In this document: positions 1 to 64,000 of the stretch, piece by piece
How the letters are laid out: each line of letters opens with the position of its first letter
Numbering within the stretch: position 1 is the first letter of the stretch
NCBI GenBank assembly: GCA_947311115.1
Contig: CAMZKE010000029.1
Coordinates: 10,385-74,384 of the forward strand
DNA: 64,000 bases
Reading direction: 5' to 3'
Source: an uncultured Bacteroidales bacterium
GTDB lineage: Bacteria > Bacteroidota > Bacteroidia > Bacteroidales > JAFGXI01
The notes under the pieces: generated by a model
Seen by the model: the letters and a program-made list of their open reading frames with translations, nothing else
The model's database searches: none
Told to the model about the DNA's origin: nothing
Position numbers and translations under genes: made by a program

Positions 1-1
1 T

Positions 2-1069
2 GCGTTTAAGAAAAAAGACAGAGATTTTGGACTTGAATCATATTATTTACAAACAAGTTATAAAAAGTATAGCACAAATAAAGATTCCGTTAATGCTATA
101 AGAAAAAGGCTCACTGCACTCGCTAAAAAACGAGAAGCATTTCTTTCAGAAACATCTAAAACTGTTAAATCTAAAACTTTAAAAGTAGTTGTAAATTTAA
201 TGAGAGATATTGAAGTACCACAGATAAAAGAAAGCTCCATAAATAAAGATTCTGTAAGATTGGCAAGATATAATTATTATAAAAATCATTATTGGGATTA
301 TGTCGATTTTTCAGATAGTACAATTTTAAATACACAGTTATTTGCTCCCAAATTAAAAAGGTTTATGACTAAAATTATAGTTCAACGTGCCGATACAATA
401 ATAAATGAAGGCGATAAACTAATTGCAATGGCAAAATCGTCTCCAATAATGTATAGATATATGGTTGAGTATATGCTTGGTTTTGCCGATAAATCTAAAC
501 TAATGGGAATGGATAAAGTTTTTGTTGAAACAGCAAAAAAATATCATTTAAAAGGACTAGCAACTTGGGCAGATAGTTCAAGAATAGCAAAAATAAGGAG
601 TAGTGTAGAAAAAACAGAGCCAAACCTAGTAGGTAATCCTGCCCCAGATTTACGACGCTTAGAAAGTGTTGATCACAAGTATTATACATTATACGATATA
701 AAAAGTGAATATACAGTACTTGCATTTTGGGAACCTCATTGTGGACATTGTAAAATTGAAATACCAAAACTTTATAAGGTGTACGAAAAACTAAAAGCTA
801 AAGGAATTGGTGTAGAAGTAATGGCAGTTTACACACAAATAAAACGCGAGCCTTGGGAAAAATTTATTGAAGAAAAAGATATTACCGATTGGATAAATGT
901 TTACGATAAATATCAGTTAACAAATTTTAGAATGTTGTATAATGTTTACGCAACACCTTCAATTTATCTTTTAGATAAGAATAAAAAAATTATTGGTAAA
1001 AAACTTAATTTTGAACAGGTAGAGAAGTTTTTGATTAATATTGATAAATTGAGAAAAGGGGGAGAGTAA
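2..1069 (+). CDS. Thioredoxin-fold thiol:disulfide oxidoreductase (TlpA/AhpC-TSA-like), 5'-truncated by window edge
   Basis: Frame is open from nt 2 with no stop upstream of the Met at 200, so the N-terminus lies outside the window. The C-terminal half has the redox motif 'FWEPHCGHC' preceded by 'GNPAPDL', typical of TlpA/ResA-like proteins. Confidence 0.75.
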   Translation, partial: AFKKKDRDFGLESYYLQTSYKKYSTNKDSVNAIRKRLTALAKKREAFLSETSKTVKSKTLKVVVNLMRDIEVPQIKESSINKDSVRLARYNYYKNHYWDYVDFSDSTILNTQLFAPKLKRFMTKIIVQRADTIINEGDKLIAMAKSSPIMYRYMVEYMLGFADKSKLMGMDKVFVETAKKYHLKGLATWADSSRIAKIRSSVEKTEPNLVGNPAPDLRRLESVDHKYYTLYDIKSEYTVLAFWEPHCGHCKIEIPKLYKVYEKLKAKGIGVEVMAVYTQIKREPWEKFIEEKDITDWINVYDKYQLTNFRMLYNVYATPSIYLLDKNKKIIGKKLNFEQVEKFLINIDKLRKGGE

Positions 1070-1129
1070 AACTGTATTAATTTACAAAAAAAGAATTGTT
1101 GACACTATACTAATAAGTGTATAAACATA

Positions 1130-1160
1130 AAAAAGCCGAAGTTGATACTTCAGCTTTTAC
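1130..1160. terminator. Hairpin between convergent genes (bidirectional terminator candidate)
   Basis: AGCCGAAGT-TGAT-ACTTCAGCT stem (one mismatch) flanked by an A-run and a T-run, between the stops at 1069 (+) and 1185 (-). Confidence 0.5.
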
Positions 1161-1184
1161 AATATGCTAGTATTTATAACTAAT

Positions 1185-3005
1185 TTATTCGTGACCAAGA
1201 AGTAACTTAGAAATACCTTTAACAGCAGCATAACCATCAGCAATAGCAGAAATAGCATCGGCTGTCTTGTTTACAGCATCACCACCGGCAAATACTTTAG
1301 GGTCTCCTGTTTGGTTAAATTCATTTACAACAATCATCATACCTCGCTTAATTTCAATTTTGTCTTTAAAGCTTTCCGGTAACCATGAGTAATCAGCTTC
1401 CTGACCAATAGCTCCAATTACTGTATCACATTCAAAAATTTCTTCAGAACCTTCAATTGCAACAGGTCTTGGACGACCTCCTTTGTCATCTGCTACCATT
1501 TCGGCACGTAAAAATTCAACACCGGCAACTTTACCATCTGCACCTTTAATAATTTTGGTAGGAATAGTTTGAGGATCAATTCTAACACCTTCTTCTTGAG
1601 CTCCAATAATTTCTTCCCAATCGGCAGGCATATCTTCTACTCTACGTCTGTAAAGAATAACTACTTCTGCACCCAAACGGGCTGATACTCTTGCTCCATC
1701 AATAGCAACATTACCGCCACCAAATACTGCAACTTTTTTACCAACATCGTATTTATCGCCACGGTTAATAATATCAAGGAAATCAACAGCAGGAATTGAA
1801 CCCTGAATTTCTTCATTTTCCATACCTAGAGTCCAAGCTTTTTGGAAACCAATACCAACAAAAATTGCGTCGAAAGCTGTGTGCATTTCTTCAAAAGTAA
1901 TATCTTTTCCAACAGTGGTATTGTAATTAATTTTAACACCAATGCTTTCCATATACTCAACTTGTTTATCAACACTTTCCATAGGGAATCGGTATTTTGG
2001 AATACCGTAAACTGTCATACCTCCGGCTTTTGCTTTAGCTTCAAAAATAGTAACATCAAATCCACGTAAAGCAAGGTAATAACCGGCTGTTAAGCCCGAA
2101 GGGCCAGCTCCAATAATACCAACTTTTTTTCCATTTGGTTCAGCAATAACTGGATTTAATATTTCTTTAATTTTTGCGGCAGTTGGTGCTGTTTCTGTAG
2201 CATATCGTTTTAACCAGCGTATTGATACTGCACCTTTGTCGTTAGGGTCGTTTTCAACTCCACGATGAGTAAGAGCACAAACAGTTTCGCATTGGCGAGT
2301 ACAAACCTTTCCACACATTTCAGGGAATGGGTTATTATCATAAATAATACGTAATGCATCTTCATCGTTTCCACTAGCAATAGCATTAATATATTCAGGA
2401 ATGTGCATTGTATCAGGACATACATTTGTACAAAGTCCACAAGAAATACAACGTTGAGCTTCTGCACGTGCTTCTTCTTCATTATAGCCAAGAACAACTT
2501 CTGCAAACGATTTTACACGTTCGCTACCTTCAAGTTCACGCATTGGAACTCTGTTGTACATTGATAATGAGAATTCTGTTTCTGAAGTAAACGATATGTC
2601 ATTTTTTCCTTCAGGATTATCAACTCCCGGTGTCCAAAGAAATGCATTTGCATCAGGAGTAACATAAATATAATCTTTTGTTAAGTTTAATGAACCGGTA
2701 GGGCATACCTCAACGCATAAAGCACACCAACAACAACGACCGTTATCAACACGAGGACGTAACCCACTATCACCACGCGAATGCTCTACACCCTCAATAT
2801 TTATCATATCTATAGCATCGTTTTGGCAAATAGTTGAACAGTTTCCACAACCAATACATACTTGTAAATCGTTATAGTGTAAACCACGATAACGGTCGGC
2901 AGTTTTCTTAGTTTCAAAAGGGTAGTTAATAGTATGAGGTTTTTTCCCCAACTGTTTAACAGCTCCTAATGGTTGTAACATTCCTTTTAAATCAAAAAAG
3001 CTCAT
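1185..3005 (-). CDS. NuoI/MbxN-type 2x[4Fe-4S] ferredoxin fused to GltD/SudA-like NAD(P)H-dependent FAD oxidoreductase
   Basis: 'CIGCGNCSTIC' and 'CCWCALCVEVCP' (NuoI-like). 'CISCGLCTNVCP' and 'CGKVCTRQCETVC' (GltD-type Fe-S). 'GIIGAGPSGLTAGYYL' (FAD) and 'VFGGGNVAIDGA' (NAD(P)H) Rossmann motifs. Last gene of the mrp/mbx-like operon. Confidence 0.85.
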   Translation of the reverse strand: MSFFDLKGMLQPLGAVKQLGKKPHTINYPFETKKTADRYRGLHYNDLQVCIGCGNCSTICQNDAIDMINIEGVEHSRGDSGLRPRVDNGRCCWCALCVEVCPTGSLNLTKDYIYVTPDANAFLWTPGVDNPEGKNDISFTSETEFSLSMYNRVPMRELEGSERVKSFAEVVLGYNEEEARAEAQRCISCGLCTNVCPDTMHIPEYINAIASGNDEDALRIIYDNNPFPEMCGKVCTRQCETVCALTHRGVENDPNDKGAVSIRWLKRYATETAPTAAKIKEILNPVIAEPNGKKVGIIGAGPSGLTAGYYLALRGFDVTIFEAKAKAGGMTVYGIPKYRFPMESVDKQVEYMESIGVKINYNTTVGKDITFEEMHTAFDAIFVGIGFQKAWTLGMENEEIQGSIPAVDFLDIINRGDKYDVGKKVAVFGGGNVAIDGARVSARLGAEVVILYRRRVEDMPADWEEIIGAQEEGVRIDPQTIPTKIIKGADGKVAGVEFLRAEMVADDKGGRPRPVAIEGSEEIFECDTVIGAIGQEADYSWLPESFKDKIEIKRGMMIVVNEFNQTGDPKVFAGGDAVNKTADAISAIADGYAAVKGISKLLLGHE

Positions 3006-3104
3006 CTTTTTTATTTTTTATTTTTTATTTATTAATTATTATTGAAAAAAATACGACATATATTATATCAATAATAAATATAAAATAATAATTAATAAAT
3101 TAAA

Positions 3105-4211
3105 TTATCTTTCCATTTCCGGAGGACAAACGCCCATCGAGTTCAAAATAAATGAAACATCGGCTATATTTTGTCCCGGTAATATTTTTTCTAATACTGT
3201 AATGCCGTTAGTGTAAGCAGCACCTTTTACGTGTACTCTACGAGGTTTGTTAGAACCGTCACTAACTACATAGAATCCAACTTCTCCACGAACCGACTCT
3301 GTTTTGGTCCAAGCCTCACCGGCAGGAACAGTCCATTTCATAGGGTTTGGTACTTTATTATAAAATTCGCCTTCAGGCATTTTTTCTAATGCTTGACGAA
3401 TAATATTAATCGATTGGCGTGCTTCTTCTTGACGAACTAATGCGCGTGCCCAAACATCGCCACCTTCTTGAGTAGGTACAATAAAATCTAATTTATCGTA
3501 AGCACAATATGGTTCGTCAATACGAACATCGTGCTTAATGCCTGTTCCTCTAAGTGGTGCTCCAACAACTCCCCATTCAATAGCTTTATCTTTTGGTACA
3601 ATACCAACGCCTTGAGCTCTTTTTTGGAAAATTGTATTATCAAACATTATTTTGTTATATTCGTCAAGACGTTTCTCAATGTAATCCATTGTTTTAAGAG
3701 CTTTGTCTTTCCAACCTTTTGGTAAGTCTCTACGAACTCCTCCCGGCCAAATATACATATGGTAAATTCTACCACCTGTTAGCTCTTCAAATAAATCAAG
3801 AATGTAGTTTCTGTCTCCAACTGACCATTGTCCAGTTAGGTACAAGCCTGCCGAACCTGATTGACCTGCGTACCATAGCATAAATGATTGTAAGCGAGCA
3901 AGTTCCATTACTATTGTGCGTATGTATTCTGCTCTTTCCGGAACTTCTCTGTTTTCAAGCTCTTCAACAGCTCTTGCATATGTAAGCTCCATTGGGTCAG
4001 GCTCAGGTACACAAAATCTACATAAAATTGTAAATGTTTGTAACCAATTACGTCGTTCAATTAATTTCTCGAAAGCACGGTGAAGGTATCCTACGTGAGT
4101 TTCTGCTCTCACAACAGTATCACCTGTAACTTTTAATTTAATCATCATATTCCCTGTAATACCAGGGTGTTGAGGACCTAAATACAGTGTGGTTTCTTTT
4201 TCTCGTACCAT
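3105..4211 (-). CDS. NuoD / group-4 [NiFe]-hydrogenase large-subunit-like protein (MbxL-like)
   Basis: 'GYLHRAFEKLIE' (HRGxEK block). 'LCRFC' at the N-terminal CxxC position. C-terminus 'GVCPPEMER'. Start abuts the stop of the upstream NuoC-like gene at 4211. Confidence 0.85.
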   Translation of the reverse strand: MVREKETTLYLGPQHPGITGNMMIKLKVTGDTVVRAETHVGYLHRAFEKLIERRNWLQTFTILCRFCVPEPDPMELTYARAVEELENREVPERAEYIRTIVMELARLQSFMLWYAGQSGSAGLYLTGQWSVGDRNYILDLFEELTGGRIYHMYIWPGGVRRDLPKGWKDKALKTMDYIEKRLDEYNKIMFDNTIFQKRAQGVGIVPKDKAIEWGVVGAPLRGTGIKHDVRIDEPYCAYDKLDFIVPTQEGGDVWARALVRQEEARQSINIIRQALEKMPEGEFYNKVPNPMKWTVPAGEAWTKTESVRGEVGFYVVSDGSNKPRRVHVKGAAYTNGITVLEKILPGQNIADVSFILNSMGVCPPEMER

Positions 4212-4774
4212 TACTCTCTTGAATATTTTTTAGCGAAATCAGGAATTACTTCTCCGCTTTGTTTTGTTAATTCTTCTCTTACATCTTTTGCATCTTCACG
4301 TCCGGGACGTTGGTAAAATGTTTTTTCAGCATAGGCGTGAGTATCAAAATCTCTACGCATAGGAGGCATTTCGTCCCAATCTTCTAATGCAAAATCTTGA
4401 CGGCCAATTAATCCGGGAAACTGAATACCGTACATTTCACGCATTTCGCGTTCGTATGTATTTGCTTGGTCCCATATGCTATCAATGTTTTCCATTTCTG
4501 CATTTTCTCTATCGATAAAAGTTTTAAGCATAATGGTAACTTTTTCAGTAGGAGACCATATAATATAATTTAGTTCAAATTTACCATCTTCTATACGGTC
4601 AACAACCGACATATGGTTTAAATGAATATATCCTTGTTGATTTTTACAGAATAATAAGATACTTGAAACAATATCTTTATTAGCCGTAATCATCACTCGT
4701 TTTTCTCTAGCAATATGCCCTTCAACATTGAAGGCTACTTTTATTGCTTCGAGAATTTTATTTTCTTTTTCCAT
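4211..4774 (-). CDS. NuoC / 30-kDa-subunit-like protein (MbxK-like)
   Basis: 'EREMREMYGIQFPG' block typical of NuoC/HycE-N. Sits between the NuoB-like and NuoD-like genes. Confidence 0.8.
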   Translation of the reverse strand: MEKENKILEAIKVAFNVEGHIAREKRVMITANKDIVSSILLFCKNQQGYIHLNHMSVVDRIEDGKFELNYIIWSPTEKVTIMLKTFIDRENAEMENIDSIWDQANTYEREMREMYGIQFPGLIGRQDFALEDWDEMPPMRRDFDTHAYAEKTFYQRPGREDAKDVREELTKQSGEVIPDFAKKYSRE

Positions 4775-4852
4775 ACTCTATAAATTCTAAACTTTGAATT
4801 CTAAATTTTAAATTAATTTATATAATTTTAAATTCGTAATTCATAATTTATT

Positions 4853-5401
4853 TTACCAGTTATAATCCGGCATACGCCAATTTTTAATTATCTTCTTTTG
4901 ATTGGCTCTGTACCACTCAAGATTTTCTTTATATTTTGCTGCATTATTTGCAGTTCCTTCAGCAATTTGTTTTTGTAGTTGAACAAAACCTGAAATTACA
5001 GCTTCAGGACGAGGCATACAGCCATTAATATATACATCAACCGGAATATATCTGTCTAATGCATTGATAGTGTTGTAACTATCGTAATACATACCTCCGT
5101 TAATAGTACACGAACCAAAACCAATTACATATTTGGGGTCTTGCATTTGCTCGTAAACTCTAATTACACGTTTTAAAGTTTTTGTAGCTAAATAACCTGT
5201 AATTAATAATACATCAGCTTGACGAGGAGTTGCGGCACCTCTAATACCAAAACGCTCTGCATCGTAACGAGATGTCATTGTAGCAGGAATTTCGATAGCA
5301 CCACAACCTGTGCCATAAGCCATAACAAAAAGTGAGTGTTTTCTACTCCAATTTTGTATGTATTCTACTATTGTTTGTTTATCTTTATTATTTGATGTCA
5401 T
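4853..5401 (-). CDS. NuoB / hydrogenase small-subunit-like protein (MbxJ-like)
   Basis: Blocks 'GCGAIE', 'GFGSCTINGG' and 'NGCMPRPE' match the NuoB/PSST layout. Only three Cys in the whole protein. Confidence 0.85.
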   Translation of the reverse strand: MTSNNKDKQTIVEYIQNWSRKHSLFVMAYGTGCGAIEIPATMTSRYDAERFGIRGAATPRQADVLLITGYLATKTLKRVIRVYEQMQDPKYVIGFGSCTINGGMYYDSYNTINALDRYIPVDVYINGCMPRPEAVISGFVQLQKQIAEGTANNAAKYKENLEWYRANQKKIIKNWRMPDYNW

Positions 5402-5413
5402 AGTTAATAAGAT

Positions 5414-6352
5414 TTAAAAAATAGCCCAAATTACAGCGATTACACCTAAGGCTGTAGGCCATCCCCAAAAATATCTGATTGCTTGTTCTGTTCTGTATCG
5501 AGGGCTTATCCAACCGTAAAATACAGGAACCATATAAAGCGAAAATGTTTTTAATAATAAAATTCCTAATCCCATGATAGTAGCTAAAATACCGGTTCCG
5601 AAACCGGCACCACCCATAAATAAATCAACATAAAGGGTTAATTTAATAAATGCGAAGATAGAGCCTCCACTCATCATTGTTCCAAGATATTTACCTCCAA
5701 ACTCAGAAACAGGACCTGATGCTAATTCAGCAGGAGCACCAACAATATCGAAAGGAGAGTATCGAAACATTCCTAAAGATGCAAATAAAGCTGCTAAAAA
5801 TGCAAATGGGTTTGCAAACATCATCCAAGTACCTGTTTGGGCTTGAATATCCATAATGTCTTGAATTGATGTAGTTTTATATTGAACCATTAAAGCAACT
5901 AACGCTAAAACGAAAGGGATTTCAAATCCAACCATTTGGCTGAGTCCACGAGTTACACCAATAGCCGAGTTTGGGTTACCTGTTTGTCCTGCACCAAGAG
6001 CCATACCTAACGAGCCAAAAACCATCATATAAAGAAGGAAAATTAAATCGCCGTGAAAAGTAAGGTTTGGAAACCATAAATTGCCATTTAAAATTGGAAT
6101 AAACATTAGCACTGTACCTGCAGAAATTATAATCCATACAGGAGCCATATGTCCCATAAATCCGTGAGCAATATTTGTTTTCTTACTTTGAAGTTTTAAT
6201 AAATCTAAAAAGTTCTGCCATATAACAGGACCTCGTCTGTTTTGAACTCTTGCGGTAAGTTTTCTAACAATACCTCCGTAAGTCATACCTACTGTAAAGG
6301 CAAGTATAACTGTAAGTAATGCTCCAATAATTTTTATACCTAAATCTTCCAT
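5414..6352 (-). CDS. NuoH / HycD-like membrane subunit (MbxM-like)
   Basis: Polytopic. N-terminal loop 'RKLTARVQNRRGP' resembles the NuoH 'RKxxAxxQxRxGP' block. Sits between the antiporter-like and NuoB-like genes. Confidence 0.75.
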   Translation of the reverse strand: MEDLGIKIIGALLTVILAFTVGMTYGGIVRKLTARVQNRRGPVIWQNFLDLLKLQSKKTNIAHGFMGHMAPVWIIISAGTVLMFIPILNGNLWFPNLTFHGDLIFLLYMMVFGSLGMALGAGQTGNPNSAIGVTRGLSQMVGFEIPFVLALVALMVQYKTTSIQDIMDIQAQTGTWMMFANPFAFLAALFASLGMFRYSPFDIVGAPAELASGPVSEFGGKYLGTMMSGGSIFAFIKLTLYVDLFMGGAGFGTGILATIMGLGILLLKTFSLYMVPVFYGWISPRYRTEQAIRYFWGWPTALGVIAVIWAIF

Positions 6353-6361
6353 ATTTTATTA

Positions 6362-8236
6362 TTATACAAATAAAGTATCTTTAAATAACAACATTAATAC
6401 AAGGAATATAACTACAAACAATGCATAAGTTTGTCCGTTTCCAGTGTATATTTTTCTGGTAAAGTTAAAAAGAGCTTCTAAGCCATTACCAAGTTCGTTC
6501 CAAATTTTATTCATACTACGCTTGTACATAGGTGCTGCAGCTCTAACAAACGGTTGGAAAAAATTTATTTGGAAAGTTAAGTTTTCGTTTTCGTAAGGAA
6601 TTTCACCTGATGTTGAAATGTCTTTTGTTCCAACATAACGTGTGCCTTTTAATCCTTTTAGTGTGATGAATGCAAATATTGATACAAATACAACACCTAT
6701 TGTAATTCCAAGATATGTAAGGTTCATTTCGTTACCCCACACATTGTTAAGTACCGACATGTTCCAAGTTACATCTTTAAAACCAATAAATTCCATTGCG
6801 GTTGCTATTGGGGAGAATATTAATCCCGGAAAAGCACCTGTAATAACTAATAATATGGCTAAAACTAACATTGGAATTATCATTGTAATAGGAGCTTCTT
6901 TTACCTGCTCTGTTTCTTTTTCTTCTTGTCCTAAAAATAATCCGAAAAGGAAACGGTAACTGTATAAGAATGCAGCTGTACTTGAGAAGAAAATTACTAT
7001 TACTAAAAAGTATGAATTGCTTTCTGTTATTAAGGCTTCGTAAAGCATCCATTTACCGACAAAACCACCTAATGGAGGAATACCTGCAAGTGCAATAATT
7101 GATATTAAAGCTGTAAGAAATGTGAAAGGCATTTTTCTGATTAAACCGGATATTTTAGTCATATCGGTAGTTCCTGCCTGACGTTCAACGGCTCCAACAA
7201 CCATAAATAAAGCTCCTTTAAATATACCGTGAACAACAGCTAAAAATAGAGCCGCCATAACACCAAGTTTTGTACCGGTTGCTAAACCTACTGTAATATA
7301 TCCAAGCTGAGCGATTGATGAGTATGCTAAAAGTTTTTTAGCATCGTCTTGAATAAGTGCGTAGAGTGTGGCAATTACAGCTGTAATACCACCTAACCAA
7401 CCAATTGTTTGTTGAAGATAAATAACGCTGAATCCACTAAAAAAGTTAGTTAAGCTACCGCTACGGTCAGCAGTAAACATATGACCAAGTACTAATCCCA
7501 TACCTAAAACTCCCATTTTACTCATTGCTCCGGAGAATATAACTGTAAAGGATGTTGGTGCATTATTATATGCTCCCGGTGCCCATACGTGAAGTGGCAT
7601 TGTTGCAGCTTTTACTCCAAATCCTATAAGTAGAAGAATAGGTATGTATATATTATCAATAAAATTGAATGCTCCTGCATTAATTGCATCAGAAATAAGG
7701 AAAGTATCGTATTGTCCTTTTATCATTACAATAGCAGTAAGCATTGAGTATGCTCCAATTGCACTAAATATCATATATTTAATACCAATTTTTTTAACAT
7801 TTTTACCTGAGTATATAATAATAAGGTAAGATGCCCAAGTCATTATTTCCCAAAAAATGAAGAATGAAATAAAATCGTTGGCGAAAATAATACCTGTCAT
7901 ACCTGCAATAACAAGCACAAAGTTGAAATAAAAACCACTTGTGCGTTCTTTGTTTTGCATATAGGATATTGAATATAACGAAGCTAAAGTACCTAAACCT
8001 AAAACTATTATTCCGAATAAATATCCGTAACTGTTAAGTCCCCACTGTAATTGAATTCCACCAAGCGAAAACTCAATAAAACTGCCCATTTCAATTTGTG
8101 TAAAAAATAGGGCAGAAGCTGCTGCTATTGATAAAAATGCAACAGTACCGCTAATAATTGATGATATTTTGCCAAGAACAAACGATAGTCCTGCACCTGC
8201 AAAAAGAATCAATAATATTAAAAAGAAACTATTCAT
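6362..8236 (-). CDS. MrpA/D-NuoL-type proton-conducting antiporter-like subunit (MbxH'-like)
   Basis: 'GVKAATMPLHVWAPGAY' and 'LLAYSSIAQLGY' blocks. More than 14 hydrophobic segments. Confidence 0.8.
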   Translation of the reverse strand: MNSFFLILLILFAGAGLSFVLGKISSIISGTVAFLSIAAASALFFTQIEMGSFIEFSLGGIQLQWGLNSYGYLFGIIVLGLGTLASLYSISYMQNKERTSGFYFNFVLVIAGMTGIIFANDFISFFIFWEIMTWASYLIIIYSGKNVKKIGIKYMIFSAIGAYSMLTAIVMIKGQYDTFLISDAINAGAFNFIDNIYIPILLLIGFGVKAATMPLHVWAPGAYNNAPTSFTVIFSGAMSKMGVLGMGLVLGHMFTADRSGSLTNFFSGFSVIYLQQTIGWLGGITAVIATLYALIQDDAKKLLAYSSIAQLGYITVGLATGTKLGVMAALFLAVVHGIFKGALFMVVGAVERQAGTTDMTKISGLIRKMPFTFLTALISIIALAGIPPLGGFVGKWMLYEALITESNSYFLVIVIFFSSTAAFLYSYRFLFGLFLGQEEKETEQVKEAPITMIIPMLVLAILLVITGAFPGLIFSPIATAMEFIGFKDVTWNMSVLNNVWGNEMNLTYLGITIGVVFVSIFAFITLKGLKGTRYVGTKDISTSGEIPYENENLTFQINFFQPFVRAAAPMYKRSMNKIWNELGNGLEALFNFTRKIYTGNGQTYALFVVIFLVLMLLFKDTLFV

Positions 8237-8242
8237 ATCTGT

Positions 8243-9733
8243 TTAGTTTATATTTTGTGTTAATACCGCTTGAATATATGATGCTTTATCTAATAACATA
8301 TCAGCAGCGTTGTTTAAAAAGTGAGTTATTATATCAGGATAAACTCCAACAACAATTATTGTAGCTCCTAATATTAACATAGAAACCATTGCATTAATTG
8401 ATGGTTTTTGTACTTTAATTTCTTCGTCTTCTTGTTTGCCGTAGTATAATGTGCTTACAACTCTGAAATAATAAATTATTTCTATTATACTAACTGCTAA
8501 TATTGCCATTATTAATAAAAGCATATTTTGGTCGGCAGCAGCAGTAAGTACATATAGTTTGCTCCAAAATCCTGAGAAAGGAGGTAGTCCAACTATTGCA
8601 AATGCACCTAAGCCAAATAGTAATGATACAATTGGAAGTTTTTTTCCTAATCCGGCTAAAGCCGATATTTTTTTGTTTAAAGAGTTATAGGTTAAATAAC
8701 TTCCACTCATAAATAACAAACTTTTGATAACTGCGTGGTTAAACATTAAGAATAATGCTCCAATAATTGCAGTTTTTGTGCCAATGCCAAAAGCAATAAG
8801 TACAAAACCCATTTGACCAATACTTGAATAAGCAAGCATTCGTTTAAGGTTTGTTTGTGCTACTGCAGCTGTTTCGGCAATTATCATTGTTATTAAACCA
8901 CCGTATATTAAGAAATCGTAAGCTCCGTGAATATCGAATAGAGTGAAAATAACTCTTATTAATGCGTAAACACCAGCTTTAACAACTATTCCTGCAAAGG
9001 CTGCTCCAATTGGTCCGGGAGATTGAGAGTAAGCATCAGGAGCCCATCCGTTTAACGGGAACATTTCTGCCTCAATACCAAAGCCTACTAAAAATAATAC
9101 TAAAATTGTAGCTCTTAATGGAGTTGGTATTAAATGTGCATTTTGAGCAATTTCTGCCATATTTAATGTGCCAAGCTGTGTGTAAAGAATCATTACGGCA
9201 AGCAATATCATTACTGATGCGAAGCTACCTATTAATAAATATTTAAATCCTGCTTCAGCTCCATCTCTTTCGCGGTAAAACGATGTAAGCGAATATGCTG
9301 TAATGGCTGTTATCTCCATAAATACAAATAGGTTGAAAATATCACCCGTAAGTACAATGCCAATTGCACCGGTAACCATCATCATTTGTAATATATGATA
9401 TTTTTGAGATTGAGATTGTTCAATTTTCTTAAAATTATAACTGTAAAGCCAAATTAAGAAGCCAACAACCGACATTAGACTTGCTAAAAATCCACTGAAA
9501 GGAGTAAACATAAGGTTAATTCCCCAAGGGGCAGACCAACCTGCAATTTTTTCAGATATTACACCTACTTCGCTAACTTGCATCATTAATACAATTGAAA
9601 CGAAAACAGAGTATAACAATACAATTCCCGGTACTATTCTGGCAAGTTCTTTATGAATGTACTTGCTTAATAATGGAATTGTAAAAGCCGCTAATAACGG
9701 CACCGCAATATAATGAACCGGACTTATTACCAT
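8243..9733 (-). CDS. MrpD/NuoN-type antiporter-like subunit (MbxH-like)
   Basis: 'GIEAEMFPLNGWAPDAY' and 'RMLAYSSIGQMGF' blocks. Overlaps the upstream gene by 7 nt. Confidence 0.85.
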   Translation of the reverse strand: MVISPVHYIAVPLLAAFTIPLLSKYIHKELARIVPGIVLLYSVFVSIVLMMQVSEVGVISEKIAGWSAPWGINLMFTPFSGFLASLMSVVGFLIWLYSYNFKKIEQSQSQKYHILQMMMVTGAIGIVLTGDIFNLFVFMEITAITAYSLTSFYRERDGAEAGFKYLLIGSFASVMILLAVMILYTQLGTLNMAEIAQNAHLIPTPLRATILVLFLVGFGIEAEMFPLNGWAPDAYSQSPGPIGAAFAGIVVKAGVYALIRVIFTLFDIHGAYDFLIYGGLITMIIAETAAVAQTNLKRMLAYSSIGQMGFVLIAFGIGTKTAIIGALFLMFNHAVIKSLLFMSGSYLTYNSLNKKISALAGLGKKLPIVSLLFGLGAFAIVGLPPFSGFWSKLYVLTAAADQNMLLLIMAILAVSIIEIIYYFRVVSTLYYGKQEDEEIKVQKPSINAMVSMLILGATIIVVGVYPDIITHFLNNAADMLLDKASYIQAVLTQNIN

Positions 9734-10107
9734 TTTAAAGATTTTATTTGATCAATTCTTGCTGTATTATGATGTTTATATAAACGTATCACTAATGAAA
9801 GGGCAACTGCTGTTACTGCAAAACCAATAACAATTGCTGTAAGTACCAATGCTTGTGGTACAGGGTCAACCATTTTATTAACTGCATCTTCGTTTCCCGG
9901 AGAAAAAATTGGGGCAGTTCCGCCTTTAATATATCCAATAGCCACAAATAATAAATGTACACCGGCATCAATTATAGATAAACCGATTACAATTTTTATT
10001 AGGTGTTTTTTTATAAGAACTGCATACAGACCTATTAATATAAGTGCAATTGCAGAACCATAAACACCTGTTGTTATTATACTATTATATTGTTCGAAAT
10101 TTTGCAT
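9727..10107 (-). CDS. MrpC/NuoK-like subunit (MbxG-like)
   Basis: Three TM segments. 'PVPQALVLTAIVIGFAVTA' block of MnhC/NuoK. Confidence 0.8.
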   Translation of the reverse strand: MQNFEQYNSIITTGVYGSAIALILIGLYAVLIKKHLIKIVIGLSIIDAGVHLLFVAIGYIKGGTAPIFSPGNEDAVNKMVDPVPQALVLTAIVIGFAVTAVALSLVIRLYKHHNTARIDQIKSLKW

Positions 10108-10826
10108 TATTTTTTTGGTTTAATGTTCAACAATATATCTAAAACTCCTGTTAATTCGGCTGCAACTTTAAATCCAACAGCTATATATATAATAGGAATT
10201 ACACCACCACTTATTAAATTATTAAGTTCTCCTGCAGGTAAAACATTTTCTAAGAAAGTTCCTCCTGTTAAAAGTCCCCATAAACCAATGCTTACAAATG
10301 TAATTCCTGCAAGACTTTCAACCCAATTAAGCATTGTGTGTCCGGCTTTAAAGTTTTTGTAAGATATTAGCATAAGTAGAAAACCTGTTGCTATAATTGC
10401 TCCTCCTTGGAAACCTCCACCTGGTGTTAAGTGTCCGTGAATAAAAACATAAATTCCTAATAGAGCAATTAAAGGAAATAATACTCTTGAGCCTGTTTGC
10501 ATAAGTGATGATGAAGGTTTGTTTATTCTTTCAATTTCTTCTTCATCTTCTTTTCTGCGGAAAAGTATGCTTCCTAAACCTGTTGTTGCAAGGAAAAGAA
10601 CTGTTACTTCGCCAAGTGTATCAAAACCTCTATAATTTACAACAATTGCAGTTACTGTGTTTGCAACAGATGTTTTTTCTACGGTGTTATTTAAGTAGTA
10701 CCCCGCAACGGTTTGTTCGTCTTGCGGATTTCCTATTCGGTTTTCTCCGAAAGGAATTAAGTTAAATGTATCGGTTAAAAAATAACCAACAATAACTAAT
10801 AATACCAATACAAGTACTTTCTTCAT
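10107..10826 (-). CDS. MnhB/MrpB-like subunit (MbxF-like)
   Basis: 'VTAIVVNYRGFDTLGE' signature of the MnhB domain. Polytopic. Confidence 0.8.
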   Translation of the reverse strand: MKKVLVLVLLVIVGYFLTDTFNLIPFGENRIGNPQDEQTVAGYYLNNTVEKTSVANTVTAIVVNYRGFDTLGEVTVLFLATTGLGSILFRRKEDEEEIERINKPSSSLMQTGSRVLFPLIALLGIYVFIHGHLTPGGGFQGGAIIATGFLLMLISYKNFKAGHTMLNWVESLAGITFVSIGLWGLLTGGTFLENVLPAGELNNLISGGVIPIIYIAVGFKVAAELTGVLDILLNIKPKK

Positions 10827-10828
10827 TT

Positions 10829-11107
10829 TTAGAACTTTTCAAGATTATTATCTACTGTTTCGTCTTCGTTTCGCGAGGTATTTCTAATAGTAATTACAAA
10901 AATTATTGTCGTTAATGCAATACCAATAGCAGCTTCGGTTAAAGCAACATCGGGAGCTTGCATTAAATAAAAGAATACCGAAAGAATTAAACTTACAACA
11001 CCTGTTGAAATAACAGCTGCAAGTAAATCTTTTTGAATTACTGCATATAGTGCCGATGCAACAAGCAAAACAGCTAAAATGCTAAATATTACAACGTATG
11101 TTATCAT
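10829..11107 (-). CDS. DUF4040 / MbhD-like small membrane subunit (MbxD-like)
   Basis: 'APDVALTEAAIGIALTT' block. 92 aa, three TM segments. Confidence 0.7.
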   Translation of the reverse strand: MITYVVIFSILAVLLVASALYAVIQKDLLAAVISTGVVSLILSVFFYLMQAPDVALTEAAIGIALTTIIFVITIRNTSRNEDETVDNNLEKF

Positions 11108-11457
11108 AGTTTAACCTCCTCTTTTACTTCAATGTCTTGAACTTTTTCGTAAGCATCAACTTTTTTCTTCATTATAGGTTTTAAGCCTGCTTTGTAGGCT
11201 GCACGTGCTAAAGCGTGCGAGCTTAAAGGGTTGGCAATGCCAATAAATATTACAATAATTATTGTTTTTACCATCCAAGCCGGTTCAATAAAACCTACAC
11301 CTAAAATTGCACTCATAGCACCAATTGTGGTAGCTTTTGTTCCTGCTTGTAGTCTGTTGTACAAGTCCGGCATACGGTATATACCTAGAGCACCAAGGAA
11401 TAAAAATATTCCTCCAATAACTAAAAGTCCGTATCCAATGTATCTTAAAATCTCCAT
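11104..11457 (-). CDS. MrpG/MnhG-like subunit (MbxC-like)
   Basis: 'YRMPDLYNRLQAGTKATTIG' signature. 4-nt overlap with the downstream gene. Confidence 0.85.
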   Translation of the reverse strand: MEILRYIGYGLLVIGGIFLFLGALGIYRMPDLYNRLQAGTKATTIGAMSAILGVGFIEPAWMVKTIIIVIFIGIANPLSSHALARAAYKAGLKPIMKKKVDAYEKVQDIEVKEEVKL

Positions 11458-11714
11458 TATAATGCTTTTTCTATAAATCTTGCGATTACAATTACACCAA
11501 TAAAACCAAGAACTGCATATATAAGAGCTACATCAATGTAGATGTATCTTTTAAACATAAGTCCTAATAACACCAATGCCGCAGTTGCAATAACTGACAT
11601 TGTATCTAGTGCCACAGCTCTATCGGCTGCGGTTGGTCCTTTAACAAATCGTAAAAAACCAAGTAATAACCCTAAGGCCATTAACGATAATACTATTATG
11701 AATACTGTCTCCAT
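11457..11714 (-). CDS. MrpF/MnhF-like subunit (MbxB-like)
   Basis: 'VKGPTAADRAVALDT' signature. 85 aa, three TM segments. Confidence 0.8.
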   Translation of the reverse strand: METVFIIVLSLMALGLLLGFLRFVKGPTAADRAVALDTMSVIATAALVLLGLMFKRYIYIDVALIYAVLGFIGVIVIARFIEKAL

Positions 11715-11724
11715 ATAATAGGGT

Positions 11725-12249
11725 TTATCCGTAAATTTTTAATAAAACTTTTTCGAAAGGTTCAGCTATTTCTTTAAATGCTTCTTCCGGATTTTCTGTT
11801 GCTACATCAATCCAATGTATATACATTGTATCATCAATTACATCAATTGTAAGTGTACCAGGTGTAAGTGTGATACTGTTTGCTAAAATCATTTTAGCAA
11901 AATCGTTTGTTAGTTTAGTTTTTATTTCAACAATACCCGGATTAATAGGTAGTGCAGGGTTTATAACTCTAACAGCTACATCAAGATTTGCTTTAATAAG
12001 GGCTATTATAAAAACAAAAAAGTATTGAACCAAAAAAATAATTTTATGAGGCATCAATACTTGTAGTCCGCAGCACGAGAAGTATTTGTTGGTTAATAAA
12101 CCGAGAATTAAACTTACAAATGCTCCTGTTAAAACTTCGGCTAATTGAATATCGGCAAAAGAGCCGGGCCAAGTAAAAGCATTCCAAATAATAAACACCA
12201 TTATAAAGGTGTATAAAAATTTGCTTATAGATGATTTTCCGTCTTGCAT
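11725..12249 (-). CDS. MrpE/MnhE-like subunit (MbxA-like), first gene of operon
   Basis: 'LANSITLTPGTLTIDV' signature of MnhE. A TAnnTTTG-like box (TATTTTTG) lies about 20 nt upstream on the minus strand. Confidence 0.8.
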   Translation of the reverse strand: MQDGKSSISKFLYTFIMVFIIWNAFTWPGSFADIQLAEVLTGAFVSLILGLLTNKYFSCCGLQVLMPHKIIFLVQYFFVFIIALIKANLDVAVRVINPALPINPGIVEIKTKLTNDFAKMILANSITLTPGTLTIDVIDDTMYIHWIDVATENPEEAFKEIAEPFEKVLLKIYG

Positions 12250-12414
12250 TTTAATCTTCTTAAAATTTATACAAAAATATAATTATATACATTTTTAGTT
12301 AGGTATATATTTGTGTTTTTTAACAGATTTTTTAATTTGTTCTCTGTCTAAATAGGGGAGAGACGCAAGTGTTGGATTGTTTAAATATATTATGATTTGT
12401 TAGTAATTTAAATT

Positions 12415-14877
12415 TTATTTTGTGTTAGGTTTCTTTTTAATTAACTCAATATATACAACTCCTATAAGAGCAAGAAGTAGAATTATTGAACTAATTAATG
12501 AAATTGTACTTCCAATAGCCCACGAACGAGGTTCAAATTTAAATTCAATTGTATGAGAACCTGCAGGTATTTTCATAGCACGTAATACATAATCTGCTCT
12601 AAAATGTGAAACTTGTTTATTGTCGATATATGTATTCCAACCTTTATCGTAATATATTTCAGAGAACACAGCTATTTGGTTAGTATTAGCTGTAGATTTG
12701 TATGATATATGATTTGGTTTGTATTCTGTTAGTTTAATAGTTGCTGATTTATCTTCAGTTAAGTTTATTAATTCTTTTTCAAAACGTTTGTCGACTATTG
12801 CTGTATTTTTTGGTTCGAAATTTTGTACTGCTTTAATTTCTTCGTTTGCATCGGCAACTATTTTTATATTATTTACAAACCAAGCATTTCCGAGAGCATA
12901 ATTATTTACCAATGGTGGAGCTTCCGGATTGTATATAATGTATTTGGTGTTTAGCATATTTAATGCTTGATTTTGTTTTAATACATTATCGATACTTTGC
13001 TGAGTTGGTTTATTTTGTAATGTAGATATAATATTTTGCATTTCTTTGCTTATTTCTGCATCAATTAATTCTTGATATCTGCGCATTTTTGCACCATGAT
13101 AACCTCCAATTGATTTATGAAAATATGATGTGCTTGCATCGTTAAAAGTACTTACTGCAAGATTTAATACTCTGTAATTTGGGTCGTTATCTTTTAATAT
13201 TATTTCGTCAGCTTTGCTTGCTGTAAAAGGTACTTCTACTTTGCGTTTTGTAACAAAATTATCTTCGTTAAGGTAACGTTTATCTACACTCCATAAATCG
13301 ATAACAATAGCTAATCCAATAATAATGTATAGATAATTTGTTTTAAGTTTACCTTTAATGTAAAACCATATTGTACCTGCACCAATTAATACAAAAATTA
13401 ATGAACGAATAGCATCACTTCGCATAATTGAGGCTCGGTCTTCAAGAATTGAATCTTGTAAATAATTAGGTAGTTGCGAGTCTGAAAGTCCAATAAAATC
13501 GAGTATTCCAGGGTTAATTAAAAATAATAATATTATACCGGCTAAAATACTAACAGAGTATTTTAATGCTTTTGTAATTTGTTCTTTTGATACTTTTTCT
13601 TCAATAATATTTTTTAAAGCTAAAAAGCCCAATAATGGTATTGTTAATTCTGCAATAATTAAAATCATTGAAACTGTACGGAATTTGTTATATCCGGGAA
13701 AATAGTCGAAAAATAAATCGGTTAACGGCATAAAGTTTTTACCCCAAGCAAGCATTATTGAAAGAGCTGTTGCTGTTAATAGCCAAGTACGAATAGGCCC
13801 TTTTACTAAAAAAATACCCATCATAAATAAGAAAATAACTAAAGCACCTATATAAACAGGTCCTGATGTAAAAGGTTGTGCACCCCAGTATGTTGGCATT
13901 CGTTTAATAGCATCGGCAGCTTGTTTTTTTGTTGCTCCAATACTTAGTAGTTTATTATATGTAGCCGATTTATTCGATAACTCTGAGCCACTCGCTCCAC
14001 CAACCAAATTAGGTATAAATAGGTTAAAAGTTTCTAATTTACCATAGCTCCACGATGTTGCATAGTCTTTGTCTAAGCCTGATGTTTGGTTTTTGTGGTC
14101 GATTGTTAGTTCTGATTTTCCTCGTGTTGATTCAGGAGTGTATTCAATTGTTGTAAATAAAATTGCGGCATTTGTGCCTACAGCTAGTAAAGCACCAACT
14201 ATAAGTAATCCAATAGATTTAATTAAGTAGCTAAATTCTTTATTTTTTACAAAATTAATTAACTCAATAATACCGTATATTAATATTAAAATTAACCCAT
14301 AATATGTTATTTGTAAGTGGTTTGATAGTATTTCAAATGTTAGGAATATTGCAAAAACAACAGAACCCAAAATTAGTTTTCGTTGATTAAAAACTAAAAT
14401 TACACCGGCTAAAACACCGGGTAAGTAGCCTAATGCAGTCATTTTTGAGTTGTGTCCTGCAGCGATTATTATTAAAAAATAACTTGATAATCCATAAGCT
14501 AATGCTCCTACTGTGGCAAGTTTCCAATTAAGTTTAAATGATAATAGTAATACATAAAATCCAATAAATGCTACAAAAATAAAGTATGCAGGCTTTTTTA
14601 AAAGTCGTGTAGCACGGTCAATTTTTAAGAATAAATTAGATTCGTTTGTGGCCGATATTTGATATGTTGGCATTCCTCCAAACATACTATTTGTCCACAT
14701 GGTTTGTTCGTTGTGCGATTTGTTAAAATCTTTTGCTTCTTTACTCATTCCAATATAATGAGTAATATCGCCTTGTTGTAATTCTTTGCTGAACATATCA
14801 GGCGAAAAGTATAATATTGATATTGATACAAAAATTATTAATGGAATTAAATAATTAAAAACCTTTTTCGACTGCAT
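12415..14877 (-). CDS. YfhO-family polytopic membrane protein (putative glycosyl-transfer/glycan-modifying)
   Basis: 820 aa. N-terminal 'LYFSPDMF...GMSKEAKDF...WTNSMFGGMPTYQIS' and many TM segments followed by a C-terminal extracytoplasmic domain, as in Bacteroidota YfhO proteins. Confidence 0.65.
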   Translation of the reverse strand: MQSKKVFNYLIPLIIFVSISILYFSPDMFSKELQQGDITHYIGMSKEAKDFNKSHNEQTMWTNSMFGGMPTYQISATNESNLFLKIDRATRLLKKPAYFIFVAFIGFYVLLLSFKLNWKLATVGALAYGLSSYFLIIIAAGHNSKMTALGYLPGVLAGVILVFNQRKLILGSVVFAIFLTFEILSNHLQITYYGLILILIYGIIELINFVKNKEFSYLIKSIGLLIVGALLAVGTNAAILFTTIEYTPESTRGKSELTIDHKNQTSGLDKDYATSWSYGKLETFNLFIPNLVGGASGSELSNKSATYNKLLSIGATKKQAADAIKRMPTYWGAQPFTSGPVYIGALVIFLFMMGIFLVKGPIRTWLLTATALSIMLAWGKNFMPLTDLFFDYFPGYNKFRTVSMILIIAELTIPLLGFLALKNIIEEKVSKEQITKALKYSVSILAGIILLFLINPGILDFIGLSDSQLPNYLQDSILEDRASIMRSDAIRSLIFVLIGAGTIWFYIKGKLKTNYLYIIIGLAIVIDLWSVDKRYLNEDNFVTKRKVEVPFTASKADEIILKDNDPNYRVLNLAVSTFNDASTSYFHKSIGGYHGAKMRRYQELIDAEISKEMQNIISTLQNKPTQQSIDNVLKQNQALNMLNTKYIIYNPEAPPLVNNYALGNAWFVNNIKIVADANEEIKAVQNFEPKNTAIVDKRFEKELINLTEDKSATIKLTEYKPNHISYKSTANTNQIAVFSEIYYDKGWNTYIDNKQVSHFRADYVLRAMKIPAGSHTIEFKFEPRSWAIGSTISLISSIILLLALIGVVYIELIKKKPNTK

Positions 14878-14945
14878 ATTAATTTTTTTAATGTTTTGAA
14901 CAAAAGTAATATATTGAAATTAAATATTGTATTTTTTTATTACAT

Positions 14946-15886
14946 TTGTGTTTAATTTTACGAAATTTAAAATATGAAAAAATATTAGTAATTTCAATAC
15001 TACTTGTTGTATCAGTAATTAATGCTCAAAACAATCCTGTAATTGGATATCAAAAAATTAATGAAATTGAAGGTGGTTTTACGGGTGTTCTATTTCAAGA
15101 TGATTATTTTGGTGTATCTTTAGATTCGATTGGAGATGGCAATATTGATATTGCTGTTGGTTGTTATAGAGATGATGATGGTGGGAATGATTTAGGTGCA
15201 GTTTATATTTTATTTTTAAATTCTGATGGAACTGTAAATCATGAACAAAAATTAAGTAGTACAGAGGGTAATCTTAATATGAGTTTGTATTCATATCATC
15301 TCTTTGGTATTTCAGTAGCCGCAGTTGGCGATATTAATTGGGATAATAAAATGGATATAATTGTTGGTGCTCCCAGAGATGCAACTAATGGAACGGGGTC
15401 AGGAGCATTCTATATTTAGATACTAATGGTACCGTTATTAGCCATCAGTATGTTACAGAGGGGTGTAGCGACTTTTTAGGCGATTTAGATGTTGATGTTT
15501 TTTTGGGAAGAGGTGTTGCTTCTATTGGTAAATACGGTATATTTTATCGTCTTTTAATTGGAGCTTCGCACTATAGTGATAATGGAGGAGTAAGTAAAGG
15601 TGCTGTTTGGGTGTTGAAAATTAAAGGCGAAATAAATACAGAAACTGATGTTCTTATATATAACGATATATATTTATTTCCAAACCCTGCTAATAATTAT
15701 ATTAATTTGGGATATAGGCGATTGTTAAATAATTCAAGAATTAAAGTCTTTGATATTATAGGTAAGCATATCAATGTTAATATAAATTATTTACCAAACT
15801 AAGCTGTTATTGAATTATCAGGTTTAAAATCGGGTATATATTTCGTTAAATTTGGTAATTTAACGAAGAAGTTTATAAAATATTAA
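14946..15886 (+). pseudogene. Decayed FG-GAP/integrin-like repeat protein with T9SS C-terminal sorting domain
   Basis: Repeats 'DDGGNDLGAVYILFLNSDGTV' and 'GSGAFYI|LDTNGTV'. Lesions: -1 frameshift at T-run 15415-15417; in-frame TAA at 15800-15802 inside the CTD ('LFPNPANNYINL...*...GLKSGIYFVKFGNLTKKFIKY'); the natural ATG (14974) is out of frame because of the A6 run at 14977-14982. Confidence 0.7.
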
Positions 15887-15923
15887 TTACTTTTGCAACT
15901 TATTTAATTTTTAAAATACTGAT

Positions 15924-16769
15924 ATGAGGGGGATTAAGAAGATTTATTATTTGTTTCAACAATTAGTTTTAATAAATAGAATAAATAAAAGATTAAAGAA
16001 TAAGATTGTTAGCTGTGGTTTAGATAATAACATTCCTTATGTTGAGTTATTAAATGGTTTTAAATTTTTTGGTTTTAAAAGCCAACCATATCAAAAAAAG
16101 TTATTCTTTTTGTTTAATAAAAGCATAAAACAAAAATTAAAATCGTGCCCTGATTGTATTAATATTTTATTTGATATTGATTTTAGATATTTCCCTCCAA
16201 AAACAGAAAGAGAAACTTATGATATGGGTAAGTACTATAATGTAAATAAGGGTGAGATTGTGTTGGAGCTGGGTGCATATATAGGAATGTATGCTATAAA
16301 AATGTCTGAAATTGTTGGCGTAGAAGGTAAAGTTATTGCTGTTGAGGCTATTGAAGATAATTATAGCATATTGAAAAAAAATGTTGAATCTAATTCTATT
16401 TCTAATATTATTCCAATGAATAAAGCAATTTGGAATAAAGATGAAGATATTAGTTTTTTCAGAACAGAAAATCAAGAAAATAGTGCTGTAACAGGAGTTG
16501 TTGATGAAGATAATATTATAACAGTAGAGGGAGCTACAATTGATACAATCGTTAAAAATAATAATTTATTGAGAGTTGATTTTATTAGAATTCAAGTTAA
16601 TGGAGCAGAAGTTGAAGCATTACAAGGAATGCTTGAAACTTTTAAATTGAAACCAATTGTTATGGTTACAGTTGTTTATATTAGTAAGAAAGCAGTATTG
16701 CAAATATTACAAGAAAACGGGTATGAAACAACAGAGTATAAATACTCTGTATTAGCTATCCCGAAATAA
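15924..16769 (+). CDS. FkbM-family SAM-dependent methyltransferase
   Basis: 'VLELGAYIGMYAIKMSE...VIAVEAIEDNYSILKKNV' matches the FkbM methyltransferase core. Confidence 0.7.
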   Translation: MRGIKKIYYLFQQLVLINRINKRLKNKIVSCGLDNNIPYVELLNGFKFFGFKSQPYQKKLFFLFNKSIKQKLKSCPDCINILFDIDFRYFPPKTERETYDMGKYYNVNKGEIVLELGAYIGMYAIKMSEIVGVEGKVIAVEAIEDNYSILKKNVESNSISNIIPMNKAIWNKDEDISFFRTENQENSAVTGVVDEDNIITVEGATIDTIVKNNNLLRVDFIRIQVNGAEVEALQGMLETFKLKPIVMVTVVYISKKAVLQILQENGYETTEYKYSVLAIPK

Positions 16770-16770
16770 T

Positions 16771-18261
16771 TTATTTATTTATAATTTTATTTTTTATTTT
16801 CCCAATATTTGGAAAATATTTAATAATAATAAATATTTTTTCCTTCTCTGTTTTTGAGAAAAAACCAAATACAAACAATAAAAGAGGGAAAGTTAGTAGA
16901 ATTGAACTTTTTATTACTAATCCAATCAATATAGATTCGTTATTTATATAGTATAATGAAGATGTAATAATAACACTAGATAATATTAATATAACTAATC
17001 TTTTTATTTCATAATTTACATAATACTCTCTTTGTGAATAATAATAATATAATACTAAAATTACAAAACTGCTTATTATTGATGCTATTGATGCTCCGTA
17101 AATACCGTAATTTGGTATAAGAGCAAAGTTTAAAATAAGGTTTATAACAGCACCAGTAAGTACTATAAACGAATTGTATTTAGTTTTCTTCACAAAATGT
17201 AATCCTAAAGAAAACATATAGTAAATACCTTTTATTAAAAATGTGTACGAAATAAAAGGAACTATTTTGTAAGCCTCATAATAAGCAGGGTCTTTCGATA
17301 AAAGAAGTATTATTTCTTTAGAATAAAACGAAAGAGTTAAAACCGAAAAAACAAGTACAAAAGTTAAGTATGTTAATACTTTAGCAAAGAATTCTTTTGC
17401 ACCTTCTTTATCATACATTTTGTATGCTATAGGTAAAAATCCCATTTGAAATGATTGTATAATAACAATGTTAACAATACTTGAAAGTTTATAACCTAAA
17501 TTATATATTCCAACTTCTGATAATGAATAAAAATGTTTTAATGCAAATCTATCTGCTAAAGTTAGAATCATTGTAGATATTGTTGAAAATACTAAAGGAA
17601 ACCCGTAAATAAACATTTCTTTCCCTGTTTTTATATCAAATTTAAATACAATTTGTTTTAATGTAAACGGAATTGTAACAAAAGAGAATAGAGCGCTACT
17701 AATAAGCATACTTAATACTATACCTTCAACACCAATTTGTGCATAAGCAACAAAATAAATTGCTAATACTAAATTAAGTAACAGCTTTGTTATTAGAATT
17801 ATAATGTAAAGAACTGATTTTTGTTTTAATCTTAATAAGTCAAGAATAAAGCTGTTATAAATCTCAACAAAAATGTATATTGATAAATAATAGAAGTAAA
17901 TATAAAGTTTGTCAGAATCTAGCAGTAACTCAGATAAATAACTAGCAAAAATAAAAGATGATACAACAAAAGGTATTATTAAAATACCAGAACTTAACAT
18001 TGCGGTAAATATAATTTGCTTTTTCTTATAAGTGTCACTTTCAACCGATGCCCACCTTAGCATTGCAGTAGATAGTTTAAAACTTAACACTCCAATAGAA
18101 AACTGTGCAATAGCTTCAATAATAGCAAGTAAACCATAATCAGCAGTTGTAAGGTAAGTGGTATATAATGGTAGTAAAATAAATCCCACCATTTTTATAC
18201 TTAGGTTACCTAAACTATAAATTATAGTATGTTTTGCAGTATTAAATAAATTTTTAAACAT
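16771..18261 (-). CDS. Oligosaccharide/polysaccharide flippase (Wzx-like, MOP superfamily)
   Basis: 496 aa with about 12-14 TM segments. Located in a glycosyltransferase cluster. Confidence 0.7.
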   Translation of the reverse strand: MFKNLFNTAKHTIIYSLGNLSIKMVGFILLPLYTTYLTTADYGLLAIIEAIAQFSIGVLSFKLSTAMLRWASVESDTYKKKQIIFTAMLSSGILIIPFVVSSFIFASYLSELLLDSDKLYIYFYYLSIYIFVEIYNSFILDLLRLKQKSVLYIIILITKLLLNLVLAIYFVAYAQIGVEGIVLSMLISSALFSFVTIPFTLKQIVFKFDIKTGKEMFIYGFPLVFSTISTMILTLADRFALKHFYSLSEVGIYNLGYKLSSIVNIVIIQSFQMGFLPIAYKMYDKEGAKEFFAKVLTYLTFVLVFSVLTLSFYSKEIILLLSKDPAYYEAYKIVPFISYTFLIKGIYYMFSLGLHFVKKTKYNSFIVLTGAVINLILNFALIPNYGIYGASIASIISSFVILVLYYYYSQREYYVNYEIKRLVILILSSVIITSSLYYINNESILIGLVIKSSILLTFPLLLFVFGFFSKTEKEKIFIIIKYFPNIGKIKNKIINK

Positions 18262-18265
18262 TTAT

Positions 18266-18976
18266 TTATAGTGAAATTATGTTTGCGATTTTATTGCTAA
18301 TAATTTTGTGTCCTTCTGTTGAATAATGAATCCCATCTGGATAATATTTCACCCCATCTATGTCAGAAATATCAACTTTTTTAATATCAAATTCCGATGA
18401 AAGTTTATTTATTATTTTATTATATATTTCTACATTTTTTTTTGTGCCAGGAAGTTGTTTCTCAACTCTATCTGAAGGTGTATTTATCGGAATTATTATT
18501 ATTTTAGAATTAGTTTCTTTAATAATATATTCGATAAGTATTTTATATAGATTTTTAAATTGTTTTTTATTTACCCAAGAATTTTTCCCTCTTAATTTAA
18601 CAAATATACTTCTTTTAGGTTTAACAATAATATTATAAACTGTGGCTAATAATATACTTATACTTTTTTGAGATTTAAATGTAATAATATCTGAAAACCA
18701 TTTAGGTACATCTCTTGTTGACGCATCAGGTATCCCAATATTTAAAACAATATAATCAGGATAATCAGAAATTAACTCGTCAATTCTTGGAAAGATATCT
18801 TTTAGTGTTGCTCTTGTAAAAGCTTTGTTACTAATGGTAAAACAAGTGTTAGAGTCTGTCTCAGATAACTTATCTTGTAAATATTGGCCGTAATTTTTAT
18901 TCATAGGTTCTTTCATAGGAGGGCGGACTCTAATTGCAACAGAACAACCTATTATTGAGACTTTTATATGTTTCAT
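18266..18976 (-). CDS. SGNH/GDSL-like hydrolase (esterase/acyl-modifying)
   Basis: N-terminal 'VSIIGCSVA' (block I-like), 'LNIGIPDAS', and C-terminal 'PDGIHYSTEGH' (block V DxxH). Confidence 0.5.
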   Translation of the reverse strand: MKHIKVSIIGCSVAIRVRPPMKEPMNKNYGQYLQDKLSETDSNTCFTISNKAFTRATLKDIFPRIDELISDYPDYIVLNIGIPDASTRDVPKWFSDIITFKSQKSISILLATVYNIIVKPKRSIFVKLRGKNSWVNKKQFKNLYKILIEYIIKETNSKIIIIPINTPSDRVEKQLPGTKKNVEIYNKIINKLSSEFDIKKVDISDIDGVKYYPDGIHYSTEGHKIISNKIANIISL

Positions 18977-18978
18977 AA

Positions 18979-19857
18979 TTACAGTTTGTAACCGTATTTT
19001 TGTGCTAAAGTATTACAAATATTTTTGAGTTTTGTCTTGTCAACATTATTCCAGTCTTTGTATTTTGCTACATTTCCTGAGGTTTGAATATTAGATTTTT
19101 TATTTAATCTTTTAGAAATCTTAGATTCGTTAACAGAAATCTCCATAAAACTCATAAGGTTTTTAACATTTTCTAAGTTTAATTCATTAAAATTAAACGA
19201 ATAAAATCTATTAGAATCAATATTTTGCGAGAAATTTTCAATAAAAGAATTTGTTTCATTCCATAACCACGAAATTTTTGTAATAGAATCAGAATTATGC
19301 CAATCTAAATTCATTTTATTTGTTGGAGTAATTAATTTCTGATTTAAATTACTGTCCTCTTTATACCAATTTCGTCTTAAGCCAGAGCGTACAAATTCAC
19401 CTGGATGACGATATAAATGTACAAATTTACTGTTAGGAAAAATTTCACTTAATGCGTATGCAAAAAATGTTATATGATTGTTTGTTTCAACAAATCTTTT
19501 TTCTGTTTTATATGCGTATCTTAAATGTTGTTCCCTACCTGTAAGGAAAATTTCTTTAATGAATGATAGCAGTATACTATTATCTAAATCACTATTATAC
19601 ATATTGTATGCATAGTTGTTTTGTATAGCAAAATCAGGGCGTTCAGAGTGTAATAGCATTAAGCTCTTATTGTTACTTAACAAATCTGTAAACCATTTAG
19701 TACCTGTTCTTCCTGTTGATAGAAAAAATATAGGAGTTTCTAATTTGTTAAAATTAGATGCTCTTAAATCGTATATTGTACCTTTTTTTTTGGGTTTCCC
19801 AAATTTATAGGTCCAATATATTTCTTCTATCGATATGTTTTTAAGTGTTGAAAACAT
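18979..19857 (-). CDS. Sulfotransferase-family protein
   Basis: 'LSTGRTGTKWF' resembles the 5'-PSB loop (xxGRSGTTxx). 'LYRHPGEFVRSGLRR' resembles the 3'-PB motif (RxPxDxxxS). Confidence 0.6.
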   Translation of the reverse strand: MFSTLKNISIEEIYWTYKFGKPKKKGTIYDLRASNFNKLETPIFFLSTGRTGTKWFTDLLSNNKSLMLLHSERPDFAIQNNYAYNMYNSDLDNSILLSFIKEIFLTGREQHLRYAYKTEKRFVETNNHITFFAYALSEIFPNSKFVHLYRHPGEFVRSGLRRNWYKEDSNLNQKLITPTNKMNLDWHNSDSITKISWLWNETNSFIENFSQNIDSNRFYSFNFNELNLENVKNLMSFMEISVNESKISKRLNKKSNIQTSGNVAKYKDWNNVDKTKLKNICNTLAQKYGYKL

Positions 19858-19880
19858 TGTTTCTCAAAAGTAAAGTATAT

Positions 19881-20645
19881 TTATCTATTATCAAAAAATA
19901 CAGAAATAATCATTTTAATATTTTTAAAAAACGATTGATTCCAATGTATTGGATGAGTTAGTAAGCAAACGGTTTGTTTTTGTTTATCAATCATTTTGTA
20001 GGGCGAGCCAGAGTGTTTCCATTCAAAATTTGCATAAATTGAGCTATCCGAAATATATGCATCAAACATTTTTGTAATGTTTACATCATAAGTTTCAAAT
20101 AAGATATTATGTTCTTTATAAAATTTATTGTCAATAATTACATGGTTTGGAGTGTCTAAAACTCTATTACGCTTGTCGCCATGCGAGCAAATTGTGTTAA
20201 TTTTAAAATAATATTTTTCAAATTTTTTAATTTCTTCTGATAAGTTTTGTGTACATATTTGCTTAACTTTATTGGTTATTTTTTCATTATTAATGATATT
20301 TTTTTGTTTTGCATAAGTAGCAAGTGTTTCAAAATGAAGCGAAACCTCAAAATTATTTTTGTGCATTTCATTCATTATTTTGCTGTTCATTGTTTTCCAA
20401 CGGAAATAAAATGTAGAGTTTGCTCCATAATGTTTTTCCAATTTATAAAAACTATAAGCCCCTTTTGCATCATAATCAACATCATGGCGAAGAATTAATA
20501 CTTTTTCATTAGTTTCTTTGTAATTGTTATACCAATCTATTAGCGATACTAATTTGTAGTTTTTTGCAATAGCATATTTTAGAATATTTTCATATTCATG
20601 GAGTCTGTTTTTTTGAAAAAGTTTTTTTGTAATTTTAGTTATCAT
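19881..20645 (-). CDS. Polysaccharide-deacetylase-like protein (tentative)
   Basis: 'LILRHDVDYD' and 'EVSLHFE' His/Asp motifs. Polysaccharide-locus context. Weak call. Confidence 0.4.
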   Translation of the reverse strand: MITKITKKLFQKNRLHEYENILKYAIAKNYKLVSLIDWYNNYKETNEKVLILRHDVDYDAKGAYSFYKLEKHYGANSTFYFRWKTMNSKIMNEMHKNNFEVSLHFETLATYAKQKNIINNEKITNKVKQICTQNLSEEIKKFEKYYFKINTICSHGDKRNRVLDTPNHVIIDNKFYKEHNILFETYDVNITKMFDAYISDSSIYANFEWKHSGSPYKMIDKQKQTVCLLTHPIHWNQSFFKNIKMIISVFFDNR

Positions 20646-21315
20646 TTTTTTGAAGTAATATTATTACACTAACAGGTATTTTAAAAAGTTTAACAAATAT
20701 ATTTTTTGAAATACTACTAAAAATTTTTGTTATATGTTTACTGCGTGGCAAAATATAAATTAGTATCCAAAAGGGAGGAAATAAATATACTATTTCTTTA
20801 TTATATTTATTACCGCTATAAAGTTTATTAATATTTTGTTCTGAAAGATATTTCCACCCAGTTGGTGCTTTTTCTGTAAAATTAGATTTAGTAATTAAAC
20901 AAATTAATCCATTATTTGTTAAAAAATTAATCCAATGATTTAATATTAATGTAGAGTTTTCAAAATTGGTGGTGTTAAAAGGCGAAAATCCTTTTGCAAA
21001 AAATAAATCTATATTTTTTGCAAAAGATAGATTTACACCATTAAGTTTCCTGAAATCAATAAAATTATATTTTCTTTTAGCTTTGTTTATAGCTGATTCA
21101 GAAAAGTCGAATCCGAAAACTTTGTATCCTAAAAATGTTAATATTGCGGAATAAAGTCCTGTGCCACAGCCTGCATCAACAACAGTATGTATTTCTTTAT
21201 TAAATATTGATTTAGATATTTTAATAAAAACTTTTGTTTTAAATTTAGTTATTATTGAAATACCTTTCCAATCTTTATTTTTGTAAAAATTATTATAATA
21301 TTCTTCTGTTGCCAT
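20635..21315 (-). CDS. Class I SAM-dependent methyltransferase
   Basis: 'VVDAGCGTGLYS' motif I, and an acidic residue after beta-2 ('VFGFDFS'). Confidence 0.7.
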   Translation of the reverse strand: MATEEYYNNFYKNKDWKGISIITKFKTKVFIKISKSIFNKEIHTVVDAGCGTGLYSAILTFLGYKVFGFDFSESAINKAKRKYNFIDFRKLNGVNLSFAKNIDLFFAKGFSPFNTTNFENSTLILNHWINFLTNNGLICLITKSNFTEKAPTGWKYLSEQNINKLYSGNKYNKEIVYLFPPFWILIYILPRSKHITKIFSSISKNIFVKLFKIPVSVIILLQKNDN

Positions 21316-22668
21316 TTAATCTATTGTTAATTTCTTAACTAAATCTTTTGCTAAAATATTTTCAGGTTTAGTATTATTTATTTCCGATAATAAATTACTG
21401 TAAAAATTATCTAAAAAACCGTTTGGATAATCAAGCTCAAATCCATTGTGCCAAAGTAAAGTAAATATACCATGAAATTGATTTATTTCAAAAATTAGAT
21501 TTTTTATGCTTTTTATTGCTTGTTTTTTATCGTATTTTTTATAGTAAAATAATGTTGTGTCCATTGCAATTAAAGGAAACTCCCAAATATTAATTGTTTT
21601 ATCATTTTGAAAATCAAATAATTTAAATGGTAAGCAAAAGGAATTTCTAAAGCCCTCGTTTTCAGCAAAACATAAGCTGGAATCATATTTCAAATTAGCA
21701 TATTCATGATTTAATATTGTACTAGGAGTATTAAAAATTAGTCTGTGCTGGCGACCTCCAAAAATATTAGTTTCAGAGTGTTTTTCAAGTTCAGTTTTCT
21801 GTTCCCTTAATCCATATTTGTTAGTTGCCGAACTAACTGTTCCGTGTAAACCAATTTCACAGTTGTTTGAATTTATTATTTTAAAAGCTTTTTTAATTTT
21901 TTTATCAGAAAAATTGTAGGTTGAATCTACGTTTTTTTGATTTTTCTTCAAAAAATAAAAACATGATTTAAAACCATTCTCTTTCTCTGTATCAATAAGC
22001 TTATCGAAACTCCAATAAGGATTGTTTTTTGAACCTGATAAATAGTTTATTAAGTATTTCAATATATCACTTTTCGATAATGTAGTTTTTGATATTCCTA
22101 AAAGTTCTTTTATTTTATATAAAAAATTTGGAAAGGTATAGTAATCAATATTATCAATATCGTGAGTTAAAAGTAATCCATAAGAATTAAATAGTTTTTT
22201 TTCAATAACATTATTACTTGTAAACGAATTTATTGCATCAGAAATAAATTTAAAATAATAATTAACAATTGGTTTCTCAATAATATTTAGTTCTTTCTGA
22301 ATTGATTTGTTATAAGGAAAACGTCCATGAAAATCACGTTCTTCTACTATTGTTTCTTGGTATCCTGAAAGTAAGTAAAATGCCGATTTTAAAATATCGT
22401 GATTAAAAATTAGATTAGAATCTTTTATTGAAAATAGCTCATTTTTGTCGTTTGTTGGAAATAAAATAGGAATTTCATTGTGTGTAAAAATATTACTTGA
22501 ATTTAGCTCTTTATCCGATAATAGAAATATTATTTTATTATTATAGTTATGTATTTCATTGTTATTTTTTAAAAAAATAAAATTATTACGAATGTCTGTT
22601 AAGTCTATTGTTAAACCTAAATGATATAAAACATAATTGATTTTATTTTCAGATAAAAATACCTTCAT
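21316..22668 (-). CDS. Hypothetical protein, deacetylase/glycoside-hydrolase-like barrel (tentative)
   Basis: 'LLLTHDIDNIDYY' and 'CEIGLHGT' resemble the neighbour 19881-20645. No firmer assignment is possible by eye. Confidence 0.35.
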   Translation of the reverse strand: MKVFLSENKINYVLYHLGLTIDLTDIRNNFIFLKNNNEIHNYNNKIIFLLSDKELNSSNIFTHNEIPILFPTNDKNELFSIKDSNLIFNHDILKSAFYLLSGYQETIVEERDFHGRFPYNKSIQKELNIIEKPIVNYYFKFISDAINSFTSNNVIEKKLFNSYGLLLTHDIDNIDYYTFPNFLYKIKELLGISKTTLSKSDILKYLINYLSGSKNNPYWSFDKLIDTEKENGFKSCFYFLKKNQKNVDSTYNFSDKKIKKAFKIINSNNCEIGLHGTVSSATNKYGLREQKTELEKHSETNIFGGRQHRLIFNTPSTILNHEYANLKYDSSLCFAENEGFRNSFCLPFKLFDFQNDKTINIWEFPLIAMDTTLFYYKKYDKKQAIKSIKNLIFEINQFHGIFTLLWHNGFELDYPNGFLDNFYSNLLSEINNTKPENILAKDLVKKLTID

Positions 22669-23861
22669 TATTTACTTATGCTTTCATATGCTTTTATTAT
22701 ATTTTTCCCGAATAAATTTGTTGAATATTTTTCTAAAATGGCTTTTTTCCCATTTTGCCCCATTTTTGTTCTTAGTTCGGGGTTATTATAAAGAATTTCT
22801 ATCTTTTCAGTAAAATCATTAACGCTATTCCATTTATGTACTAAGCCTGCATTTTCTTCATTAATTAAGTCTGCTTGAGGTTTACAGTCCGATACAAGCG
22901 ATGGGCGTTCTAAAAGCATGTATTGATACACTTTGTTTGCAATTCCAGATTCGTGTTGATCGTTTTTCTCAATAGGAGAGAGGCAAATATCGCTTGCTAT
23001 AATGTACGATGGTAATAATTTAATATCTTTCCACTCATGAAAAATAATATTGTTTTTTAGTTCTTTGCTATTAATTACCGACATAAATTCGGCTATCTCA
23101 TTCTTGTCTATAGGGCCAATTAACAGAAATTTTATATTCGGGTTTGTTTTAATAAGAATTTTTAAAGATTCAAAAACAACAAATATTCCTCGTCGTTTAG
23201 ATATTCCCCCAAAGTAAAATAGAATAAAATCATCTGGTTTTTTGTTAATAATGTTTTCAGTTATTTCAAAAGAAAGCATTTCCTTAATATTTGGTATGTT
23301 TGGATATATTTCAAATTTTGAATTGTTTAAGAAGTTGTAACGAGAAATTAATTTTTCTTTGAACCACTCGCTAAGTACAATTATTTTATCAGGGTAACTT
23401 AAAAAAGCCTTTTCTTTTTTCTTCCATTTATTAGGTTTTATAAGCAAACTATTAGGCAATTTATTCATCCATTTGTAACCTTCAACTGCAATAGGGTAGT
23501 TTTCATGTAGGTCTAAAATGAATTTAACATTAAGCCCTTTTAAAGCTATATGAGCTGCTTTGCTCAGGTATAAATCGTGTACGTGAAGTATTTCAATATT
23601 GTTAACAATAACAAATTTACGAATGTGCTTTGCCCAAAATGAAGAGTATAAATCAATAGTATTCATTAAAGCAAACATTATATCTTTATGCTTTCTATTA
23701 ATTATTATTTTTGAAATATTGTATTCCGAACTAGACTTTTGTTCATTCCCAAAATCAAAACATAAAACATTAACAGTATGATGTTCTGAAATTATTTTAC
23801 ACTCGTTATTTACTCGTATATCATTATAAAATTCGTTATCAACAACTACTCCAATATTCAT
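22668..23861 (-). CDS. Glycosyltransferase family 4 (GT-B)
   Basis: C-terminal 'HESGIANKVYQYMLLERP' (EX7E-like region). Rossmann-like halves. Start/stop coupled to its neighbours. Confidence 0.7.
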   Translation of the reverse strand: MNIGVVVDNEFYNDIRVNNECKIISEHHTVNVLCFDFGNEQKSSSEYNISKIIINRKHKDIMFALMNTIDLYSSFWAKHIRKFVIVNNIEILHVHDLYLSKAAHIALKGLNVKFILDLHENYPIAVEGYKWMNKLPNSLLIKPNKWKKKEKAFLSYPDKIIVLSEWFKEKLISRYNFLNNSKFEIYPNIPNIKEMLSFEITENIINKKPDDFILFYFGGISKRRGIFVVFESLKILIKTNPNIKFLLIGPIDKNEIAEFMSVINSKELKNNIIFHEWKDIKLLPSYIIASDICLSPIEKNDQHESGIANKVYQYMLLERPSLVSDCKPQADLINEENAGLVHKWNSVNDFTEKIEILYNNPELRTKMGQNGKKAILEKYSTNLFGKNIIKAYESISK

Positions 23862-23863
23862 AT

Positions 23864-25141
23864 TTACAAATTTAATAATTTAACCAACAAATTAGTAAGT
23901 TCTTTGCGAGAATATTTTTCAATACCATCGAAAGAGTATTTTGTTTTATCAAAATTGGAAATGAAATCTAAAATACCATCAATATCGTTAAAATCAAAAA
24001 TATTTCCTGAATTTGTTTCTTTTAGTATTTTTGCAATATCACCATCTGTAGGGCCAATTGCTAAAATTGGGTTCTTACTTGCTAAATATTCGAAAAATTT
24101 ACCAGTTAAAATTCCTTTTGCATTTGGGGTGTTATTAATAGGTAAATATAATAAATCAGCATTAAAAATATATTGAACTACTTTGTTATGTGGCAAATAT
24201 TTTACAATTTTAGTATAACTGTTAAGCTCGTATTTATTTAGCATTTCCTTTACCAATGCATCTAATTTGCCAACAAAAATAAGCTGTATTTTTTGTTCAA
24301 ATTCTTTGTTTGCTTTAATAGCTAGATTTATCGCGTTATAAAAACTTTCGTGGTTGCGGTCTTTGTTTATTGATCCAATATGTGCAATTATAAATTTATC
24401 AGACTTTTGTTTTTTGTAATTAAAAAAATCATCAGAATCGTAACCGTTTGTAATAACTGAAATGTTATTTTTACCTGTTATTTTCACAAACTCATTTTTC
24501 ATAGTTTCGCCAATAGTAACAATTTTATCGGCAGTTTGGAGTACTTTCTTTTCCAATTTATGATGAGTTTTATCTGCCCAAGTTGTGAGTTTTAGTTCTC
24601 TATAAAAATCAATATTAGTCCAGGGGTCACGAAAATCGGCAAGCCAAAAAATATTCAATTTTTTTTTTAGTTTTAACCCAATTACATTAACGCTATGAGG
24701 TGGTCCTGTTGTAATAATGGTTTTAATGTTATTATCAGAAATATATTTTTGTAAAAATTTAACCGAAGGTTTTATCCAAAACATTTTAGCATCGGGTATA
24801 AAAAAGTTTCCTCGAATAAAAAGCGAAATTTTTTGTTTTAAACTATTGTTTACTTCAGTACTATTTTCGTTTAAAAAACTTGCATTAATATTTCCTTTTT
24901 GTCCGGTAAATTTTTTGTAAAAACCCATTGGTTCCCAAATAGGTTGTTTTATTACCGTTATGTTTTCCGGAATATCTTTTAAAAGAGAAGAATCGTTTTC
25001 CGGAGATTCAGGACTTTCTACTGTGAAAATATGAAGTTCGTAGCCAAGTTTTGCCAAATATTTCGAAAATTTTAGCCATCGCTGAACTCCTGCACCTCCG
25101 GCAGGTGGCCAATAGTATGTTATTATTAAAATTTTCTTCAT
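23864..25141 (-). CDS. Glycosyltransferase family 4-like
   Basis: N-terminal 'KILIITYYWPPAGGAGVQR' is typical of GT4-type enzymes. C-terminal 'GKFFEYLASKNPIL'. Confidence 0.7.
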   Translation of the reverse strand: MKKILIITYYWPPAGGAGVQRWLKFSKYLAKLGYELHIFTVESPESPENDSSLLKDIPENITVIKQPIWEPMGFYKKFTGQKGNINASFLNENSTEVNNSLKQKISLFIRGNFFIPDAKMFWIKPSVKFLQKYISDNNIKTIITTGPPHSVNVIGLKLKKKLNIFWLADFRDPWTNIDFYRELKLTTWADKTHHKLEKKVLQTADKIVTIGETMKNEFVKITGKNNISVITNGYDSDDFFNYKKQKSDKFIIAHIGSINKDRNHESFYNAINLAIKANKEFEQKIQLIFVGKLDALVKEMLNKYELNSYTKIVKYLPHNKVVQYIFNADLLYLPINNTPNAKGILTGKFFEYLASKNPILAIGPTDGDIAKILKETNSGNIFDFNDIDGILDFISNFDKTKYSFDGIEKYSRKELTNLLVKLLNL

Positions 25142-25143
25142 TA

Positions 25144-27567
25144 TTAAAATTTAACAGTTAATTTAATGTTAATCCTGCGTCCGGTAAGGTAATTTGGTAC
25201 GGCATATTGACGGTTTCTAATATCTTTTATCCATAGGTGAGAAATTGTATTATTTATACCTAAAAGATTAAACACTTCGGCTGTTAGCCAGATATTTGTA
25301 AAATGACGGAAAAAATTGTGTTCGCTTAAATTTGATTTTTCACTTACAAAAATTTTTGTAAAACCTATGTCAACACGTTTATATGCGGGCATACGTAGAG
25401 TGTGTAAATATTTTTCAGAATCTGGAGGTCCAAAAGTTAAGCCGCTACCATAAACTAAATTTAAGTGTACTTTAAACGATGGGAATTTTGGTACATAGTC
25501 TTGAAAAAATAAGCCAAAATTAACAAGTTGGTCTGATGGGCGAGGAATATAGCCATGTCCATCGCCATCAATATCTTCTTCTGTTTTCATTAATGAAAGG
25601 CTTGCCCAGCTGTCGGTACCTGGAACAAATTCACCGTTAATTTTTAAATCTAACCCTGTAGCATAACCATGTGCATTATTATTTGCCAAATATTTTATCT
25701 GCACATTATCAACAATATATGGGTTTAAATTGTCAAGTATTTTGTAATAAATTTCTGTAATAAATTTAAATGGGCGGTTCCACATTTTAAAGTTATAGTC
25801 GCTACCAAGTACAAAGTGGATTGCTTTTTGCGATTTTACTTTTAAGTTTAGTTCGCCATTCATTTGTAAATATTCTTTGTAAAATGGTGGCTGATAGTAA
25901 ACTCCTGTGGCAAAACGGAAAACAATATCGTTATCCCAATCTGGAATTATAGAGAAACTACCTCGAGGAGATGTTAAAAACTCGTTATTAATATCGGTAT
26001 ATAAAAAGCGAACACCAAGGTTTAAGTTGAACTCTGTTTTATTTTTAAAAAATGTATAAGAGTCTTGAATAAAATAGGAGTATTTATTTACGTTTAATTT
26101 ATTTTCTGAAAAAACACTGCTGTATAAATTAACAAACTCAGGGTTATATCCAACAGTATCAGGGTAGGGTAGCGAGTAGCCAGCCGAGTCGCGAAGTTCC
26201 CATTGATTAATTTTATTTAATATATTTTCGTGTTTATATTTTAGTCCCCAATAAAGAGTGTGATTGTTGAATTTATGTTCTCCTTTATGTTCAATACCAT
26301 AAACATCGGCGTAAAATTTATTTCTTGCATGAGTTAAAAACGAACCAATTCCAATATTCATAAGCGAATCGCCTAAGTTATCAGAGCCTAAATCTTTATC
26401 AAGCTCATTTAAATAATATTGACCTAAAATATCGTAAGTTTCGCTTTCTTTAGTAGAAAAACCTGATGCAATTAATTTCAATTTTGTTTTATTATTAGGT
26501 CTGAAAGTAGTTGTAAATGCGTTGGTTACTGTTTGGAATTTATCTAATTCTTGACCATCAAAATATATTTTTAAACCTAAAGCTTCGTTTACAGTTCCAA
26601 AGCTTGTTTCACGGTCTTGGGGTATAAAATTGTATGTGTTATCGGTATAATTACCAAGATATGATATTTGCCATTTTTCGTCAAACTCATAAGCAATATA
26701 TGTTTGAATATCCCAAAAGCGTGGTTTGTATTCGCCTTTAGTATCGAGCGAACCAAGTAAATAAGCATTTGATTTGTATCTTCCTCCAATTAAATATGTA
26801 AGTTTGTGATTTTTTGATGAACCTTCGAGGTGTCCAGTTCCGCCTAATAATCCAGCTGTAACCGAACCTGCAAGTTTTCGTGGTGTTTTGTATTTAATAT
26901 CAAGTACCGACGACATTTTATCGCCATACATTGCCTCAAAACCTCCAGCTGAAAATTCTACGGATTTAACTAAGTCAGGGTTTATAAAGCTAAGTCCTTC
27001 TTGTTCGCCCGATTTTACAAGTTGTGGGCGGTAAATCTCTATATTATTAACATAAACCAAGTTTTCGTCAAAATTTCCACCACGCACAGTATATTGCGAG
27101 CTTAATTCGTTATTTGACGAAACTCCCGGCAGGGTTTTTATTAACGACTCTATTCCGCTTCCTGTACTTGGTATTATTTCGTATTTTTTTGAGTCTAAGC
27201 GAGTTATTCCTCGTTGGCGTTTTTCTTTATCCTCAACAGTGGCTTCGCCAATCATTGTGTAATTTGTGTTTAGGTTTTTGCTAATAGTTTTTGTTTGGTT
27301 TGGTTTTAGGTTTACTATTAATGTTTCTGGTGTGAACTCAATATGTGAAATAATAACAGTTAAATTTGTGTTTGCAGGTACTTTAATTTTATATTTACCG
27401 TATTGGTTTGTTGTTGTTCCTTTTTTTGTTTCTTTAATTACAATATTTGCAAAATCAATTGGTGTACCATCTTTACTTTTTAATGTACCTTTTATAGTGG
27501 CTGTTTCTTGCGAAAACCCGATTGAAAAATTAAAAACTAATATTAAGAATATTATTTCTTTTATCAT
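25144..27567 (-). CDS. TonB-dependent-receptor-like outer-membrane barrel with N-terminal carboxypeptidase-regulatory-like domain
   Basis: Signal peptide. 'ATIKGTLKSKDGTPIDFANIVI' (CarboxypepD_reg). Plug-like 'YTVRGGNFDENLVYVNNIEIY'. Terminal beta-strand ends in Phe ('INIKLTVKF'). Confidence 0.75.
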   Translation of the reverse strand: MIKEIIFLILVFNFSIGFSQETATIKGTLKSKDGTPIDFANIVIKETKKGTTTNQYGKYKIKVPANTNLTVIISHIEFTPETLIVNLKPNQTKTISKNLNTNYTMIGEATVEDKEKRQRGITRLDSKKYEIIPSTGSGIESLIKTLPGVSSNNELSSQYTVRGGNFDENLVYVNNIEIYRPQLVKSGEQEGLSFINPDLVKSVEFSAGGFEAMYGDKMSSVLDIKYKTPRKLAGSVTAGLLGGTGHLEGSSKNHKLTYLIGGRYKSNAYLLGSLDTKGEYKPRFWDIQTYIAYEFDEKWQISYLGNYTDNTYNFIPQDRETSFGTVNEALGLKIYFDGQELDKFQTVTNAFTTTFRPNNKTKLKLIASGFSTKESETYDILGQYYLNELDKDLGSDNLGDSLMNIGIGSFLTHARNKFYADVYGIEHKGEHKFNNHTLYWGLKYKHENILNKINQWELRDSAGYSLPYPDTVGYNPEFVNLYSSVFSENKLNVNKYSYFIQDSYTFFKNKTEFNLNLGVRFLYTDINNEFLTSPRGSFSIIPDWDNDIVFRFATGVYYQPPFYKEYLQMNGELNLKVKSQKAIHFVLGSDYNFKMWNRPFKFITEIYYKILDNLNPYIVDNVQIKYLANNNAHGYATGLDLKINGEFVPGTDSWASLSLMKTEEDIDGDGHGYIPRPSDQLVNFGLFFQDYVPKFPSFKVHLNLVYGSGLTFGPPDSEKYLHTLRMPAYKRVDIGFTKIFVSEKSNLSEHNFFRHFTNIWLTAEVFNLLGINNTISHLWIKDIRNRQYAVPNYLTGRRINIKLTVKF

Positions 27568-27669
27568 ATATTATATAAAGTTTCAAAAATAAATAAAGAT
27601 ATTGTTGTTAACGAATTTATTTTGGAATTAGTGTATGTATGAAATATTGTTGTTATTATATCAAATTTA

Positions 27670-28323
27670 TTATTTTTTTGTTTCTTTTTTATGAATAAAA
27701 TCGAACGGAAATAATTTTACCCTAAACACATAAATAGGAGAGGTAAAGTGTTCTTTTATATTTGGATTTCCCAGTAACATTATTCTATAGCCTGTACCTG
27801 CACCAACACCTATGCCTTTAAATAGTTTGTACATTCCGTTAATATTTGCTTCGTAAATTATAATAAAACTATTATCAATAATTTGTTTGTTATTGTTTTG
27901 GTTGTATTTTAAATAACTATATCCGCCACCAAGTTGTATGGGTAAATTAAATTCCCATTTTTTGTTCTTGAAAAAAACATAATCGGCAAAAACTGATAAA
28001 TATTCCAAGTGTAATTTAGTTGTAACAGTTTTGTCTGTATTGTTTTCGGTAATTTGTCTGTTAATATAAAAGTTTGAACGTAAAAAGCTAAAGCTCAGCC
28101 CTAACCTTATTTTTTTTTGATAATCTAATCCTATTTTTACACTTGAAATTTGTGCCCGTTTGTTTGATATAAAAGAGTTTCTTGAATCGAACCGGAATGT
28201 GAGTTTTGGTCTTTCTTTCATTGCTAAACTAATATCTTCAAAAAACTCATCTTTTTGTGAAAAAAGATTGTTTATTGAAAGCAATAGTATAATTAAAACA
28301 ATGTATTTGGCTTTATTCTTCAT
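27670..28323 (-). CDS. Secreted beta-rich protein (possible small OM barrel), unknown function
   Basis: Signal peptide 'LLLLSINNLFSQ'. Alternating hydrophobic pattern. 11-nt overlap with the upstream MORN gene. Confidence 0.4.
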   Translation of the reverse strand: MKNKAKYIVLIILLLSINNLFSQKDEFFEDISLAMKERPKLTFRFDSRNSFISNKRAQISSVKIGLDYQKKIRLGLSFSFLRSNFYINRQITENNTDKTVTTKLHLEYLSVFADYVFFKNKKWEFNLPIQLGGGYSYLKYNQNNNKQIIDNSFIIIYEANINGMYKLFKGIGVGAGTGYRIMLLGNPNIKEHFTSPIYVFRVKLFPFDFIHKKETKK

Positions 28324-29863
28324 CTTTTGGAAGTTTTATTTTTCTTCCATTTATTCGTATTAATTGTCCGTTTTTATATTTTTCAAGTAAGAATATATTT
28401 CCTTCTTCATCAAATCGTTTTAGATTTTTATCTAATTTGCCTGCAACATAAAATCGTTCTTCTTTTGTACGACCATTATCGTAATAATATTTGTGTTTCC
28501 CCTCTTCAACTCCTTGAACAAATTCTCCTTCAAAGATTAATTTATTATCTCTATTGTAATACTTCCAAATTCCATTACGTTCACCCATTTCAAAATTGCC
28601 AATTTCAGTAGCATCGCCTGTTTGATATATCCATTCTCCATTTTTTTCACCTTCTAAATATTCGCCTTTAGTAACAATTTTTCCATCTATAGTATATTCA
28701 ATAAAACTACCATCTTCTTTACCATTTATAAAATTTTCTTCACGTAGTAGTTTGCCATTTTCGTAATACCATTTCCATAAACCATTGTATCTGCCTTTAA
28801 CAAAATTTCCTTCTTGCTCTAGTTTTCCTGATTTGTAATAGTATTTCCATTTACCTGTTTTTCTATTTTTATTGTATTTTCCTTCAGATTTTAACTCTCC
28901 TGTTTTATATAGAAATTTCCAATGTCCAATTTTTTTATTAAACTCGTTTACTTGTCCCATCGAAATTATAGTACCTGTTTCGTCGTAATATTTTGCTTTA
29001 ATTACTTTTCCATCTGCCGAATATTCTTTGTGTAATGCAATTGGTACACCGTTTAAATAACCTCCTGCTGTTTTTGGTTTGCCTGAAGGATAAAACTCAT
29101 TTTTTTCTTCAATTTTTGGTTTTTCGCTTATGTCTTTTTGAAGTATTTTGCCATCTTTATATAAATTTATTGATAGTATTTTGCCGTTTTTATCGAAGCT
29201 TTTAACGTAACCATTAAGTTTACCATTAACATAATTCATTTCTGTTTTTATTATGTTGTTTGGGTAAAATTCTTTCCATACCCCATGCTTTTTGCCTTTA
29301 TTATTATATCTATTTATTTTTTCTTTATATACAAGATAATCTCTACGATATTCATATACTGTAACAATTAATGTGTCATCTTTAACTTGTTTGCCTAATC
29401 CTTCGCGATTACCATTTTTGTAATTTATTACTTTATCAAGTTTACTTGTTTTGTAATTGTAATAATAAGATAATCCTTCACGTTTTCCGTTAAAATATAA
29501 TTCTTTTGAGTATAATCCTCCTATTTTACCTGAATCGGTTTTTTCGTATTTGTATGTATAAAAATATCCATTTTTTTTATCTTCGTGATAGTTTATTTTT
29601 TTTAAAGTATCGCCATCTACACTATAAAATACCCATGTACTATCTAACATAAAAAACTTACGGTTACCTTCGGCTTGTATTTTACCATTTACGTAATATG
29701 TTTTCCAGTATCCATCAGGCTTGCCATCACGCATATAACCTTCGCTTGAGATATTGCCGTTTCCATAATAAAATTTATTGTATCCGTTTGGATTGGTTTC
29801 GTTTTGTGAATAACTTGCCAATGCAATTATTATGAAAGATAATATTATTATTATTTTTTTCAA
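28313..29863 (-). CDS. MORN-repeat (YwqK-like) secreted protein
   Basis: Signal peptide followed by many 'G.W..YY.NGK...EG....GK..G.W' repeats. Confidence 0.75.
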   Translation of the reverse strand: MKKIIIILSFIIIALASYSQNETNPNGYNKFYYGNGNISSEGYMRDGKPDGYWKTYYVNGKIQAEGNRKFFMLDSTWVFYSVDGDTLKKINYHEDKKNGYFYTYKYEKTDSGKIGGLYSKELYFNGKREGLSYYYNYKTSKLDKVINYKNGNREGLGKQVKDDTLIVTVYEYRRDYLVYKEKINRYNNKGKKHGVWKEFYPNNIIKTEMNYVNGKLNGYVKSFDKNGKILSINLYKDGKILQKDISEKPKIEEKNEFYPSGKPKTAGGYLNGVPIALHKEYSADGKVIKAKYYDETGTIISMGQVNEFNKKIGHWKFLYKTGELKSEGKYNKNRKTGKWKYYYKSGKLEQEGNFVKGRYNGLWKWYYENGKLLREENFINGKEDGSFIEYTIDGKIVTKGEYLEGEKNGEWIYQTGDATEIGNFEMGERNGIWKYYNRDNKLIFEGEFVQGVEEGKHKYYYDNGRTKEERFYVAGKLDKNLKRFDEEGNIFLLEKYKNGQLIRINGRKIKLPKDEE

Positions 29864-30108
29864 TATGTAATTTTTAACAATTAATCTAATTAAAATTTAT
29901 CGTAATAAAGTATATGCTTCGCTTTTCTCAGTATGACTGTGTTGATGTTATGTTTACAACATAAAACTCAAATATTTGTCATTTTGAACGTACTGAAAAA
30001 TCTAATATAAATTATAACGGTAAAAATCCGTTAGGATTATAATGTTATAAAAGTATAAATTTAAAATATATTATTGATAAATTATAATGAGTTAAGTTAA
30101 AAAAATAT

Positions 30109-31722
<1,614 letters not shown>

Positions 31723-32012
31723 TTAACTATGTGTATTTTTTAAAAATGTTTGCAAAGATACATATTAGTTTATCGTTTATAAAGTTTTACTGTTTAAAGT
31801 TTATACCTATTTTAAAGAAATATAAGGAAATCAGATTGTTTTGTAATATTTGTTCTCAAATCTTTAAGCGAATGAATTATTAGAAGTTTCGTTATGTAAT
31901 AATTATTGTCTATTAAAGTTTTGTATTATAAAATATAATTAGCTAGTATTAGTAAAACAAACTTTTGCAAAAGTATTAAATTAGATTAATTTTGTAAAAT
32001 TAAATAAAGATT

Positions 32013-32726
32013 ATGGCAAGATTTGGAAGATGGATAGGTGGTGGTTTAGGTTTTGTTATGGGTGGGCCTATTGGTGCATTATTTGGCTTTGCAATAGGAA
32101 GTGTTATTGATAATGTATCGGTAAAAAAAATAGAAGGAGGAAGTGCAACACAAGGCGATTTTACGTTAAGTTTATTAGCGTTAATAGCAGTTGTTTTAAA
32201 AGCTGATGGTAAAGTATTAAAATCGGAACTTGCTTATGTTAAAAAGTTTTTAGTACAAAATTTTGGAGAACAAAACTCTAAAGAATTATTACAACTTTTA
32301 AAATCAGCATTAGATAAGGATATTAATTTACAAGAAATAGCCTACGATATAAAAGCTAATATGCGATATGAAGGAAGGCACCAAATAGTACATTTTCTTT
32401 TAGGTTTAGCACTTGCTGATGGCGAATTTCACAAAAATGAAAAATATATAATAGAGCAAATATGTGTATTACTTGGAATTACACCAAAGGACCAAGCTTC
32501 ATTATTTGCAATGTTTGTAAAAGATACCGAAAGTTCTTATAAAATATTAGGTATTACAAAATCGGCAACTAATGATGAAATTAAAAAAGCATATCGTAGT
32601 ATGGCTAAAAAGCATCACCCTGATAAAGTTGTAAATTTAGGCGATGATGTAAGAGAAAAAGCCAAAGAAAAATTCCAGACCATACAACAAGCTTACGAAG
32701 ATTTGAAAAAAGAACGAGGCTTTTAA
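32013..32726 (+). CDS. DjlA-like co-chaperone (Gly-rich membrane anchor + TerB-like domain + C-terminal J domain)
   Basis: 'RWIGGGLGFVMGGPIGALFGFAIG' anchor. J domain 'SYKILGITKSATNDEIKKAYRSMAKKHHPDK'. Confidence 0.8.
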   Translation: MARFGRWIGGGLGFVMGGPIGALFGFAIGSVIDNVSVKKIEGGSATQGDFTLSLLALIAVVLKADGKVLKSELAYVKKFLVQNFGEQNSKELLQLLKSALDKDINLQEIAYDIKANMRYEGRHQIVHFLLGLALADGEFHKNEKYIIEQICVLLGITPKDQASLFAMFVKDTESSYKILGITKSATNDEIKKAYRSMAKKHHPDKVVNLGDDVREKAKEKFQTIQQAYEDLKKERGF

Positions 32727-32823
32727 TTTGCTCGGGTTTGATTTACACCTCTTGGGGCATATTAAAATATTATTATATATTGGTAGATTGTTTGTTATTG
32801 GCATGAAAATACATTTAAATTAG

Positions 32824-33639
32824 ATGAGAATTGATTGGCTTTTAGAATATAATCCTGTTGTTTTAGCTTTAGTAGCAACAATGTTTACGTGGTTTGTAAC
32901 TGCTTTAGGTGCTTCAATGGTTTTTTTCTTTAAAACCATAAATAAGAAAGTTTTAAATTCGATGCTTGGTTTTGCAGCCGGAGTAATGATAGCGGCAAGC
33001 TTTTGGTCGTTATTAAAACCTGCTATTGAAATGACTGAGGAACAAGGCGGTATTTCATGGGTACCGGCCGTTGTTGGTTTTTTATCCGGAGGTTTATTTC
33101 TTTTTTTAATAGATAAAATACTGCCTCACCTACACCTTGGCTTATCTATTGATAAAGCTGAAGGTATAAAAACTTCTTTGCAGAGAAGTGTATTGTTGGT
33201 TTTAGCCATAACTTTGCATAATATTCCTGAAGGTTTAGCAGTTGGAGTAGCGTTTGGTGCTTTAGCAAGTAATCCCGATTTAGGAATATTATCAGGAGCA
33301 ATTGTTCTAGCTATAGGTATTGGGTTACAAAATTTTCCGGAAGGTGCAGCAGTCTCAATTCCATTACGCAGAGAGGGTTTGTCTAGGTTTAAATCATTTA
33401 ATTATGGGCAGTTATCGGGTGTAGTAGAGCCAATAGCCGGTGTTTTAGGTGCATATTTGGTATTAACAATCTCGCCTTTGTTACCTTACGCATTGTCTTT
33501 TGCTGCAGGAGCAATGATTTTTGTTGTGATTGAAGAGCTTATTCCTGAATCGCAAATGGGAAATGAAACTGATTTATCTACAATAGGAGCAATGCTTGGG
33601 TTTGCAACAATGATGTTTTTAGATGTTGCTCTTGGGTAA
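32824..33639 (+). CDS. zupT: ZIP-family divalent metal transporter (ZupT-like)
   Basis: 'LAITLHNIPEGLAVGVAFG' and 'GLQNFPEGAAVS' signature helices. About 8 TM segments. Confidence 0.8.
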   Translation: MRIDWLLEYNPVVLALVATMFTWFVTALGASMVFFFKTINKKVLNSMLGFAAGVMIAASFWSLLKPAIEMTEEQGGISWVPAVVGFLSGGLFLFLIDKILPHLHLGLSIDKAEGIKTSLQRSVLLVLAITLHNIPEGLAVGVAFGALASNPDLGILSGAIVLAIGIGLQNFPEGAAVSIPLRREGLSRFKSFNYGQLSGVVEPIAGVLGAYLVLTISPLLPYALSFAAGAMIFVVIEELIPESQMGNETDLSTIGAMLGFATMMFLDVALG

Positions 33640-34452
33640 TTATAAATCTTTAGAAAACTCACCTAAAATATAATTAAACATACGTGGGTTCTCCCACATT
33701 GGCGAATGTCCTGTATCAGAAATTATTTGTATTTTATTTCGCCAAAGTTTTTCTTCTATACCTGAACTTTTAAGAGTGTCTAAATTTATTATTCTATCTT
33801 TTTCTCCAAAAATAATAGCAGTAGGAATGTTTATTTTATCTATTAAATCAAAATCGTTTGTTTTGTCATATTTAAAACTTTCGCCCAAAACAAAACGAAA
33901 ATTGGGGTCGGTATTTTTAATATTATCAACAAACGATATATCAGCTAAATCATCATTTTTAACAAAAACTTGAGCCAGTTTACTCGAATCGTATTCGTTA
34001 AGTATTGGTTTGAAGAAAATATTAAAAACATCATCAACTATATATGAATCGGATAAATTGCTATAATTTTTAATTGGTGACATATTTGCTAAGATTAAGC
34101 CTTTAATTTTGTTTGATTTATCAATCATGCGTAAAGCAACATGTGATCCGAGCGAATGCCCAACCAAAATACATTTTTCTATATCTAACTCATTAATTGT
34201 ATCAGCCATGAGTTTGGCTATACTATTTATAGTATAAATTTCACGAGCTTGTAAAGAAAAATCTGAAGCTCCATGTCCAGGCATATCAATAGAAATAAAT
34301 TTATATTTTTTGCCTTCCTCACTCATCATTTGTTTGTAAAACGATGCTGCACCAATTGAGTTTGCATGAATAAAAACAAAAGTTTCACCATTGCCTTCGC
34401 TATGGTAAGTTGCTATTTTGTGGTCTTGTATTGTTAATGCTTTAAATTTCAT
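33640..34452 (-). CDS. Alpha/beta-fold hydrolase
   Basis: Nucleophile elbow 'VGHSLGS'. 'FIHANS' oxyanion region. C-terminal 'DTGHSPMWENP'. Confidence 0.7.
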   Translation of the reverse strand: MKFKALTIQDHKIATYHSEGNGETFVFIHANSIGAASFYKQMMSEEGKKYKFISIDMPGHGASDFSLQAREIYTINSIAKLMADTINELDIEKCILVGHSLGSHVALRMIDKSNKIKGLILANMSPIKNYSNLSDSYIVDDVFNIFFKPILNEYDSSKLAQVFVKNDDLADISFVDNIKNTDPNFRFVLGESFKYDKTNDFDLIDKINIPTAIIFGEKDRIINLDTLKSSGIEEKLWRNKIQIISDTGHSPMWENPRMFNYILGEFSKDL

Positions 34453-34469
34453 TTTGTTATTGTTAAAAA

Positions 34470-35273
34470 CTATTTAAAAAGTATTTCTCTGCTCAAGTTA
34501 AATGGGTTATTTCTTTTGTAAGCACTACGTATATGTCGTTGAATTACCGAATGGTTTTCCCATTTTTTATTTCCATTTTCAAGATAATCTTTTAGAATAA
34601 AATCGACCTCGTTATAATTTTTAGCATCTAATTGTTCTAAATCACTACTCGTAATACCTAATCCGTCAGTAGGAGTTGCATCAATACAAACCTGTAAAGC
34701 TTCTTTTTCTTTATCCGACTTTAACTCGTTTTCAATAAGATATTTAGATAATTCGTAAACTTCTGTTTTCCATAAGCTTTGTATCATGCCGTAATCTCCA
34801 ACATCGCCATGTAAAGTCCAATAACCTTCTAAAAGTTCGGTATAATTATCGGTTGATAAAACTAAACCATTGTGCTGTTGAGCTAAATTGTATAGGTAAA
34901 TCATTCGTATACGAGCTTTAATATTGCCATAGCGTATTTTGTTCTCACGAGTTGAAAGGTCAATTTTACCTTCTTCAATAGTATTAAGTGTGTTAAGATA
35001 TAAATCGGTTAAATTAACATCTTTGAAGCTAGAACAAAAAGACTCACCAATTAATTTGCCTCTATTAATTTCGCCATCTGTATTTGTTTCGATAGTAATG
35101 CTTCGTCCAATTAATTGCACATTATTTTTTTTACAAATAGGGGCTGCTAAAACAGTACATAATGCTGAATCAATACCTCCGCTTTCGCCTATTATTAGTG
35201 CTTTAATATCGTATTTGTTAATGTATGTATTCAACTCACGTCTTATATTTTTAATTATTTTTTTACTATCCAT
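34470..35273 (-). CDS. nadE: NH3-dependent NAD+ synthetase
   Basis: PP-loop 'GESGGIDSAL'. 'LVLSTDNYTELLEGYWTLHGD', 'TPTDGL'. Confidence 0.85.
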   Translation of the reverse strand: MDSKKIIKNIRRELNTYINKYDIKALIIGESGGIDSALCTVLAAPICKKNNVQLIGRSITIETNTDGEINRGKLIGESFCSSFKDVNLTDLYLNTLNTIEEGKIDLSTRENKIRYGNIKARIRMIYLYNLAQQHNGLVLSTDNYTELLEGYWTLHGDVGDYGMIQSLWKTEVYELSKYLIENELKSDKEKEALQVCIDATPTDGLGITSSDLEQLDAKNYNEVDFILKDYLENGNKKWENHSVIQRHIRSAYKRNNPFNLSREILFK

Positions 35274-35331
35274 TTTATTAATAATTTAATTGAGAAATTA
35301 AAGTTTATATATTATTATTTAAGAAAACAAA

Positions 35332-35574
35332 TTAAGCATTTTTTGTTCGTCTCCTGCTATAAATTATGTTAAAATCAGAAATTGTTACTGTGAATAATCC
35401 TGTAACACACACGGCATAAGTTGAAACAAAAAGTGTGTCAACAAACGATATTTCTCCATTATAATGAACAAAAGGTAGATTTAATAATAATGTTCCTATT
35501 GAAATTAAGCTAATAAAAGAAACTGTTAGATATTGCCACGGATTTAATTTTATGTTGGAACTAGATTGTTTCAA
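35332..35574 (-). pseudogene. 5' remnant of a TrkH/KtrB-type K+ transporter gene
   Basis: 'LNPWQYLTVSFISLISIGTLLLNLP...ISFVDTLFVSTYAVCVTGL' matches only the first ~70 aa of TrkH/KtrB. It then diverges ('IIYSRRRTKNA*'). No remainder of the gene follows. Confidence 0.65.
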
Positions 35575-35981
35575 ATCTTATTTTTTATGCAAAATTATAG
35601 ATTTAATATTAAAAACAAGAGTATTGCTTTAATAATATTACTTCTTTATTTGGTATATCTTCATTTATTTATATTAGACGTTTCTATATATTGTTAACTG
35701 TAAAGTTTCACTACAAAATATAACTACTATCTAGCCTATATTATTATTATTATTATTTACTTGGGTCTAAGTAAATTAACTTTATTTTTATTAAGTTACA
35801 TGAATAATTCGGATTAAATAAGGTAAAATAGTATGTATGTTCTACAACGGTAAAAGTTGTTGTAACAGATAATGAAAAAAATATCCAATGGCAAAATATT
35901 TTAGGCATAATTGTAATAAATATACAATTTTGATGTAAATAATTATCTTTTATCGAATCCTAAAAAATCATAAAAAGAAAA

Positions 35982-36018
35982 TTTGCAACTTAGTTGCAGA
36001 AAAGAAATCATATCTTTG
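35982..36018 (+). promoter_or_regulatory. Promoter with palindromic operator (copy 1)
   Basis: TTTGCAACTTAGTTGCA (palindrome TGCAAC-TTA-GTTGCA, 35984-35998), then 12 nt, then TATCTTTG (-7 box TAnnTTTG, 36011-36018). The ATG is 10 nt downstream. An identical module lies at 43202-43238. Confidence 0.55.
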
Positions 36019-36027
36019 TATTAATCT

Positions 36028-36414
36028 ATGAAAATAAGGTATAAAAATATAACATCAATATTCTTACTAATTACAGGATTAGTAATACTTGTACATTTAA
36101 TTATTCCTCACGATCATCATTACGATAATTTATCAGAAGAAACTCATAACGAGCATCAAGAAAAAAACGATAAAGGTCAAGAACCTATTCACTGTCATTT
36201 TTTTAATGATGTTGTTGTAAATAAAGCAGTTGTATCGTATGATAATATAGTAAAACAAATTTCCATATTATATGCTTATGTGTCTGAATTAAATTTTGAC
36301 TTTGACCATAACACAATTCTAAATGCTATTTTTTATAAAGATTTTTATTATCCTGATTTTCTTGCAATATTAAGCGTATCGCCCACTCGCGGTTCACCTT
36401 TATCATTTTTATAG
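36028..36414 (+). CDS. Small membrane-anchored His-rich protein preceding the RND pump
   Basis: N-terminal TM segment followed by 'HLIIPHDHHYDN...THNEHQEK...PIHCHFF'. Directly downstream of the operator/promoter. Confidence 0.45.
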   Translation: MKIRYKNITSIFLLITGLVILVHLIIPHDHHYDNLSEETHNEHQEKNDKGQEPIHCHFFNDVVVNKAVVSYDNIVKQISILYAYVSELNFDFDHNTILNAIFYKDFYYPDFLAILSVSPTRGSPLSFL

Positions 36415-36525
36415 TAAAAAACTTTTTAAAGTTTTATTGTTTCATATTGTTGATATAATTAGTTTATATTGTATCAATTCATAACTATATAAACTTTCAA
36501 TTTTATAAACTTTTAACTTAATAAA

Positions 36526-39500
36526 ATGATAAATAATATAATAAATTTTTCAATAAAAAATAAGGCGTTGGTATGGCTTATGACAATTGGTTTAATAATA
36601 GGAGGAATATATTCTATGACCAAAGTTCCGCTCGATGCAATGCCTGATATTACTAATAATCAAGTATTGGTAATAACTACAGCACCTAATCTCGGAACCG
36701 AAGATATAGAGCGTTTTGTAACCTATCAGGTTGAATTGGCTGTAGCAAATTTACCCGATGTTGTAGAAATACGTAGTGTTTCGCGTTTTGGTTTATCTGT
36801 TGTAACCATAGTGTTTGAAGAAAGTGCCGGCAAATATCTGCCAAGACAGTTGGTAAGTGAGGCATTAAGCGATATTAAAGAAAAAATTCCCGAAGGTTTT
36901 GGTGAACCTTTTATGGCACCAATAAGCACAGGCTTGGGCGAAATATATCAATATACGCTTGAAGTAGCACCGGGTTTTGAAGACAAGTATGATGATATGC
37001 AACTGCGAACTATGCAAGATTGGATAGTAAAACGCCAAATGGCAATGTTGCCAGGAGTGGTCGAAGTAAACTCGTTTGGTGGAAGGCAAAAGCAATACGA
37101 AGTTGCAATAAACCCCGATAAGCTTAAAAGTATGGGCGTTAGTATGTCTGATGTTTATAAAGCTCTTGAAAAAAACAATCAGAATATAGGAGGCGCATAT
37201 ATCGAAAAAAATCATCAAGCCAATTTTATTCGTGGCGAGGGCTTAATGCGTTCCAAAAAAGATTTAGAAAACACTTTGGTAAAAAATATTGATGGCCAAG
37301 CCATTTTTATTCGCGATGTTGCCACTGTTAAGTTCGGAAACTTTGTGCGTTATGGGGCGTTTTTAGAAAACGGGAAAGGCGAAGCCGTTGGCGGTATTGT
37401 AATGATGCTAAAAGGGGCAAACTCAAACGACGTGATAAAAGCCGTAAAAGAACGAGTGGCACTTATTCAAAAATCTTTACCCGAAGGTGTAAGTATAAAA
37501 CCATTTTTAGACCGTAGCAAACTTATAAAACATACAACATCAACAGTAGCCGAGAATTTAGCAATGGGGGCACTTATCGTAATATTTATTTTGGTGCTTT
37601 TTTTAGGAAACTTACGAGGAGGGTTAATTGTTGCATCAACAATTCCTTTGGCATTGCTTTTTGCTTTTATTATGATGCACATTTTTGGAGTTTGGGCTAA
37701 CTTAATGAGTTTAGGAGCGTTAGATTTTGGTATTTTGGTTGACGGAGCAGTAATTATTGTAGAAAGTATGATTTTTTATTTGCATCGAAAAAATATTATA
37801 GGCACTAAATTATCACAAGAAAAACGCGATAACATTGCATATAAATCAGCAAGCAAAATGATGAATTCTGCATTTTTCGGACAATTAATTATTCTAATTG
37901 TTTTTATTCCTATTTTAGCTCTCGAAGGTGTTGAAGGTAAAATGTTTATACCAATGGCTTTAACCTTTGGTTTTGCTGTTGTTGGAGTTATGCTTCTTTC
38001 ATTAACTTATATTCCAATGTTAGCAGCAACATTTTTAAAACCACCAAAAACCACCAAAAAATCTTTTGGAGATAAAATTATCAATAAACTCGAAAATTTC
38101 TACAATCCAATTATCGATTGGGCATTACGCAAATCGAGTATAGTTATATCAGTATCCTTAATTCTTTTGCTTGTGGGTGGTTTTCTGTTTTCGAGAATGG
38201 GAGCAGAATTTATTCCAAAATTAGATGAAGGCGATTTTGCATTTCAAACTTTTTTTAAGCCCGGCACGTCGCTTAGCGAGGTAACCCAAACTACAAATAA
38301 AATTCATAAATTAATTATGGATAAATTCCCCGACGAAATTGAAAGTGTGCAGGGTAGAATTGGAGTTGCCGATATTCCTATGGACCCTATGCCCCTAGAT
38401 ATTGCCGATAATTTTGTAATATTAAAACCAAAAAAAGATTGGACAAAAGTAAAATCTAAAGCCGAATTAATTGAAAAAATAGAAGAAGAATTATCTGTTT
38501 TTACAGGAATTAATTACGAATTTACTCAACCCATCGAGATGCGTTTTAACGAACTGCTTACAGGGGTTAGAGAAGATATTGCCATTAAATTATATGGCGA
38601 CGATTTAAATATTATTTCGGAAAAAGCACAAGAAATAGCAAGTTTAGTTTCCGGAATTCGTGGTGTAGCAGGCGTAAAAGCCGAAGCCACAAAAGGTTTG
38701 CCTCAGATTACCGTAAAATATAATAGAAATATGATGGCACGTTACGGATTAAATATTTCTGATGTAAATAATATAATAGAAACGGCTTTTAGTGGTGGAG
38801 TAGCAGGTAAGATATACGAAGGCGAACGAATGTTCGATTTGGTTGTGCGTTTAGACAAAGCACATAGAACAAGCATCGACGATATCAGAAATTTATTTGT
38901 GAACTTACCAAACGGGCAACAAATTCCTTTGCAAGAGGTTGCTAATATTGATTATAAACCCGGACCTATGCAAATTAGTAGAGATAATACAAATAGAAGA
39001 ACTTATGTTGGAATTAATGTTGAAGATAGAGATATCAAATCATTAGTTAACGAAATTCAAGATGTTTTAGATGCCAAACTAAAATTGCCAACCGGTTATT
39101 ATATCCGATATGGTGGAGCATTCGAGAATTTAGAACGTGCAAGCAAAAAATTAACTTTAGTTGTACCTCTGGCTCTGGCTTTAATATTTATGTTGGTGTT
39201 TTTTGCCATAAAATCGTTTAAGCAAACATTAATGATATACATTGCCATACCTTTTGCTGCTGTGGGTGGTATTTTCTCGCTTTACTTACGTGATATGCCT
39301 TTCAGCATTTCTGCCGGCGTTGGTTTTATTGTGCTTTTTGGTGTAGCTGTACTTAATGGATTGGTGCTAATATCAGGATTTAATGAGCTAAAAGCCGAAG
39401 GTAAATTTAATATTATTGATATCGTTAAAAAAGGCTCTATTCGTAGAATTAGACCCATTTTATTAACAGCATCTACCGATATTTTAGGATTTCTACCAAT

Positions 39501-40854
39501 GGCAATTTCAACATCGGCAGGAGCCGAAGTGCAACGTCCTTTAGCAACAGTTGTTATTGGTGGCATGATTACATCTACCATATTAACGCTTATTGTTTTA
39601 CCAATTTTATATAAATGGATAGAAACTAAAAAAATGAAAACACCTAAATTAAATTTATCTGCGGCAAGCGTAGTTTTGCTAATTGCTTTTTTAGGATTTT
39701 CGAGCAATACAAATGCTCAAACTACAACTTATAATTTGCAGCAAGTTTTAGATACTGCAAAAGCAAATTATCCGGCTATAAAAGCGGCACAATTTAATGT
39801 GGAAAAGCAAAAAGCATTAAAATCTACAGCTTGGGATTTTGGCTCTACTAATATTTTTACAGGTAGAGAGGAGCAAGGTAACGGGCAAGTTGGTATTCAA
39901 AATGTAATTGGAATTGGGCAATCTGACATCGATATTTTTAGTATCCCTGCAAAAGGAAATTTGGCTAAAGCCAGAACAGAACAAGCGGTTCAACAACAAA
40001 TTTTAACAGAGTTAAAGCTAAAAAAAGATGTAAAAACAGCTTGGTATAAAGCCGTTTATGCAAAAAAGAATATGCAACTTTATTTGGTTTTAGATAGCTT
40101 ATACACCGATTTTTTACAAGCAACAGAACTTAGATATAAAACAGGAGCTAGTTCAAAAATTGAGTTTTTAACTGCATCGAGTAAGTTTAATGAGCTAAAA
40201 ATAAATATGCAACAAGCCGAAAGTAAATATTATTCTGCTTTGCAGAATCTAAATAAGTATTTATTATGTAAAACTGCTTTCGATATCGACATTAAAAATA
40301 GCAAGCAAAATATATTTATTAATACTGCTGACAGTCTGGATAATAGTCCTTTGCTTAGTTATTACGCAATGCAAACCCAACTTGCAAAAGCCCAATGGAA
40401 AAGCGAAAAAGCTAATCTATTACCAAAATTTAATTTTGAATATAAAAATCAATCTATTGATGGAGTAAGCGGCTTTAACGCTTGGCAAGTAGGTGTTTCT
40501 GTTCCTTTGGTATTTTTTTCTCAAAATGGAAAGAACAAAGCAGGCAGAATGGATTATCAGATTGCTAATGCCGAATTTGAGCAAAATAAATTACAAATAA
40601 ATTCTAATTATTTGCAACTGATAAACAGATACAATGTTCTAAAAAAAACTATGGAATATTATAACGATATTGCAATTCCTTTAGCCGATGAGCAGATTAA
40701 TGCATCTAATATTGCATTTAAAGCCGGAGGTATAGATTATATACAATTTATTCAGAGTTTGGAAAGTGCTATCGAGATAAAGCAAGTTTATCTTAAACAA
40801 GAAGCAGAATATTATATTTTGCAAGCAGAATTAAATTATTTAATAGGAAAATAA
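36526..40854 (+). CDS. CzcA-family heavy-metal RND pump fused in frame to a TolC/CzcC-type outer-membrane factor
   Basis: Residues 1-1036 are CzcA-like ('DFGILVDGAVIIVE', 12 TM segments, ends 'LPILYKWIETKK'). Residue 1037 onward reads 'MKTPKLNLSAASVVLLIAFLGFSSNTNAQ' (signal-peptide-like) plus a 400-aa TolC-family repeat. No stop codon at the junction (ATG 39634-39636 is in frame). Confidence 0.85.
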   Translation: MINNIINFSIKNKALVWLMTIGLIIGGIYSMTKVPLDAMPDITNNQVLVITTAPNLGTEDIERFVTYQVELAVANLPDVVEIRSVSRFGLSVVTIVFEESAGKYLPRQLVSEALSDIKEKIPEGFGEPFMAPISTGLGEIYQYTLEVAPGFEDKYDDMQLRTMQDWIVKRQMAMLPGVVEVNSFGGRQKQYEVAINPDKLKSMGVSMSDVYKALEKNNQNIGGAYIEKNHQANFIRGEGLMRSKKDLENTLVKNIDGQAIFIRDVATVKFGNFVRYGAFLENGKGEAVGGIVMMLKGANSNDVIKAVKERVALIQKSLPEGVSIKPFLDRSKLIKHTTSTVAENLAMGALIVIFILVLFLGNLRGGLIVASTIPLALLFAFIMMHIFGVWANLMSLGALDFGILVDGAVIIVESMIFYLHRKNIIGTKLSQEKRDNIAYKSASKMMNSAFFGQLIILIVFIPILALEGVEGKMFIPMALTFGFAVVGVMLLSLTYIPMLAATFLKPPKTTKKSFGDKIINKLENFYNPIIDWALRKSSIVISVSLILLLVGGFLFSRMGAEFIPKLDEGDFAFQTFFKPGTSLSEVTQTTNKIHKLIMDKFPDEIESVQGRIGVADIPMDPMPLDIADNFVILKPKKDWTKVKSKAELIEKIEEELSVFTGINYEFTQPIEMRFNELLTGVREDIAIKLYGDDLNIISEKAQEIASLVSGIRGVAGVKAEATKGLPQITVKYNRNMMARYGLNISDVNNIIETAFSGGVAGKIYEGERMFDLVVRLDKAHRTSIDDIRNLFVNLPNGQQIPLQEVANIDYKPGPMQISRDNTNRRTYVGINVEDRDIKSLVNEIQDVLDAKLKLPTGYYIRYGGAFENLERASKKLTLVVPLALALIFMLVFFAIKSFKQTLMIYIAIPFAAVGGIFSLYLRDMPFSISAGVGFIVLFGVAVLNGLVLISGFNELKAEGKFNIIDIVKKGSIRRIRPILLTASTDILGFLPMAISTSAGAEVQRPLATVVIGGMITSTILTLIVLPILYKWIETKKMKTPKLNLSAASVVLLIAFLGFSSNTNAQTTTYNLQQVLDTAKANYPAIKAAQFNVEKQKALKSTAWDFGSTNIFTGREEQGNGQVGIQNVIGIGQSDIDIFSIPAKGNLAKARTEQAVQQQILTELKLKKDVKTAWYKAVYAKKNMQLYLVLDSLYTDFLQATELRYKTGASSKIEFLTASSKFNELKINMQQAESKYYSALQNLNKYLLCKTAFDIDIKNSKQNIFINTADSLDNSPLLSYYAMQTQLAKAQWKSEKANLLPKFNFEYKNQSIDGVSGFNAWQVGVSVPLVFFSQNGKNKAGRMDYQIANAEFEQNKLQINSNYLQLINRYNVLKKTMEYYNDIAIPLADEQINASNIAFKAGGIDYIQFIQSLESAIEIKQVYLKQEAEYYILQAELNYLIGK

Positions 40855-40937
40855 ATTAAAATAAGTAAAAGACTAACAGGTTTCTAAAACTTGAGGTCTA
40901 TAATAGTATAGAGTATAAAAAATTAAAATATAGAATA

Positions 40938-42140
40938 ATGAAAACAAAAATATTTATAACAATTTTCGCAATTATAGCTTTGGTGTCGTGTAATAATTCA
41001 TCAATACAAAAAGGCGAAAACGAAGAACAACACGAACACGAAGAGGGAGTAGTTGAACTATCAAAAAAACAGGAAAAAGCTCTAAATTTAGAATTAGGCA
41101 AAGTGCAAGAACGTAATTTAACTACTGTTGTAAAAATTAACGGTGAATTATCGGTTTCGCCATCGAGCAGTGCCAATATTACAGCTATTGTTGGCGGTAA
41201 TATAAAAAAAATTAATGTATTTCAGGGCGATAAGGTAAAAAAAGGACAGCAATTGGTAGTGTTAGAACACCCTGATTATATTGCAATGCAAGAAGATTTT
41301 GCTGTTATTGCTCACAATTTAGATTTTTTAGAACAAGAGTATAAAAGACAAAAACAATTATATGAAAAAAACGTGGGTTCCGGCAAAGATTTTCAAAAAG
41401 CTAAAGCCGACTACAATACTGCTAAGGCAAAATACGAAGGTTTAAAATCTCGTTTGCAACTATTAAATTTATCGCCCGAAAAAGTAAAGCAAGGCAAAAT
41501 TTCTAATACTGTTAACATTCTATCGCCAATTAACGGTTATGTTAGCGAAGTAAACATTAAAGTTGGAACTTATGTTGATGCAAAAGATGTAATTCTTGAA
41601 ATAACTGATAACAGTGACTTACACGCTGATTTTAAAGTTTACGAAAAAGATGTTCATTTAATTCGTAAAGGACAGAAAATACATTTTACGGTTGCTAACA
41701 ATCCTGATAAAGAATATACTGCAAATGTTTTTGCTATTGGAAAAGAGTTTGAAAAAAAATCGAGAGCAATAAGTATTCATTCGAGAATAAACGAAACAGC
41801 TGACGATTTAATTCCCGGAATGTATATAACAGGGCATCTGCATGCCGATAAAAAACATACTCAGGCATTGCCAAATCAGGCAATTATAAAAAAAGGAGTA
41901 AAGTCATTTGTGTTTATTTTAGATGATGATGAACATTCAGAAACTAAACAAAATGCAAATCACGAAAGTGAAGAAAAAGACCGTTTTAAAATGATAGAAG
42001 TAATTACCGGCGTTTCAGATGCGGGTTACACCGAGGTGCATTTTGTTGATGAGATTGACAAAAACACCCTAATTGTACAAAATGTTGCTTATTATTTATT
42101 GGCAGAAATGGGTAAAGAAGAAACTGAACACTCACACTAA
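40938..42140 (+). CDS. RND periplasmic adaptor (CzcB-like membrane-fusion lipoprotein)
   Basis: Lipobox 'IALVSC'. His/Glu-rich 'EEQHEHEEG' and C-terminal 'ETEHSH'. Coiled-coil hairpin and beta-barrel MFP layout. Confidence 0.85.
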   Translation: MKTKIFITIFAIIALVSCNNSSIQKGENEEQHEHEEGVVELSKKQEKALNLELGKVQERNLTTVVKINGELSVSPSSSANITAIVGGNIKKINVFQGDKVKKGQQLVVLEHPDYIAMQEDFAVIAHNLDFLEQEYKRQKQLYEKNVGSGKDFQKAKADYNTAKAKYEGLKSRLQLLNLSPEKVKQGKISNTVNILSPINGYVSEVNIKVGTYVDAKDVILEITDNSDLHADFKVYEKDVHLIRKGQKIHFTVANNPDKEYTANVFAIGKEFEKKSRAISIHSRINETADDLIPGMYITGHLHADKKHTQALPNQAIIKKGVKSFVFILDDDEHSETKQNANHESEEKDRFKMIEVITGVSDAGYTEVHFVDEIDKNTLIVQNVAYYLLAEMGKEETEHSH

Positions 42141-42196
42141 ATAAAGTAAATTATGAAAAACTTTTTTTTCATTATCTTTGATAAAAAATTTTATAA

Positions 42197-42763
42197 ATGT
42201 CTAAAGCTACCTTGCATATAAAAAATATGGTTTGTCCTCGCTGCATTACAGCAGTTGAGGACACACTAACTAATTTAAAAATTAAGTTTGAATCTGTTAA
42301 ATTAGGTGAGGCAGAAGTTTTTAATGATAATATTGATTACAATTTGCTTGATATAAGATTAAAAGCAATTGGTTTTGAGCTTATTAACAACGATGATAGT
42401 AAAATTATTGAAACAATAAAAACTATAATTATCAATATTATTCATCATTCTGATAGAGAAACACTTAATAAAAATTTTTCAAAGATTTTATCCGATAAAA
42501 CAAAAAAGCCATATACCTACCTTTCTAATTTATTTTCAGAGAAAGAGAATATAACTATCGAAAAATATATAATTCTACAAAAAATAGAAAAAGTAAAAGA
42601 ATTAATTTCGTATAAAGATTTAAGTTTTTCGGAAATTGCTTATAAATTACATTATAGCAGTCCTGCACATTTATCAACGCAATTTAAAAAAATAATGGGC
42701 TGTTCGTTATCCGAATACAAAAAAATGAATATTGATGATAGAAAAACTTTAGATGTGCTGTAA
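42197..42763 (+). CDS. AraC-family regulator with N-terminal heavy-metal-associated (HMA) domain
   Basis: 'LHIKNMVCPRCITAVEDTL' (MxCxxC HMA loop). C-terminal HTH 'LSFSEIAYKLHYSSPAHLSTQFKKIMGCSLSEYKK'. Confidence 0.75.
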   Translation: MSKATLHIKNMVCPRCITAVEDTLTNLKIKFESVKLGEAEVFNDNIDYNLLDIRLKAIGFELINNDDSKIIETIKTIIINIIHHSDRETLNKNFSKILSDKTKKPYTYLSNLFSEKENITIEKYIILQKIEKVKELISYKDLSFSEIAYKLHYSSPAHLSTQFKKIMGCSLSEYKKMNIDDRKTLDVL

Positions 42764-43182
42764 TGAAAGAAAGTATAAACAAATCATTAGAAATAAAAAA
42801 GGTAAAACCAACTGCTATGCGTCAATTGGTGCTAGATATACTTTCTAAACAAGAGCATGCTATTGGTTTGCCCGAGTTAGAAGCACAATTTGCACAAGCC
42901 GACCGCACAACGCTTTACCGAACTCTAAAAACATTTGTTACTAAAAAGGTAATTCACAGTATTGACGATGGAACAGGCACAATAAAATATGCCATTTGCA
43001 AAGACACTTGCCAGTGTAATCCCAACGAACTACATGTGCATTTTTATTGTACAAAATGCGAAAAAACTACTTGCTTAACAGATATTGCAATTCCTGATGT
43101 GCCTCTGCCACAATATTATATTGCCGAAAATATTAATATGGTGGTTAAAGGTTTATGCGATAAGTGCAGTAAGAAAAATTAG
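42763..43182 (+). CDS. Fur-family metalloregulator (Zur/Fur-like)
   Basis: 'PTAMRQLVLDIL...TLYRTLKTF' winged helix. Two CxxC pairs, 'CTKCEKTTC' and 'CDKCSKK'. Its start overlaps the stop of the AraC gene. Confidence 0.8.
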   Translation: MKESINKSLEIKKVKPTAMRQLVLDILSKQEHAIGLPELEAQFAQADRTTLYRTLKTFVTKKVIHSIDDGTGTIKYAICKDTCQCNPNELHVHFYCTKCEKTTCLTDIAIPDVPLPQYYIAENINMVVKGLCDKCSKKN

Positions 43183-43201
43183 AAATATTCGTAAAAAATA
43201 C

Positions 43202-43238
43202 TTTGCAACTTAGTTGCACCAATAACGCCCTATCTTTG
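43202..43238 (+). promoter_or_regulatory. Promoter with palindromic operator (copy 2)
   Basis: Same 17-mer TTTGCAACTTAGTTGCA (43202-43218), then 12 nt, then TATCTTTGTATT, as at 35982. Lies just downstream of the Fur-family gene and upstream of ORF 43263. Confidence 0.55.
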
Positions 43239-43262
43239 TATTGAATTTTAAATTTTAATACA

Positions 43263-43742
43263 ATGAAACGAATTTTTACAATAATTAGCATAAGCATTCT
43301 GTTTGTAATAAGTGCTAATGCACAAGAAAGCAAACCAACAGGCGATAATTACAAAATAATTACAGGTGTAAGAGTAAATCCACTTTTAATATACGATTTA
43401 GAAGGAGGCGTAAAAGAAAAAGTTTTGTTACACGGCGAGTTAGGTGTATTGCTAAAAAAACGATTATATACCTCGGTAGGATATACAGCCGCAGTAAATG
43501 CGATCTACAATTTTAACGAATATTGGTTTATAGGGTTCAATAAAAAAGTGCCGGTATCGTGGGTAATTGCCGAAGAGTATAACTTGAACAATAACAAATT
43601 TTATGTACAAACAGGACCAAATATCAAGCTAAGCAAAATTGGAAATGTATTTGCCTTTTTATACACTCCAACCGACCAATTTAAATTAGGGTTAAAAGTT
43701 GGTGTTTTTATCCCTTTAAATGTAGTATTAAAGAAAGGATAG
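43263..43742 (+). CDS. Secreted beta-rich protein of unknown function
   Basis: Signal peptide 'ILFVISANAQ'. Alternating beta-strand pattern. First gene after operator copy 2. Confidence 0.4.
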   Translation: MKRIFTIISISILFVISANAQESKPTGDNYKIITGVRVNPLLIYDLEGGVKEKVLLHGELGVLLKKRLYTSVGYTAAVNAIYNFNEYWFIGFNKKVPVSWVIAEEYNLNNNKFYVQTGPNIKLSKIGNVFAFLYTPTDQFKLGLKVGVFIPLNVVLKKG

Positions 43743-43745
43743 ATT

Positions 43746-43952
43746 ATGGAAATCCAATTAAAATCAATAATAACTTGTCCGCAATGTGGGCATAAAAAAG
43801 AAGAAACAATGCCTGTGGATTCATGTCAGTTTTTTTACGAATGCGAGAATTGCCATTTTGTAATGAAACCAAAAAAAGGCGATTGTTGCGTTTATTGTTC
43901 TTATGGCACTGTTCCTTGCCCATCAATTCAAAAAAATAAATCGTGCTGTTAA
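43746..43952 (+). CDS. Small Cys-rich metal-binding protein (GDCCVxC-motif family)
   Basis: 68 aa with 12 Cys: 'CPQCGH', 'CENCHF', 'KKGDCCVYCSYG', C-terminal 'KSCC'. Confidence 0.65.
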   Translation: MEIQLKSIITCPQCGHKKEETMPVDSCQFFYECENCHFVMKPKKGDCCVYCSYGTVPCPSIQKNKSCC

Positions 43953-43961
43953 ATCTTTGTT

Positions 43962-44747
43962 ATGATAAAAACTAGTTATTATATAGCTAAAATGGATTGA
44001 GCTTCCGAAGAGTCCTTAATCAGGATTAAGCTGGAAGATATTTCTGAAATTATTGATTTGCAATTCGATTTAGATAATAGAATTTTAAATGTTTTTCATT
44101 CAACAGAAAACCCTGAAATAGAAAAGCGAATACATTCTCTTAAATTGGGTTGCGATATTAAATCGAGAAGTACGGTAGATAAGCAAATTACCAAGGGAGA
44201 TAAGTATGACAAAAAGTTATTGTGGTGGGTTTTATCTATTAATTTAGCTTTCTTTTTTATAGAAAGTATTTTTGGTTTGTTATCAAAATCTATGGGTTTA
44301 GTTGCCGATAGTTTAGATATGTTTGCCGATGCTCTAGTTTACGGATTAAGTATATGGGCAGTTGGTTCTGCTATATCAAAAAAGCAAAAAGTTGCTAAAA
44401 TAAGCGGATATTTTCAAATTAGTTTGGCTTTACTTGGTTTTATAGAAATTATTCGCAGAATATTCTTCGAAAATATTACGCCTAATTATCTAACAATGAT
44501 TTGGATATCGGCTTTTGCGTTAATAGGCAATGCTGCAAGTATGTTTATTTTAAATAAAACCAACAGTAAAGATGCAAATATTTTGGCAAGCAAAATTTTT
44601 ACATCAAACGATGTCATAATTAATTTGGGTGTAATATTAGCAGGTTTCTTGGTTATGATAACTCAATCTTTAATTCCGGATTTAGTTATAGGAACACTTG
44701 TGTTTATTATTGTAGTTAAAGGAGCGATTAAAATATTAAAATTATAA
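43962..44747 (+). CDS. CDF-like cation transporter with N-terminal HMA-like domain; in-frame TGA (43998-44000) at the predicted metal-ligand Cys position
   Basis: ATG 43962 lies 9 nt after the preceding stop. Translation gives 'MIKTSYYIAKMD[TGA]ASEESLIRIKLEDISEIIDLQFDLDNRILNVFH...'. The TM domain has 'LLWWVLSINLAFFFIE...GLVADSLDMFADALVYGLS'. The ORF track starts it at TTG 44058, in the middle of the HMA fold. Confidence 0.6.
44001..44038 (+). other. Nested hairpin immediately 3' of the in-frame TGA (SECIS-like candidate)
   Basis: CTTCC(44002-06)/GGAAG(44033-37) encloses AG/CT and CTTAAT(44015-20)/ATTAAG(44025-30), with apical loop CAGG. Confidence 0.4.
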
Positions 44748-44833
44748 TATTAAAAAATTATATAAGCATTTCTAAAAATTATGTAAGTTTTATATAAATT
44801 AAAGTTGTAATTTTGAATTATTCTAAATAAAAG

Positions 44834-45253
44834 ATGAAAAAAGTCATTAACATATTAGTTTCAATAGTTTTTCTACTAAGTTTTGTGGGAGTTCAGGTGC
44901 ATAAGCACTACTCAAACGGAAAACTTTACAGCATTGCTGTTTATCAAGAAGCTGAGAGCTGTTGCCAGGATATGGAACATTGCGAAATGGCTAATATGGC
45001 ATCGTGCCATCATCAGCAAACAAATGACTGTTCTTGCGAAGATGAAACAGAAGTTTTTCAATTAATTAATAATTTTGTAGTAAGCGAAAAACAAGAAATT
45101 GCAGAAATGCCTGTTTTCGATGTAGCTACTACTTGTTGCTCCCAAACAAACATTCAAAAAGAATATTTAAGTTTAAATATCAGAGTTATTGATATTTTGC
45201 CACCCGGTAACTCGCTTGACACACAATCGGAATTTGGTGTATTTCTTTGTTGA
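44834..45253 (+). CDS. Small membrane-anchored Cys/His-rich protein (HYC_CC_PP-like, tentative)
   Basis: N-terminal TM segment, 'VHKHYSNG', 'ESCCQDMEHCEMANMASCHHQ', 'TTCC', 'ILPPGN'. Lies upstream of the second RND system. Confidence 0.5.
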   Translation: MKKVINILVSIVFLLSFVGVQVHKHYSNGKLYSIAVYQEAESCCQDMEHCEMANMASCHHQQTNDCSCEDETEVFQLINNFVVSEKQEIAEMPVFDVATTCCSQTNIQKEYLSLNIRVIDILPPGNSLDTQSEFGVFLC

Positions 45254-45273
45254 TACCATTTAATACAATTCGT

Positions 45274-45294
45274 AGAAGTCACGGCGTGACTTCT
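45274..45294. promoter_or_regulatory. Perfect 9-bp palindrome AGAAGTCAC-GGC-GTGACTTCT (terminator and/or operator)
   Basis: Read directly from the sequence. It starts 21 nt after the stop of 44834-45253. It shares the core AGTCACnnCGTGACTT with 45344-45358. Confidence 0.5.
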
Positions 45295-45343
45295 AACTAA
45301 AAAGTAGTGAGATTAATAAGATAAGAATAATCTTATATAAGAT

Positions 45344-45358
45344 AGTCACATCGTGACT
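45344..45358. promoter_or_regulatory. Second AGTCAC-ATC-GTGACT palindrome upstream of the DUF302/cus genes
   Basis: Read directly from the sequence. Its centre is 67 bp from the first palindrome, about 50 nt upstream of ATG 45405. Confidence 0.45.
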
Positions 45359-45404
45359 TAATATCTGCTTAAATCAAAATAAATATCAATAAAAAAATAA
45401 TACA

Positions 45405-45788
45405 ATGAAATATTATATAAATAAAACCATAAATGCAGATTTAGAAACTGCAACAGAATTAGTAAAAGAAGAACTTCAAAAAGAAGGTTTCGGAATTGTA
45501 ACCCAGTTCGATGTAAACAAAGCATTAAAAGAAAAATTAGATGTTGATTTTCGTCAATATAGAATTCTTGGTGCTTGTAATCCTGCTTTTGCTTTGCGTT
45601 CAATAAACACAGAGGATAAAATAGGAACTATATTGCCATGTAACGTAATGTTACAAGAAATTGATAATGGTGTAGAAATAGCCATTATTAATCCGAAACA
45701 AATGGTTGTAGATATCGATAATGCCGAGATGAAAGCCATTGCTCATGAAATATTTGATAAAATGCAAAATGTAATATCAAACATCTAA
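45405..45788 (+). CDS. DUF302-domain protein
   Basis: 'GFGIVTQFDVNKALKEKLDVDFRQYRILGACNP' matches the conserved DUF302 core. Confidence 0.7.
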   Translation: MKYYINKTINADLETATELVKEELQKEGFGIVTQFDVNKALKEKLDVDFRQYRILGACNPAFALRSINTEDKIGTILPCNVMLQEIDNGVEIAIINPKQMVVDIDNAEMKAIAHEIFDKMQNVISNI

Positions 45789-45800
45789 AATTATAACATA

Positions 45801-48800
45801 ATGTTAAATAAAATAATAAAATTCTTTTTAGAAAATAAGCTGGTTACTATCCTCCTCCTCACCGTCTTTTTGGCTTGGGGAGTAGTAACCTCGCCTTTTG
45901 GTTGGGATACCGGCATTTTACCAAGCGACCCCGTTCCGGTAGATGCTATTCCCGATATTGGCGAAAATCAACAAATTGTTTATACTGAGTGGGCAGGGCG
46001 TTCGCCTCAGGATATCGAAGACCAAGTTTCGTATCCTCTAACAACTGCCTTGCTGGGTATTCCCGGTGTAAAAACTATCCGTAGTAATTCTATTTTTGGT
46101 GTTTCAAGTATCTATATCATTTTTGATGAGGATATAGAGTTTTATTGGAGTCGAAGTAGAATTCTTGAAAAACTAAATTCTTTGCCTGCCGGAACTTTAC
46201 CCGATGGTGTAACACCCGCATTGGGTCCTGATGCTACGGCACTTGGGCAAGTATATTGGTACACTTTGGAAGGTCGCGATAAAAATGGTAAACCTGCCGG
46301 AGGTTGGGATCCGCAGGAACTGCGTTCTTTGCAAGATTTTTATGTTAAATATGCTTTAACATCTGCCAAAGGTGTTTCCGAAGTTGCATCTATTGGAGGT
46401 TATATTAAAGAATATCAAGTAGATATAGACCCAAATGCAATGAAAGCACAAGGTGTGAATATAGCACAAATAATTAATGCAGTAAAAAAATCGAACCTCG
46501 ATGTTGGAGCAAGAACCATAGAATTTAACAAGGCAGAATATTTAATTCGTGCTTTGGGATATGTAAAATCATTGGAAGACATAGAAAAATCGGTAGTTGC
46601 AGTTAAAAACAACGTGCCTATTCGCATAAAAGATGTGGCTCGTGTTAATTTTGGACCTGCTACTCGTCGTGGTGGTTTAGATAAAGGTGGAGCCGATGCC
46701 GTAGGTGGTGTTGTTGTGGCACGTTACGGAGCAAATCCTTTGCAGGTTATCAACAATGTAAAAGATAAAATTAAAGAGATTGAAGCCGGTTTACCAAGCA
46801 AAAAATTAGCAGATGGAAGCACTTCAAAAGTAACTATTGTCCCGTTTTACGACCGTTCAGGCTTAATTCACGAAACACTGGGCACCCTTGAAGAAGCGCT
46901 TTCTCTCGAAATACTTATCAGTATTTTGGTGGTGTTAATTTTGGTTTTTAATCTGCGTGCATCGTTCTTAATTTCAAGTCTGTTGCCAATTGGCGTATTA
47001 ATGACTTTTATAGTAATGCGTAAATTTGGTGTAGATGCAAATATTGTAGCTCTTTCGGGTATTGCAATTGCCATTGGAGTAATGGTAGATGTGGGGGTAG
47101 TATTTACCGAAAATATTATCCGGCATACCGGTTTGCCCGAAAATAAAGGGGCAAAAGGTAAAGAACTGATGAATGTAATTTATACATCTACTATTGAGGT
47201 TGCTCCGGCAGTTTTAACAGCCATTGCAACAACAGTAATTAGTTTTATGCCTGTGTTTGCAATGCAAGCAGCCGAAGGTAAATTATTTAGACCATTAGCT
47301 TTTACAAAAACATTTGTAATGTTAGCAGCTTTGGTTGTCGGCTTAGTTATTATTCCAACTTTAGCACATATTATTTTTTCAATTAATCTTAACGGAAAAA
47401 AAATTCGTAGATATTCAAATATTGTTTTGGCTATTGGAGGTTTATCCTTAATATTTTTCGGACATTATTTTCTTTCGTTTATAATTGTTGCTGTTGCTAT
47501 AAATAATCTTTTTTCTCATTTTATTATCTCATTTTTTAAGAAAACTAAAATTGACAATTTAACACAATTTATAAATATAGGGCTTATTCTTTTATTAGTT
47601 GTAAAATACCTATCGGCTCAATGGATGCCTCTTGGAGCACAATATAGCGAGTTTACAAACTTAATCTTTGTTGCAAGTGTAATAGCTGCACTTCTTTTGT
47701 TTTTAATATCGGTTATATATATGTATCCTAAAATAATGACTTGGGCATTAAGTCATAAATGGACATTTTTATCTATTCCTATTTTAGTAATTCTCTTTGG
47801 AATGACCGCTTGGCAAGGTGTTGATAATATTTTTGGTTTTATGCCAAAGTTTATTACCGAAACTAAAACTTGGAACTCGTTAGAGGAAACTTTTCCCGGA
47901 ATTGGCAAAGAATTTATGCCAAGTTTAGATGAGGGCTCTTTTTTATTGATGCCTACAACAATGCCTCATTCGGGTGTGCAAGAAAATATTGATGTTATCC
48001 GATTGCTCGATAAAAAAGTTAATAATATTCCGGAAATCCAAAATGTAGTGGGAAAATGGGGTAGAGTAAACTCTGCTTTAGACCCTGCACCAATTTCCAT
48101 GTACGAAAATGTTATAAATTACAAATCTGAATATATTTTAGATGAAAGTGGTCATCGTGTGCGTTTTAAACTTAATGATGATGGTGCTTTTGTTCTAAAG
48201 AACGGCAAAACATATAATCCAAAAGATGGTTTTAAAGTAATCGAAAAAGATGAATTAGTTCCTGATGAAGACGGAGAATATTTCCGTCAGTGGCGAGACG
48301 ATATTCATTCGCCTAACGATATATGGAATGAGATTGTTGCCAATTCGCAAATACCCGGTTTAACCTCTGCACCAAAGTTGCAGCCTATACAAACTCGCTT
48401 GGTAATGTTGGCAACTGGTATGCGTGCCCCAATGGGAATAAAAGTTTTTGGCCCCGATTTAGAAAGTATCGAAAAAGTAGGTTTAAGAATTGAAACTCTT
48501 CTTAAAGATGTGAAAGGCGTTTCTAAAATGTCGGTTTTTGCTGATAGAGTAGTAGGTAAACCATATTTGGAAATTCATATTAATCGCGATGCTATTGCCC
48601 GTTACGGACTAACAATTCAAGATTTTCAGAATTATATTAGTTCTGCTGTGGGTGGTATGACACTTAGTTCAACTGTTGAAGGTCGTGAGCGTTATCCAAT
48701 TCGTGTGCGTTATGCTCGTGAATACCGCGATAATCCGGAAGATTTAAAAAAGATGTTAATTCCAACACCATCAGGTGTACAAGTTCCGTTGAGCGAATTA

Positions 48801-49634
48801 GCTACAATTGAATATACACGTGGAGCTCAATTAATTAAAAGCGAAAATACTTTCCTTGTCGGATATGTAATTTTCGATAAAAAAGAGGGCTTTGCCGAAG
48901 TTGATGTGGTTGAAAATGCACAAGATTATCTGCAAAAGAAAATTGATAGTGGCGAGTTAGTAATACCTGCCGGAGTAAATTATAAATTTACAGGAAACTA
49001 CGAAAATCAAATTCGTGCAACTAAGCGATTAATGATTGTTATACCAATTGCATTGTTAGTTATTTTCTTGATTCTATATTTTCAATTTAAATCCGTAGTA
49101 GGAGCAACACTGATATTCTCAGGAATAATAGTTGCTTTTTCGGGAGGGTTTATAATGCTTTGGCTATATGGTCAGCCTTGGTTTATGAATTTTTCTATTG
49201 GTGATGTACATCTGCAAAATCTGTTTCAGATTGACACCATAAATTTAAGTGTGGCTGTTTGGGTAGGCTTTATTGCCTTATTCGGAATTGCAACCGATGA
49301 TGGTGTTTTAATAAGCACCTACATAAAGCAATTATTCGACGAAAAAGCACCAAAAACAGTATCCGAAGTTCGTGCAAAAATATTAGAAGCAGGAACAAAG
49401 CGTGTTCGTCCTGCAATTATGACAACGGCAACTACGCTAATTGCATTATTGCCTGTGCTTACATCAACCGGAAAAGGTTCCGATATTATGGTACCAATGG
49501 CTATCCCAATTTTTGGAGGAATGACTATTGCCATTTTAACAATCTTTGTTGTACCTGTACTTTACAGTATGTGGCAAGAAAGTTTATTGAAGAAGAATTC
49601 TATTACAGAAAAGGAGGCTAACAATGAAAACTAA
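45801..49634 (+). CDS. CusA/CzcA-family heavy-metal RND pump, enlarged (1277 aa)
   Basis: CusA-like N-terminus ('DAIPDIGENQQIVYTEW'). 'GKEFMPSLDEGSFLLMP' after TM7. C-terminal 'VRPAIMTTATTLIALLPVL'. Extra hydrophobic block near 47400-47740 and an extra periplasmic block near 48120-48390. Confidence 0.85.
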   Translation: MLNKIIKFFLENKLVTILLLTVFLAWGVVTSPFGWDTGILPSDPVPVDAIPDIGENQQIVYTEWAGRSPQDIEDQVSYPLTTALLGIPGVKTIRSNSIFGVSSIYIIFDEDIEFYWSRSRILEKLNSLPAGTLPDGVTPALGPDATALGQVYWYTLEGRDKNGKPAGGWDPQELRSLQDFYVKYALTSAKGVSEVASIGGYIKEYQVDIDPNAMKAQGVNIAQIINAVKKSNLDVGARTIEFNKAEYLIRALGYVKSLEDIEKSVVAVKNNVPIRIKDVARVNFGPATRRGGLDKGGADAVGGVVVARYGANPLQVINNVKDKIKEIEAGLPSKKLADGSTSKVTIVPFYDRSGLIHETLGTLEEALSLEILISILVVLILVFNLRASFLISSLLPIGVLMTFIVMRKFGVDANIVALSGIAIAIGVMVDVGVVFTENIIRHTGLPENKGAKGKELMNVIYTSTIEVAPAVLTAIATTVISFMPVFAMQAAEGKLFRPLAFTKTFVMLAALVVGLVIIPTLAHIIFSINLNGKKIRRYSNIVLAIGGLSLIFFGHYFLSFIIVAVAINNLFSHFIISFFKKTKIDNLTQFINIGLILLLVVKYLSAQWMPLGAQYSEFTNLIFVASVIAALLLFLISVIYMYPKIMTWALSHKWTFLSIPILVILFGMTAWQGVDNIFGFMPKFITETKTWNSLEETFPGIGKEFMPSLDEGSFLLMPTTMPHSGVQENIDVIRLLDKKVNNIPEIQNVVGKWGRVNSALDPAPISMYENVINYKSEYILDESGHRVRFKLNDDGAFVLKNGKTYNPKDGFKVIEKDELVPDEDGEYFRQWRDDIHSPNDIWNEIVANSQIPGLTSAPKLQPIQTRLVMLATGMRAPMGIKVFGPDLESIEKVGLRIETLLKDVKGVSKMSVFADRVVGKPYLEIHINRDAIARYGLTIQDFQNYISSAVGGMTLSSTVEGRERYPIRVRYAREYRDNPEDLKKMLIPTPSGVQVPLSELATIEYTRGAQLIKSENTFLVGYVIFDKKEGFAEVDVVENAQDYLQKKIDSGELVIPAGVNYKFTGNYENQIRATKRLMIVIPIALLVIFLILYFQFKSVVGATLIFSGIIVAFSGGFIMLWLYGQPWFMNFSIGDVHLQNLFQIDTINLSVAVWVGFIALFGIATDDGVLISTYIKQLFDEKAPKTVSEVRAKILEAGTKRVRPAIMTTATTLIALLPVLTSTGKGSDIMVPMAIPIFGGMTIAILTIFVVPVLYSMWQESLLKKNSITEKEANNEN

Positions 49635-50853
49635 AATAATAATATTATCAATTATCCTTGCTTTCAGTAGTTCATTGTTTGCACAAGATATTCTAAATCA
49701 ATATTTAGAAACAGCTGCTAAAAACAATCCTGCATTAAAAGCAAAATTTAATGAATATAATGCGAGTCTGGAAAAAGTGCCACAAGTAGGGGCTTTGCCC
49801 GACCCAACACTAACATTCGGATATTTTGCAATGCCCGTAGAAACTAAAAACGGACCGCAAAACCTTAAAGTATCGTATACACAAATGTTTCCTTGGTTTG
49901 GAACACTTAACAGCAAAGAGGATATTTTTGTTAGTGCTGCAAAATCGAAATACGAAGATTTTGAAGATGCAAAATCAAAACTGTTTTTCGATGTCAAATC
50001 GACTTATTACGATTTGTATTACATAAAAAAAGGAATTGATATAACGCTTGAAAACATTACAATTCTTGAAACTTTTAAGCGTTTGGCTTTAATTAAAATA
50101 GAAGCAGGAACTGCATCAGGAGTTGACGAACTGAGGGTGGAATTGGAACTAAACGATTTAGAAAATACTTTGGCATTGCTAAAAGATAAATGGTTTGTAA
50201 ATACTGTTAAATTTAATAATTTATTAAATGTTGATAATAACAGCGATATCCAAATTCCTGAAACACTTTGGATTGATGATATTAAGTTTTCGCGACAAGC
50301 TATTATTGATAGTTTAACGCAAAATAATCATCAACTCAAAAGTTTAGATTTTATGAAAGAGAGTTTTGCACACAGCGAGCATTTGGGCAAAAAACAAGGC
50401 ACTCCGAATATTATAGTAGGTGTTGATTATACATCTATTGGTAAATCAGGGGTTTCGCCCGATGCAGGAAAAGATGCTCTTTTGTTTAAAGTTGGGATAA
50501 CTATTCCGTTGTATCGTAAAAAATACTCGGCAATGGTTAACGAAGCTCAAATACAACAACAAGTTGTTGAAGACAAAAAGCAAAATCAAGTTAATGTGTT
50601 AGAAACTTTATTTGAGAAAGTTTATAGCGAATATGCCGATGCTAACCGTAGGATTACTCTTTACGAAAAGCAAAGCGAATTAGCAAAACGTGCTATAAAA
50701 TTACTCGAAAACGAATATGCTAACAATGGCAAAAACTTTGAGGAAATACTAAGAATGGAACGCAAAGTTTTAAAATATTCTATCGATTTGGAAAAAGCAA
50801 GAGCTGATAAACAAGCTTCGATAGCATTTATAAATTATTTAATGGGAATGTAA
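49624..50853 (+). CDS. TolC-family outer-membrane factor (CusC-like)
   Basis: Signal peptide 'SSSLFAQ'. Two TolC-type repeats. 11-nt overlap with the pump gene. Confidence 0.8.
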   Translation: MKTKIIILSIILAFSSSLFAQDILNQYLETAAKNNPALKAKFNEYNASLEKVPQVGALPDPTLTFGYFAMPVETKNGPQNLKVSYTQMFPWFGTLNSKEDIFVSAAKSKYEDFEDAKSKLFFDVKSTYYDLYYIKKGIDITLENITILETFKRLALIKIEAGTASGVDELRVELELNDLENTLALLKDKWFVNTVKFNNLLNVDNNSDIQIPETLWIDDIKFSRQAIIDSLTQNNHQLKSLDFMKESFAHSEHLGKKQGTPNIIVGVDYTSIGKSGVSPDAGKDALLFKVGITIPLYRKKYSAMVNEAQIQQQVVEDKKQNQVNVLETLFEKVYSEYADANRRITLYEKQSELAKRAIKLLENEYANNGKNFEEILRMERKVLKYSIDLEKARADKQASIAFINYLMGM

Positions 50854-50855
50854 TT

Positions 50856-51332
50856 ATGGAAACAACACTAAAAAACATATTAAACGAGGCAGTTAAATTA
50901 GAATTATTAATGAGTAAATTGTATTATCTTTTTCAACAAAAGTTTCCCCAAGATTCTAATTTTTGGGGCAAATTATCGACAGAAGAAAAAGAACATGCTC
51001 AAATAATTTTAAAATATATTCCATTTTTAGAAATTAAGATTGATGATTTACATGGATTTGAATCAGCTAGTTTGTCTTCGTTGGTATTGAATAATATGCA
51101 AATAAATGAAGTGATAAATAATTTCACAGATAATAATACGAGAGAAGATGCTTTTAGAGAATCCATAAAATTGGAAAATAGTTCGAGTGAAGAAAACTAT
51201 AGATTTCTATTAAATTCAGATACTGATTCAGAAATAATATCAATTTTTAAAACTTTAAATGGTGAAGACCGAAAGCATTATAAAAGAATAGTTGAATACG
51301 TAATAAAAGAAAAAATAAATATTAAAGAATAA
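50856..51332 (+). CDS. Ferritin-like four-helix-bundle protein (possible di-metal site)
   Basis: Paired motifs 'E...EEKEHA' and 'E...EDRKHY' (E...ExxH twice). Embedded between the OMF and adaptor genes. Confidence 0.45.
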   Translation: METTLKNILNEAVKLELLMSKLYYLFQQKFPQDSNFWGKLSTEEKEHAQIILKYIPFLEIKIDDLHGFESASLSSLVLNNMQINEVINNFTDNNTREDAFRESIKLENSSSEENYRFLLNSDTDSEIISIFKTLNGEDRKHYKRIVEYVIKEKINIKE

Positions 51333-51333
51333 G

Positions 51334-52911
51334 ATGATGAAATCAAATATATTTAAAAAAATAGAGAAAAGAGATATTGTAATAGTAATAATAACTCTTG
51401 TAATAGGCTTAGGAATAGGAAGTATATTCTTTGGCTCATCAAATAGCGAAAGCCACGAAGGGCATAATCATGCCGAAAATGGTATCTCAGAACAGACTGT
51501 TTGGACTTGCTCAATGCACCCGCAGATAAAGCAAGACAAAGAAGGAAATTGCCCAATTTGTGGAATGGAGTTAATACCGTTAAAAACAGAAAAATCAAGT
51601 AAAAAAGCCGTAAAAGAGATGTGGACTTGTTCTATGCACCCGCAGATAATGAAGGATAAACCGGGAAATTGCCCAATTTGCGGAATGGAACTTATACCAA
51701 TGAAAACCGATAACGGTGGCGACGAAGCAGATCCAAACGAAATACAAATGACCGAGAGTGCAATGAAATTAGCCGAGGTACAAACCTTTATAGTTAAAAA
51801 AGGTGCACCTGAAAAAACGGTTCGTTTATTAGGAAAAGTTAAACCTGATGAGAGAAATATTGCAGCCCTTACAGCTCGTTTTGGTGGCAGAATTGAAAAG
51901 CTATATGTTAATTATACAGGTCAGTATGTTAATAAAGGGCAAAAATTGGCATCTATATATTCGCCGGAGCTAAACACAGCACAGCAAGAATTGCTTGATG
52001 CTGCAAAGTATAAAGATAGCAACCCATCGTTTTACAAAGCTACTCGCAATAAATTAAAACTTTGGGAATTAACTGATGCACAGATTGATGCCATAGAAAA
52101 CAGTTCGGAGCCAAGTATTTATTTTGATATTTTAGCTCCAATTTCGGGAACAGTTACTCGTCGCGATGTTGCTATTGGCGATTATGTAAAAGAGGGTAAT
52201 CCTTTATTTGAGCTAATAAATTTAAGCAAAGTTTGGATAATGCTTGATGCTTACGAAAGCGATTTGCCTTGGATAAAAATGGGTGATAAAGTTTCGTTTA
52301 CATTGCAATCTTTACCCGGAAAAACTTATACAGCAAAAGTATCTTATATCGATCCGTTTATTGATGCAAAAACTCGTGTTGCAGAGGTTCGTTTAGAAAT
52401 AAACAATCCTAAAATGGATTTTAAGCCTGAGATGTTTGTAAATGCAATATTGCAATCTAAAGTTGCCGAAAACTCAGAGCAACTGCTTATTCCAAAAACT
52501 TCGATACTTTGGACAGGAAAGCGTGCTGTGGTTTATGTTAAAGTGCCAAATAGAGAAACACCAAGTTTCTTATACCGAGAAATAACTCTGGGAGCAGAAA
52601 CAGGTAATTTTTATGTGGTTGCACAAGGTTTAAATGAAGGCGAAGAAATAGCATCTAACGGTGTGTTTAAAATTGATGCTTCGGCTCAACTTTTAGGTAA
52701 GCAAAGTATGATGAATCCTGATGCTGACTTAGGGAAACCAAACACAATGCCCGGAATGGATATGAGTGGTTCTGATGATAATTCTTCATCTGAAAAAGAA
52801 ATGAGCGATGAAGAAATGAAAGCAATGGATAAAAAATCGGAAAAAGCTGTTCCCGAAAAGGTAAAATCAGAAGAATCTGAAATGAAATGTGCGCCTGGTA
52901 AATGTGGTTAA
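51334..52911 (+). CDS. RND periplasmic adaptor (CusB-like) with two tandem N-terminal heavy-metal-binding domains and a Met-rich tail
   Basis: 'WTCSMHPQIKQDKEGNCPICGMELIP' and 'WTCSMHPQIMKDKPGNCPICGMELIP'. MFP core. Tail 'MMNPDADLGKPNTMPGMDMSG...MKCAPGKCG'. Confidence 0.85.
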   Translation: MMKSNIFKKIEKRDIVIVIITLVIGLGIGSIFFGSSNSESHEGHNHAENGISEQTVWTCSMHPQIKQDKEGNCPICGMELIPLKTEKSSKKAVKEMWTCSMHPQIMKDKPGNCPICGMELIPMKTDNGGDEADPNEIQMTESAMKLAEVQTFIVKKGAPEKTVRLLGKVKPDERNIAALTARFGGRIEKLYVNYTGQYVNKGQKLASIYSPELNTAQQELLDAAKYKDSNPSFYKATRNKLKLWELTDAQIDAIENSSEPSIYFDILAPISGTVTRRDVAIGDYVKEGNPLFELINLSKVWIMLDAYESDLPWIKMGDKVSFTLQSLPGKTYTAKVSYIDPFIDAKTRVAEVRLEINNPKMDFKPEMFVNAILQSKVAENSEQLLIPKTSILWTGKRAVVYVKVPNRETPSFLYREITLGAETGNFYVVAQGLNEGEEIASNGVFKIDASAQLLGKQSMMNPDADLGKPNTMPGMDMSGSDDNSSSEKEMSDEEMKAMDKKSEKAVPEKVKSEESEMKCAPGKCG

Positions 52912-53008
52912 CCTATAAACTTGTTCTTTTTATTCATGATAGTTGCACTTTTAACGTATTAGTTTTTTGTAATTCAGGTTAGATTTTATTCGAAGGCAAA
53001 TATTTTGC

Positions 53009-53046
53009 AAAAAAAACATCAAGCTATTACAAGCTTGATGTTTTTT
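53009..53046. terminator. Bidirectional rho-independent terminator
   Basis: ACATCAAGCT-ATTACA-AGCTTGATGT, a perfect 10-bp stem flanked by A7 and T6 runs. Lies between the cusB-like stop and the tmRNA 3' end. Confidence 0.75.
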
Positions 53047-53063
53047 AAGGTAAAAATACTTTG

Positions 53064-53464
53064 TGGAGCTGGAGGGGCTCGAACCCTCGTCCAAACAAGT
53101 GACAAAACAGCTTTCTACATGTTTAGTTTATTTTTAATTTTCGACTTAAAAACCGGCAATAAACTACCAATATTTAAGCTTATTCTCTATATTTCGCAAT
53201 TTGACCGAGACTCTTCAAACTGCTAGTTTATCTTTATGAGCATCTCAATTACACTTTGTTTATAAACATTGTCCAAAATGAGAGATGTCTTGTCCAAAGA
53301 CCTAGTCTAAGGATTAAGCTTAATCTACTAAACTTCGATTATGCAGCAAGAGCAAAATTGTTTTCGCCAATTAAAAGTTGTGTAACATCGTTTTACGAGA
53401 ACTGTTACCGTACTCGACATGCTTACTATCCCATCATCCTTGCAGTCAAAACCAAGTCAACCCC
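53064..53464 (-). ncRNA. ssrA: tmRNA (SsrA)
   Basis: Minus strand starts GGGGTTGACTTGG... and ends ...GGACGAGGGTTCGAGCCCCTCCAGCTCCA (T-arm plus acceptor, with a G3:U pair). Tag ORF GGCGAAAACAATTTTGCTCTTGCTGCATAA (53339-53368) encodes GENNFALAA*. Confidence 0.92.
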
Positions 53465-53574
53465 AAGTATGAAAAAAAATAAGGTTTGCAAAAGTACAAA
53501 AAAACTACTAAAACTCGTATTAATTCGAAAAAAAATGCTAATTTTATGCGAAATTTCAAAAAAAGTAAGATAAT

Positions 53575-54792
53575 ATGGCACAAAAATTACGCGTTGGCAT
53601 ACTGAGAGAGACAAAAAATCCGCCAGATAAAAGAGTAGCTGTTGCTCCTGAGCAAGCAGTTGAATTAGTTAAAAAATTTCCTCATGTTGAATTATTTATC
53701 CAATCATCAGAAAATAGATGTTTTAAAGATAATGAATATACAGATAAAGGATTGACAGTTGTTGATGATGTAAGTGATTGTGAAATATTAATTGGAGTTA
53801 AAGAGGTTGCAAAATCTAAACTTATTTCAAATAAAAAATATTTATTTTTCTCGCATACAGCTAAAAAACAAGAATATAATTTACCATTATTAAAAAAATT
53901 GTTAGATTTAAAAATACACATGTTAGATCATGAGTATTTAACTGATAAAAATGGAGTTCGTTTAGTTGCATTTGGTTACTGGGCAGGACTTGTTGGAGCA
54001 TATAATGGACTTAGAACTTGTGGGTTAAAACACAAAAAATTTGAGCTAAAAAAAGCTATTGATTGTTTTGATATGAATGATATGTTTGATGAACTAAAAA
54101 AGGTTACATTAGATAATATCAAAATTTTAATTACAGGTGGAGGTAGAGTTGCTCATGGGGCAATGGAAACTTTATCGCAATTAAATATAAAGAAAGTTAC
54201 AGCAAGTCAATTTTTAGAAAAAGAGTTTGATGAGCCTGTTTATTGCCAAATAGACCCTTGGGATTATACCAAAAGAAAAGATGGTGAGCCTTTCGATTTA
54301 AAACATTTTTTTAAGCACCCTGATGAGTACGAGTCAACATTCTTACCTTATACTAAAGTAACTGACTTTTTTATTGCTTGTCATTTTTGGGACCAAAATT
54401 CACCAGTATTTATGACTAAAGAGGATATGAAAGCTGATGATTTTAATATAAAGGTTATTGCTGATGTTAGTTGCGATATTGATGGACCAATTCCTTCAAC
54501 AGTACGTCCTTCAACAATAGCCGACCCAATTTATGGCTATAATCCAAAAGAAGGAAAAGAGGTTGAGGCTTTTACTGAAGGCTCTATTGCAGTTATGGCT
54601 GTTGATAACTTACCTGGAGAATTACCACGTAATGCATCGGTAGATTTTGGAGCGGGGTTAGTAGAAAAAGTTTTTCCTTCACTTTTTGGTGATGATACCG
54701 ATGGTATTGTTGAGCGTGCATCTATTACAATTGATGGTAAACTCGGACCTCATTTTACATATTTACAAGATTATGTTGATGGAAAAGAATAG
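53575..54792 (+). CDS. Saccharopine-dehydrogenase-like / AlaDH-PNT-family NAD(P) oxidoreductase
   Basis: 'RVGILRETKNPPDKRVAVAP', 'ILIGVKEV', 'FFSHTAKKQ' and 'GVRLVAFGYWAGLVGA' parallel the LYS1-type layout. Confidence 0.65.
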   Translation: MAQKLRVGILRETKNPPDKRVAVAPEQAVELVKKFPHVELFIQSSENRCFKDNEYTDKGLTVVDDVSDCEILIGVKEVAKSKLISNKKYLFFSHTAKKQEYNLPLLKKLLDLKIHMLDHEYLTDKNGVRLVAFGYWAGLVGAYNGLRTCGLKHKKFELKKAIDCFDMNDMFDELKKVTLDNIKILITGGGRVAHGAMETLSQLNIKKVTASQFLEKEFDEPVYCQIDPWDYTKRKDGEPFDLKHFFKHPDEYESTFLPYTKVTDFFIACHFWDQNSPVFMTKEDMKADDFNIKVIADVSCDIDGPIPSTVRPSTIADPIYGYNPKEGKEVEAFTEGSIAVMAVDNLPGELPRNASVDFGAGLVEKVFPSLFGDDTDGIVERASITIDGKLGPHFTYLQDYVDGKE

Positions 54793-54811
54793 AATTCTTT
54801 TCCAAATCAAT

Positions 54812-54841
54812 AAAAAAAAGAGGCTATTGCCTCTTTTTTTT
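54812..54841. terminator. Bidirectional rho-independent terminator
   Basis: A8-GAGGC-TATT-GCCTC-T8, between convergent genes. Confidence 0.8.
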
Positions 54842-54848
54842 ATTGATA

Positions 54849-55304
54849 TTACTCCGATTTTTTTACAATTAAACCTGCATCCATTACAAATGCAAGAGAT
54901 GGTAATGCCGTAGTTTGTTCTATTGTTACTTTATATTTTCCTTTTACCAAAGATGTATCTTTTATTAAAAGTGTTTCAATATCAAATATATTTCCGGCTA
55001 CATCACCAATATATTCTTTGTTTTGGTCAACAACTCTAAATTTGAATTTCTTTAACGATGCGTTTTTGTTTTCATCAGTAATCAATATTGAACCTATCAT
55101 GTTTTGGTAAGGGAATCCCTCTACGTAACGCAATGTAAAATATATATCGTAATTTGTTGTGTCATCTTTTATTTCAAACTCAAATTCAGGAGTTTCGTCT
55201 TGTTTCCACTCTAATAATGCGAATTCGTGATATTCTTTAAAAACCGAATTAGTACATGAAAAGAAAACAATTACTGAAAAAATAATTAATAATATAGGTC
55301 TCAT
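54849..55304 (-). CDS. gldH: Gliding-motility lipoprotein GldH-like
   Basis: Lipobox 'VFFSC'. 'VFKEYHEF...W', 'YDIYFTLRY...FPYQN' and 'KGKYKVTIEQ' resemble Flavobacterium GldH. Confidence 0.6.
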   Translation of the reverse strand: MRPILLIIFSVIVFFSCTNSVFKEYHEFALLEWKQDETPEFEFEIKDDTTNYDIYFTLRYVEGFPYQNMIGSILITDENKNASLKKFKFRVVDQNKEYIGDVAGNIFDIETLLIKDTSLVKGKYKVTIEQTTALPSLAFVMDAGLIVKKSE

Positions 55305-55364
55305 AATTTTTGTGTTTTATTTATTTCAAATTCTCTATTTTATTGACAGATACTATAAAGATAA

Positions 55365-56021
55365 TTAAAATTTTAAACTTTTTAAATTCGCTATAGTATT
55401 TTCAGGATTTTCAGATTTAAAAACAAAACTTCCGGCAACAAGTGCATCAGCCCCCATTTCTATAAGTTTTTCAGCATTAGTGTTATCAACACCACCATCA
55501 ATTTCAATAATTAATTTAGTTTCCTTTTCATCTGCAATTTCGCGTAAGCGAGCAATTTTTGAATAAGTATTTTCTATATATTTTTGGCCGCCAAACCCCG
55601 GATTTACCGACATAAGTAGAACTAAATCAACATCATCAATAATATCGTAAAGTAACTCAACCGATGTATGAGGGTTTAACGAAACTCCGGCTTTCATTCC
55701 ATGCGAATGAATATTTTGAATAGTTCTATGCAAATGTTTGCAAGCTTCGTAATGAACTGTTAAATAATCAGCTCCAACATTTTTGAACTCTTCTATATAT
55801 CTATCAGGGTCAACTATCATTAAATGTACATCTAATGGTTTTTTTGCTAATTTATTAATTGCAGATATTACAGGGAATCCGAATGAAATGTTTGGAACAA
55901 AAACACCATCCATTACATCAATATGAAACCAATCAGCATCACTATTATTAATCATTTCTACATCTCTACCTAAATTATTGAAATCGGCAGACAAAAGCGA
56001 AGGGGAAATTATATGATTCAT
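55365..56021 (-). CDS. rpe: Ribulose-phosphate 3-epimerase
   Basis: 'SPSLLSADF', 'FHIDVMDGVFVPNISFG', 'VNPGFGGQ', 'DGGV'. Confidence 0.92.
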   Translation of the reverse strand: MNHIISPSLLSADFNNLGRDVEMINNSDADWFHIDVMDGVFVPNISFGFPVISAINKLAKKPLDVHLMIVDPDRYIEEFKNVGADYLTVHYEACKHLHRTIQNIHSHGMKAGVSLNPHTSVELLYDIIDDVDLVLLMSVNPGFGGQKYIENTYSKIARLREIADEKETKLIIEIDGGVDNTNAEKLIEMGADALVAGSFVFKSENPENTIANLKSLKF

Positions 56022-56058
56022 TTATCTGTTTTTTTACAAAAGTAATGAAATTAAATAT

Positions 56059-57279
56059 TTATTCATCAATAAATAATAAAGAACTATCGCCATAACTTAA
56101 AAAGCGAAACTCATTATTTAAACTGTAATTGTATATTTTTTCCCAATTATCACCAGTAATGGCTGATATTAAAAGTAATAACGTGCTTTTTGGTTGATGA
56201 AAGTTAGTTATTAAGCCATTTATAAATTTAAATTTATAACCGGGTACAATCATTATTTGAGTTTTAGCATTAATTTGTGATAAATTATTAGTGTTCATAA
56301 AGTCAATAATTGCATTTAGTACAGAAATAGGAGAGAGGTTTGTACTATTTTCGTAAGCGTCCCATTGTTTAATAATAAAATTGTTTGTGTTAATTCCCTC
56401 TAAAATTTGTAAACCTATATAATATATACTTTCAATAGTTCGTACCGAAGTTGTGCCAACTGCAAAAATATTTCCAAAATTTTGTTTAATATTTTCAATT
56501 AAGCTGCGATTAACCGTAAAATGTTCGAAGTGCATAGTGTGTTCGCCAATTGTTTCGCTTTGTACCGGTTTAAACGTGCCTGCTCCAACGTGTAGTGTTA
56601 CATTGCTTAAACTAATGTTTTTCTGTTTTAATGAATCAAAAACATTATTGGTAAAATGCAAGCCGGCAGTTGGTGCTGCAACCGAGCCTTTATGCTCGGA
56701 ATATATGGTTTGATATGTTGTTTTATCTGTTTCTTCCGATTTTCTGTTTAAGTACGGAGGTATTGGGATTTCGCCAATAGCTTCTAAAATACTTGCAAAA
56801 TCTACATTATTATTCCAGCTAAATTCAATTATTATTTCTTTATCTATTTGTGATATTTTATTTGCTATTAATTCAATTTCTTTATTATTAATTTTTATTT
56901 TATTTATTAATTCGCCTTGCTTCCATTTTTTTAGGTTTCCTACAATACATTTCCATTGGCAATTCTTAGTTTCTTGAAATATTAAATTGTAATCGGTAGG
57001 GTTATGAGGCTCTAAACAAAATATTTCGATGTTTGCACCGGTTTCTTTTTTAAAGTGCATTCGTGCTTGTATAACTTTAGTATTGTTATATATAAGTAAT
57101 GAATTATCAGGTAGTTCATCAGATATATTTTTAAATATATTCTCGCTTATTTGCTTATTCTTATAAATTAAAAGTTTAGAACTGTCACGTTCTATTAATG
57201 GATATTTTGCAATTCTCTCGTCAGGAAGACTGTAATTAAAGTCCTCTATATTTATATTTTTTAAATTCTCTATATTCAC
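56059..57279 (-). CDS. queA: S-adenosylmethionine:tRNA ribosyltransferase-isomerase
   Basis: 'DFNYSLPDERIAKYPL..RDSSKLL', 'GSVAAPTAGLHFT', 'VTLHVGAGTFKPV', 'AVGTTSVRTIES', 'FRFLSYGDS'. GTG start. Longer than typical QueA. Confidence 0.85.
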   Translation of the reverse strand: MNIENLKNINIEDFNYSLPDERIAKYPLIERDSSKLLIYKNKQISENIFKNISDELPDNSLLIYNNTKVIQARMHFKKETGANIEIFCLEPHNPTDYNLIFQETKNCQWKCIVGNLKKWKQGELINKIKINNKEIELIANKISQIDKEIIIEFSWNNNVDFASILEAIGEIPIPPYLNRKSEETDKTTYQTIYSEHKGSVAAPTAGLHFTNNVFDSLKQKNISLSNVTLHVGAGTFKPVQSETIGEHTMHFEHFTVNRSLIENIKQNFGNIFAVGTTSVRTIESIYYIGLQILEGINTNNFIIKQWDAYENSTNLSPISVLNAIIDFMNTNNLSQINAKTQIMIVPGYKFKFINGLITNFHQPKSTLLLLISAITGDNWEKIYNYSLNNEFRFLSYGDSSLLFIDE

Positions 57280-57382
57280 GCCTTTTATTCTCTACTTATT
57301 ATTTTCCTCTTATATTTTAATCTGTTTGGGTTTAATTCCCCGTCCCTTGGGACGTATAAAAGAATAGTATTCCAAAACGATA

Positions 57383-57403
57383 CCTCGTCCGATTGCGGCG
57401 AGG
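57383..57403 (-). terminator. GC-rich hairpin just after the xth stop
   Basis: CCTCG(T)CCG-ATTG-CGGCGAGG, followed on the minus strand by a partly U-rich stretch (TATCGTTTTGG). Confidence 0.45.
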
Positions 57404-57407
57404 AGAT

Positions 57408-58178
57408 TCATTTTTCTAATTTTAATTCAACCGTAACAGGGCAGTGGTCAGAATGATGAACCTCAGGCATTATGTATGCATTAGTAATTCTATCTTTAAG
57501 TGCGTTACTTACCATGTGGTAATCAATACGCCAGCCAACGTTTCTTGGTCTAGAATTTGCTCGGTAACTCCACCACGAGTATTTTTCGGCACTATCATCA
57601 AACATTCTAAAGCTATCAACAAAACCACTTTCTAAAAAGTTTGTAACCCATTCGCGTTCTTCAGGTAAAAAGCCGGAAACACCTTTTTTGTTTTTCGGGT
57701 TATTTATGTCAATTTCTTTATGGCATATATTATAGTCGCCACAAAGAATAATATTTTTCTGCGTTTTTTGTAGCTCGTTTGTGTATTTTTGCACATCGGC
57801 AAGGTATTCCATTTTGTAATCTTGACGAGGACCTCCTGCTGTTCCACTAGGAAAATATGAATTTATTAATGTGAAATCTTTAAAATCAGCACGTAAAAAG
57901 CGACCTTCATCATCGTATTTTTTAATGTCAATACCATATTCTATATTATTCGGTTCTATTTTAGTAAATATTGCCACACTGCTATAACCTTTTTTTTGTG
58001 CAGAAAACCAATATTGATGATATCCAAGTTCTGTAAATACGCCAATATCTAACTGTTCTTTATGAGCTTTAGTTTCCTGAATACATATTATATCAGGATT
58101 CTCTTCTTTAAGCCATTCAATAAAGCCTTTTTTTATTGCTGCTCTTATTCCGTTTACATTATATGATATTATTTTCAT
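57408..58178 (-). CDS. xth: Exodeoxyribonuclease III
   Basis: 'MKIISYNVNGIRAA', 'ICIQETK', 'GDYNICH', 'WRIDY', 'SDHCPV'. ATG 58176-58178 is preferred over the GTG at 58208, which lies inside the repeat array. Confidence 0.9.
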   Translation of the reverse strand: MKIISYNVNGIRAAIKKGFIEWLKEENPDIICIQETKAHKEQLDIGVFTELGYHQYWFSAQKKGYSSVAIFTKIEPNNIEYGIDIKKYDDEGRFLRADFKDFTLINSYFPSGTAGGPRQDYKMEYLADVQKYTNELQKTQKNIILCGDYNICHKEIDINNPKNKKGVSGFLPEEREWVTNFLESGFVDSFRMFDDSAEKYSWWSYRANSRPRNVGWRIDYHMVSNALKDRITNAYIMPEVHHSDHCPVTVELKLEK

Positions 58179-58201
58179 CTTATTTCTGTTATTAAATTTA
58201 T

Positions 58202-58334
58202 ATCTCACATCTCATATCTCAAGTCTCAAGTCTCACATCTCACATCTCACATCTCAAGTCTCACATCTCACATCTCAAATCTCACATCTCAAATCTCATA
58301 TCTCAAGTCTCACATCTCAAATCTCACATCTCAC
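58202..58334. repeat. 19 tandem copies of the heptanucleotide [A/G]TCTCA[C/A/T]
   Basis: Counted directly from the sequence. The minus strand reads (TGAGA-NN)19. Two degenerate copies extend into the rsmI stop codon. Confidence 0.95.
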
Positions 58335-58336
58335 AT

Positions 58337-59011
58337 CTACTTCTCACCTTCAATAATTATAACTATTTCTCCTTTTACTGTTTTTGCTTCAAAGTAGATA
58401 ATAAGCTCAGCAAGTGTTCCTCTAGCATTTTCTTCGTGTAGTTTACTTAATTCTCTTGATACTGATGCCAATCTGTTTTCGCCTAAATATTCGGCAAATT
58501 GTTTAAGAGCTTTTACTAAGCGATGTGGTGATTCGTAAAAAATCATTGTTTTTTTCTCGCCAATAAGTGCTTTAAGTCTTGTTTGTCGTCCTTTTTTTTG
58601 TGGTAAAAAGCCTTCAAAAACAAATCTGTCGTTTGGTAAACCAGAGTTTACAAGAGCAGGTATTAAAGCGGTAGCTCCGGGTAAAGTTTCTACTTCAATG
58701 TCGTTTTTTATACATTCTCTAACAATTAAAAAGCCGGGGTCTGATATTGCAGGAGTACCTGCGTCTGAAATTAATGCAATATTCTCGCCACTGTTTATCC
58801 TATTTATAATATTGTCTAAACTCTTATGTTCGTTAAATTTATGATGAGCAATTACATGTTTTCCCGATATTTGGTAGTGTCTCAAAAGTTTTGACGATGT
58901 ACGAGTATCCTCTGCAAGTATTACATCTACTTCTTTAAGTACTTCAATTGCTCTGTATGTTATATCCTTTAAATTCCCTATTGGAGTAGGAACTATGTAT
59001 AATTTACTCAT
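58337..59011 (-). CDS. rsmI: 16S rRNA (cytidine1402-2'-O)-methyltransferase
   Basis: 'LYIVPTPIGNLKDITYRA...ILAEDTR', 'SDAGTPAISDPG', 'LPGATA'. Confidence 0.9.
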   Translation of the reverse strand: MSKLYIVPTPIGNLKDITYRAIEVLKEVDVILAEDTRTSSKLLRHYQISGKHVIAHHKFNEHKSLDNIINRINSGENIALISDAGTPAISDPGFLIVRECIKNDIEVETLPGATALIPALVNSGLPNDRFVFEGFLPQKKGRQTRLKALIGEKKTMIFYESPHRLVKALKQFAEYLGENRLASVSRELSKLHEENARGTLAELIIYFEAKTVKGEIVIIIEGEK

Positions 59012-59333
59012 TTTTATATGAATTTGTGCAAAGATAGTATTTTATTAAAATATTTTGTTAATTAACTACTTTTATAAAATATGACTAACTGTTTGAAAAT
59101 CAGTTGATAATGTGTAGTGAGAGTGTGCGTTGCAACTGCTTGATTATTAAAAGATTCTGAAATGTGATAGCTTGAAATGTACTATTTACGGTACTTTTAG
59201 AGTCGGAGTTATTAACATTTTAGCTATTTTATTAACAAAATGTACTTTTTTTTGGTGGAAAATTTGTGTAGTAGCTGAATTCCCCTATATTTGCTGATGT
59301 AAACAAATTATTATTAACTTAAAATTTTTTAAA

Positions 59334-59606
59334 ATGAACAAAGCTCAATTAATCGACGCTATGGCTGAAAATGCTGGTTTAACTAAAGCTGATGCAAAAA
59401 AAGCATTAGACGGATTTATTAATGCTACAACTGGTGCACTTTCTAATGGTGACAGAGTTGCTTTAGTAGGATTTGGTTCTTTCTCTATTTCTAATAGAAA
59501 AGCAAGAACAGGTCGTAATCCTCAAACTGGTAAAGAAATTTCTATCCCAGCTAAAAACGTTGTTAAATTTAAAGCAGGTGCAGAATTATCTGACAAAGTT
59601 AAATAA
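59334..59606 (+). CDS. hup: HU-family DNA-binding protein
   Basis: 'MNKAQLIDAMA', 'GFGSFSISNRKARTGRNPQTGKEI'. A TATATTTG -7 box lies about 30 nt upstream. Confidence 0.92.
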   Translation: MNKAQLIDAMAENAGLTKADAKKALDGFINATTGALSNGDRVALVGFGSFSISNRKARTGRNPQTGKEISIPAKNVVKFKAGAELSDKVK

Positions 59607-59628
59607 GCATACGTATTTAATAAAATTT

Positions 59629-59655
59629 AAAGAGGCTTTAGTAGCCTCTTTTTTT
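59629..59655 (+). terminator. Rho-independent terminator of hup
   Basis: AAAGAGGC-TTTAGTA-GCCTCTTT followed by a T-run. Confidence 0.8.
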
Positions 59656-59750
59656 ATGTTTGAAATTTTACTAAATAAATATTGTTAAAAATTGTTTTAA
59701 CAGCTTAAAATAATTGCTTTTAATATTAATAAATTTCTTATCTTTGCACG

Positions 59751-60551
59751 ATGTTTAAAAAAATGGGTAAAATAATATTGTTGATTATTGTATTTGCTTT
59801 AGTGTCAACTTCTTGTAGTAATTATCAGCGGCTTTTAAAAAGTACTGATTATAATTTAAAATATACAGAAGGTATTAAATACTATGAAAAAGAAGATTAT
59901 TATAGAGCCAAAACATTATTTGAAGAGCTAATTCCTATTTTAAGAGGCACAATAAAATCTGAAAAAATATATTATTATTATGCATACTGTAATTTTAATT
60001 TAGGTGATCAGGTTTTAGCAGGATATTATTTTAAAAATTTCGCACGAACTTATCCAAATAGTAAACATATAGAAGAAGCTGAATATATGAGTGCATATTG
60101 TCAGTTTTTAAATTCTCCTGAACCTGAATTAGACCAAACATACACTCACAAAGCATTGCAGGAATTTCAATATTTTATTAATAAATATCCAAATAGTAAG
60201 TATATTCCTGATTGTAATAAATATGTTGATCGGTTAAGGAAAAAGCTTGAAGATAAAGCTTTTATATCTTCAAAATTATACTATAACTTAGGAGATTATA
60301 AGGCAGCTGTTGTTGTTTTGGATAATACTTTAAACGATTTTCCTGATACCGATTATCGTGAGGAATTACTATATTTGTCGGTAAAAGCAAATTATAAATT
60401 AGCCGAAGGAAGTGTTTATAGAAAACAAAAGGAAAGATATCAAAATACAATAGATGCATATTATACATTTGTAGATGAGTATCCTGAATCAGAATATACA
60501 AAAGATGTGAAAAAAATGTATAAAGATTCAATTAATAGAATAAAAAAATAA
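59751..60551 (+). CDS. bamD: Outer-membrane protein assembly factor BamD (TPR lipoprotein)
   Basis: Lipobox 'STSC'. TPR-like repeats 'YYEKEDYYRAKTLFEEL' and 'YYNLGDYKAAV'. A TATCTTTG box lies just upstream. Confidence 0.8.
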   Translation: MFKKMGKIILLIIVFALVSTSCSNYQRLLKSTDYNLKYTEGIKYYEKEDYYRAKTLFEELIPILRGTIKSEKIYYYYAYCNFNLGDQVLAGYYFKNFARTYPNSKHIEEAEYMSAYCQFLNSPEPELDQTYTHKALQEFQYFINKYPNSKYIPDCNKYVDRLRKKLEDKAFISSKLYYNLGDYKAAVVVLDNTLNDFPDTDYREELLYLSVKANYKLAEGSVYRKQKERYQNTIDAYYTFVDEYPESEYTKDVKKMYKDSINRIKK

Positions 60552-60562
60552 ATAATTATTAT

Positions 60563-60895
60563 ATGGATTACAAAAAAACTAATGCCCCAAACAGTACTGT
60601 TTCTAGAAATATTGTAGATCTTGCAGAGCAAACAGGTAATATTTACGAAACGGTTGTTGTTGTTGCAAAAAGAGCAAATCAAATTTCTGTTGAGATAAAA
60701 GAAGAGTTAAGCAATAAACTTAACGAATTTGCATCTTATACTGATAATTTAGAAGAGATTTTTGAAAATAGAGAGCAAATAGAAATTTCTAAATTCTATG
60801 AGAAATTACCTAAACCTGCTTTAATTGCTTTAGAAGAATATGTTAATGAGCAAATATATTTTAGAAATCCGTTAAAAGACAAACGTCCAGAATAA
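60563..60895 (+). CDS. rpoZ: RNA polymerase omega subunit (Bacteroidota type)
   Basis: 'NIYETVVVVAKRANQI' core. Conserved bamD-rpoZ-coaBC neighbourhood. Confidence 0.7.
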   Translation: MDYKKTNAPNSTVSRNIVDLAEQTGNIYETVVVVAKRANQISVEIKEELSNKLNEFASYTDNLEEIFENREQIEISKFYEKLPKPALIALEEYVNEQIYFRNPLKDKRPE

Positions 60896-60902
60896 ATAAA
60901 TT

Positions 60903-62105
60903 ATGTCTGCATTAGAAGGCAAGAATGTAATTCTTGGAATAACCGGTGGTATTGCGGCTTATAAATCAGCATTTTTAACACGTTTGTTGGTTAAAGAAGG
61001 TGCTGATGTTAAAGTTATTATGACTCCTAATGCAAAGGAATTTATTACAGCTTTAACACTCGCTACACTCAGTAAAAATATTGTGTATAGCGAGTTTTTT
61101 AATTCTCAAAACGGCGATTGGAATAGCCATGTAGATTTAGGATTATGGGCTGATTTAATGATTATTGCTCCTGCTACAGCCTCAACAATGGGTAAAATGG
61201 TAAATGGTATTGCCGATAATTTATTGGTAACATCATATTTATCCGCCAGATGTCCAGTATATATTGCACCTGCAATGGATTTAGATATGTACAAGCATCA
61301 ATCAACCAAAAATAATATTGAAATTCTAAAATCATACGGCAATTTTATTATTGAACCACCAACAGGGGAGTTGGCTAGTGGTTTAGATGGTAAAGGTAGG
61401 ATGGAAGAGCCTGAGAATATTATCAATATAATTAATAATAGTTTGTCGGTATCGCAAAATTATAAAGGCAAAAATGTATTAATTACGGCAGGCCCAACCT
61501 TCGAAAAAATAGATCCTGTTCGTTTTATTGGTAATTACTCTAGCGGAAAAATGGGTTATGCTATTGCTGAAGAAATTGCAAAACAAGGAGCTAAAGTTAC
61601 TTTAATTAGCGGACCAACTAGTTTAGATGTCATTAACAAAAATATTAATGTTATTAATATTGAGTCTGCAGACCAAATGTATAAAGCATCGGTAAAACAT
61701 TTTAAGAATACCGATATTGCTATTATGGTAGCGGCTGTAGCCGATTTTACACCAATAAATAAGGCTGATAATAAAATTAAACGCGAAAAAGATAATCTTA
61801 AAATAGAATTACAACCAACAAAAGATATTGCTGCTGAGCTTGGTAAACAAAAAAACAATAATCAAATTATTGTTGGATTTGCTCTTGAAACACAAGACGA
61901 AACAAAAAATGCTGCAAGTAAATTAAAACGAAAAAACCTTGATTTTATAGTGCTAAACTCGTTAAACGATATAGGTTCGGGGTTTAAAACTGATACAAAT
62001 AAGATAACAATTATTGATAAGAACAATAAAATAACTAAATTTGGGTTAAAAAGTAAAACCGATGTCGCTGTTGACATAGTTAATTATCTATCAAAAAAAA
62101 TATAA
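60903..62105 (+). CDS. coaBC: Bifunctional phosphopantothenoylcysteine decarboxylase / phosphopantothenate-cysteine ligase
   Basis: 'GKNVILGITGGIAAYK', 'IIAPATASTMGK', 'VLITAGPTFEKIDPVRFIGNYSSGKMG', 'AAVADF'. Confidence 0.92.
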   Translation: MSALEGKNVILGITGGIAAYKSAFLTRLLVKEGADVKVIMTPNAKEFITALTLATLSKNIVYSEFFNSQNGDWNSHVDLGLWADLMIIAPATASTMGKMVNGIADNLLVTSYLSARCPVYIAPAMDLDMYKHQSTKNNIEILKSYGNFIIEPPTGELASGLDGKGRMEEPENIINIINNSLSVSQNYKGKNVLITAGPTFEKIDPVRFIGNYSSGKMGYAIAEEIAKQGAKVTLISGPTSLDVINKNINVINIESADQMYKASVKHFKNTDIAIMVAAVADFTPINKADNKIKREKDNLKIELQPTKDIAAELGKQKNNNQIIVGFALETQDETKNAASKLKRKNLDFIVLNSLNDIGSGFKTDTNKITIIDKNNKITKFGLKSKTDVAVDIVNYLSKKI

Positions 62106-63010
62106 TGAGGATATTCATTGTTTTAATAATATTAGCTTTCAGTTACACCTCTTTTTCGCAAGAACTAAAGTGTAGAGTGCAAGTTAATGCCCAAAAAATT
62201 CAAGGAACTAATAAGCAAAAATTCGAAAATATGCAGAAAGCTATTTACGAATTTATGAATAATACAAAATGGACAAATAATATATATTCTATTGATGAAA
62301 GAATTGAATGTACAATTCAAATAAATTTAACCGAAGAGGTGGGGTCTGATAGGTATAAAGGTACTATGCAAATACAGTCTAACCGCCCCGTTTTTGGCTC
62401 TAGTTATAATTCGGTATTACTAAATTTTAGAGATGCTGATATTGAATTTTCTTATGTTGAGTTTCAAGCAATGGATTTTAATGAAAATTCATTTATTTCA
62501 AATTTAACATCTGTTTGTGCATATTATGCTTATTTAATTATTGGCTTCGATTACGATTCTTTTTCAGACCATGGAGGCGGTGAGTACTTTACTAAAGCAG
62601 AGAAAATTGTGCAAAATGCACAAAATTCAGGAGTTAAAGGTTGGAAAGCATTTGAAAATAAAAGAAATAGGTATTGGATTATAGAAAATGTTTTAAATAG
62701 TAAATACGACCCTGTTCGTACTTTTATGTATCAATATCATAGAATGGGCTTAGATTTAATGTCAACCCAACTGATAAAAGGAAGGCAAACAATAGCAGAA
62801 AGTTTTAAATTATTACAAAAAGTATATAGAGATAAACCTGATGCTCAAATGGCATATTTGTCGGTGATATTTGATGCAAAAGCCGACGAATTTGCAAATA
62901 TTTTTACAGAGGCTTTTCCTGATGAGAAAAATAGAGTTTATACCATTTTAACCGAAATAAATCCTTCAAATACTAATAAGTATAAAAAGATTAAAGAAAA
63001 TAAGAATTAG
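62105..63010 (+). CDS. DUF4835-family protein (PorD-like, T9SS-associated)
   Basis: Signal peptide then 'LKCRVQVNAQKIQGTNKQKFENMQKAIYEFMNNTKWT'. Conserved position after coaBC. Confidence 0.65.
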   Translation: MRIFIVLIILAFSYTSFSQELKCRVQVNAQKIQGTNKQKFENMQKAIYEFMNNTKWTNNIYSIDERIECTIQINLTEEVGSDRYKGTMQIQSNRPVFGSSYNSVLLNFRDADIEFSYVEFQAMDFNENSFISNLTSVCAYYAYLIIGFDYDSFSDHGGGEYFTKAEKIVQNAQNSGVKGWKAFENKRNRYWIIENVLNSKYDPVRTFMYQYHRMGLDLMSTQLIKGRQTIAESFKLLQKVYRDKPDAQMAYLSVIFDAKADEFANIFTEAFPDEKNRVYTILTEINPSNTNKYKKIKENKN

Positions 63011-63023
63011 ATGGTGATTTCTT

Positions 63024-64000
63024 TTATAATTTAACAAATTTAGCCACTTCATCGCCAATTTTCACAAAGTAAACACCTTTTTGTAAGTTAGAAACATTTA
63101 ATGTAATAGTAAATCCCCCTAAACCCCCTTTAATAAGGGGGAATTGCTTCGTTTTGGTATTTGTGGTGTTATTTACTTTGTTGCTCGTAACAAGCCTACC
63201 ATATACATCGTAAACAATAACATCAAAGATGTTATTAGTTCCCTCTCCTTTGGAGAGGGTTATGGTGAGGCTCTCATTTACTGGATTAGGATAAACAACA
63301 AACTCATTTTCTTCTTCTCTCACAATACTAGGCACACTTACCATTGGGCAAGTAAATTCAGTACCATCGCAACCCAAACTATCGGTTTTTATTAAAAACA
63401 TTTGTTGTTCGTATGGGTGGTTAAATACATAAGTGAAGTATCCCCAACCTCCTATTAAAAAACCTCCGTTATCTGTTTTTTGTATTGTTGTTGGATATTC
63501 TTGTTGTGGATAAGGGTGTGGATCAATATTACATCTAGCACAATACTGTTTTGACCAAATAGTATCTCCTTCTGAATTAAATTTATAAAGTTTTGTAACT
63601 ATTGCAGAACCATCAATATCAATTTTTTCATTTCCTGTAACATAAAAACCCCCATTATCTAACTCAATTATACTACTGAAAAAACAATAAACACTATCAG
63701 ATGTAAGATATAAGCGTTTCCTATAAGTTTTATCCCAAAGTATATTGCCATTTATATCAAATTTCATTATTCTACCATCAAATTTAGTACCTCCCGCATC
63801 TCGATAAACGGCTTTACCACCTACTACAACAAAACAACTGTCTTTGGTCTCAATTATATCCATTGCACTACCATCGTTTAAATTAGGGTTACCTGGGTGT
63901 AGCCACCAATCTAAATTACCTAAACTATCGGTTTTTACTATATACCAATCTTGTTTGTATATGGCTGAACCTATAAAAGTATGTCCTATTGAAATTATTG
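63024..64000 (-). CDS. Secreted repeat protein with T9SS C-terminal sorting domain, 5'-truncated by window edge
   Basis: Frame is open to nt 64000. Repeats 'GGF.VTG' and 'D..G..IW.K.Y'. CTD 'VVYPNPVNESLTITL...VYDVYGRLV...LQKGVYFVKIGDEVAKFVKL'. Confidence 0.7.
   Translation of the reverse strand, partial: IISIGHTFIGSAIYKQDWYIVKTDSLGNLDWWLHPGNPNLNDGSAMDIIETKDSCFVVVGGKAVYRDAGGTKFDGRIMKFDINGNILWDKTYRKRLYLTSDSVYCFFSSIIELDNGGFYVTGNEKIDIDGSAIVTKLYKFNSEGDTIWSKQYCARCNIDPHPYPQQEYPTTIQKTDNGGFLIGGWGYFTYVFNHPYEQQMFLIKTDSLGCDGTEFTCPMVSVPSIVREEENEFVVYPNPVNESLTITLSKGEGTNNIFDVIVYDVYGRLVTSNKVNNTTNTKTKQFPLIKGGLGGFTITLNVSNLQKGVYFVKIGDEVAKFVKL

Follow-up and report, generated by a model that had tools for sequence, protein, structure and literature searches.

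What kind of complex is encoded where genes for Mrp antiporter-like subunits run directly into genes for complex I-like subunits in a Bacteroidota genome, and what reaction would drive it? The array lies in a 64-kb stretch of uncultured Bacteroidales DNA, the whole of which was analysed here (the window). An earlier note on this DNA had proposed an MBS/Mbx-type system wired to NAD(P)H, which would place in a Bacteroidota genome a relative of archaeal MBS that pumps ions and carries its own NAD(P)H-oxidising flavoprotein.

Layout, limits and spread of the array

The ORF listing gave 13 co-directional, tightly packed minus-strand ORFs running from 12249 to 1185, exactly the limits in the earlier note, and Pfam recovered the domain order that it had described: MNHE, MrpF_PhaF, PhaG_MnhG, MbhD, MbhE plus MnhB, Oxidored_q2 and two Proton_antipo_M, then NADHdh, Oxidored_q6, Complex1_30kDa, Complex1_49kDa and a 606-aa fusion (4Fe-4S dicluster, Fer4_20 and Pyr_redox_2). 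Across the 13 genes the Pfam E-values ranged from 1e-18 to 1e-78, which puts the domain assignments far beyond chance. All five of the start/stop overlaps quoted earlier (at 4211, 9727-9733, 10107, 11104-11107 and 11457) are real, the quoted peptide motifs are present, and the remaining intergenic gaps measure 2-12 nt, including 9 nt at the H'/M boundary, apart from two longer AT-rich spacers (78 nt and 99 nt). The features are as follows.

12272..12279, minus strand: candidate Bacteroidota-type -7 promoter box TATTTTTG, fitting TAnnTTTG, by sequence reading
11725..12249, minus strand: mbsA-like (MrpE family), 174 aa; Pfam MNHE, E 2e-40
11457..11714, minus strand: mbsB-like (MrpF family), 85 aa; Pfam MrpF_PhaF, E 2e-18
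11104..11457, minus strand: mbsC-like (MrpG family), 117 aa; Pfam PhaG_MnhG_YufB, E 5e-24; NCBIfam NF009314 above cut-off
10829..11107, minus strand: mbsD-like (MbhD/DUF4040 family), 92 aa; Pfam MbhD, E 2e-21
10107..10826, minus strand: mbsE-like (MbhE and MnhB domains), 239 aa; Pfam MnhB, E 1e-24, and MbhE, E 3e-10
9727..10107, minus strand: mbsG-like (MrpC/NuoK family), 126 aa; Pfam Oxidored_q2, E 3e-28
8243..9733, minus strand: mbsH-like antiporter-like subunit, 496 aa; nearest solved structure 6U8Y chain H
6362..8236, minus strand: mbsH'-like second antiporter-like subunit with a C-terminal extension, 624 aa; nearest solved structure 6U8Y MbsH'
5414..6352, minus strand: mbsM-like membrane anchor (NuoH family), 312 aa; 6U8Y chain M 172 bits versus MbhM 81
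4853..5401, minus strand: mbsJ-like (NuoB family), 182 aa; matches 6U8Y chain J
4211..4774, minus strand: mbsK-like (NuoC family), 187 aa; Pfam Complex1_30kDa, E 1e-22
3105..4211, minus strand: mbsL-like (NuoD/[NiFe] large-subunit family), 368 aa; matches 6U8Y chain L
1185..3005, minus strand: fusion gene, 606 aa; Pfam Fer4_21, Fer4_20 and Pyr_redox_2
1131..1158, minus strand: intrinsic terminator with a 12-bp stem, a 4-nt loop and a T-run

The operon is bordered upstream by an AT-rich intergenic region of 165 nt (12250-12414), within which the putative -7 box sits 23 nt 5' of the first ATG; the consensus that it fits is the one described for Bacteroides promoters. Downstream, the strong terminator lies 27 nt past the stop codon of the fusion gene and is the single one, after gene 13. 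The rest of the window holds no NuoE/F/G genes, in line with what had been reported, and no hyp, nqr or rnf genes, and no further sulfur-metabolism genes were found in the window. The accompanying claim that a NuoJ equivalent is missing was not strictly correct, as the MbhD-family protein has a weak NCBIfam NuoJ match (E 1e-4) and is a distant NuoJ counterpart.

The whole operon was kept in 80 of the 80 species-level genomes that had enough upstream flank on the contig, from Bacteroidota, Ignavibacteriota, Calditrichota and Proteobacteria, and the 13-gene order was invariant across phyla in all related loci with adequate flank. Record titles place many of the carriers in sulfidic caves, at cold seeps and vents or in a sulfidic spring, a habitat signal that is biased because the scan for related loci used peptide patterns drawn from the query operon itself; the aerobic isolate Celeribacter neptunius is also among the carriers. 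In three Flavobacteriaceae MAGs an NADPH-making NfnA/NfnB pair lies directly 3' of the operon. Near relatives of the host bacterium occur at non-thermal sulfidic sites.

Subunit relationships and the active-site region

Six subunits were compared with solved chains of MBS, MBH, Mrp and complex I, and in all six the top match was the cognate chain of Pyrococcus furiosus MBS (6U8Y), by wide margins. The H-like subunit scored 325 bits against chain H versus 227 against MbhH and 208 against MrpD, and the H'-like subunit scored 295 bits against the 618-aa MbsH', with residues 5-616 aligned, versus 173 against MbhH. The margins were similarly clear for J (217 bits against chain J, 146 against NdhK, 120 against MbhJ) and L (344 bits against chain L, 248 against Nqo4, 148 against MbhL), and residues 9-117 of the fusion protein matched chain N with 82 bits. 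Two antiporter-like subunits, among the hallmarks of MBS, are present. These comparisons indicate that the operon encodes a single complex in the membrane, belonging to the family now called MBS and formerly Mbx, as the earlier note had argued. Complex I, MBH and a stand-alone Mrp antiporter were considered as identities and rejected, since the compared subunits score far better against MBS.

The residues around the active site follow the MBS pattern in most respects. The proximal [4Fe-4S] cluster of the J-like subunit has three Cys ligands, C33, C98 and C128, which correspond to MbsJ C28, C93 and C123, exactly the ligands named in the MBS paper, and this three-Cys site is strictly conserved. 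The cluster loop aligns with MbsJ without gaps (GTGCGAIE versus TGCGGIE) and is shortened in the same way; the non-ligand MbsJ C25 is replaced by Gly, and the tandem cysteines of NuoB are absent. The L-like subunit retains just two vestigial [NiFe] cysteines, C67 and C362 (MbsL C85 and C385), the other two of the four positions being occupied by Glu (E70 and E365), and has no [NiFe] site. Close to the active site the L-like subunit departs from P. furiosus MBS in one additional conserved cysteine, Cys64, which creates a CxxC. Neither quinone ligand of T. thermophilus Nqo4 is kept, T19 standing at H38 and V68 at Y87. In the membrane arm, both antiporter-like subunits keep the Glu and Lys residues on the proton-pump axis, with E140, K252, H333 and K337 conserved in H and E130, K240, H336 and K340 in H', while the P. 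furiosus positions MbsH H330 and MbsH' H336 are Leu in the bacterial clade.

The fusion protein, the proposed reaction and its rivals

Residues about 1-120 of the fusion protein form an MbsN-type 2x[4Fe-4S] domain, and residues about 150-606 an NfnB/GltD-type module with 2x[4Fe-4S] (Fer4_20) and binding sites for FAD and NAD(P)H; residues 152-604 match T. maritima NfnB (4YLF_B) with 286 bits. NCBIfam NF010590 covers residues 7-602 of 606 (profile 9-606 of 611, E 3.5e-186), with a score of 620 that falls below the model cut-off of 946. Across 80 homologues the eight MbsN cluster cysteines, the eight Fer4_20 cysteines, two GxGxxG motifs and a YRRR motif are conserved. An NAD(P)H-binding flavoprotein is thus joined to the NuoI-like subunit, in line with the proposed wiring to NAD(P)H, and the electrons probably come from NAD(P)H and not from ferredoxin; NADPH would be likelier than NADH because of the conserved YRRR motif. 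Neither the operon nor the window encodes an NfnA/SudB partner, so that a second branch through which electrons could bifurcate is not evident.

The function that we consider most likely, at about an even chance, is that of an ion-translocating NAD(P)H:sulfane-sulfur oxidoreductase. The NuoH-like anchor M would connect the Mrp-derived membrane arm (A, B, C, D, E, G, H and H') to a peripheral arm of NuoB/C/D/I-like subunits (J, K, L and N), with the flavoprotein fused to N taking the place held by NuoEFG in complex I. Hydride would pass from NAD(P)H to FAD, and electrons would then flow first through the pair of [4Fe-4S] clusters in Fer4_20 and next through the pair in the MbsN-type domain, reaching the proximal cluster of J, where the iron that has no Cys ligand may reduce the S-S bond of a polysulfide or persulfide in the chamber of J, L and M. 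The energy of this reaction would let H and H' pump H+ and the distal Mrp module exchange H+ and Na+. Textbook midpoint potentials are about -320 mV for NAD(P)H and about -260 mV for polysulfide, from which we calculated a yield of about 12 kJ per 2 e-. The quoted reaction energies are 42 and 12 kJ; the calculated value is the size of the MBH reaction, though the larger pumping module of MBS is retained. This low yield suggests that the acceptor may have a higher potential, or that the enzyme may reverse.

Unlikely, though the best placed of the alternatives, is the older "Mbx" model of an energy-conserving ferredoxin:NAD(P)+ oxidoreductase that pumps ions as Rnf does, with reduced ferredoxin as donor and NAD(P)+ reduced at the GltD-type module. 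The literature has given Mbx-like operons this role, still used for Mesotoga and in a 2015 comparative paper, and the flavoprotein with the NAD(P) site is indeed joined to the counterpart of the ferredoxin-accepting subunit of MBS. However, P. furiosus Mbx is now re-assigned as a ferredoxin-dependent polysulfide reductase, and electrons passing from ferredoxin to NAD(P)+ via N would skip the proximal cluster and the J/L/M chamber, the coupling site in all structurally known relatives; yet the site that would be bypassed, which holds the unusual three-Cys cluster, shows strict conservation. Less probable again is that the complex runs in reverse and makes reducing power, an H+/Na+ gradient pushing electrons uphill to NAD(P)+, with sulfide, polysulfide or some other weak donor as their source. 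The small free-energy gap that we calculated would make the reaction readily reversible, and homologous operons occur in Ectothiorhodospiraceae-type Gammaproteobacteria; but in the latter the active site is different, J carrying a tandem CC and L having Ala and Tyr where the two cysteines would be, and they so tell little about the clade of the present operon, whose Bacteroidales would be expected to be fermenters in need of electron sinks.

An alternative complex I, that is, an NAD(P)H:quinone oxidoreductase in which the GltD-type module replaces NuoEFG, appears highly improbable: the overall logic is similar and the NCBIfam names given to the NuoB-like and NuoD-like genes are those of Nuo subunits, but Thr and Val stand where Nqo4 has its quinone head-group ligands, the NuoB tandem cysteines are missing, and the scores of the compared subunits against MBS far exceed those against any complex I. 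We give still less credence to two adjacent independent systems, in which an Mrp Na+/H+ antiporter would stand alone beside an unconnected oxidoreductase. The first seven genes do carry Mrp family domains, but the array has overlapping or closely spaced junctions throughout, one terminator and an invariant gene order, and the Mrp-like genes are closer to MBS than to Mrp chains, in a split MBS-type layout with no fused MrpA. Least probable of all is an MBH-like H2-evolving [NiFe] hydrogenase, to whose large and small subunits L and J are homologous, given the Glu substitutions in L, its far lower score against MbhL, the second antiporter-like subunit and the lack of hyp genes in the window.

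Relation to known systems

An mbx-like operon in which a GltD-type flavoprotein replaces NuoI has been reported from genome comparisons of Thermotoga and proteobacteria (PMC4758237), and the Mbx cluster of mesophilic Mesotoga has already been discussed (bioRxiv 10.1101/322537). Together with NF010590 and the occurrence of the same 13-gene operon in dozens of public genomes from several phyla, this makes the earlier description of an "undescribed" energy-converting system an overstatement, while no published description of the fused 13-gene operon in Bacteroidota was found in the literature. The fused bacterial form is thus known from genome comparisons, and the Bacteroidota copy is a further member. 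That biochemical characterization is confined to hyperthermophilic archaea agrees with the literature found.

The complex shares with complex I (Nuo/Nqo) homologous H, B, C, D, I, K and antiporter-like subunits, an expected L-shaped design, and an NAD(P)H-oxidising flavoprotein module that feeds an Fe-S wire; it differs in that NuoEFG is absent, the flavoprotein is of the unrelated GltD/NfnB type, the quinone ligands and the tandem Cys of the NuoB-like subunit are missing, and the membrane arm is Mrp-type, with MrpE/F/G-like subunits. In P. furiosus MBH (PDB 6CFW) the membrane arm is likewise derived from Mrp and subunits J, K, L, M and N are homologous, but that complex has a [NiFe] site and only one antiporter-like subunit, and the scores to it are much below those to MBS. 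The C-terminal 455 residues of the fusion protein align end to end with T. maritima NfnB and with P. furiosus NfnI-L (281 bits for the latter), and the binding sites of the NfnAB/SudAB/GltD/dihydropyrimidine dehydrogenase family for two [4Fe-4S] clusters, FAD and NAD(P)H are all present; here the module has no NfnA/SudB partner and is covalently linked to an MbsN-type domain. The bacterial mbx-like operons of Thermotoga, Mesotoga and some proteobacteria also have a GltD-related flavoprotein at the NuoI position, the Thermotoga likeness resting on the published description and NF010590; the host phylum differs, and the Bacteroidota operon lacks a rubrerythrin gene at its end. P. furiosus MBS, whose cognate chains are the best match for each subunit tested, shares with the operon the 13-gene order, the three-Cys proximal cluster with its shortened loop, the full set of eight MbsN cluster cysteines, the two vestigial [NiFe] cysteines and the presence of two antiporter-like subunits. 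The operon differs from MBS in the Gly at MbsJ C25, the extra Cys64 in L, the Leu at MbsH H330 and MbsH' H336, its bacterial host, and the fusion of N to an NfnB/GltD-type flavoprotein.

Operon layout and family assignment

The ORF listing reproduces exactly the boundaries proposed in the earlier note, namely 13 co-directional minus-strand ORFs running from 12249 down to 1185, and the five overlapping junctions that it reported (4211, 9727-9733, 10107, 11104-11107 and 11457) are real. Five of the remaining junctions measure only 2-12 nt, whereas the last two are AT-rich and span 78 and 99 nt. The features of the operon are as follows:

12249-1185, minus strand: 13-gene operon
3005-1185, minus strand: last gene of the operon, encoding the 606-aa fusion protein
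Upstream of the operon: AT-rich intergenic region of 165 nt
Within that intergenic region, 23 nt 5′ of the first ATG: candidate promoter box TATTTTTG, read from the sequence
1158-1131, minus strand: terminator, a 12-bp stem-loop followed by a T-run, 27 nt past the last stop codon

The box TATTTTTG matches what we take to be the Bacteroides-type TAnnTTTG consensus, and the gene beyond the terminator is convergent with the operon. A sigma-70 promoter scan was uninformative, with 72 matches against 67 expected, in DNA that is AT-rich and from a phylum whose promoter type differs. The packed junctions, the AT-rich upstream region and the single terminator make the operon look like one transcription unit.

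The first six genes carry, in order, the Pfam domains MNHE, MrpF_PhaF, PhaG_MnhG_YufB, MbhD, MbhE with MnhB, and Oxidored_q2, while genes 7-12 carry Proton_antipo_M twice, NADHdh, Oxidored_q6, Complex1_30kDa and Complex1_49kDa. The product of gene 13 combines a 4Fe-4S dicluster domain with Fer4_20 and then Pyr_redox_2; E-values across the operon range from 1e-18 to 1e-78. Together the ORFs and domains give the MBS gene order A-B-C-D-E-G-H-H′-M-J-K-L-N. Six subunits (L, J, H, H′, M and the N-type domain) were searched against all solved structures, the other seven being placed by Pfam only. For all six, the cognate chain of Pyrococcus furiosus MBS (6U8Y) ranked first by far.

Matches of six subunits to solved structures (bits)
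L subunit: MBS chain 344; Thermus thermophilus Nqo4 248; MbhL 148
J subunit: MBS chain 217; NdhK 146; MbhJ 120
H subunit: MBS chain 325; MbhH 227; MrpD 208
H′ subunit: MBS chain 295; MbhH 173
M subunit: MBS chain 172; MbhM 81
Fusion protein N-terminal domain, residues 9-117: MBS chain N 82; NdhI 52

The lengths of H, H′ and M (496, 624 and 312 aa) are close to those in MBS (493, 618 and 309 aa). Each of the two antiporter-like genes is best matched by its own MBS chain, so that the operon, like MBS, has two such subunits (H and H′) whereas MBH has one. The assignment to the MBS (Mbx) type made in the earlier note was thus right, as judged from the gene order, the bit-score margins over 6U8Y's competitors and the active-site residues described below.

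Active site and fused flavoprotein module

In MBS only three MbsJ cysteines (C28, C93 and C123) ligate the proximal cluster, because the MbsJ loop lacks three residues relative to that of MBH, and C85 and C385 are all that MbsL retains of the four [NiFe] cysteines (PMC7684303; for MbsL also the review PMC8165549). The J subunit of the operon follows this pattern: C33 (in GTGCGAIE), C98 and C128 align without gaps with the MbsJ ligands, the loop has no fourth cysteine, and the non-ligand C25 of MbsJ is replaced by Gly. In the L subunit, C67 and C362 occupy the positions of MbsL C85 and C385, and E70 and E365 stand at the other two [NiFe] positions. Every one of the 72 bacterial homologues examined has an additional cysteine, Cys64 in the window protein, three residues before the vestigial C67 (C64-R-F/I-C67); the corresponding residue of P. 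furiosus MbsL is Leu. The resulting CxxC pair (C64/C67), together with C362, is predicted to adjoin the catalytic cluster.

The three-cysteine J pattern is kept in most of 69 homologues, the exception being a gammaproteobacterial subset with a tandem CC. This is the arrangement found in a proteobacterial sub-clade (L068-L073 and related loci; handles L001-L080 denote related loci in species-level genomes), in which J reads GTGCCSIE, with the tandem known from complex I, and the two vestigial L-subunit cysteines have given way to Ala and Tyr. The tandem CC in J and the Ala/Tyr pair in L suggest a different chemistry in the gammaproteobacterial subset, and the L068-L073-type loci may represent a chemically distinct, more complex-I-like variant.

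These residues also bear on the other families to which the operon might belong. Complex I would fit the NCBIfam names of the NuoB- and NuoD-like genes, which are those of Nuo subunits. NuoE, NuoF and NuoG are absent from the operon and the 64-kb window, and the NuoB-like subunit has no tandem cysteine. Furthermore, the alignment places T19 and V68 of the L subunit at the quinone ligands H38 and Y87 of T. thermophilus Nqo4, and the protein is therefore without a complex I-type quinone site. A group 4 [NiFe] hydrogenase of the MBH or Ech kind, for which MbhL and MbhJ were among the structural matches, would carry four Ni-Fe-ligating cysteines in its L1 and L2 motifs, of which two are present. 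A stand-alone Mrp antiporter, a seven-gene mrpA-G unit lacking redox subunits, next to a separate enzyme is contradicted by the split MBS-type layout without a fused MrpA, contiguous with M-J-K-L-N and closed by a single terminator. Complex I, MBH hydrogenase and the two-system reading were accordingly rejected. A scan of 38 further window ORFs, each of 110 aa or more and out of about 43, revealed no nuo, nqr or rnf genes and none for sulfur metabolism or hydrogenase maturation.

The Glu and Lys of the proton-pump axis in the MBS-type membrane arm are retained. The Glu/Lys pairs E138/K250 of MbsH and E128/K248 of MbsH′ correspond to E140/K252 in H and E130/K240 in H′, and in the TM11 HxxxH pair of both subunits the second His and the Lys are conserved. 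In contrast, the first His of this pair (MbsH H330 and MbsH′ H336; listed in PMC7684303) is Leu in both H and H′ of the window; Leu is also found at this position across the bacterial clade, with an occasional Gln in H.

In MBS the N subunit stands on its own, with two clusters, and takes up electrons from ferredoxin, whereas its counterpart here forms one protein with an NfnB/GltD-type flavoprotein of 455 residues. All eight MbsN cluster cysteines are present in the fusion protein (C50, C53, C56, C60, C91, C94, C97 and C101), and residues 152-604 align end to end with Thermotoga maritima NfnB (4YLF_B; 286 bits) and with the large subunit of P. furiosus NfnI (281 bits). Two four-Cys Fer4_20 motifs, the FAD motif GAGPSGLTA and a second Rossmann motif, GGGNVAID followed by YRRR, are kept in 80 homologues. 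The protein also matches NCBIfam NF010590 (PRK13984, 'putative oxidoreductase') over almost its full length (residues 7-602 of 606 against profile positions 9-606 of 611; E 3.5e-186), with a score of 620 bits that lies below the equivalog cut-off of 946 bits; we read this shortfall as the same architecture in a more distant lineage. By analogy with NfnB and GltD, we infer that the flavoprotein module provides an NAD(P)H site, which probably favours NADPH. The NfnAB transhydrogenase pairs an NfnB-type subunit with NfnA, whereas here there is only the NfnB-type module; no gene for an NfnA-type (FAD, [2Fe-2S]) partner was found in the operon or the 64-kb window, and thus nothing points to electron bifurcation.

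Distribution and neighbouring genes

Scanning the fusion protein against one genome per species, an approach biased to close relatives of the query, yielded 80 loci. In every locus with sufficient flank, tblastn with all 13 window proteins recovered the same 13-gene order. Identities were 65-91% in Bacteroidales, Flavobacteriaceae, Lentimicrobiaceae and related MAGs, somewhat lower in Ignavibacteriota, Melioribacteraceae and Calditrichota, and 30-63% in Gammaproteobacteria, Myxococcota, a deltaproteobacterium and the isolate Celeribacter neptunius DSM 26471. In a protein library clustered at 50% identity the matches were mostly generic GltD-type proteins, and only about 13 clusters shared the full fused length. 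The genome most similar in these proteins is a sulfidic-cave MAG labelled Paludibacter, with 83% identity in the fusion protein and 89% in the L subunit, and among the 80 loci of this query-biased scan the source names were often sulfidic caves, a sulfidic spring, cold seeps or vents. No record matched the window's fusion protein exactly. The closest protein, 94% identical, is found on three metagenomic contigs that carry the same 13 genes with other neighbours. The same gene set in different surroundings indicates that it acts as a self-contained unit, and this change of neighbours in close relatives is consistent with a mobile module.

A co-directional gene for a dihydroorotate-dehydrogenase (DHOD)-like FMN protein (NF005741, 418 bits) adjoins the operon in about 32 of the 80 loci (L003, L005-L007, L009, L015-L017, L022, L036, L038, L039, L041, L042, L046, L049-L053, L055, L058-L061, L063-L065, L078 and L079; for example L060:11787-12776) and is absent from the window. 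It usually lies 8-220 nt past the fusion gene, and up to 453 nt past it in L063; alternatively, it is placed 57-76 nt before the first operon gene. The DHOD-like protein looks like an optional 14th component, and its association with the operon recalls dihydropyrimidine dehydrogenase, which pairs GltD-like and DHOD-like parts. In three Flavobacteriaceae MAGs only, genes for NfnA-like (FAD, [2Fe-2S]) and NfnB-like proteins follow directly 3′ of the operon (L005:11863-14210, L006 and L007:11817-14160), with the DHOD-like gene after them, about 2.4 kb past the fusion gene. The presence of this pair fits NADPH as the donor. Several of the L068-L073-type proteobacterial loci carry a rubrerythrin gene at the operon end.

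The G+C content of the operon (0.33-0.37) is the highest at that window end, the adjoining polysaccharide-biosynthesis cluster (16000-24000) having 0.245-0.26. The window also encodes GldH, SusC-like, DUF4835 and DUF5106 proteins, which mark it as Bacteroidota DNA. A single 1442-aa ORF (36526-40854, plus strand) joins a complete AcrB-type RND transporter (residues 5-1032) to an OEP/TolC-like domain (1270-1441), with an HlyD-type adaptor gene after it; this ORF reflects either an unusual fusion across the inner and outer membranes or a sequencing error that has run two genes together. It is followed by a metal-efflux island (42197-52911, plus strand) comprising AraC- and Fur-family regulators, a cation-diffusion facilitator, a DUF302 protein, a second RND pump (1277 aa), an outer-membrane factor and a CusB-like adaptor with heavy-metal-binding domains. 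The Rfam scan of the window found a full-length tmRNA (53061-53464, minus strand; RF00023, 146 bits) and nothing else.

Proposed function and relation to known systems

The best-supported reading of the operon product, by comparison with characterized relatives, is an ion-translocating NAD(P)H:sulfane-sulfur oxidoreductase. The P. furiosus enzyme, which couples reduction of polysulfide or dimethyl trisulfide to a Na+ gradient, is our basis for inferring the electron donor and acceptor, the direction of the reaction and the ion. Electrons from NAD(P)H would enter at the FAD of the fusion protein and pass through its four [4Fe-4S] clusters to the three-Cys proximal cluster in J, where an S-S bond would be cleaved; in step with this reaction, H and H′ would pump protons and the distal Mrp module would exchange H+ and Na+. 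The midpoint potentials of NAD(P)H and polysulfide are about -320 mV and about -260 mV, from which we calculate that electron transfer between them releases only about 12 kJ per 2 e-. The corresponding values are about 42 kJ per 2 e- for ferredoxin to polysulfide in MBS and 12 kJ in MBH (PMC8165549). This small driving force is an apparent mismatch with the retained two-pump MBS membrane arm and a reason for caution. It would be explained by a lower stoichiometry, by an acceptor of higher potential, or by an enzyme that operates near equilibrium and is able to reverse. The mismatch presents a concrete, testable puzzle.

A bolder reading, which we consider improbable, is that the fused clade forms a respiratory enzyme of distinct function, a 'complex I for sulfur', in which NAD(P)H oxidation would be coupled to ion pumping and the three-Cys [4Fe-4S] cluster, with the clade-specific Cys64-x-x-Cys67 and Cys362, would reduce persulfide, polysulfide or an organic disulfide by chemistry like that of ferredoxin:thioredoxin reductase or heterodisulfide reductase, with the DHOD-type FMN protein as an extra partner in many lineages. 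If this were true, the complex would be a major and so far unrecognized NAD(P)H sink and energy source in Bacteroidota, Ignavibacteriota and Calditrichota of sulfidic habitats. For the best-supported reading, NAD(P)H-dependent sulfane-sulfur reduction with ion pumping, the consequence would be an energy-conserving electron sink for Bacteroidota that live by fermentation, and for related bacteria, in the sediments, caves and seeps of sulfidic sites. Models of how sulfur and carbon are cycled would then be affected.

To our knowledge, MBS has been studied only in Thermococcales. Our literature search found no biochemical study of any bacterial member, in agreement with the earlier note's view that biochemistry is limited to hyperthermophilic archaea; nor did it find a description of the operon in Bacteroidota, and the cluster goes unmentioned in the genome papers on Melioribacter and Caldithrix. 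The MBS review treats the archaeal enzyme alone (PMC8165549), and a study of Mesotoga refers to an Mbx cluster of 13 genes, which it presumes to have ferredoxin:NAD(P)+ activity (bioRxiv 10.1101/322537). To put the operon forward as an undescribed energy-converting system, as was done previously, overstates the case, since its architecture was already known from genome comparisons (PMC4758237) and the Mesotoga cluster; what is added here is a new host phylum and the breadth of distribution of a known bacterial MBS variant. Carriers in culture (C. neptunius DSM 26471, locus L080, and, according to the literature, Thermotoga and Mesotoga) make experiments feasible, and the widespread operon is a good target for the role of these complexes outside hyperthermophilic archaea.

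The operon shares with other bacterial mbx-like operons a GltD-related NAD(P)-binding flavoprotein that takes, or is fused to, the NuoI position (PMC4758237). In functional terms, this NfnB/GltD-type module would occupy the position of NuoEFG in complex I, to which it is unrelated. MBS is seen as an evolutionary intermediate on the way from Mrp antiporters and [NiFe] hydrogenases to complex I. A version with a predicted NAD(P)H-oxidizing module of its own shows that an NADH-dehydrogenase function has been joined to this scaffold at least twice, through unrelated flavoproteins: the GltD/NfnB-type module here and NuoEFG in complex I.

Follow-up and report, generated by a model that had tools for sequence, protein, structure and literature searches.

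An MbsN/NuoI-like subunit fused to an NfnB/GltD-like flavoprotein in the Mrp-Mbx operon of a Bacteroidales bacterium

Organization of the locus

The window analyzed here, a stretch of 64,000 nucleotides (30.8% G+C) from an uncultured Bacteroidales bacterium, contains a 13-gene Mrp-Mbx operon, recognized by gene order and Pfam matches, which runs on the minus strand from 12249 to 1185 and has as its last gene a fusion (1185..3005) whose product joins an MbsN/NuoI-like 2x[4Fe-4S] domain, through a conserved linker, to an NfnB/GltD-like flavoprotein. The fusion gene is a single ORF of 606 aa from ATG start to stop, and the plus-strand translation of 1185-3005 has stops throughout.

All of the operon genes are encoded on the minus strand. 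Transcription would begin with the Mrp-type distal membrane module (9727..12249; PF01899, PF04066, PF03334, PF13244, PF20501 with PF04039, and PF00420), which consists of MnhE (11725-12249, the first gene in transcription order), MrpF (11457-11714), MnhG (11104-11457), MbhD (10829-11107), MbhE/MnhB (10107-10826) and a NuoK/MnhC-like subunit (9727-10107). These are followed by two antiporter-type subunits, one MbsH-like and related to MrpD (496 aa, 8243..9733; PF00361, 2.6e-65) and the other MbsH'-like and related to MrpA/NuoL (624 aa, 6362..8236; PF00361, 3.2e-56; NF006419, 6.9e-140), and by an MbsM/NuoH-like membrane anchor (312 aa, 5414..6352; PF00146, 1.5e-51). The remaining genes encode an MbsJ/NuoB-like subunit (182 aa, 4853..5401; 6u8y_J, 1.1e-63), an MbsK/NuoC-like subunit (187 aa, 4211..4774; PF00329, 1.3e-22) that is colinear across homologous loci, an MbsL/NuoD-like subunit (368 aa, 3105..4211; Complex1_49kDa, 3.5e-78; 6u8y_L, 9.3e-102), and the fusion protein. 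The Mrp module is complete and, with the two antiporter-like subunits and the NuoH-, NuoB-, NuoC-, NuoD- and NuoI-like subunits, it reproduces the 13-subunit layout of the membrane-bound sulfane reductase (MBS). No NuoE, NuoF or NuoG was found in the operon by Pfam and NCBIfam searches. With all 13 genes accounted for, the fused protein is the only NuoI-type subunit of the operon, and no second NuoI-like gene was found there or elsewhere in the 64-kb window, where a tblastn search with residues 1-135 matched only the fusion gene itself.

A pattern search located TATTTTTG at 12272..12279 on the minus strand, about 23 nt upstream of the ATG of the first gene. This is a consensus match only, to TAnnTTTG, the Bacteroidetes -7 promoter box, and makes the site a candidate promoter of the operon in its entirety. 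At the other end, a hairpin resembling an intrinsic terminator, with a 12-bp stem and a T run (1131..1158, minus strand), lies 27 nt past the stop codon of the fusion gene in a 90-nt region with a folding energy of -20.3 kcal/mol, and the operon ends at this putative terminator. The gene that follows (200-1069) lies on the plus strand and is convergent with the operon. The fusion gene is separated from the upstream NuoD-like gene by the longest gap in the operon, a spacer of 99 nt (3006..3104, minus strand). A first-pass annotation had described this spacer as AT-rich and as a possible site for an internal promoter; its composition (6% G+C) agrees with the description, but the promoter has no support, as the spacer contains no terminator, no sigma-70-like match on the coding strand and no TAnnTTTG box. 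An A-rich run before the ATG of the fusion gene is ordinary in an AT-rich genome. The equivalent gap in homologous loci extends from near zero (about 16-20 nt in many, with the genes abutting at locus L073) to about 680 nt, and in five loci a small gene is inserted into it.

Domain architecture of the fusion protein

The same first-pass annotation had divided the ORF into three parts, namely a NuoI/MbxN-type ferredoxin subunit, the Fe-S N-terminal domain of GltD-type proteins, and FAD and NAD(P)H Rossmann folds. The translation together with profile and PDB matches establishes all three, and Pfam places Fer4_21/Fer4_7 at residues 48-104, Fer4_20 at 163-274 and Pyr_redox_2 at 294-591. Every motif string on which the earlier description had relied is present in the minus-strand translation: CIGCGNCSTIC (aa 50-60), CCWCALCVEVCP (aa 91-102), CISCGLCTNVCP (aa 186-197), CGKVCTRQCETVC (aa 231-243), GIIGAGPSGLTAGYYL (aa 296-311), VFGGGNVAIDGA (aa 427-438) and VFAGGD (aa 571-576). 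All 16 cluster cysteines and the glycine motifs of the FAD and NAD(P)H sites are invariant among 58 homologues with identities down to 39%, and the eight cysteines of the MbsN/NuoI-like domain and the eight of the Fer4_20 domain are likewise all invariant in an alignment of 15 homologues.

The N-terminal MbsN/NuoI-like domain (aa 1-125; 2631..3005, minus strand) contains two CxxCxxCxxxCP motifs, C50/53/56/60 and C91/94/97/101-P102, with an insert of about 30 residues between them. By analogy with MbsN, in which the cluster ligands are C61/64/67/106 and C71/96/99/102 (PMC8165549), these motifs would bind two [4Fe-4S] clusters. The top PDB match of residues 9-117 is subunit N of the Pyrococcus furiosus MBS (6u8y_N, 2.2e-23), ahead of polyferredoxins (about 1e-15), NuoI of NDH-1/complex I (1e-14 to 1e-10) and MbhN (7e-9). 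The first cluster motif is preceded by a family-specific lead, 'KPHTINYPFE..RYRG', which is taken in by the NCBIfam NuoI models as they start aligning at residue 8 or 16; among the profile matches are NF004543 (5.8e-29) and TIGR01971 (8.4e-25, model positions 6-114 of 121), the latter at 86.7 bits, below its cut-off of 113 bits. The assignment of this part to the NuoI/MbxN type is thus upheld, with MbsN the best match. That the Fer4 pair might be a generic extension of the GltD family is ruled out by the lead covered by the NuoI models and by the affinity to 6u8y_N. Proteins of the AegA/YgfT type also have Fer4 domains ahead of a GltD-like module, but their alignment begins at the first Cys motif (NF009408, residues 48-602, 287 bits vs 620 bits for NF010590) and they have neither the NuoI/MbsN lead (residues 8-47) nor the operon context. 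Complex I NuoI (TYKY) shares with the window protein the NuoI-type lead and the two-cluster domain.

The linker between the modules (aa 118-162; 2520..2654, minus strand) is partly conserved in two homologue alignments, in which P126 and G127 are invariant and F122 nearly so. In the AlphaFold model the pLDDT is below 50 for residues 1-142 and the linker is unreliable, so that the N-terminal geometry is unusable, and above 90 in the FAD/NAD(P)H Rossmann module.

The C-terminal module extends over about residues 150-604, judged by PDB and profile similarity, and is of the NfnB/GltD type both in sequence and in predicted fold. It comprises a Fer4_20 domain (aa 163-274; 2184..2519, minus strand; PF14691, 1.1e-26) and a FAD and NAD(P)H Rossmann module (aa 294-591; 1233..2126, minus strand; PF07992, 8.9e-26), and both profiles exceed their cut-offs. 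By comparison with NfnB, GltD and DPD, C186/189/192/196 and C231/235/239/243 of the Fer4_20 domain would hold two [4Fe-4S] clusters, and the Rossmann motifs are GAGPSG (299-304), GGGNVAxD (429-436), 'LYRRR' (450-454) and GGD (574-576). Residues 152-604 match NfnB of Thermotoga maritima (4ylf_B, 6.5e-84) and NfnI-L of P. furiosus (5jca_L, 1.8e-82) ahead of GltD (6.6e-60), with 37-38% identity over 450 residues and TM scores of 0.88-0.89 for the two Nfn proteins; a Foldseek superposition of the predicted fold on 5jca_L gave a TM score of 0.89 and an rmsd of 2.3 A. NfnB and NfnI-L agree with the window module in both [4Fe-4S] motifs, in the FAD site and in an NADPH site that contains YRR, but NfnB forms a soluble heterodimer with NfnA, whereas the window module is joined to a subunit of a membrane complex and has no evident second branch. 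GltD of NADPH-glutamate synthase (6S6S) has the same fold and cofactors (TM 0.85, about 30% identity) and acts as a plain NAD(P)H-to-iron-sulfur input module for its partner, which is the role proposed here for the window module, although the partner, GltB, is not a respiratory complex and GltD lacks the NuoI-like N-terminal domain.

The 'YRRR' of the fusion protein aligns with the YRR of the NADPH-dependent NfnB (4ylf_B), and the nucleotide used in the window clade is probably NADPH, given this motif. The 'YRRR' form is present in the window, in 79 of the 80 loci fetched for comparison, and in Spirochaetaceae and Ca. Hydrothermae, and a second form ('xLE plus insertion') occurs in Thermosipho, WOR-3 and Rhodobacterales.

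Distribution and prior record of the fusion

The fusion is real, widespread and already recorded, and the window protein is an ordinary member of a known family. The full-length gene is present in 80 homologous loci, where it directly follows the NuoD-like gene in the 75 of the 80 that retain upstream DNA. In a taxonomic survey, the 80 fetched genomes, which represent at least six phyla, and Thermosipho (Thermotogota) all have it at the same place of a colinear Mrp-Mbx operon, with an identical order of the 13 genes. An assembly chimera is excluded because the same fusion occupies the same operon position in the 80 genomes and in Thermosipho. Full-length homologues make up more than 120 protein clusters at 69-94% identity, full-length collinear homologues are found in more than 240 protein clusters among the matches listed, and the fusion also occurs in complete isolate genomes such as those of Celeribacter, Magnetospira and Thermosipho. 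The nearest relatives of the window protein are from Bacteroidales MAGs, and its exact sequence is not on record elsewhere.

The family is catalogued as NF010590 (PRK13984) under the label 'putative oxidoreductase', and residues 7-602 of the window protein match positions 9-606 of the 611 in this model (E 3.5e-186), although at 620 bits the protein is below the equivalog cut-off of 946 bits and so falls outside the narrow equivalog set. Some members are named "Membrane bound protein complex subunit mbxN" in UniRef. It has also been noted in print that, in Thermotoga and proteobacteria, the place of NuoI in mbx-like operons is taken by a gltD-related flavoprotein (PMC4758237; Degli Esposti, 2015). 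A tentative earlier mention of MbxN-GltD fusions in thermophilic bacteria therefore proves accurate, for Thermosipho melanesiensis, which has the fusion in the same operon, as well as for Thermotoga (PMC4758237), while the novelty first attached to the fusion was over-rated, since the family is both catalogued and very widespread.

The MBX operons of the Thermotogota (T. maritima and T. melanesiensis) resemble that of the window in having the 13-gene order with the fusion as the last structural gene, and their MbxN-GltD is also a three-part protein of about 600 aa, with 45% full-length identity between the Thermosipho and window proteins. They differ at the NAD(P)H site, where 'LYRRR' in the window protein corresponds to 'SLE' plus an insertion in Thermosipho, and in their surroundings, as the window lacks the rubrerythrin-like gene downstream and the Rex-like gene upstream of the Thermosipho operon. 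The window host, a mesophile-like member of the Bacteroidota with 31% G+C, is also unlike the Thermotogota hosts.

Signatures of the catalytic subunits

The P. furiosus MBS (formerly Mbx; 6U8Y), which likewise has 13 subunits and a full Mrp module, is the top solved relative of the NuoD-, NuoB- and NuoI-like parts of the window complex (MbsL, MbsJ and MbsN, respectively). The NuoD-like subunit, compared at full length, is closest to MbsL (6u8y_L, 9.3e-102), followed by Nqo4 (1.9e-72) and MbhL (3e-42). Judged by published criteria for the cysteines and quinone-binding His/Tyr residues of the L subunit (PMC7684303), it lacks the CxxC pairs of the [NiFe] site, keeping two vestigial cysteines (RFCVPEPD and GVCPPEMER), and it has no equivalents of the quinone-binding His38 and Tyr87 of Nqo4 ('GPQHPGITGN', 'RFCV'). 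The NuoB-like subunit is closer to MbsJ (6u8y_J, 1.1e-63) than to NdhK (1.2e-41), and from its sequence only C33, C98 and C128 would be on hand to coordinate the proximal [4Fe-4S] cluster. In its motif 'YGTGCGAIE' a Gly occupies the position of the non-ligating C25 of MbsJ, which is the first Cys of the tandem CC of complex I. The single-Cys form of the motif is found at 64 of 68 loci, four gammaproteobacterial loci have the tandem CC, and the motifs of the NuoD- and NuoB-like subunits are conserved across homologous loci.

The vestigial L-subunit Cys pair, the absence of the quinone His/Tyr and the three-Cys proximal cluster predicted from the sequence are thus features shared with the P. furiosus MBS. 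The differences are that MbsN of P. furiosus is a free-standing protein of 208 aa that is fed by ferredoxin, whereas in the window the N subunit continues into an NAD(P)H flavoprotein of 450 aa, that MbsJ C25 is a Gly in the window, and that the window host is bacterial and not hyperthermophilic.

Proposed function

On balance we favor the reading that the product of the fusion gene is the MbsN/MbxN subunit of a membrane oxidoreductase of the Mrp-Mbx (MBS) type with 13 subunits, and that it bears a covalently attached NAD(P)H dehydrogenase module of the NfnB/GltD type at its C-terminus. That pyridine nucleotide would be wired to the membrane complex through this module is a sound inference. 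The reaction that we somewhat prefer is an NAD(P)H-linked, and here probably NADPH-linked, reduction of sulfane sulfur or polysulfide coupled to ion translocation, which may be reversible. The MbsN-like part, binding two [4Fe-4S] clusters, would be located at the tip of the peripheral arm. NAD(P)H would transfer a hydride to FAD, from which single electrons would pass to the two [4Fe-4S] clusters of the Fer4_20 domain, then to the MbsN-like domain with its distal and medial clusters, and on to the proximal cluster of the MbsJ-like subunit. There, the free Fe of the three-Cys cluster would cleave the sulfane S-S bonds of polysulfide or of S0-derived sulfur, as proposed for the P. furiosus MBS, where sulfane reduction has been assigned to the cluster's non-Cys-ligated Fe (PMC7684303). 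The redox step would drive H+ or Na+ through the Mrp module and both of the antiporter-like subunits.

The gap between NAD(P)H and polysulfide would be about 60-110 mV, and because it is small, a low ion/electron ratio and ready reversibility are expected. In a low-G+C Bacteroidota fermenter the complex would let sulfur serve as a sink for NAD(P)H, at a slight gain in energy. Many of the carriers appear to originate from sulfidic habitats, going by isolate names such as SulCav, the Zod/ZodW MAGs, Ca. Sulfidibacterium hydrothermale and Thiodiazotropha. In T. maritima, mbxA is up-regulated 4.4-fold on S0 (PMC9431562). Several considerations count against this reading, namely that electron transfer from NAD(P)H to polysulfide yields little energy for two pumps and an antiporter module, that the carriers include many facultative or aerobic Rhodobacterales and sulfur oxidizers for which sulfur respiration is not known, that the AlphaFold model offers no N-terminal geometry from which to judge the distance between the GltD-type and MbsN-type clusters, that the protein scores below the NF010590 cut-off, and that ferredoxin is the donor assumed in the published T. 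maritima model.

A further proposal is distinctly tentative. In it, the fused module would be a third kind of dedicated electron-input head in the complex I superfamily, beside NuoEFG and FpoF, and the family would come in two tuned versions, the 'YRRR' form being specific for NADPH and the 'xLE plus insertion' form for NADH. On this proposal, Bacteroidota, Ignavibacteriota and Calditrichota that are mesophilic and live in sulfidic habitats would possess an NADPH:polysulfide oxidoreductase that translocates ions. Such an enzyme would work close to equilibrium and reversibly connect the NADPH pool with zero-valent sulfur and the membrane potential.

This is not a new kind of system, as the fusion has both a catalogue entry and a mention in print. 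Its family occurs in many lineages of at least eight phyla, some of them abundant groups of sediments or symbionts, and, judged from their sequences, the catalytic subunits share the hallmarks of the archaeal sulfane reductase and the fused module implies an NAD(P)H donor. In published metabolic models the donor is still shown as ferredoxin, or the direction is given as unknown, and the donor, acceptor and direction bear on models of sulfur reduction and oxidation and of NAD(P)H balance in the carriers.

Alternative functions

An unlikely alternative is a variant of complex I in which a single polypeptide, the fused module, stands in for NuoEFG and ions are pumped by NAD(P)H:menaquinone oxidoreduction. 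Established redox potentials give about 250 mV to menaquinone, which would suit two pumps and is the better energetic fit, the family is present in respiring Rhodobacterales and other proteobacteria, the substrate chamber of MBS is hydrophobic and equals that of complex I in width (PMC7684303), and the four gammaproteobacterial loci have the tandem CC in the NuoB-like subunit. In concept the complex I N-module is similar, in that a pyridine-nucleotide dehydrogenase feeds a NuoI-NuoB cluster chain, but NuoEFG with its FMN-containing NuoF is unrelated to the FAD/GltD-fold input module of the window. The window NuoD-like subunit, far closer to MbsL than to Nqo4, lacks the H38/Y87 equivalents, a single Cys replaces the CC in its NuoB-like partner, the membrane arm is of the Mrp/MBS and not the Nuo type, and the acceptor site is not of the quinone type.

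The older model of Mbx, an Rnf-like ferredoxin:NAD(P)+ oxidoreductase in which reduced ferredoxin is the donor and the GltD-like module the NAD(P)+-reducing exit, has been stated for the mbx-like operons of Thermotoga and proteobacteria (PMC4758237; Degli Esposti, 2015) but appears improbable here. Its driving force of about 130-160 mV would be enough to support ion pumping, and NfnB-type modules have a distal cluster that faces ferredoxin, as in the Nfn structures 4YLF and 5JCA. The four-cluster path from ferredoxin to FAD would, however, skip the NuoB/NuoD/NuoH junction, which is the coupling site in every characterized relative, and would leave the conserved MbsJ- and MbsL-like catalytic subunits without a role, and in P. 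furiosus the idea of ferredoxin:NADP+ activity gave way to sulfane reduction (PMC7684303).

With a couple that is nearly isoenergetic, the ion gradient and pool ratios would set the direction, and the complex might operate in reverse in vivo, the gradient pushing electrons uphill to NAD(P)+, with sulfide or polysulfide as their source, to make reductant instead of conserving energy. The family is common in sulfur-oxidizing autotrophs and symbionts (Thiodiazotropha, Kentrum, Varunaivibrio sulfuroxidans), and in Endoriftia the Mrp-Mbx genes are co-expressed with the rTCA cycle, with the direction listed as unknown (PMC11636981). For the window organism such a mode appears improbable: with its low G+C and Bacteroidales MAG relatives it looks like an AT-rich Bacteroidota heterotroph, the window has no pointer to autotrophy or sulfur oxidation, and in T. 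maritima mbx is induced when S0 is given as acceptor (PMC9431562).

Electron bifurcation by the membrane complex, with the NfnB-type FAD sending part of the NADPH electrons into the membrane-arm chain and the rest to another acceptor, for instance ferredoxin, is very improbable, even though the closest solved relatives of the C-terminal module in sequence and fold (NfnI, Xfn, NfnABC and StnABC) all bifurcate, with GltD behind them. GltD and DPD share the fold and do not bifurcate, the reduction of polysulfide plus ferredoxin by NADPH would be uphill on standard potentials, and no gene for a second branch was noticed, whether an NfnA-like [2Fe-2S]/FAD subunit or a HydBC-like module, in the operon by Pfam or among the other window ORFs by eye. 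Finally, that the gene is an artefact, either of chimeric assembly or of a frameshift-joined gene pair, has a negligible probability given the collinear full-length homologues (clusters listed, 80 loci and isolate genomes alike) and the residues that are invariant within the linker itself.

Domain Organization of the Fusion Protein

The gene at 1185-3005 on the minus strand (the fusion) encodes, from an ATG start, a protein of 606 aa (ORF call and translation). The first-pass annotation of the ORF holds except for the strand, as translation of the plus-strand frame across 1185-3005 meets stops throughout and gives no open frame; all of the motifs that it had quoted are found in the minus-strand translation. 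Its suggested domain content also holds, since Pfam places a 2x[4Fe-4S] ferredoxin domain (residues 48-104, the Fer4-type pair), Fer4_20 (163-274) and Pyr_redox_2 (294-591), and the protein matches the NCBIfam model NF010590 (PRK13984, 611 positions) end to end, with a score under the equivalog cut-off. Across 58 homologues, with identity down to 39%, there is no change in any of the 16 cluster Cys residues or in the glycine motifs for FAD and NAD(P)H.

As had been proposed at first pass, sequence comparisons show the N-terminal part to be NuoI/MbxN-like and not a generic ferredoxin extension. Alignments to the NCBIfam NuoI models begin at residue 8 or 16 (NF004543, 5.8e-29; TIGR01971, 8.4e-25) and take in the lead 'HTINYPFE...RYRG' ahead of the first cluster motif, whereas AegA-type models align from the first Cys motif only and with much lower scores. 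In a search of all PDB sequences, residues 1-145 matched best to subunit N (6u8y_N; 2.2e-23, over 9-117) of the membrane-bound sulfane reductase (MBS, formerly Mbx) of Pyrococcus furiosus, with weaker matches to NuoI of NDH-1/complex I (1e-14 to 1e-10) and to MbhN (7e-9). The two findings that would have spoken for another origin, a plain GltD-family extension or a separate nuoI-like gene, were not made within the 64 kb, and no second GltD-like gene was found there either. An extra Cys, Cys92 ('RCCWC', window 2730-2732), adjoins the first ligand of the second cluster motif and is invariant in the 58 Bacteroidota-type and proteobacterial homologues; in alignments it is missing from MbsN and its position is occupied by Ser in Thermosipho and some others, and 'CCWC' was therefore dropped as a family signature.

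The C-terminal half (residues 152-604) is closest in the PDB to NfnB of Thermotoga maritima (6.5e-84) and NfnI-L of P. furiosus (1.8e-82), followed by GltD (6.6e-60). In an AlphaFold2 model built from the 58-sequence alignment this module has pLDDT >90 and superimposes on NfnI-L with a TM score of 0.89 (rmsd 2.3 Å) and on GltD with a TM score of 0.85. Only this module of the model is usable; residues 1-142 have pLDDT <50, so the N-terminal domain and linker are unreliable and the cluster-to-cluster distances between the two halves cannot be judged from it. Sequence and fold searches of solved structures returned none that holds both halves.

An MBS-Type Operon

The fusion is the last of 13 co-directional minus-strand genes (12249 to 1185), which in the direction of transcription encode MnhE, MrpF, MnhG, MbhD, MbhE/MnhB, a NuoK/MnhC-like subunit, two antiporter-like subunits of 496 and 624 aa, and NuoH-like, NuoB-like, NuoC-like and NuoD-like subunits. 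The NuoD-like protein aligns along its entire length with P. furiosus MbsL (9.3e-102), scoring better than with Nqo4 (1.9e-72) or MbhL (3e-42), and it keeps both vestigial MbsL Cys residues ('RFCVPEPD' and 'GVCPPEMER'); its alignment contains neither the [NiFe] CxxC pairs nor the quinone ligands His38/Tyr87 of Nqo4. The NuoB-like protein is likewise closer to MbsJ (1.1e-63) than to NdhK (1.2e-41), and carries 'YGTGCGAIE' in place of the 'FCTGCGGIE' of MbsJ or the tandem CC of complex I. With no extra Cys in this motif, just three Cys are left to hold the proximal cluster. Three Cys also ligate this cluster in the MBS structure, where the fourth (C25) is too distant and sulfane reduction is assigned to the cluster's non-Cys-ligated iron (PMC7684303). 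The MBS-type signatures are kept in relatives, the NuoB-like motif being present in 64 of 68 loci.

Four loci from Gammaproteobacteria MAGs (L069, L071, L072, and L073) have a NuoB-like subunit with a complex-I-like tandem Cys ('FGTGCCSIE') and a NuoD-like subunit that has lost both vestigial MbsL Cys residues ('CRIAVPEPA' and 'SLHTYPPEIER'), while their fusion proteins still carry 'YRRR' at the NAD(P)H site. These operons may have a catalytic site unlike the one in the window clade.

A candidate Bacteroidetes-type -7 box, TAnnTTTG (TATTTTTG), lies at 12272-12279 on the minus strand, with the first gene of the operon starting 23 nt downstream. A terminator-like hairpin with a 12-bp stem lies 3' of the fusion stop codon (1158-1131, minus strand), and the two are predicted to bracket one 11-kb transcription unit. 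The gene beyond the hairpin is convergent and its product is thioredoxin-like. The spacer between the NuoD-like gene and the fusion (3006-3104) is the longest gap of an otherwise tight operon, with 99 nt and 6% G+C (window G+C, 30.8%). The second-longest gap, 78 nt at 4775-4852, lies between the NuoB-like and NuoC-like genes, and the other junctions are 12 nt or less or overlapping. The first-pass annotation had considered an internal promoter possible in the spacer. Pattern searches of the spacer do not support this: they detected nothing like a sigma-70 site on the coding strand, and neither a TAnnTTTG box nor a terminator. The length of the gap is not conserved among relatives. Five related loci hold a small gene between the NuoD-like gene and the fusion (L014, 770-1171; L019, 3574-3840; L036, 9481-9912; L046, 9596-9868; L056, 227-586), its product being by eye a four-helix bundle of the '23S rRNA intervening sequence protein' type. 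The gap is for this reason regarded as a place prone to insertions, and this may account for the long, AT-rich spacer in the window.

Distribution of the Family

A survey of the taxonomic distribution, as proposed at first pass, found the fusion to be widespread. A word-indexed search gave more than 120 protein clusters covering the whole length at 69-94% identity, mostly from Bacteroidales/Bacteroidota MAGs and Ca. Sulfidibacterium hydrothermale, and a scan of one genome per species gave 80 loci with a full-length match. The latter come from Bacteroidota, Ignavibacteriales, Melioribacter, 'Chlorobiota' bins, Calditrichota including Caldithrix abyssi, Gammaproteobacteria, Myxococcota, 'Deltaproteobacteria' and Celeribacter neptunius. 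A search seeded with the Celeribacter protein added at least 120 further clusters, from Rhodobacterales isolates, Varunaivibrio sulfuroxidans, Magnetospira, Magnetococcales, Ca. Thiodiazotropha and Ca. Kentrum, several of which are named 'Membrane bound protein complex subunit mbxN' in UniRef. In a library of representatives at 50% identity there were about 13 end-to-end matches, including Thermosipho melanesiensis, Spirochaetaceae, Ca. Hydrothermae and WOR-3, and beyond them only GltD/NfnB-like proteins in other contexts. Looking up the exact sequence of the window protein gave no other record of it.

When all 13 window proteins were compared with the 80 loci by tblastn, gene order was identical wherever there was sufficient DNA, with the fusion always last, and the Thermosipho operon (locus L081) consists of these 13 genes as well. 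The full-length homologues in the protein clusters, the 80 loci and Thermosipho exclude an assembly chimera. In Thermosipho a divergent Rex-like gene (475-1104; Put_DNA-bind_N and CoA_binding domains) lies ahead of the operon and a rubrerythrin-like gene (11853-12356) after it, whereas no homologue of either was found near the operon in the window or the other 80 loci, and both were rejected as conserved accessory genes. The Rex-like neighbor would be consistent with control of the thermophile version in response to NADH.

The window fusion adds one more sequence to a family that is already known, widespread and catalogued, and its novelty is low. Bacterial Mbx variants were probably first described by Schut et al. 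in 2013 (FEMS Microbiol Rev 37:182). Literature searches turned up no biochemical work on any fused member. S0 induces mbxA 4.4-fold in T. maritima, and the published model still draws ferredoxin as the donor (PMC9431562). For the Riftia symbiont, the Mrp-Mbx complex appears in a list of complexes whose function or direction is unknown (PMC11636981). What remains of interest is the donor, acceptor and direction of the fused family, and the two variants of its nucleotide site.

Two Forms of the NAD(P)H Site

These variants were compared between window 1644-1658, two homologous proteins (P0245 and P0121) and one fetched locus (L080, 10001-11770). A 'YRRR...DMPAD' form occurs in the window, in 79 of the 80 fetched loci, in Spirochaetaceae and in Ca. 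Hydrothermae, and in the window protein 'LYRRR' (aa 450-454) aligns with the YRR of the NADPH-dependent NfnB. The other form, found in Thermosipho, WOR-3 and Rhodobacterales, has an acidic 'S/T-x-L-E' strand end and an insertion of 6-8 residues. Judged by these motifs, the 'YRRR' and 'xLE' forms look like preferences for NADPH and NADH, respectively. The split could stem from deep divergence or from replacement of the flavoprotein half.

Proposed Function and Alternatives

The cofactor-binding motifs, subunit identities and conserved linkage are established. The overall first-pass interpretation is supported, apart from the promoter, and the most likely role is sulfane reduction by NAD(P)H with ion movement. 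NAD(P)H would reduce the FAD of the fusion, from which electrons would pass through the two Fer4_20 clusters and the two MbsN-type clusters to the three-Cys, MbsJ-like proximal cluster, where sulfane S-S bonds would be broken, in line with the proposal for MBS. Through the NuoH-like anchor, both antiporter-like subunits and the Mrp module, this redox step would then drive ion movement. The standard potentials of NAD(P)H (about -320 mV) and polysulfide/HS- (about -260 mV) lie so close together that few ions per electron pair, and easy reversal, are to be expected. The reverse direction is plausible in the sulfur-oxidizing proteobacterial carriers, and NAD(P)H disposal onto sulfur is the simplest role in an AT-rich Bacteroidota heterotroph. 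Less likely but possible rival readings have menaquinone, for which the NuoD-like subunit lacks the Nqo4-type ligands, or ferredoxin, the donor drawn for T. maritima, as the alternative acceptor or donor. A last possible rival is electron bifurcation, set beside the NfnB-like fold of the C-terminal half.

Among the remaining window ORFs, read by eye, no sulfur-related neighbor genes were seen. One of these ORFs (36526-40854, plus strand, 1442 aa) encodes a CzcA/CusA-like RND pump whose C-terminus is, by eye, apparently fused to an outer-membrane-factor-like region, with a signal-peptide-like stretch and then TolC-like sequence past about residue 1040. A second RND pump (45801-49634) lies close by and, again by eye, has its own outer-membrane and periplasmic adaptor genes.

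Follow-up and report, generated by a model that had tools for sequence, protein, structure and literature searches.

A candidate selenocysteine codon at the metal-ligand position of an HMA-CDF cation exporter in a Bacteroidota-type metal efflux operon

Introduction

Nearly all catalogued prokaryotic selenoproteins are redox enzymes, and few of them handle metal. A review of May 2026 recognises 119 prokaryotic selenoprotein families (PMC13188914), among which the entries nearest to the gene considered here are the E1-E2 P-type ATPase, with a UxxC motif in its HMA domain, the SO_0444 Cu/Zn efflux transporter, with a UxC motif, and the mercuric transport and mercuric reductase-like proteins. The selenocysteine (Sec) form of the ATPase (TIGR01525) is represented by ABB15669.1 (PMC13188914, Table 1; PMC2398784). 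The selenoprotein family GOS_B, which corresponds to NCBIfam NF041374, is also given in Table 1 of this review (PMC13188914). No CDF, PF01545 or PF00403 entry is present among the 119 families, and a literature search on HMA-CDF selenoproteins, or on any characterised HMA-CDF protein, returned nothing relevant.

Here, we analysed a gene of this HMA-CDF type that is interrupted by a single in-frame TGA. It is carried by a window of 64 kb, i.e., the whole stretch of DNA that was studied. The initial annotation of the window had put forward this TGA as a selenocysteine candidate replacing the ligand Cys of the transporter and followed by a SECIS-like hairpin. The gene, its homologues, the hairpin, the neighbouring genes and the genetic code of the window were examined with respect to this proposal.

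Results

Reading frame and protein architecture

At 9 nt past the TAA stop (43950-43952) of the preceding gene, ATG 43962 opens a frame of 261 codons that runs to TAA 44745-44747. Its sole interruption is the TGA at 43998-44000, and no further lesion was seen across the frame. The mechanical list of open reading frames starts the gene at TTG 44058, with a product of 229 aa. The coordinates first reported for the ATG, the 9-nt gap, the TGA, the open frame and the TTG start were all verified, and the read-through peptide is the same as the one quoted at that time. The features of the gene are as follows.

43962 to 44747, forward strand: entire coding sequence of the HMA-CDF metal exporter when its single in-frame TGA is read through (261 codons and the TAA stop), from Pfam and end-to-end homologues.
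43998 to 44000, forward strand: candidate selenocysteine codon, the in-frame TGA at residue 13, from alignment with Cys13 and the same-column TGA of relatives.
43962 to 44174, forward strand: HMA-like ferredoxin-fold metal-binding domain, residues 1-71, whose beta1-alpha1 loop carries the motif M-D-[U]-A-S-E-E, from the AF2 model of P0001 and Foldseek.
44190 to 44744, forward strand: six-helix CDF transmembrane domain, residues 77-261, without C-terminal cytoplasmic domain, from PF01545, the AF2 model and Foldseek.

In the read-through product, the Pfam family Cation_efflux (PF01545) matched residues 88-260 with 46.4 bits against a cut-off of 26.6, covering positions 2-191 of the 198 of the profile, and HMA (PF00403) matched residues 6-60 with 19.4 bits (E = 1.4e-3), below its cut-off of 24.8. 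The score for TIGR01297 was 61.8, lower than the cut-off of 82.35, so that the score of a full-length member of the CDF superfamily was not reached. Besides, the NCBIfam scan of the read-through protein yielded generic CDF matches below their cut-offs only, and no family-specific model. A search of 5.8 billion proteins returned more than 7,000 homologues, nearly all of them about 264 aa long and covering the query from end to end.

The structure was modelled with AlphaFold on the Cys orthologue P0001, which is 89% identical to the window protein, and not on the window protein itself (mean pLDDT 80). The N-terminus of this model is composed of strands at residues 2-8, 30-36, 41-46 and 64-71 and helices at residues 14-23 and 51-59, i.e., a beta-alpha-beta-beta-alpha-beta arrangement in which residue 13 lies in the beta1-alpha1 loop. 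Using Foldseek, the N-terminal part was matched to HMA domains of known structure, among them 9rsv_A (TMt 0.89, rmsd 1.4) and the yeast (yCCS, 1jk9/1qup) and human CCS proteins, and the membrane part to ZnT1/7/8 and YiiP (E = 2e-5). A sequence search of the PDB with the HMA domain gave no match, and it was the fold search that gave these matches. The HMA-like fold, first deduced from the letters of the read-through peptide, is thus borne out by the orthologue model and Foldseek. The GMxCxxC motif of HMA domains is absent and is replaced by M-D-(C/U)-x-S-E-E, in which there is only one Cys or Sec. TTG 44058 is codon 33 and falls inside strand beta-2 (residues 30-36) of the orthologue model. As had been argued, a start at this codon would cut the strand and begin the protein in the middle of the fold.

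The TGA occupies an invariant cysteine column and recurs in relatives

The residues M11, C13, E16 and E17 are found in every one of 67 aligned full-length homologues, and D12, P14 and S15 in 90% or more of them, resulting in the motif M-D-C-P-S-E-E. The TGA of the window aligns exactly with the invariant Cys13 column, in agreement with the expectation that it stands at the ligand Cys, all 67 full-length Cys-form homologues having Cys there. In the closest Cys relative (L001, 89% identical to the window protein), TGC-CCC is found where the window has TGA-GCT.

When homologues were compared at this column, Cys forms were accompanied by TGA forms in several lineages. L006 (protein P0011, 67% identical to the window protein) reads ATG GAT TGA GCT TCA GAG GAG. 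L002, L003, L004 and L005 (protein P0031, 63% identical) have a TGA in the same column in four separate JGI, ENA and Logan assemblies, and represent two alleles, TGA GTA and TGA GCA. In protein records, the genes of L006 and P0031 are truncated at the N-terminus, and the TGA is seen once the DNA is read. In these Bacteroidota-type forms, the 12 codons preceding the TGA are conserved at the protein level through synonymous changes (TAT/TAC, ATA/ATC, GCT/GCC), which implies initiation ahead of the UGA and read-through of this codon. The residue that follows the UGA is Ala in the window, L006 and L005 and Val in L002, and Pro in at least 90% of the Cys forms. The U-A pair common to the window, L006 and L005 is a derived feature.

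Then, genome and metagenome collections were scanned for the exact pattern M-D-TGA-x-S/T-E-E. The scan gave 106 matches, most of them chance matches with short frames, and 12 of the 106 are complete HMA-CDF genes, in which the TGA is preceded by the conserved N-terminal peptide and followed by 254-260 intact codons. One set is found in Syntrophorhabdus / “Deltaproteobacteria UBA5329” (L007, L048/L060, L062 and L085, motif U-P-T-E-E); within this Syntrophorhabdaceae group, L007, L048, L062 and L085 share 80-94% protein identity and keep the TGA throughout. Another is found in Smithellaceae / Smithella (L026/L054 and L030/L082, motif U-K-S-E-E), L026 and L030 being 83% identical. A further TGA form, L029, lies on a short contig binned as Lysobacterales. 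The same pattern scan found no TGA form in the Bacteroidota-assigned genomes of the GTDB representative set.

When the delta-type forms were used to seed a profile search, N-truncated proteins of 221-246 aa from Syntrophorhabdaceae and Smithellaceae were retrieved, which group at 90% identity into at least 16 clusters. Six of these clusters are TGA genes from the pattern scan, and the other 10 are new and documented at the protein level only. The N-termini of these proteins lie just past the TGA column, at [ML][IV]R[SL]RLE. Their record names include “cation transporter [Syntrophorhabdaceae bacterium]” and “[Smithellaceae bacterium]”, and one cluster is present on 53 contigs. P0138, P0141, P0142 and P0166 look truncated as well and were considered as additional TGA forms, but were rejected because their DNA shows a TGC or TGT codon or a stretch of Ns; the three with TGC or TGT served as Cys-form controls. 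According to pairwise identity, the TGA forms make up five or more groups, with Cys forms interspersed between them. The recurrence of TGA at this column in several diverged lineages places the position of the codon far beyond what chance would be expected to give.

A hairpin downstream of the TGA

The complementary segments on which the SECIS-like hairpin had been drawn are present, CTTCC (44002-06) / GGAAG (44033-37) enclosing CTTAAT (44015-20) / ATTAAG (44025-30) with the loop CAGG, and a hairpin does stand at canonical spacing. However, the inner stem CTTAAT/ATTAAG as drawn is weak (-0.9 kcal/mol) and is disrupted in L002 and L005. A hairpin that overlaps it, AGUCCU[UAAUC]AGGAUU, folds with -3.7 kcal/mol, and its helix is kept in the other Bacteroidota-type TGA forms. 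The two elements retained are listed below.

44011 to 44027, forward strand: conserved hairpin AGUCCU[UAAUC]AGGAUU, 6 bp, from folding and comparison with TGA forms.
44002 to 44037, forward strand: outer helix CUUCCG (44002-07) / UGGAAG (44032-37) around the hairpin, from folding.

The hairpin starts 10-11 nt past the UGA and its apical loop 16 nt past it, and the whole element of the window has a minimum free energy (MFE) of about -12.3 to -12.8 kcal/mol. The five core pairs of the helix GUCCN/NGGAU are found in 4 of 4 Bacteroidota-type TGA forms, with 5-6 bp and a spacing of 16-17 nt. In L002 and L005, the outer helix is in a shifted register and shows little conservation. One compensatory change, from U-A to G-C, results from TTA-to-GTA together with AGG-to-CGG. 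This covariation concerns one pair and two independent lineages and is not significant, 81 of 500 shuffles reaching it.

Compared with dinucleotide shuffles, the MFE of -12.8 kcal/mol corresponds to z = -1.25, and 23 of 200 shuffles fold at least equally well. Compared with synonymous recodings, the window reaches z = -3.0 (p = 0.008); the Cys forms range from -1.8 to -4.8, so that Sec and Cys forms are not separated by this measure. In the TGA forms, the local 21-nt hairpin has -4.8 to -5.8 kcal/mol, as compared with 0 to -2.4 kcal/mol in six of seven Cys forms, the exception being L001, whose hairpin sequence is identical to that of the window.

The bSECIS consensus includes a loop of 3-9 nt, a stem of 4-16 bp, a G in the first two loop positions, a distance to the UGA of 16-37 nt and an MFE not above -7.5 kcal/mol, and some selenoprotein genes fall outside this model (PMC13188914). 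The element of the window agrees with it in stem (6 bp), loop size (5 nt), spacing (16 nt) and energy (-12.3 kcal/mol with the outer helix), and departs from it in the loop G (UAAUC). The delta-type TGA forms agree with the consensus in every respect, as illustrated by CGUCUCA[GGCU]UGAGGCG, with a spacing of 28 nt and -7.9 kcal/mol, and by AUCC-G-CUCAA[GGC]UUGAG-GGAU, with -9.2 kcal/mol. In these forms, the peptide encoded over the hairpin stretch is IRSRLE or IRLRLE, versus IRMKLE in Cys forms, a difference that would be expected if a SECIS constrains the coding sequence.

Covariance models lent no support to the element, since no Rfam SECIS family matched at the gathering threshold or in a permissive scan of 43950-44120, and only chance matches to snoRNA and IRES families were returned. 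Hence, the SECIS claim for the window is only partly supported: the helix that is conserved is weak, has no loop G, has the same sequence in the Cys orthologue L001 and does not stand out statistically.

Operon context

The gene is part of an operon in the order AraC-family regulator, Fur-family regulator, 159-aa protein, GDCCVxC protein, HMA-CDF, HYC_CC_PP, DUF302, RND pump, OEP and membrane-fusion protein, and this conserved order is also found in L001, L002 and L117. The neighbours located in the window are listed below.

42197 to 42763, forward strand: AraC-family regulator with an N-terminal MVCPRC motif (HMA-like), heading the conserved operon.
42763 to 43182, forward strand: Fur-family regulator, heading the conserved operon with the AraC-family gene.
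43746 to 43952, forward strand: GDCCVxC-domain protein in its all-Cys form (NCBIfam NF041374, 104 bits).
44834 to 45253, forward strand: HYC_CC_PP (Pfam/NCBIfam).
45405 to 45788, forward strand: DUF302 (Pfam/NCBIfam).
45801 to 49634, forward strand: RND pump (Pfam/NCBIfam).
49591 to 50853, forward strand: OEP (Pfam/NCBIfam).
51319 to 52911, forward strand: membrane-fusion protein with HMBD repeats (Pfam/NCBIfam).

Identity between the window and L001 is a mosaic, with 96% for CzcA, 89% for HMA-CDF and 61% for HYC_CC_PP, and the GDCCVxC gene is absent from L001. In view of this mosaic divergence, the Cys/Sec difference between the two loci may be due to cassette exchange rather than to a point mutation. 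The metal cluster does not stand out in GC content, a search for an att-like repeat of the 3' end of the adjacent tmRNA was negative and no integrase was seen. The earlier idea of a probably acquired island consequently finds no support in these three signs.

Sec machinery, genetic code and competing readings

Within the 64-kb window, Pfam scans of essentially every long ORF revealed no selA, selB or selD, and ARAGORN found a tmRNA only, with no tRNA-Sec (selC). No Sec machinery was found in the related loci either, and a tRNA scan of 23 of them found no tRNAs. In an early survey, the Sec-decoding trait was undetected in Bacteroidetes (PMC1794560). The host belongs to the Bacteroidota, has a low GC content (31%) and encodes GldH, a T9SS sorting domain and DUF4835.

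TGA is rare as a stop codon, ending 1 of the 48 open frames of at least 150 codons in the window. Nevertheless, genes with full-length family matches end at TGA, namely HYC_CC_PP (45251-53), MnhG and an exo/endonuclease-phosphatase, and no other long gene in the 64 kb has an in-frame TGA. An alternative genetic code was rejected on these grounds, TGA being a rare yet genuine stop and no other gene of the window being split by it.

The competing reading that survives best, although we judge it unlikely, is a nonsense allele or a pseudogenised N-terminus. If the host has no Sec machinery, the UGA would terminate translation after 12 residues, and the gene would be dead or would give at best an N-truncated membrane domain from a downstream start, e.g., TTG 44058. 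The TGA allele could then have come by recombination from a Sec-using donor, an idea with which the mosaic divergence of the operon and the lack of the GDCCVxC gene in L001, both suggestive of cassette exchange, are compatible. The failure to find Sec machinery in the 64-kb window, the TGC of the closest relative and the non-canonical hairpin of the window count in its favour as well. However, a random stop would fall at exactly column 13 in about 1% of cases, by an estimate based on about 100 codons of the gene being one step from a stop, and the P-to-A change common to other TGA forms would be left unexplained. The 261 codons carry no other lesion, the codons before the TGA are conserved, and the same TGA is present in two other Bacteroidota-type lineages (67% and 63% identical).

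That the TGA arose in sequencing or assembly, in place of a true TGC or TGT, is very improbable. Indeed, the TGA is a single base away from the TGC of the orthologue and the source appears to be metagenome-assembled, but the neighbouring codon differs too (GCT vs. CCC), as in other TGA forms, and the same TGA occurs in independent JGI, ENA and Logan assemblies. A reading of the UGA by a non-Sec route, either a code reassigned to Trp or Gly or a near-cognate read-through as Cys or Trp, could draw on the rarity of TGA as a stop but is scarcely credible, given the genes that do end at TGA and the lack of another long gene interrupted by it, the senselessness of Trp or Gly at an invariant Cys ligand, and a pattern that fits Cys/Sec pairs in taxa known as selenoprotein-rich.

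Discussion

Taken together, these results lead us to consider the TGA of the window as probably a genuine Sec codon in place of the invariant ligand Cys. The proposal of a selenocysteine candidate has been strengthened as regards the coding sequence, with Cys13 invariant in the 67 homologues, TGA recurring in independent lineages and coding conserved on both sides, and weakened as regards the SECIS as it was drawn. Our confidence is not higher because no Sec machinery lies in the 64 kb, the early survey was negative and no TGA form came from Bacteroidota genomes of GTDB. For the HMA-CDF family as a whole, the Sec reading is well supported by the comparison of its sequences.

The pairing of TGA with Cys, its recurrence in several lineages, the fold and the operon are observed here, and from them we infer Sec insertion in the source organism, together with SelB binding to the hairpin and the metal specificity, in the following scheme. 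The gene product would be a 261-residue heavy-metal exporter in which a cytoplasmic HMA-like domain is fused to a six-helix CDF domain. The UGA at 43998-44000 would be decoded as Sec, giving the motif M-D-U-A-S-E-E, after recruitment of SelB carrying Sec-tRNA(Sec) by the hairpin 44011-44027, possibly with the contribution of the outer helix 44002-44037. The selenolate and the invariant Glu16 and Glu17 may then capture, on the cytoplasmic side, a soft divalent metal (of the Zn, Cd, Pb or Hg class), and the metal would be passed to the Asp/Asn site of the membrane domain and exported to the periplasm, from which the adjacent RND/OEP/MFP system would clear it from the cell.

Since there is neither a CDF, PF01545 or PF00403 entry among the catalogued families nor a specific NCBIfam model, HMA-CDF appears to be an unrecognised selenoprotein family in which Sec replaces a metal-ligand Cys, with the window as its Bacteroidota representative. 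A more detailed proposal, to which we give a slight preference, is that HMA-CDF proteins with M-D-U-x-S/T-E-E form an uncatalogued selenoprotein family with several Cys/Sec origins or switches, in Syntrophorhabdaceae, in Smithellaceae and in one clade of Bacteroidota. Its members in the latter phylum, for which Sec decoding is hardly documented, would decode Sec via a hairpin without loop G, which would imply a divergent recognition by SelB. Such a family would add metal transport to the roles of selenoproteins, the selenolate being a metal ligand and not a redox centre. If its Bacteroidota members are functional, Sec decoding with a non-consensus SECIS would occur in a phylum in which the trait was undetected in early surveys. 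Besides, public records cut the TGA genes to a “cation transporter” of 221-246 aa, and as a consequence the full proteins are missing from databases.

Among described systems, the Sec P-type ATPase (TIGR01525) is similar in that the HMA-type domain at its N-terminus has Sec instead of a metal-ligand Cys in the beta1-alpha1 loop, that it is a heavy-metal exporter and that it was predicted from Cys/Sec pairs. It differs in its transport module, which is a six-helix CDF domain in the window, and in its UxxC motif, the window having U-x-S-E-E with a single chalcogen and carboxylates. The SO_0444 family (NF033936, UxC; PMC13188914, Table 1) is likewise composed of metal-efflux membrane proteins with a Sec/Cys switch known from annotation only, but it is unrelated, and the window protein has a different architecture. 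Indeed, neither NF033936 nor TIGR01525 matched the read-through protein in the NCBIfam and Pfam scans. The GDCCVxC/GOS_B protein (NF041374) encoded by the adjacent gene is a second family of the operon known for Cys/Sec switching, although it is a different protein and is in its Cys form in the window. With canonical CDF exporters (YiiP, CzcD, ZitB and ZnT), the window protein shares the membrane fold and the acidic residues at the TM2 and TM5 positions; unlike them, it has no C-terminal cytoplasmic domain, has a sub-threshold TIGR01297 score (61.8 vs. 82.35) and carries an N-terminal HMA-like domain.

The closest counterparts are the Cys-form HMA-CDF “cation transporters” (about 264 aa, MDCPSEE), which have the same architecture, length and operon neighbours and are 50-89% identical to the window protein. 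They are common on plasmids, and examples are found on the chromosomes of Prolixibacter, Carboxylicivirga and Maribellus and on plasmids of Flammeovirga, Moraxella and Flavobacterium. Whereas these genes have TGC or TGT followed by a Pro codon, the window has TGA followed by an Ala codon. The window and L001 would thus be Cys/Sec sister alleles, 89% identical, and could serve as a matched pair on what Sec adds to metal capture.

Mosaic divergence of the metal-efflux operon

Over the operon (42197-49634), comparison of the window with L001, the closest relative locus, gave identities of 96% for CzcA, 94% for DUF302 and 89% for HMA-CDF, the metal exporter carrying the candidate selenocysteine TGA, and of 61% for HYC_CC_PP and 58% for the AraC-family regulator. 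Because divergence along the operon is mosaic, this sequence comparison suggests that recombination occurred inside the metal-resistance cluster. The features upstream of HMA-CDF and at the edge of the cluster are as follows:

42197-42763, + strand, AraC-family regulator whose N-terminus forms an HMA-like segment containing an MVCPRC motif
43746-43952, + strand, gene of the GDCCVxC "(seleno)protein" family (NF041374, GOS_B), directly 5' of HMA-CDF and in its Cys form in the window
53061-53464, - strand, tmRNA gene (tag GENNFALAA), with the metal-efflux cluster ending right next to its 3' end

Given its HMA-like segment and motif, the AraC-family regulator may be a metal sensor controlling the operon. 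The GDCCVxC gene was found in L002 (a Bacteroidota-type TGA-form locus), in L117 (a related locus with the same operon order) and in L113, and is missing in L001. No att-like repeat of the tmRNA 3' end was detected elsewhere in the 64-kb window.

HMA-like ORFs lacking the CDF domain

Among the matches to the M-D-TGA-x-S/T-E-E pattern, HMA-like ORFs with M-D-TGA-x-S-E-E occur in L035 (Marinobacter daqiaonensis) and L040 (a Pseudobdellovibrionaceae MAG), and in neither locus is the ORF followed by a CDF membrane domain. They may be pseudogenes, or they may encode Sec/HMA proteins that exist on their own.

Other elements in the window

A single ORF of 1445 aa (36517-40854, + strand) looks like a fusion of an RND pump (ACR_tran, residues 8-1035) and an outer-membrane channel (OEP, residues 1273-1444). 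About 21 tandem copies of the 7-nt unit ATCTCAC (58202-58347) lie just upstream of an exo/endonuclease-phosphatase gene (57408-58211, - strand). Finally, an Mrp/MBH-like membrane complex (1185-12282, - strand), comprising MnhB, MnhE and MnhG together with NuoB/C/D/H/L-like subunits, adjoins a SudA/GltD-like Fe-S flavoprotein. This is energy conservation in the manner of anaerobes, here encoded by a member of the Bacteroidota.
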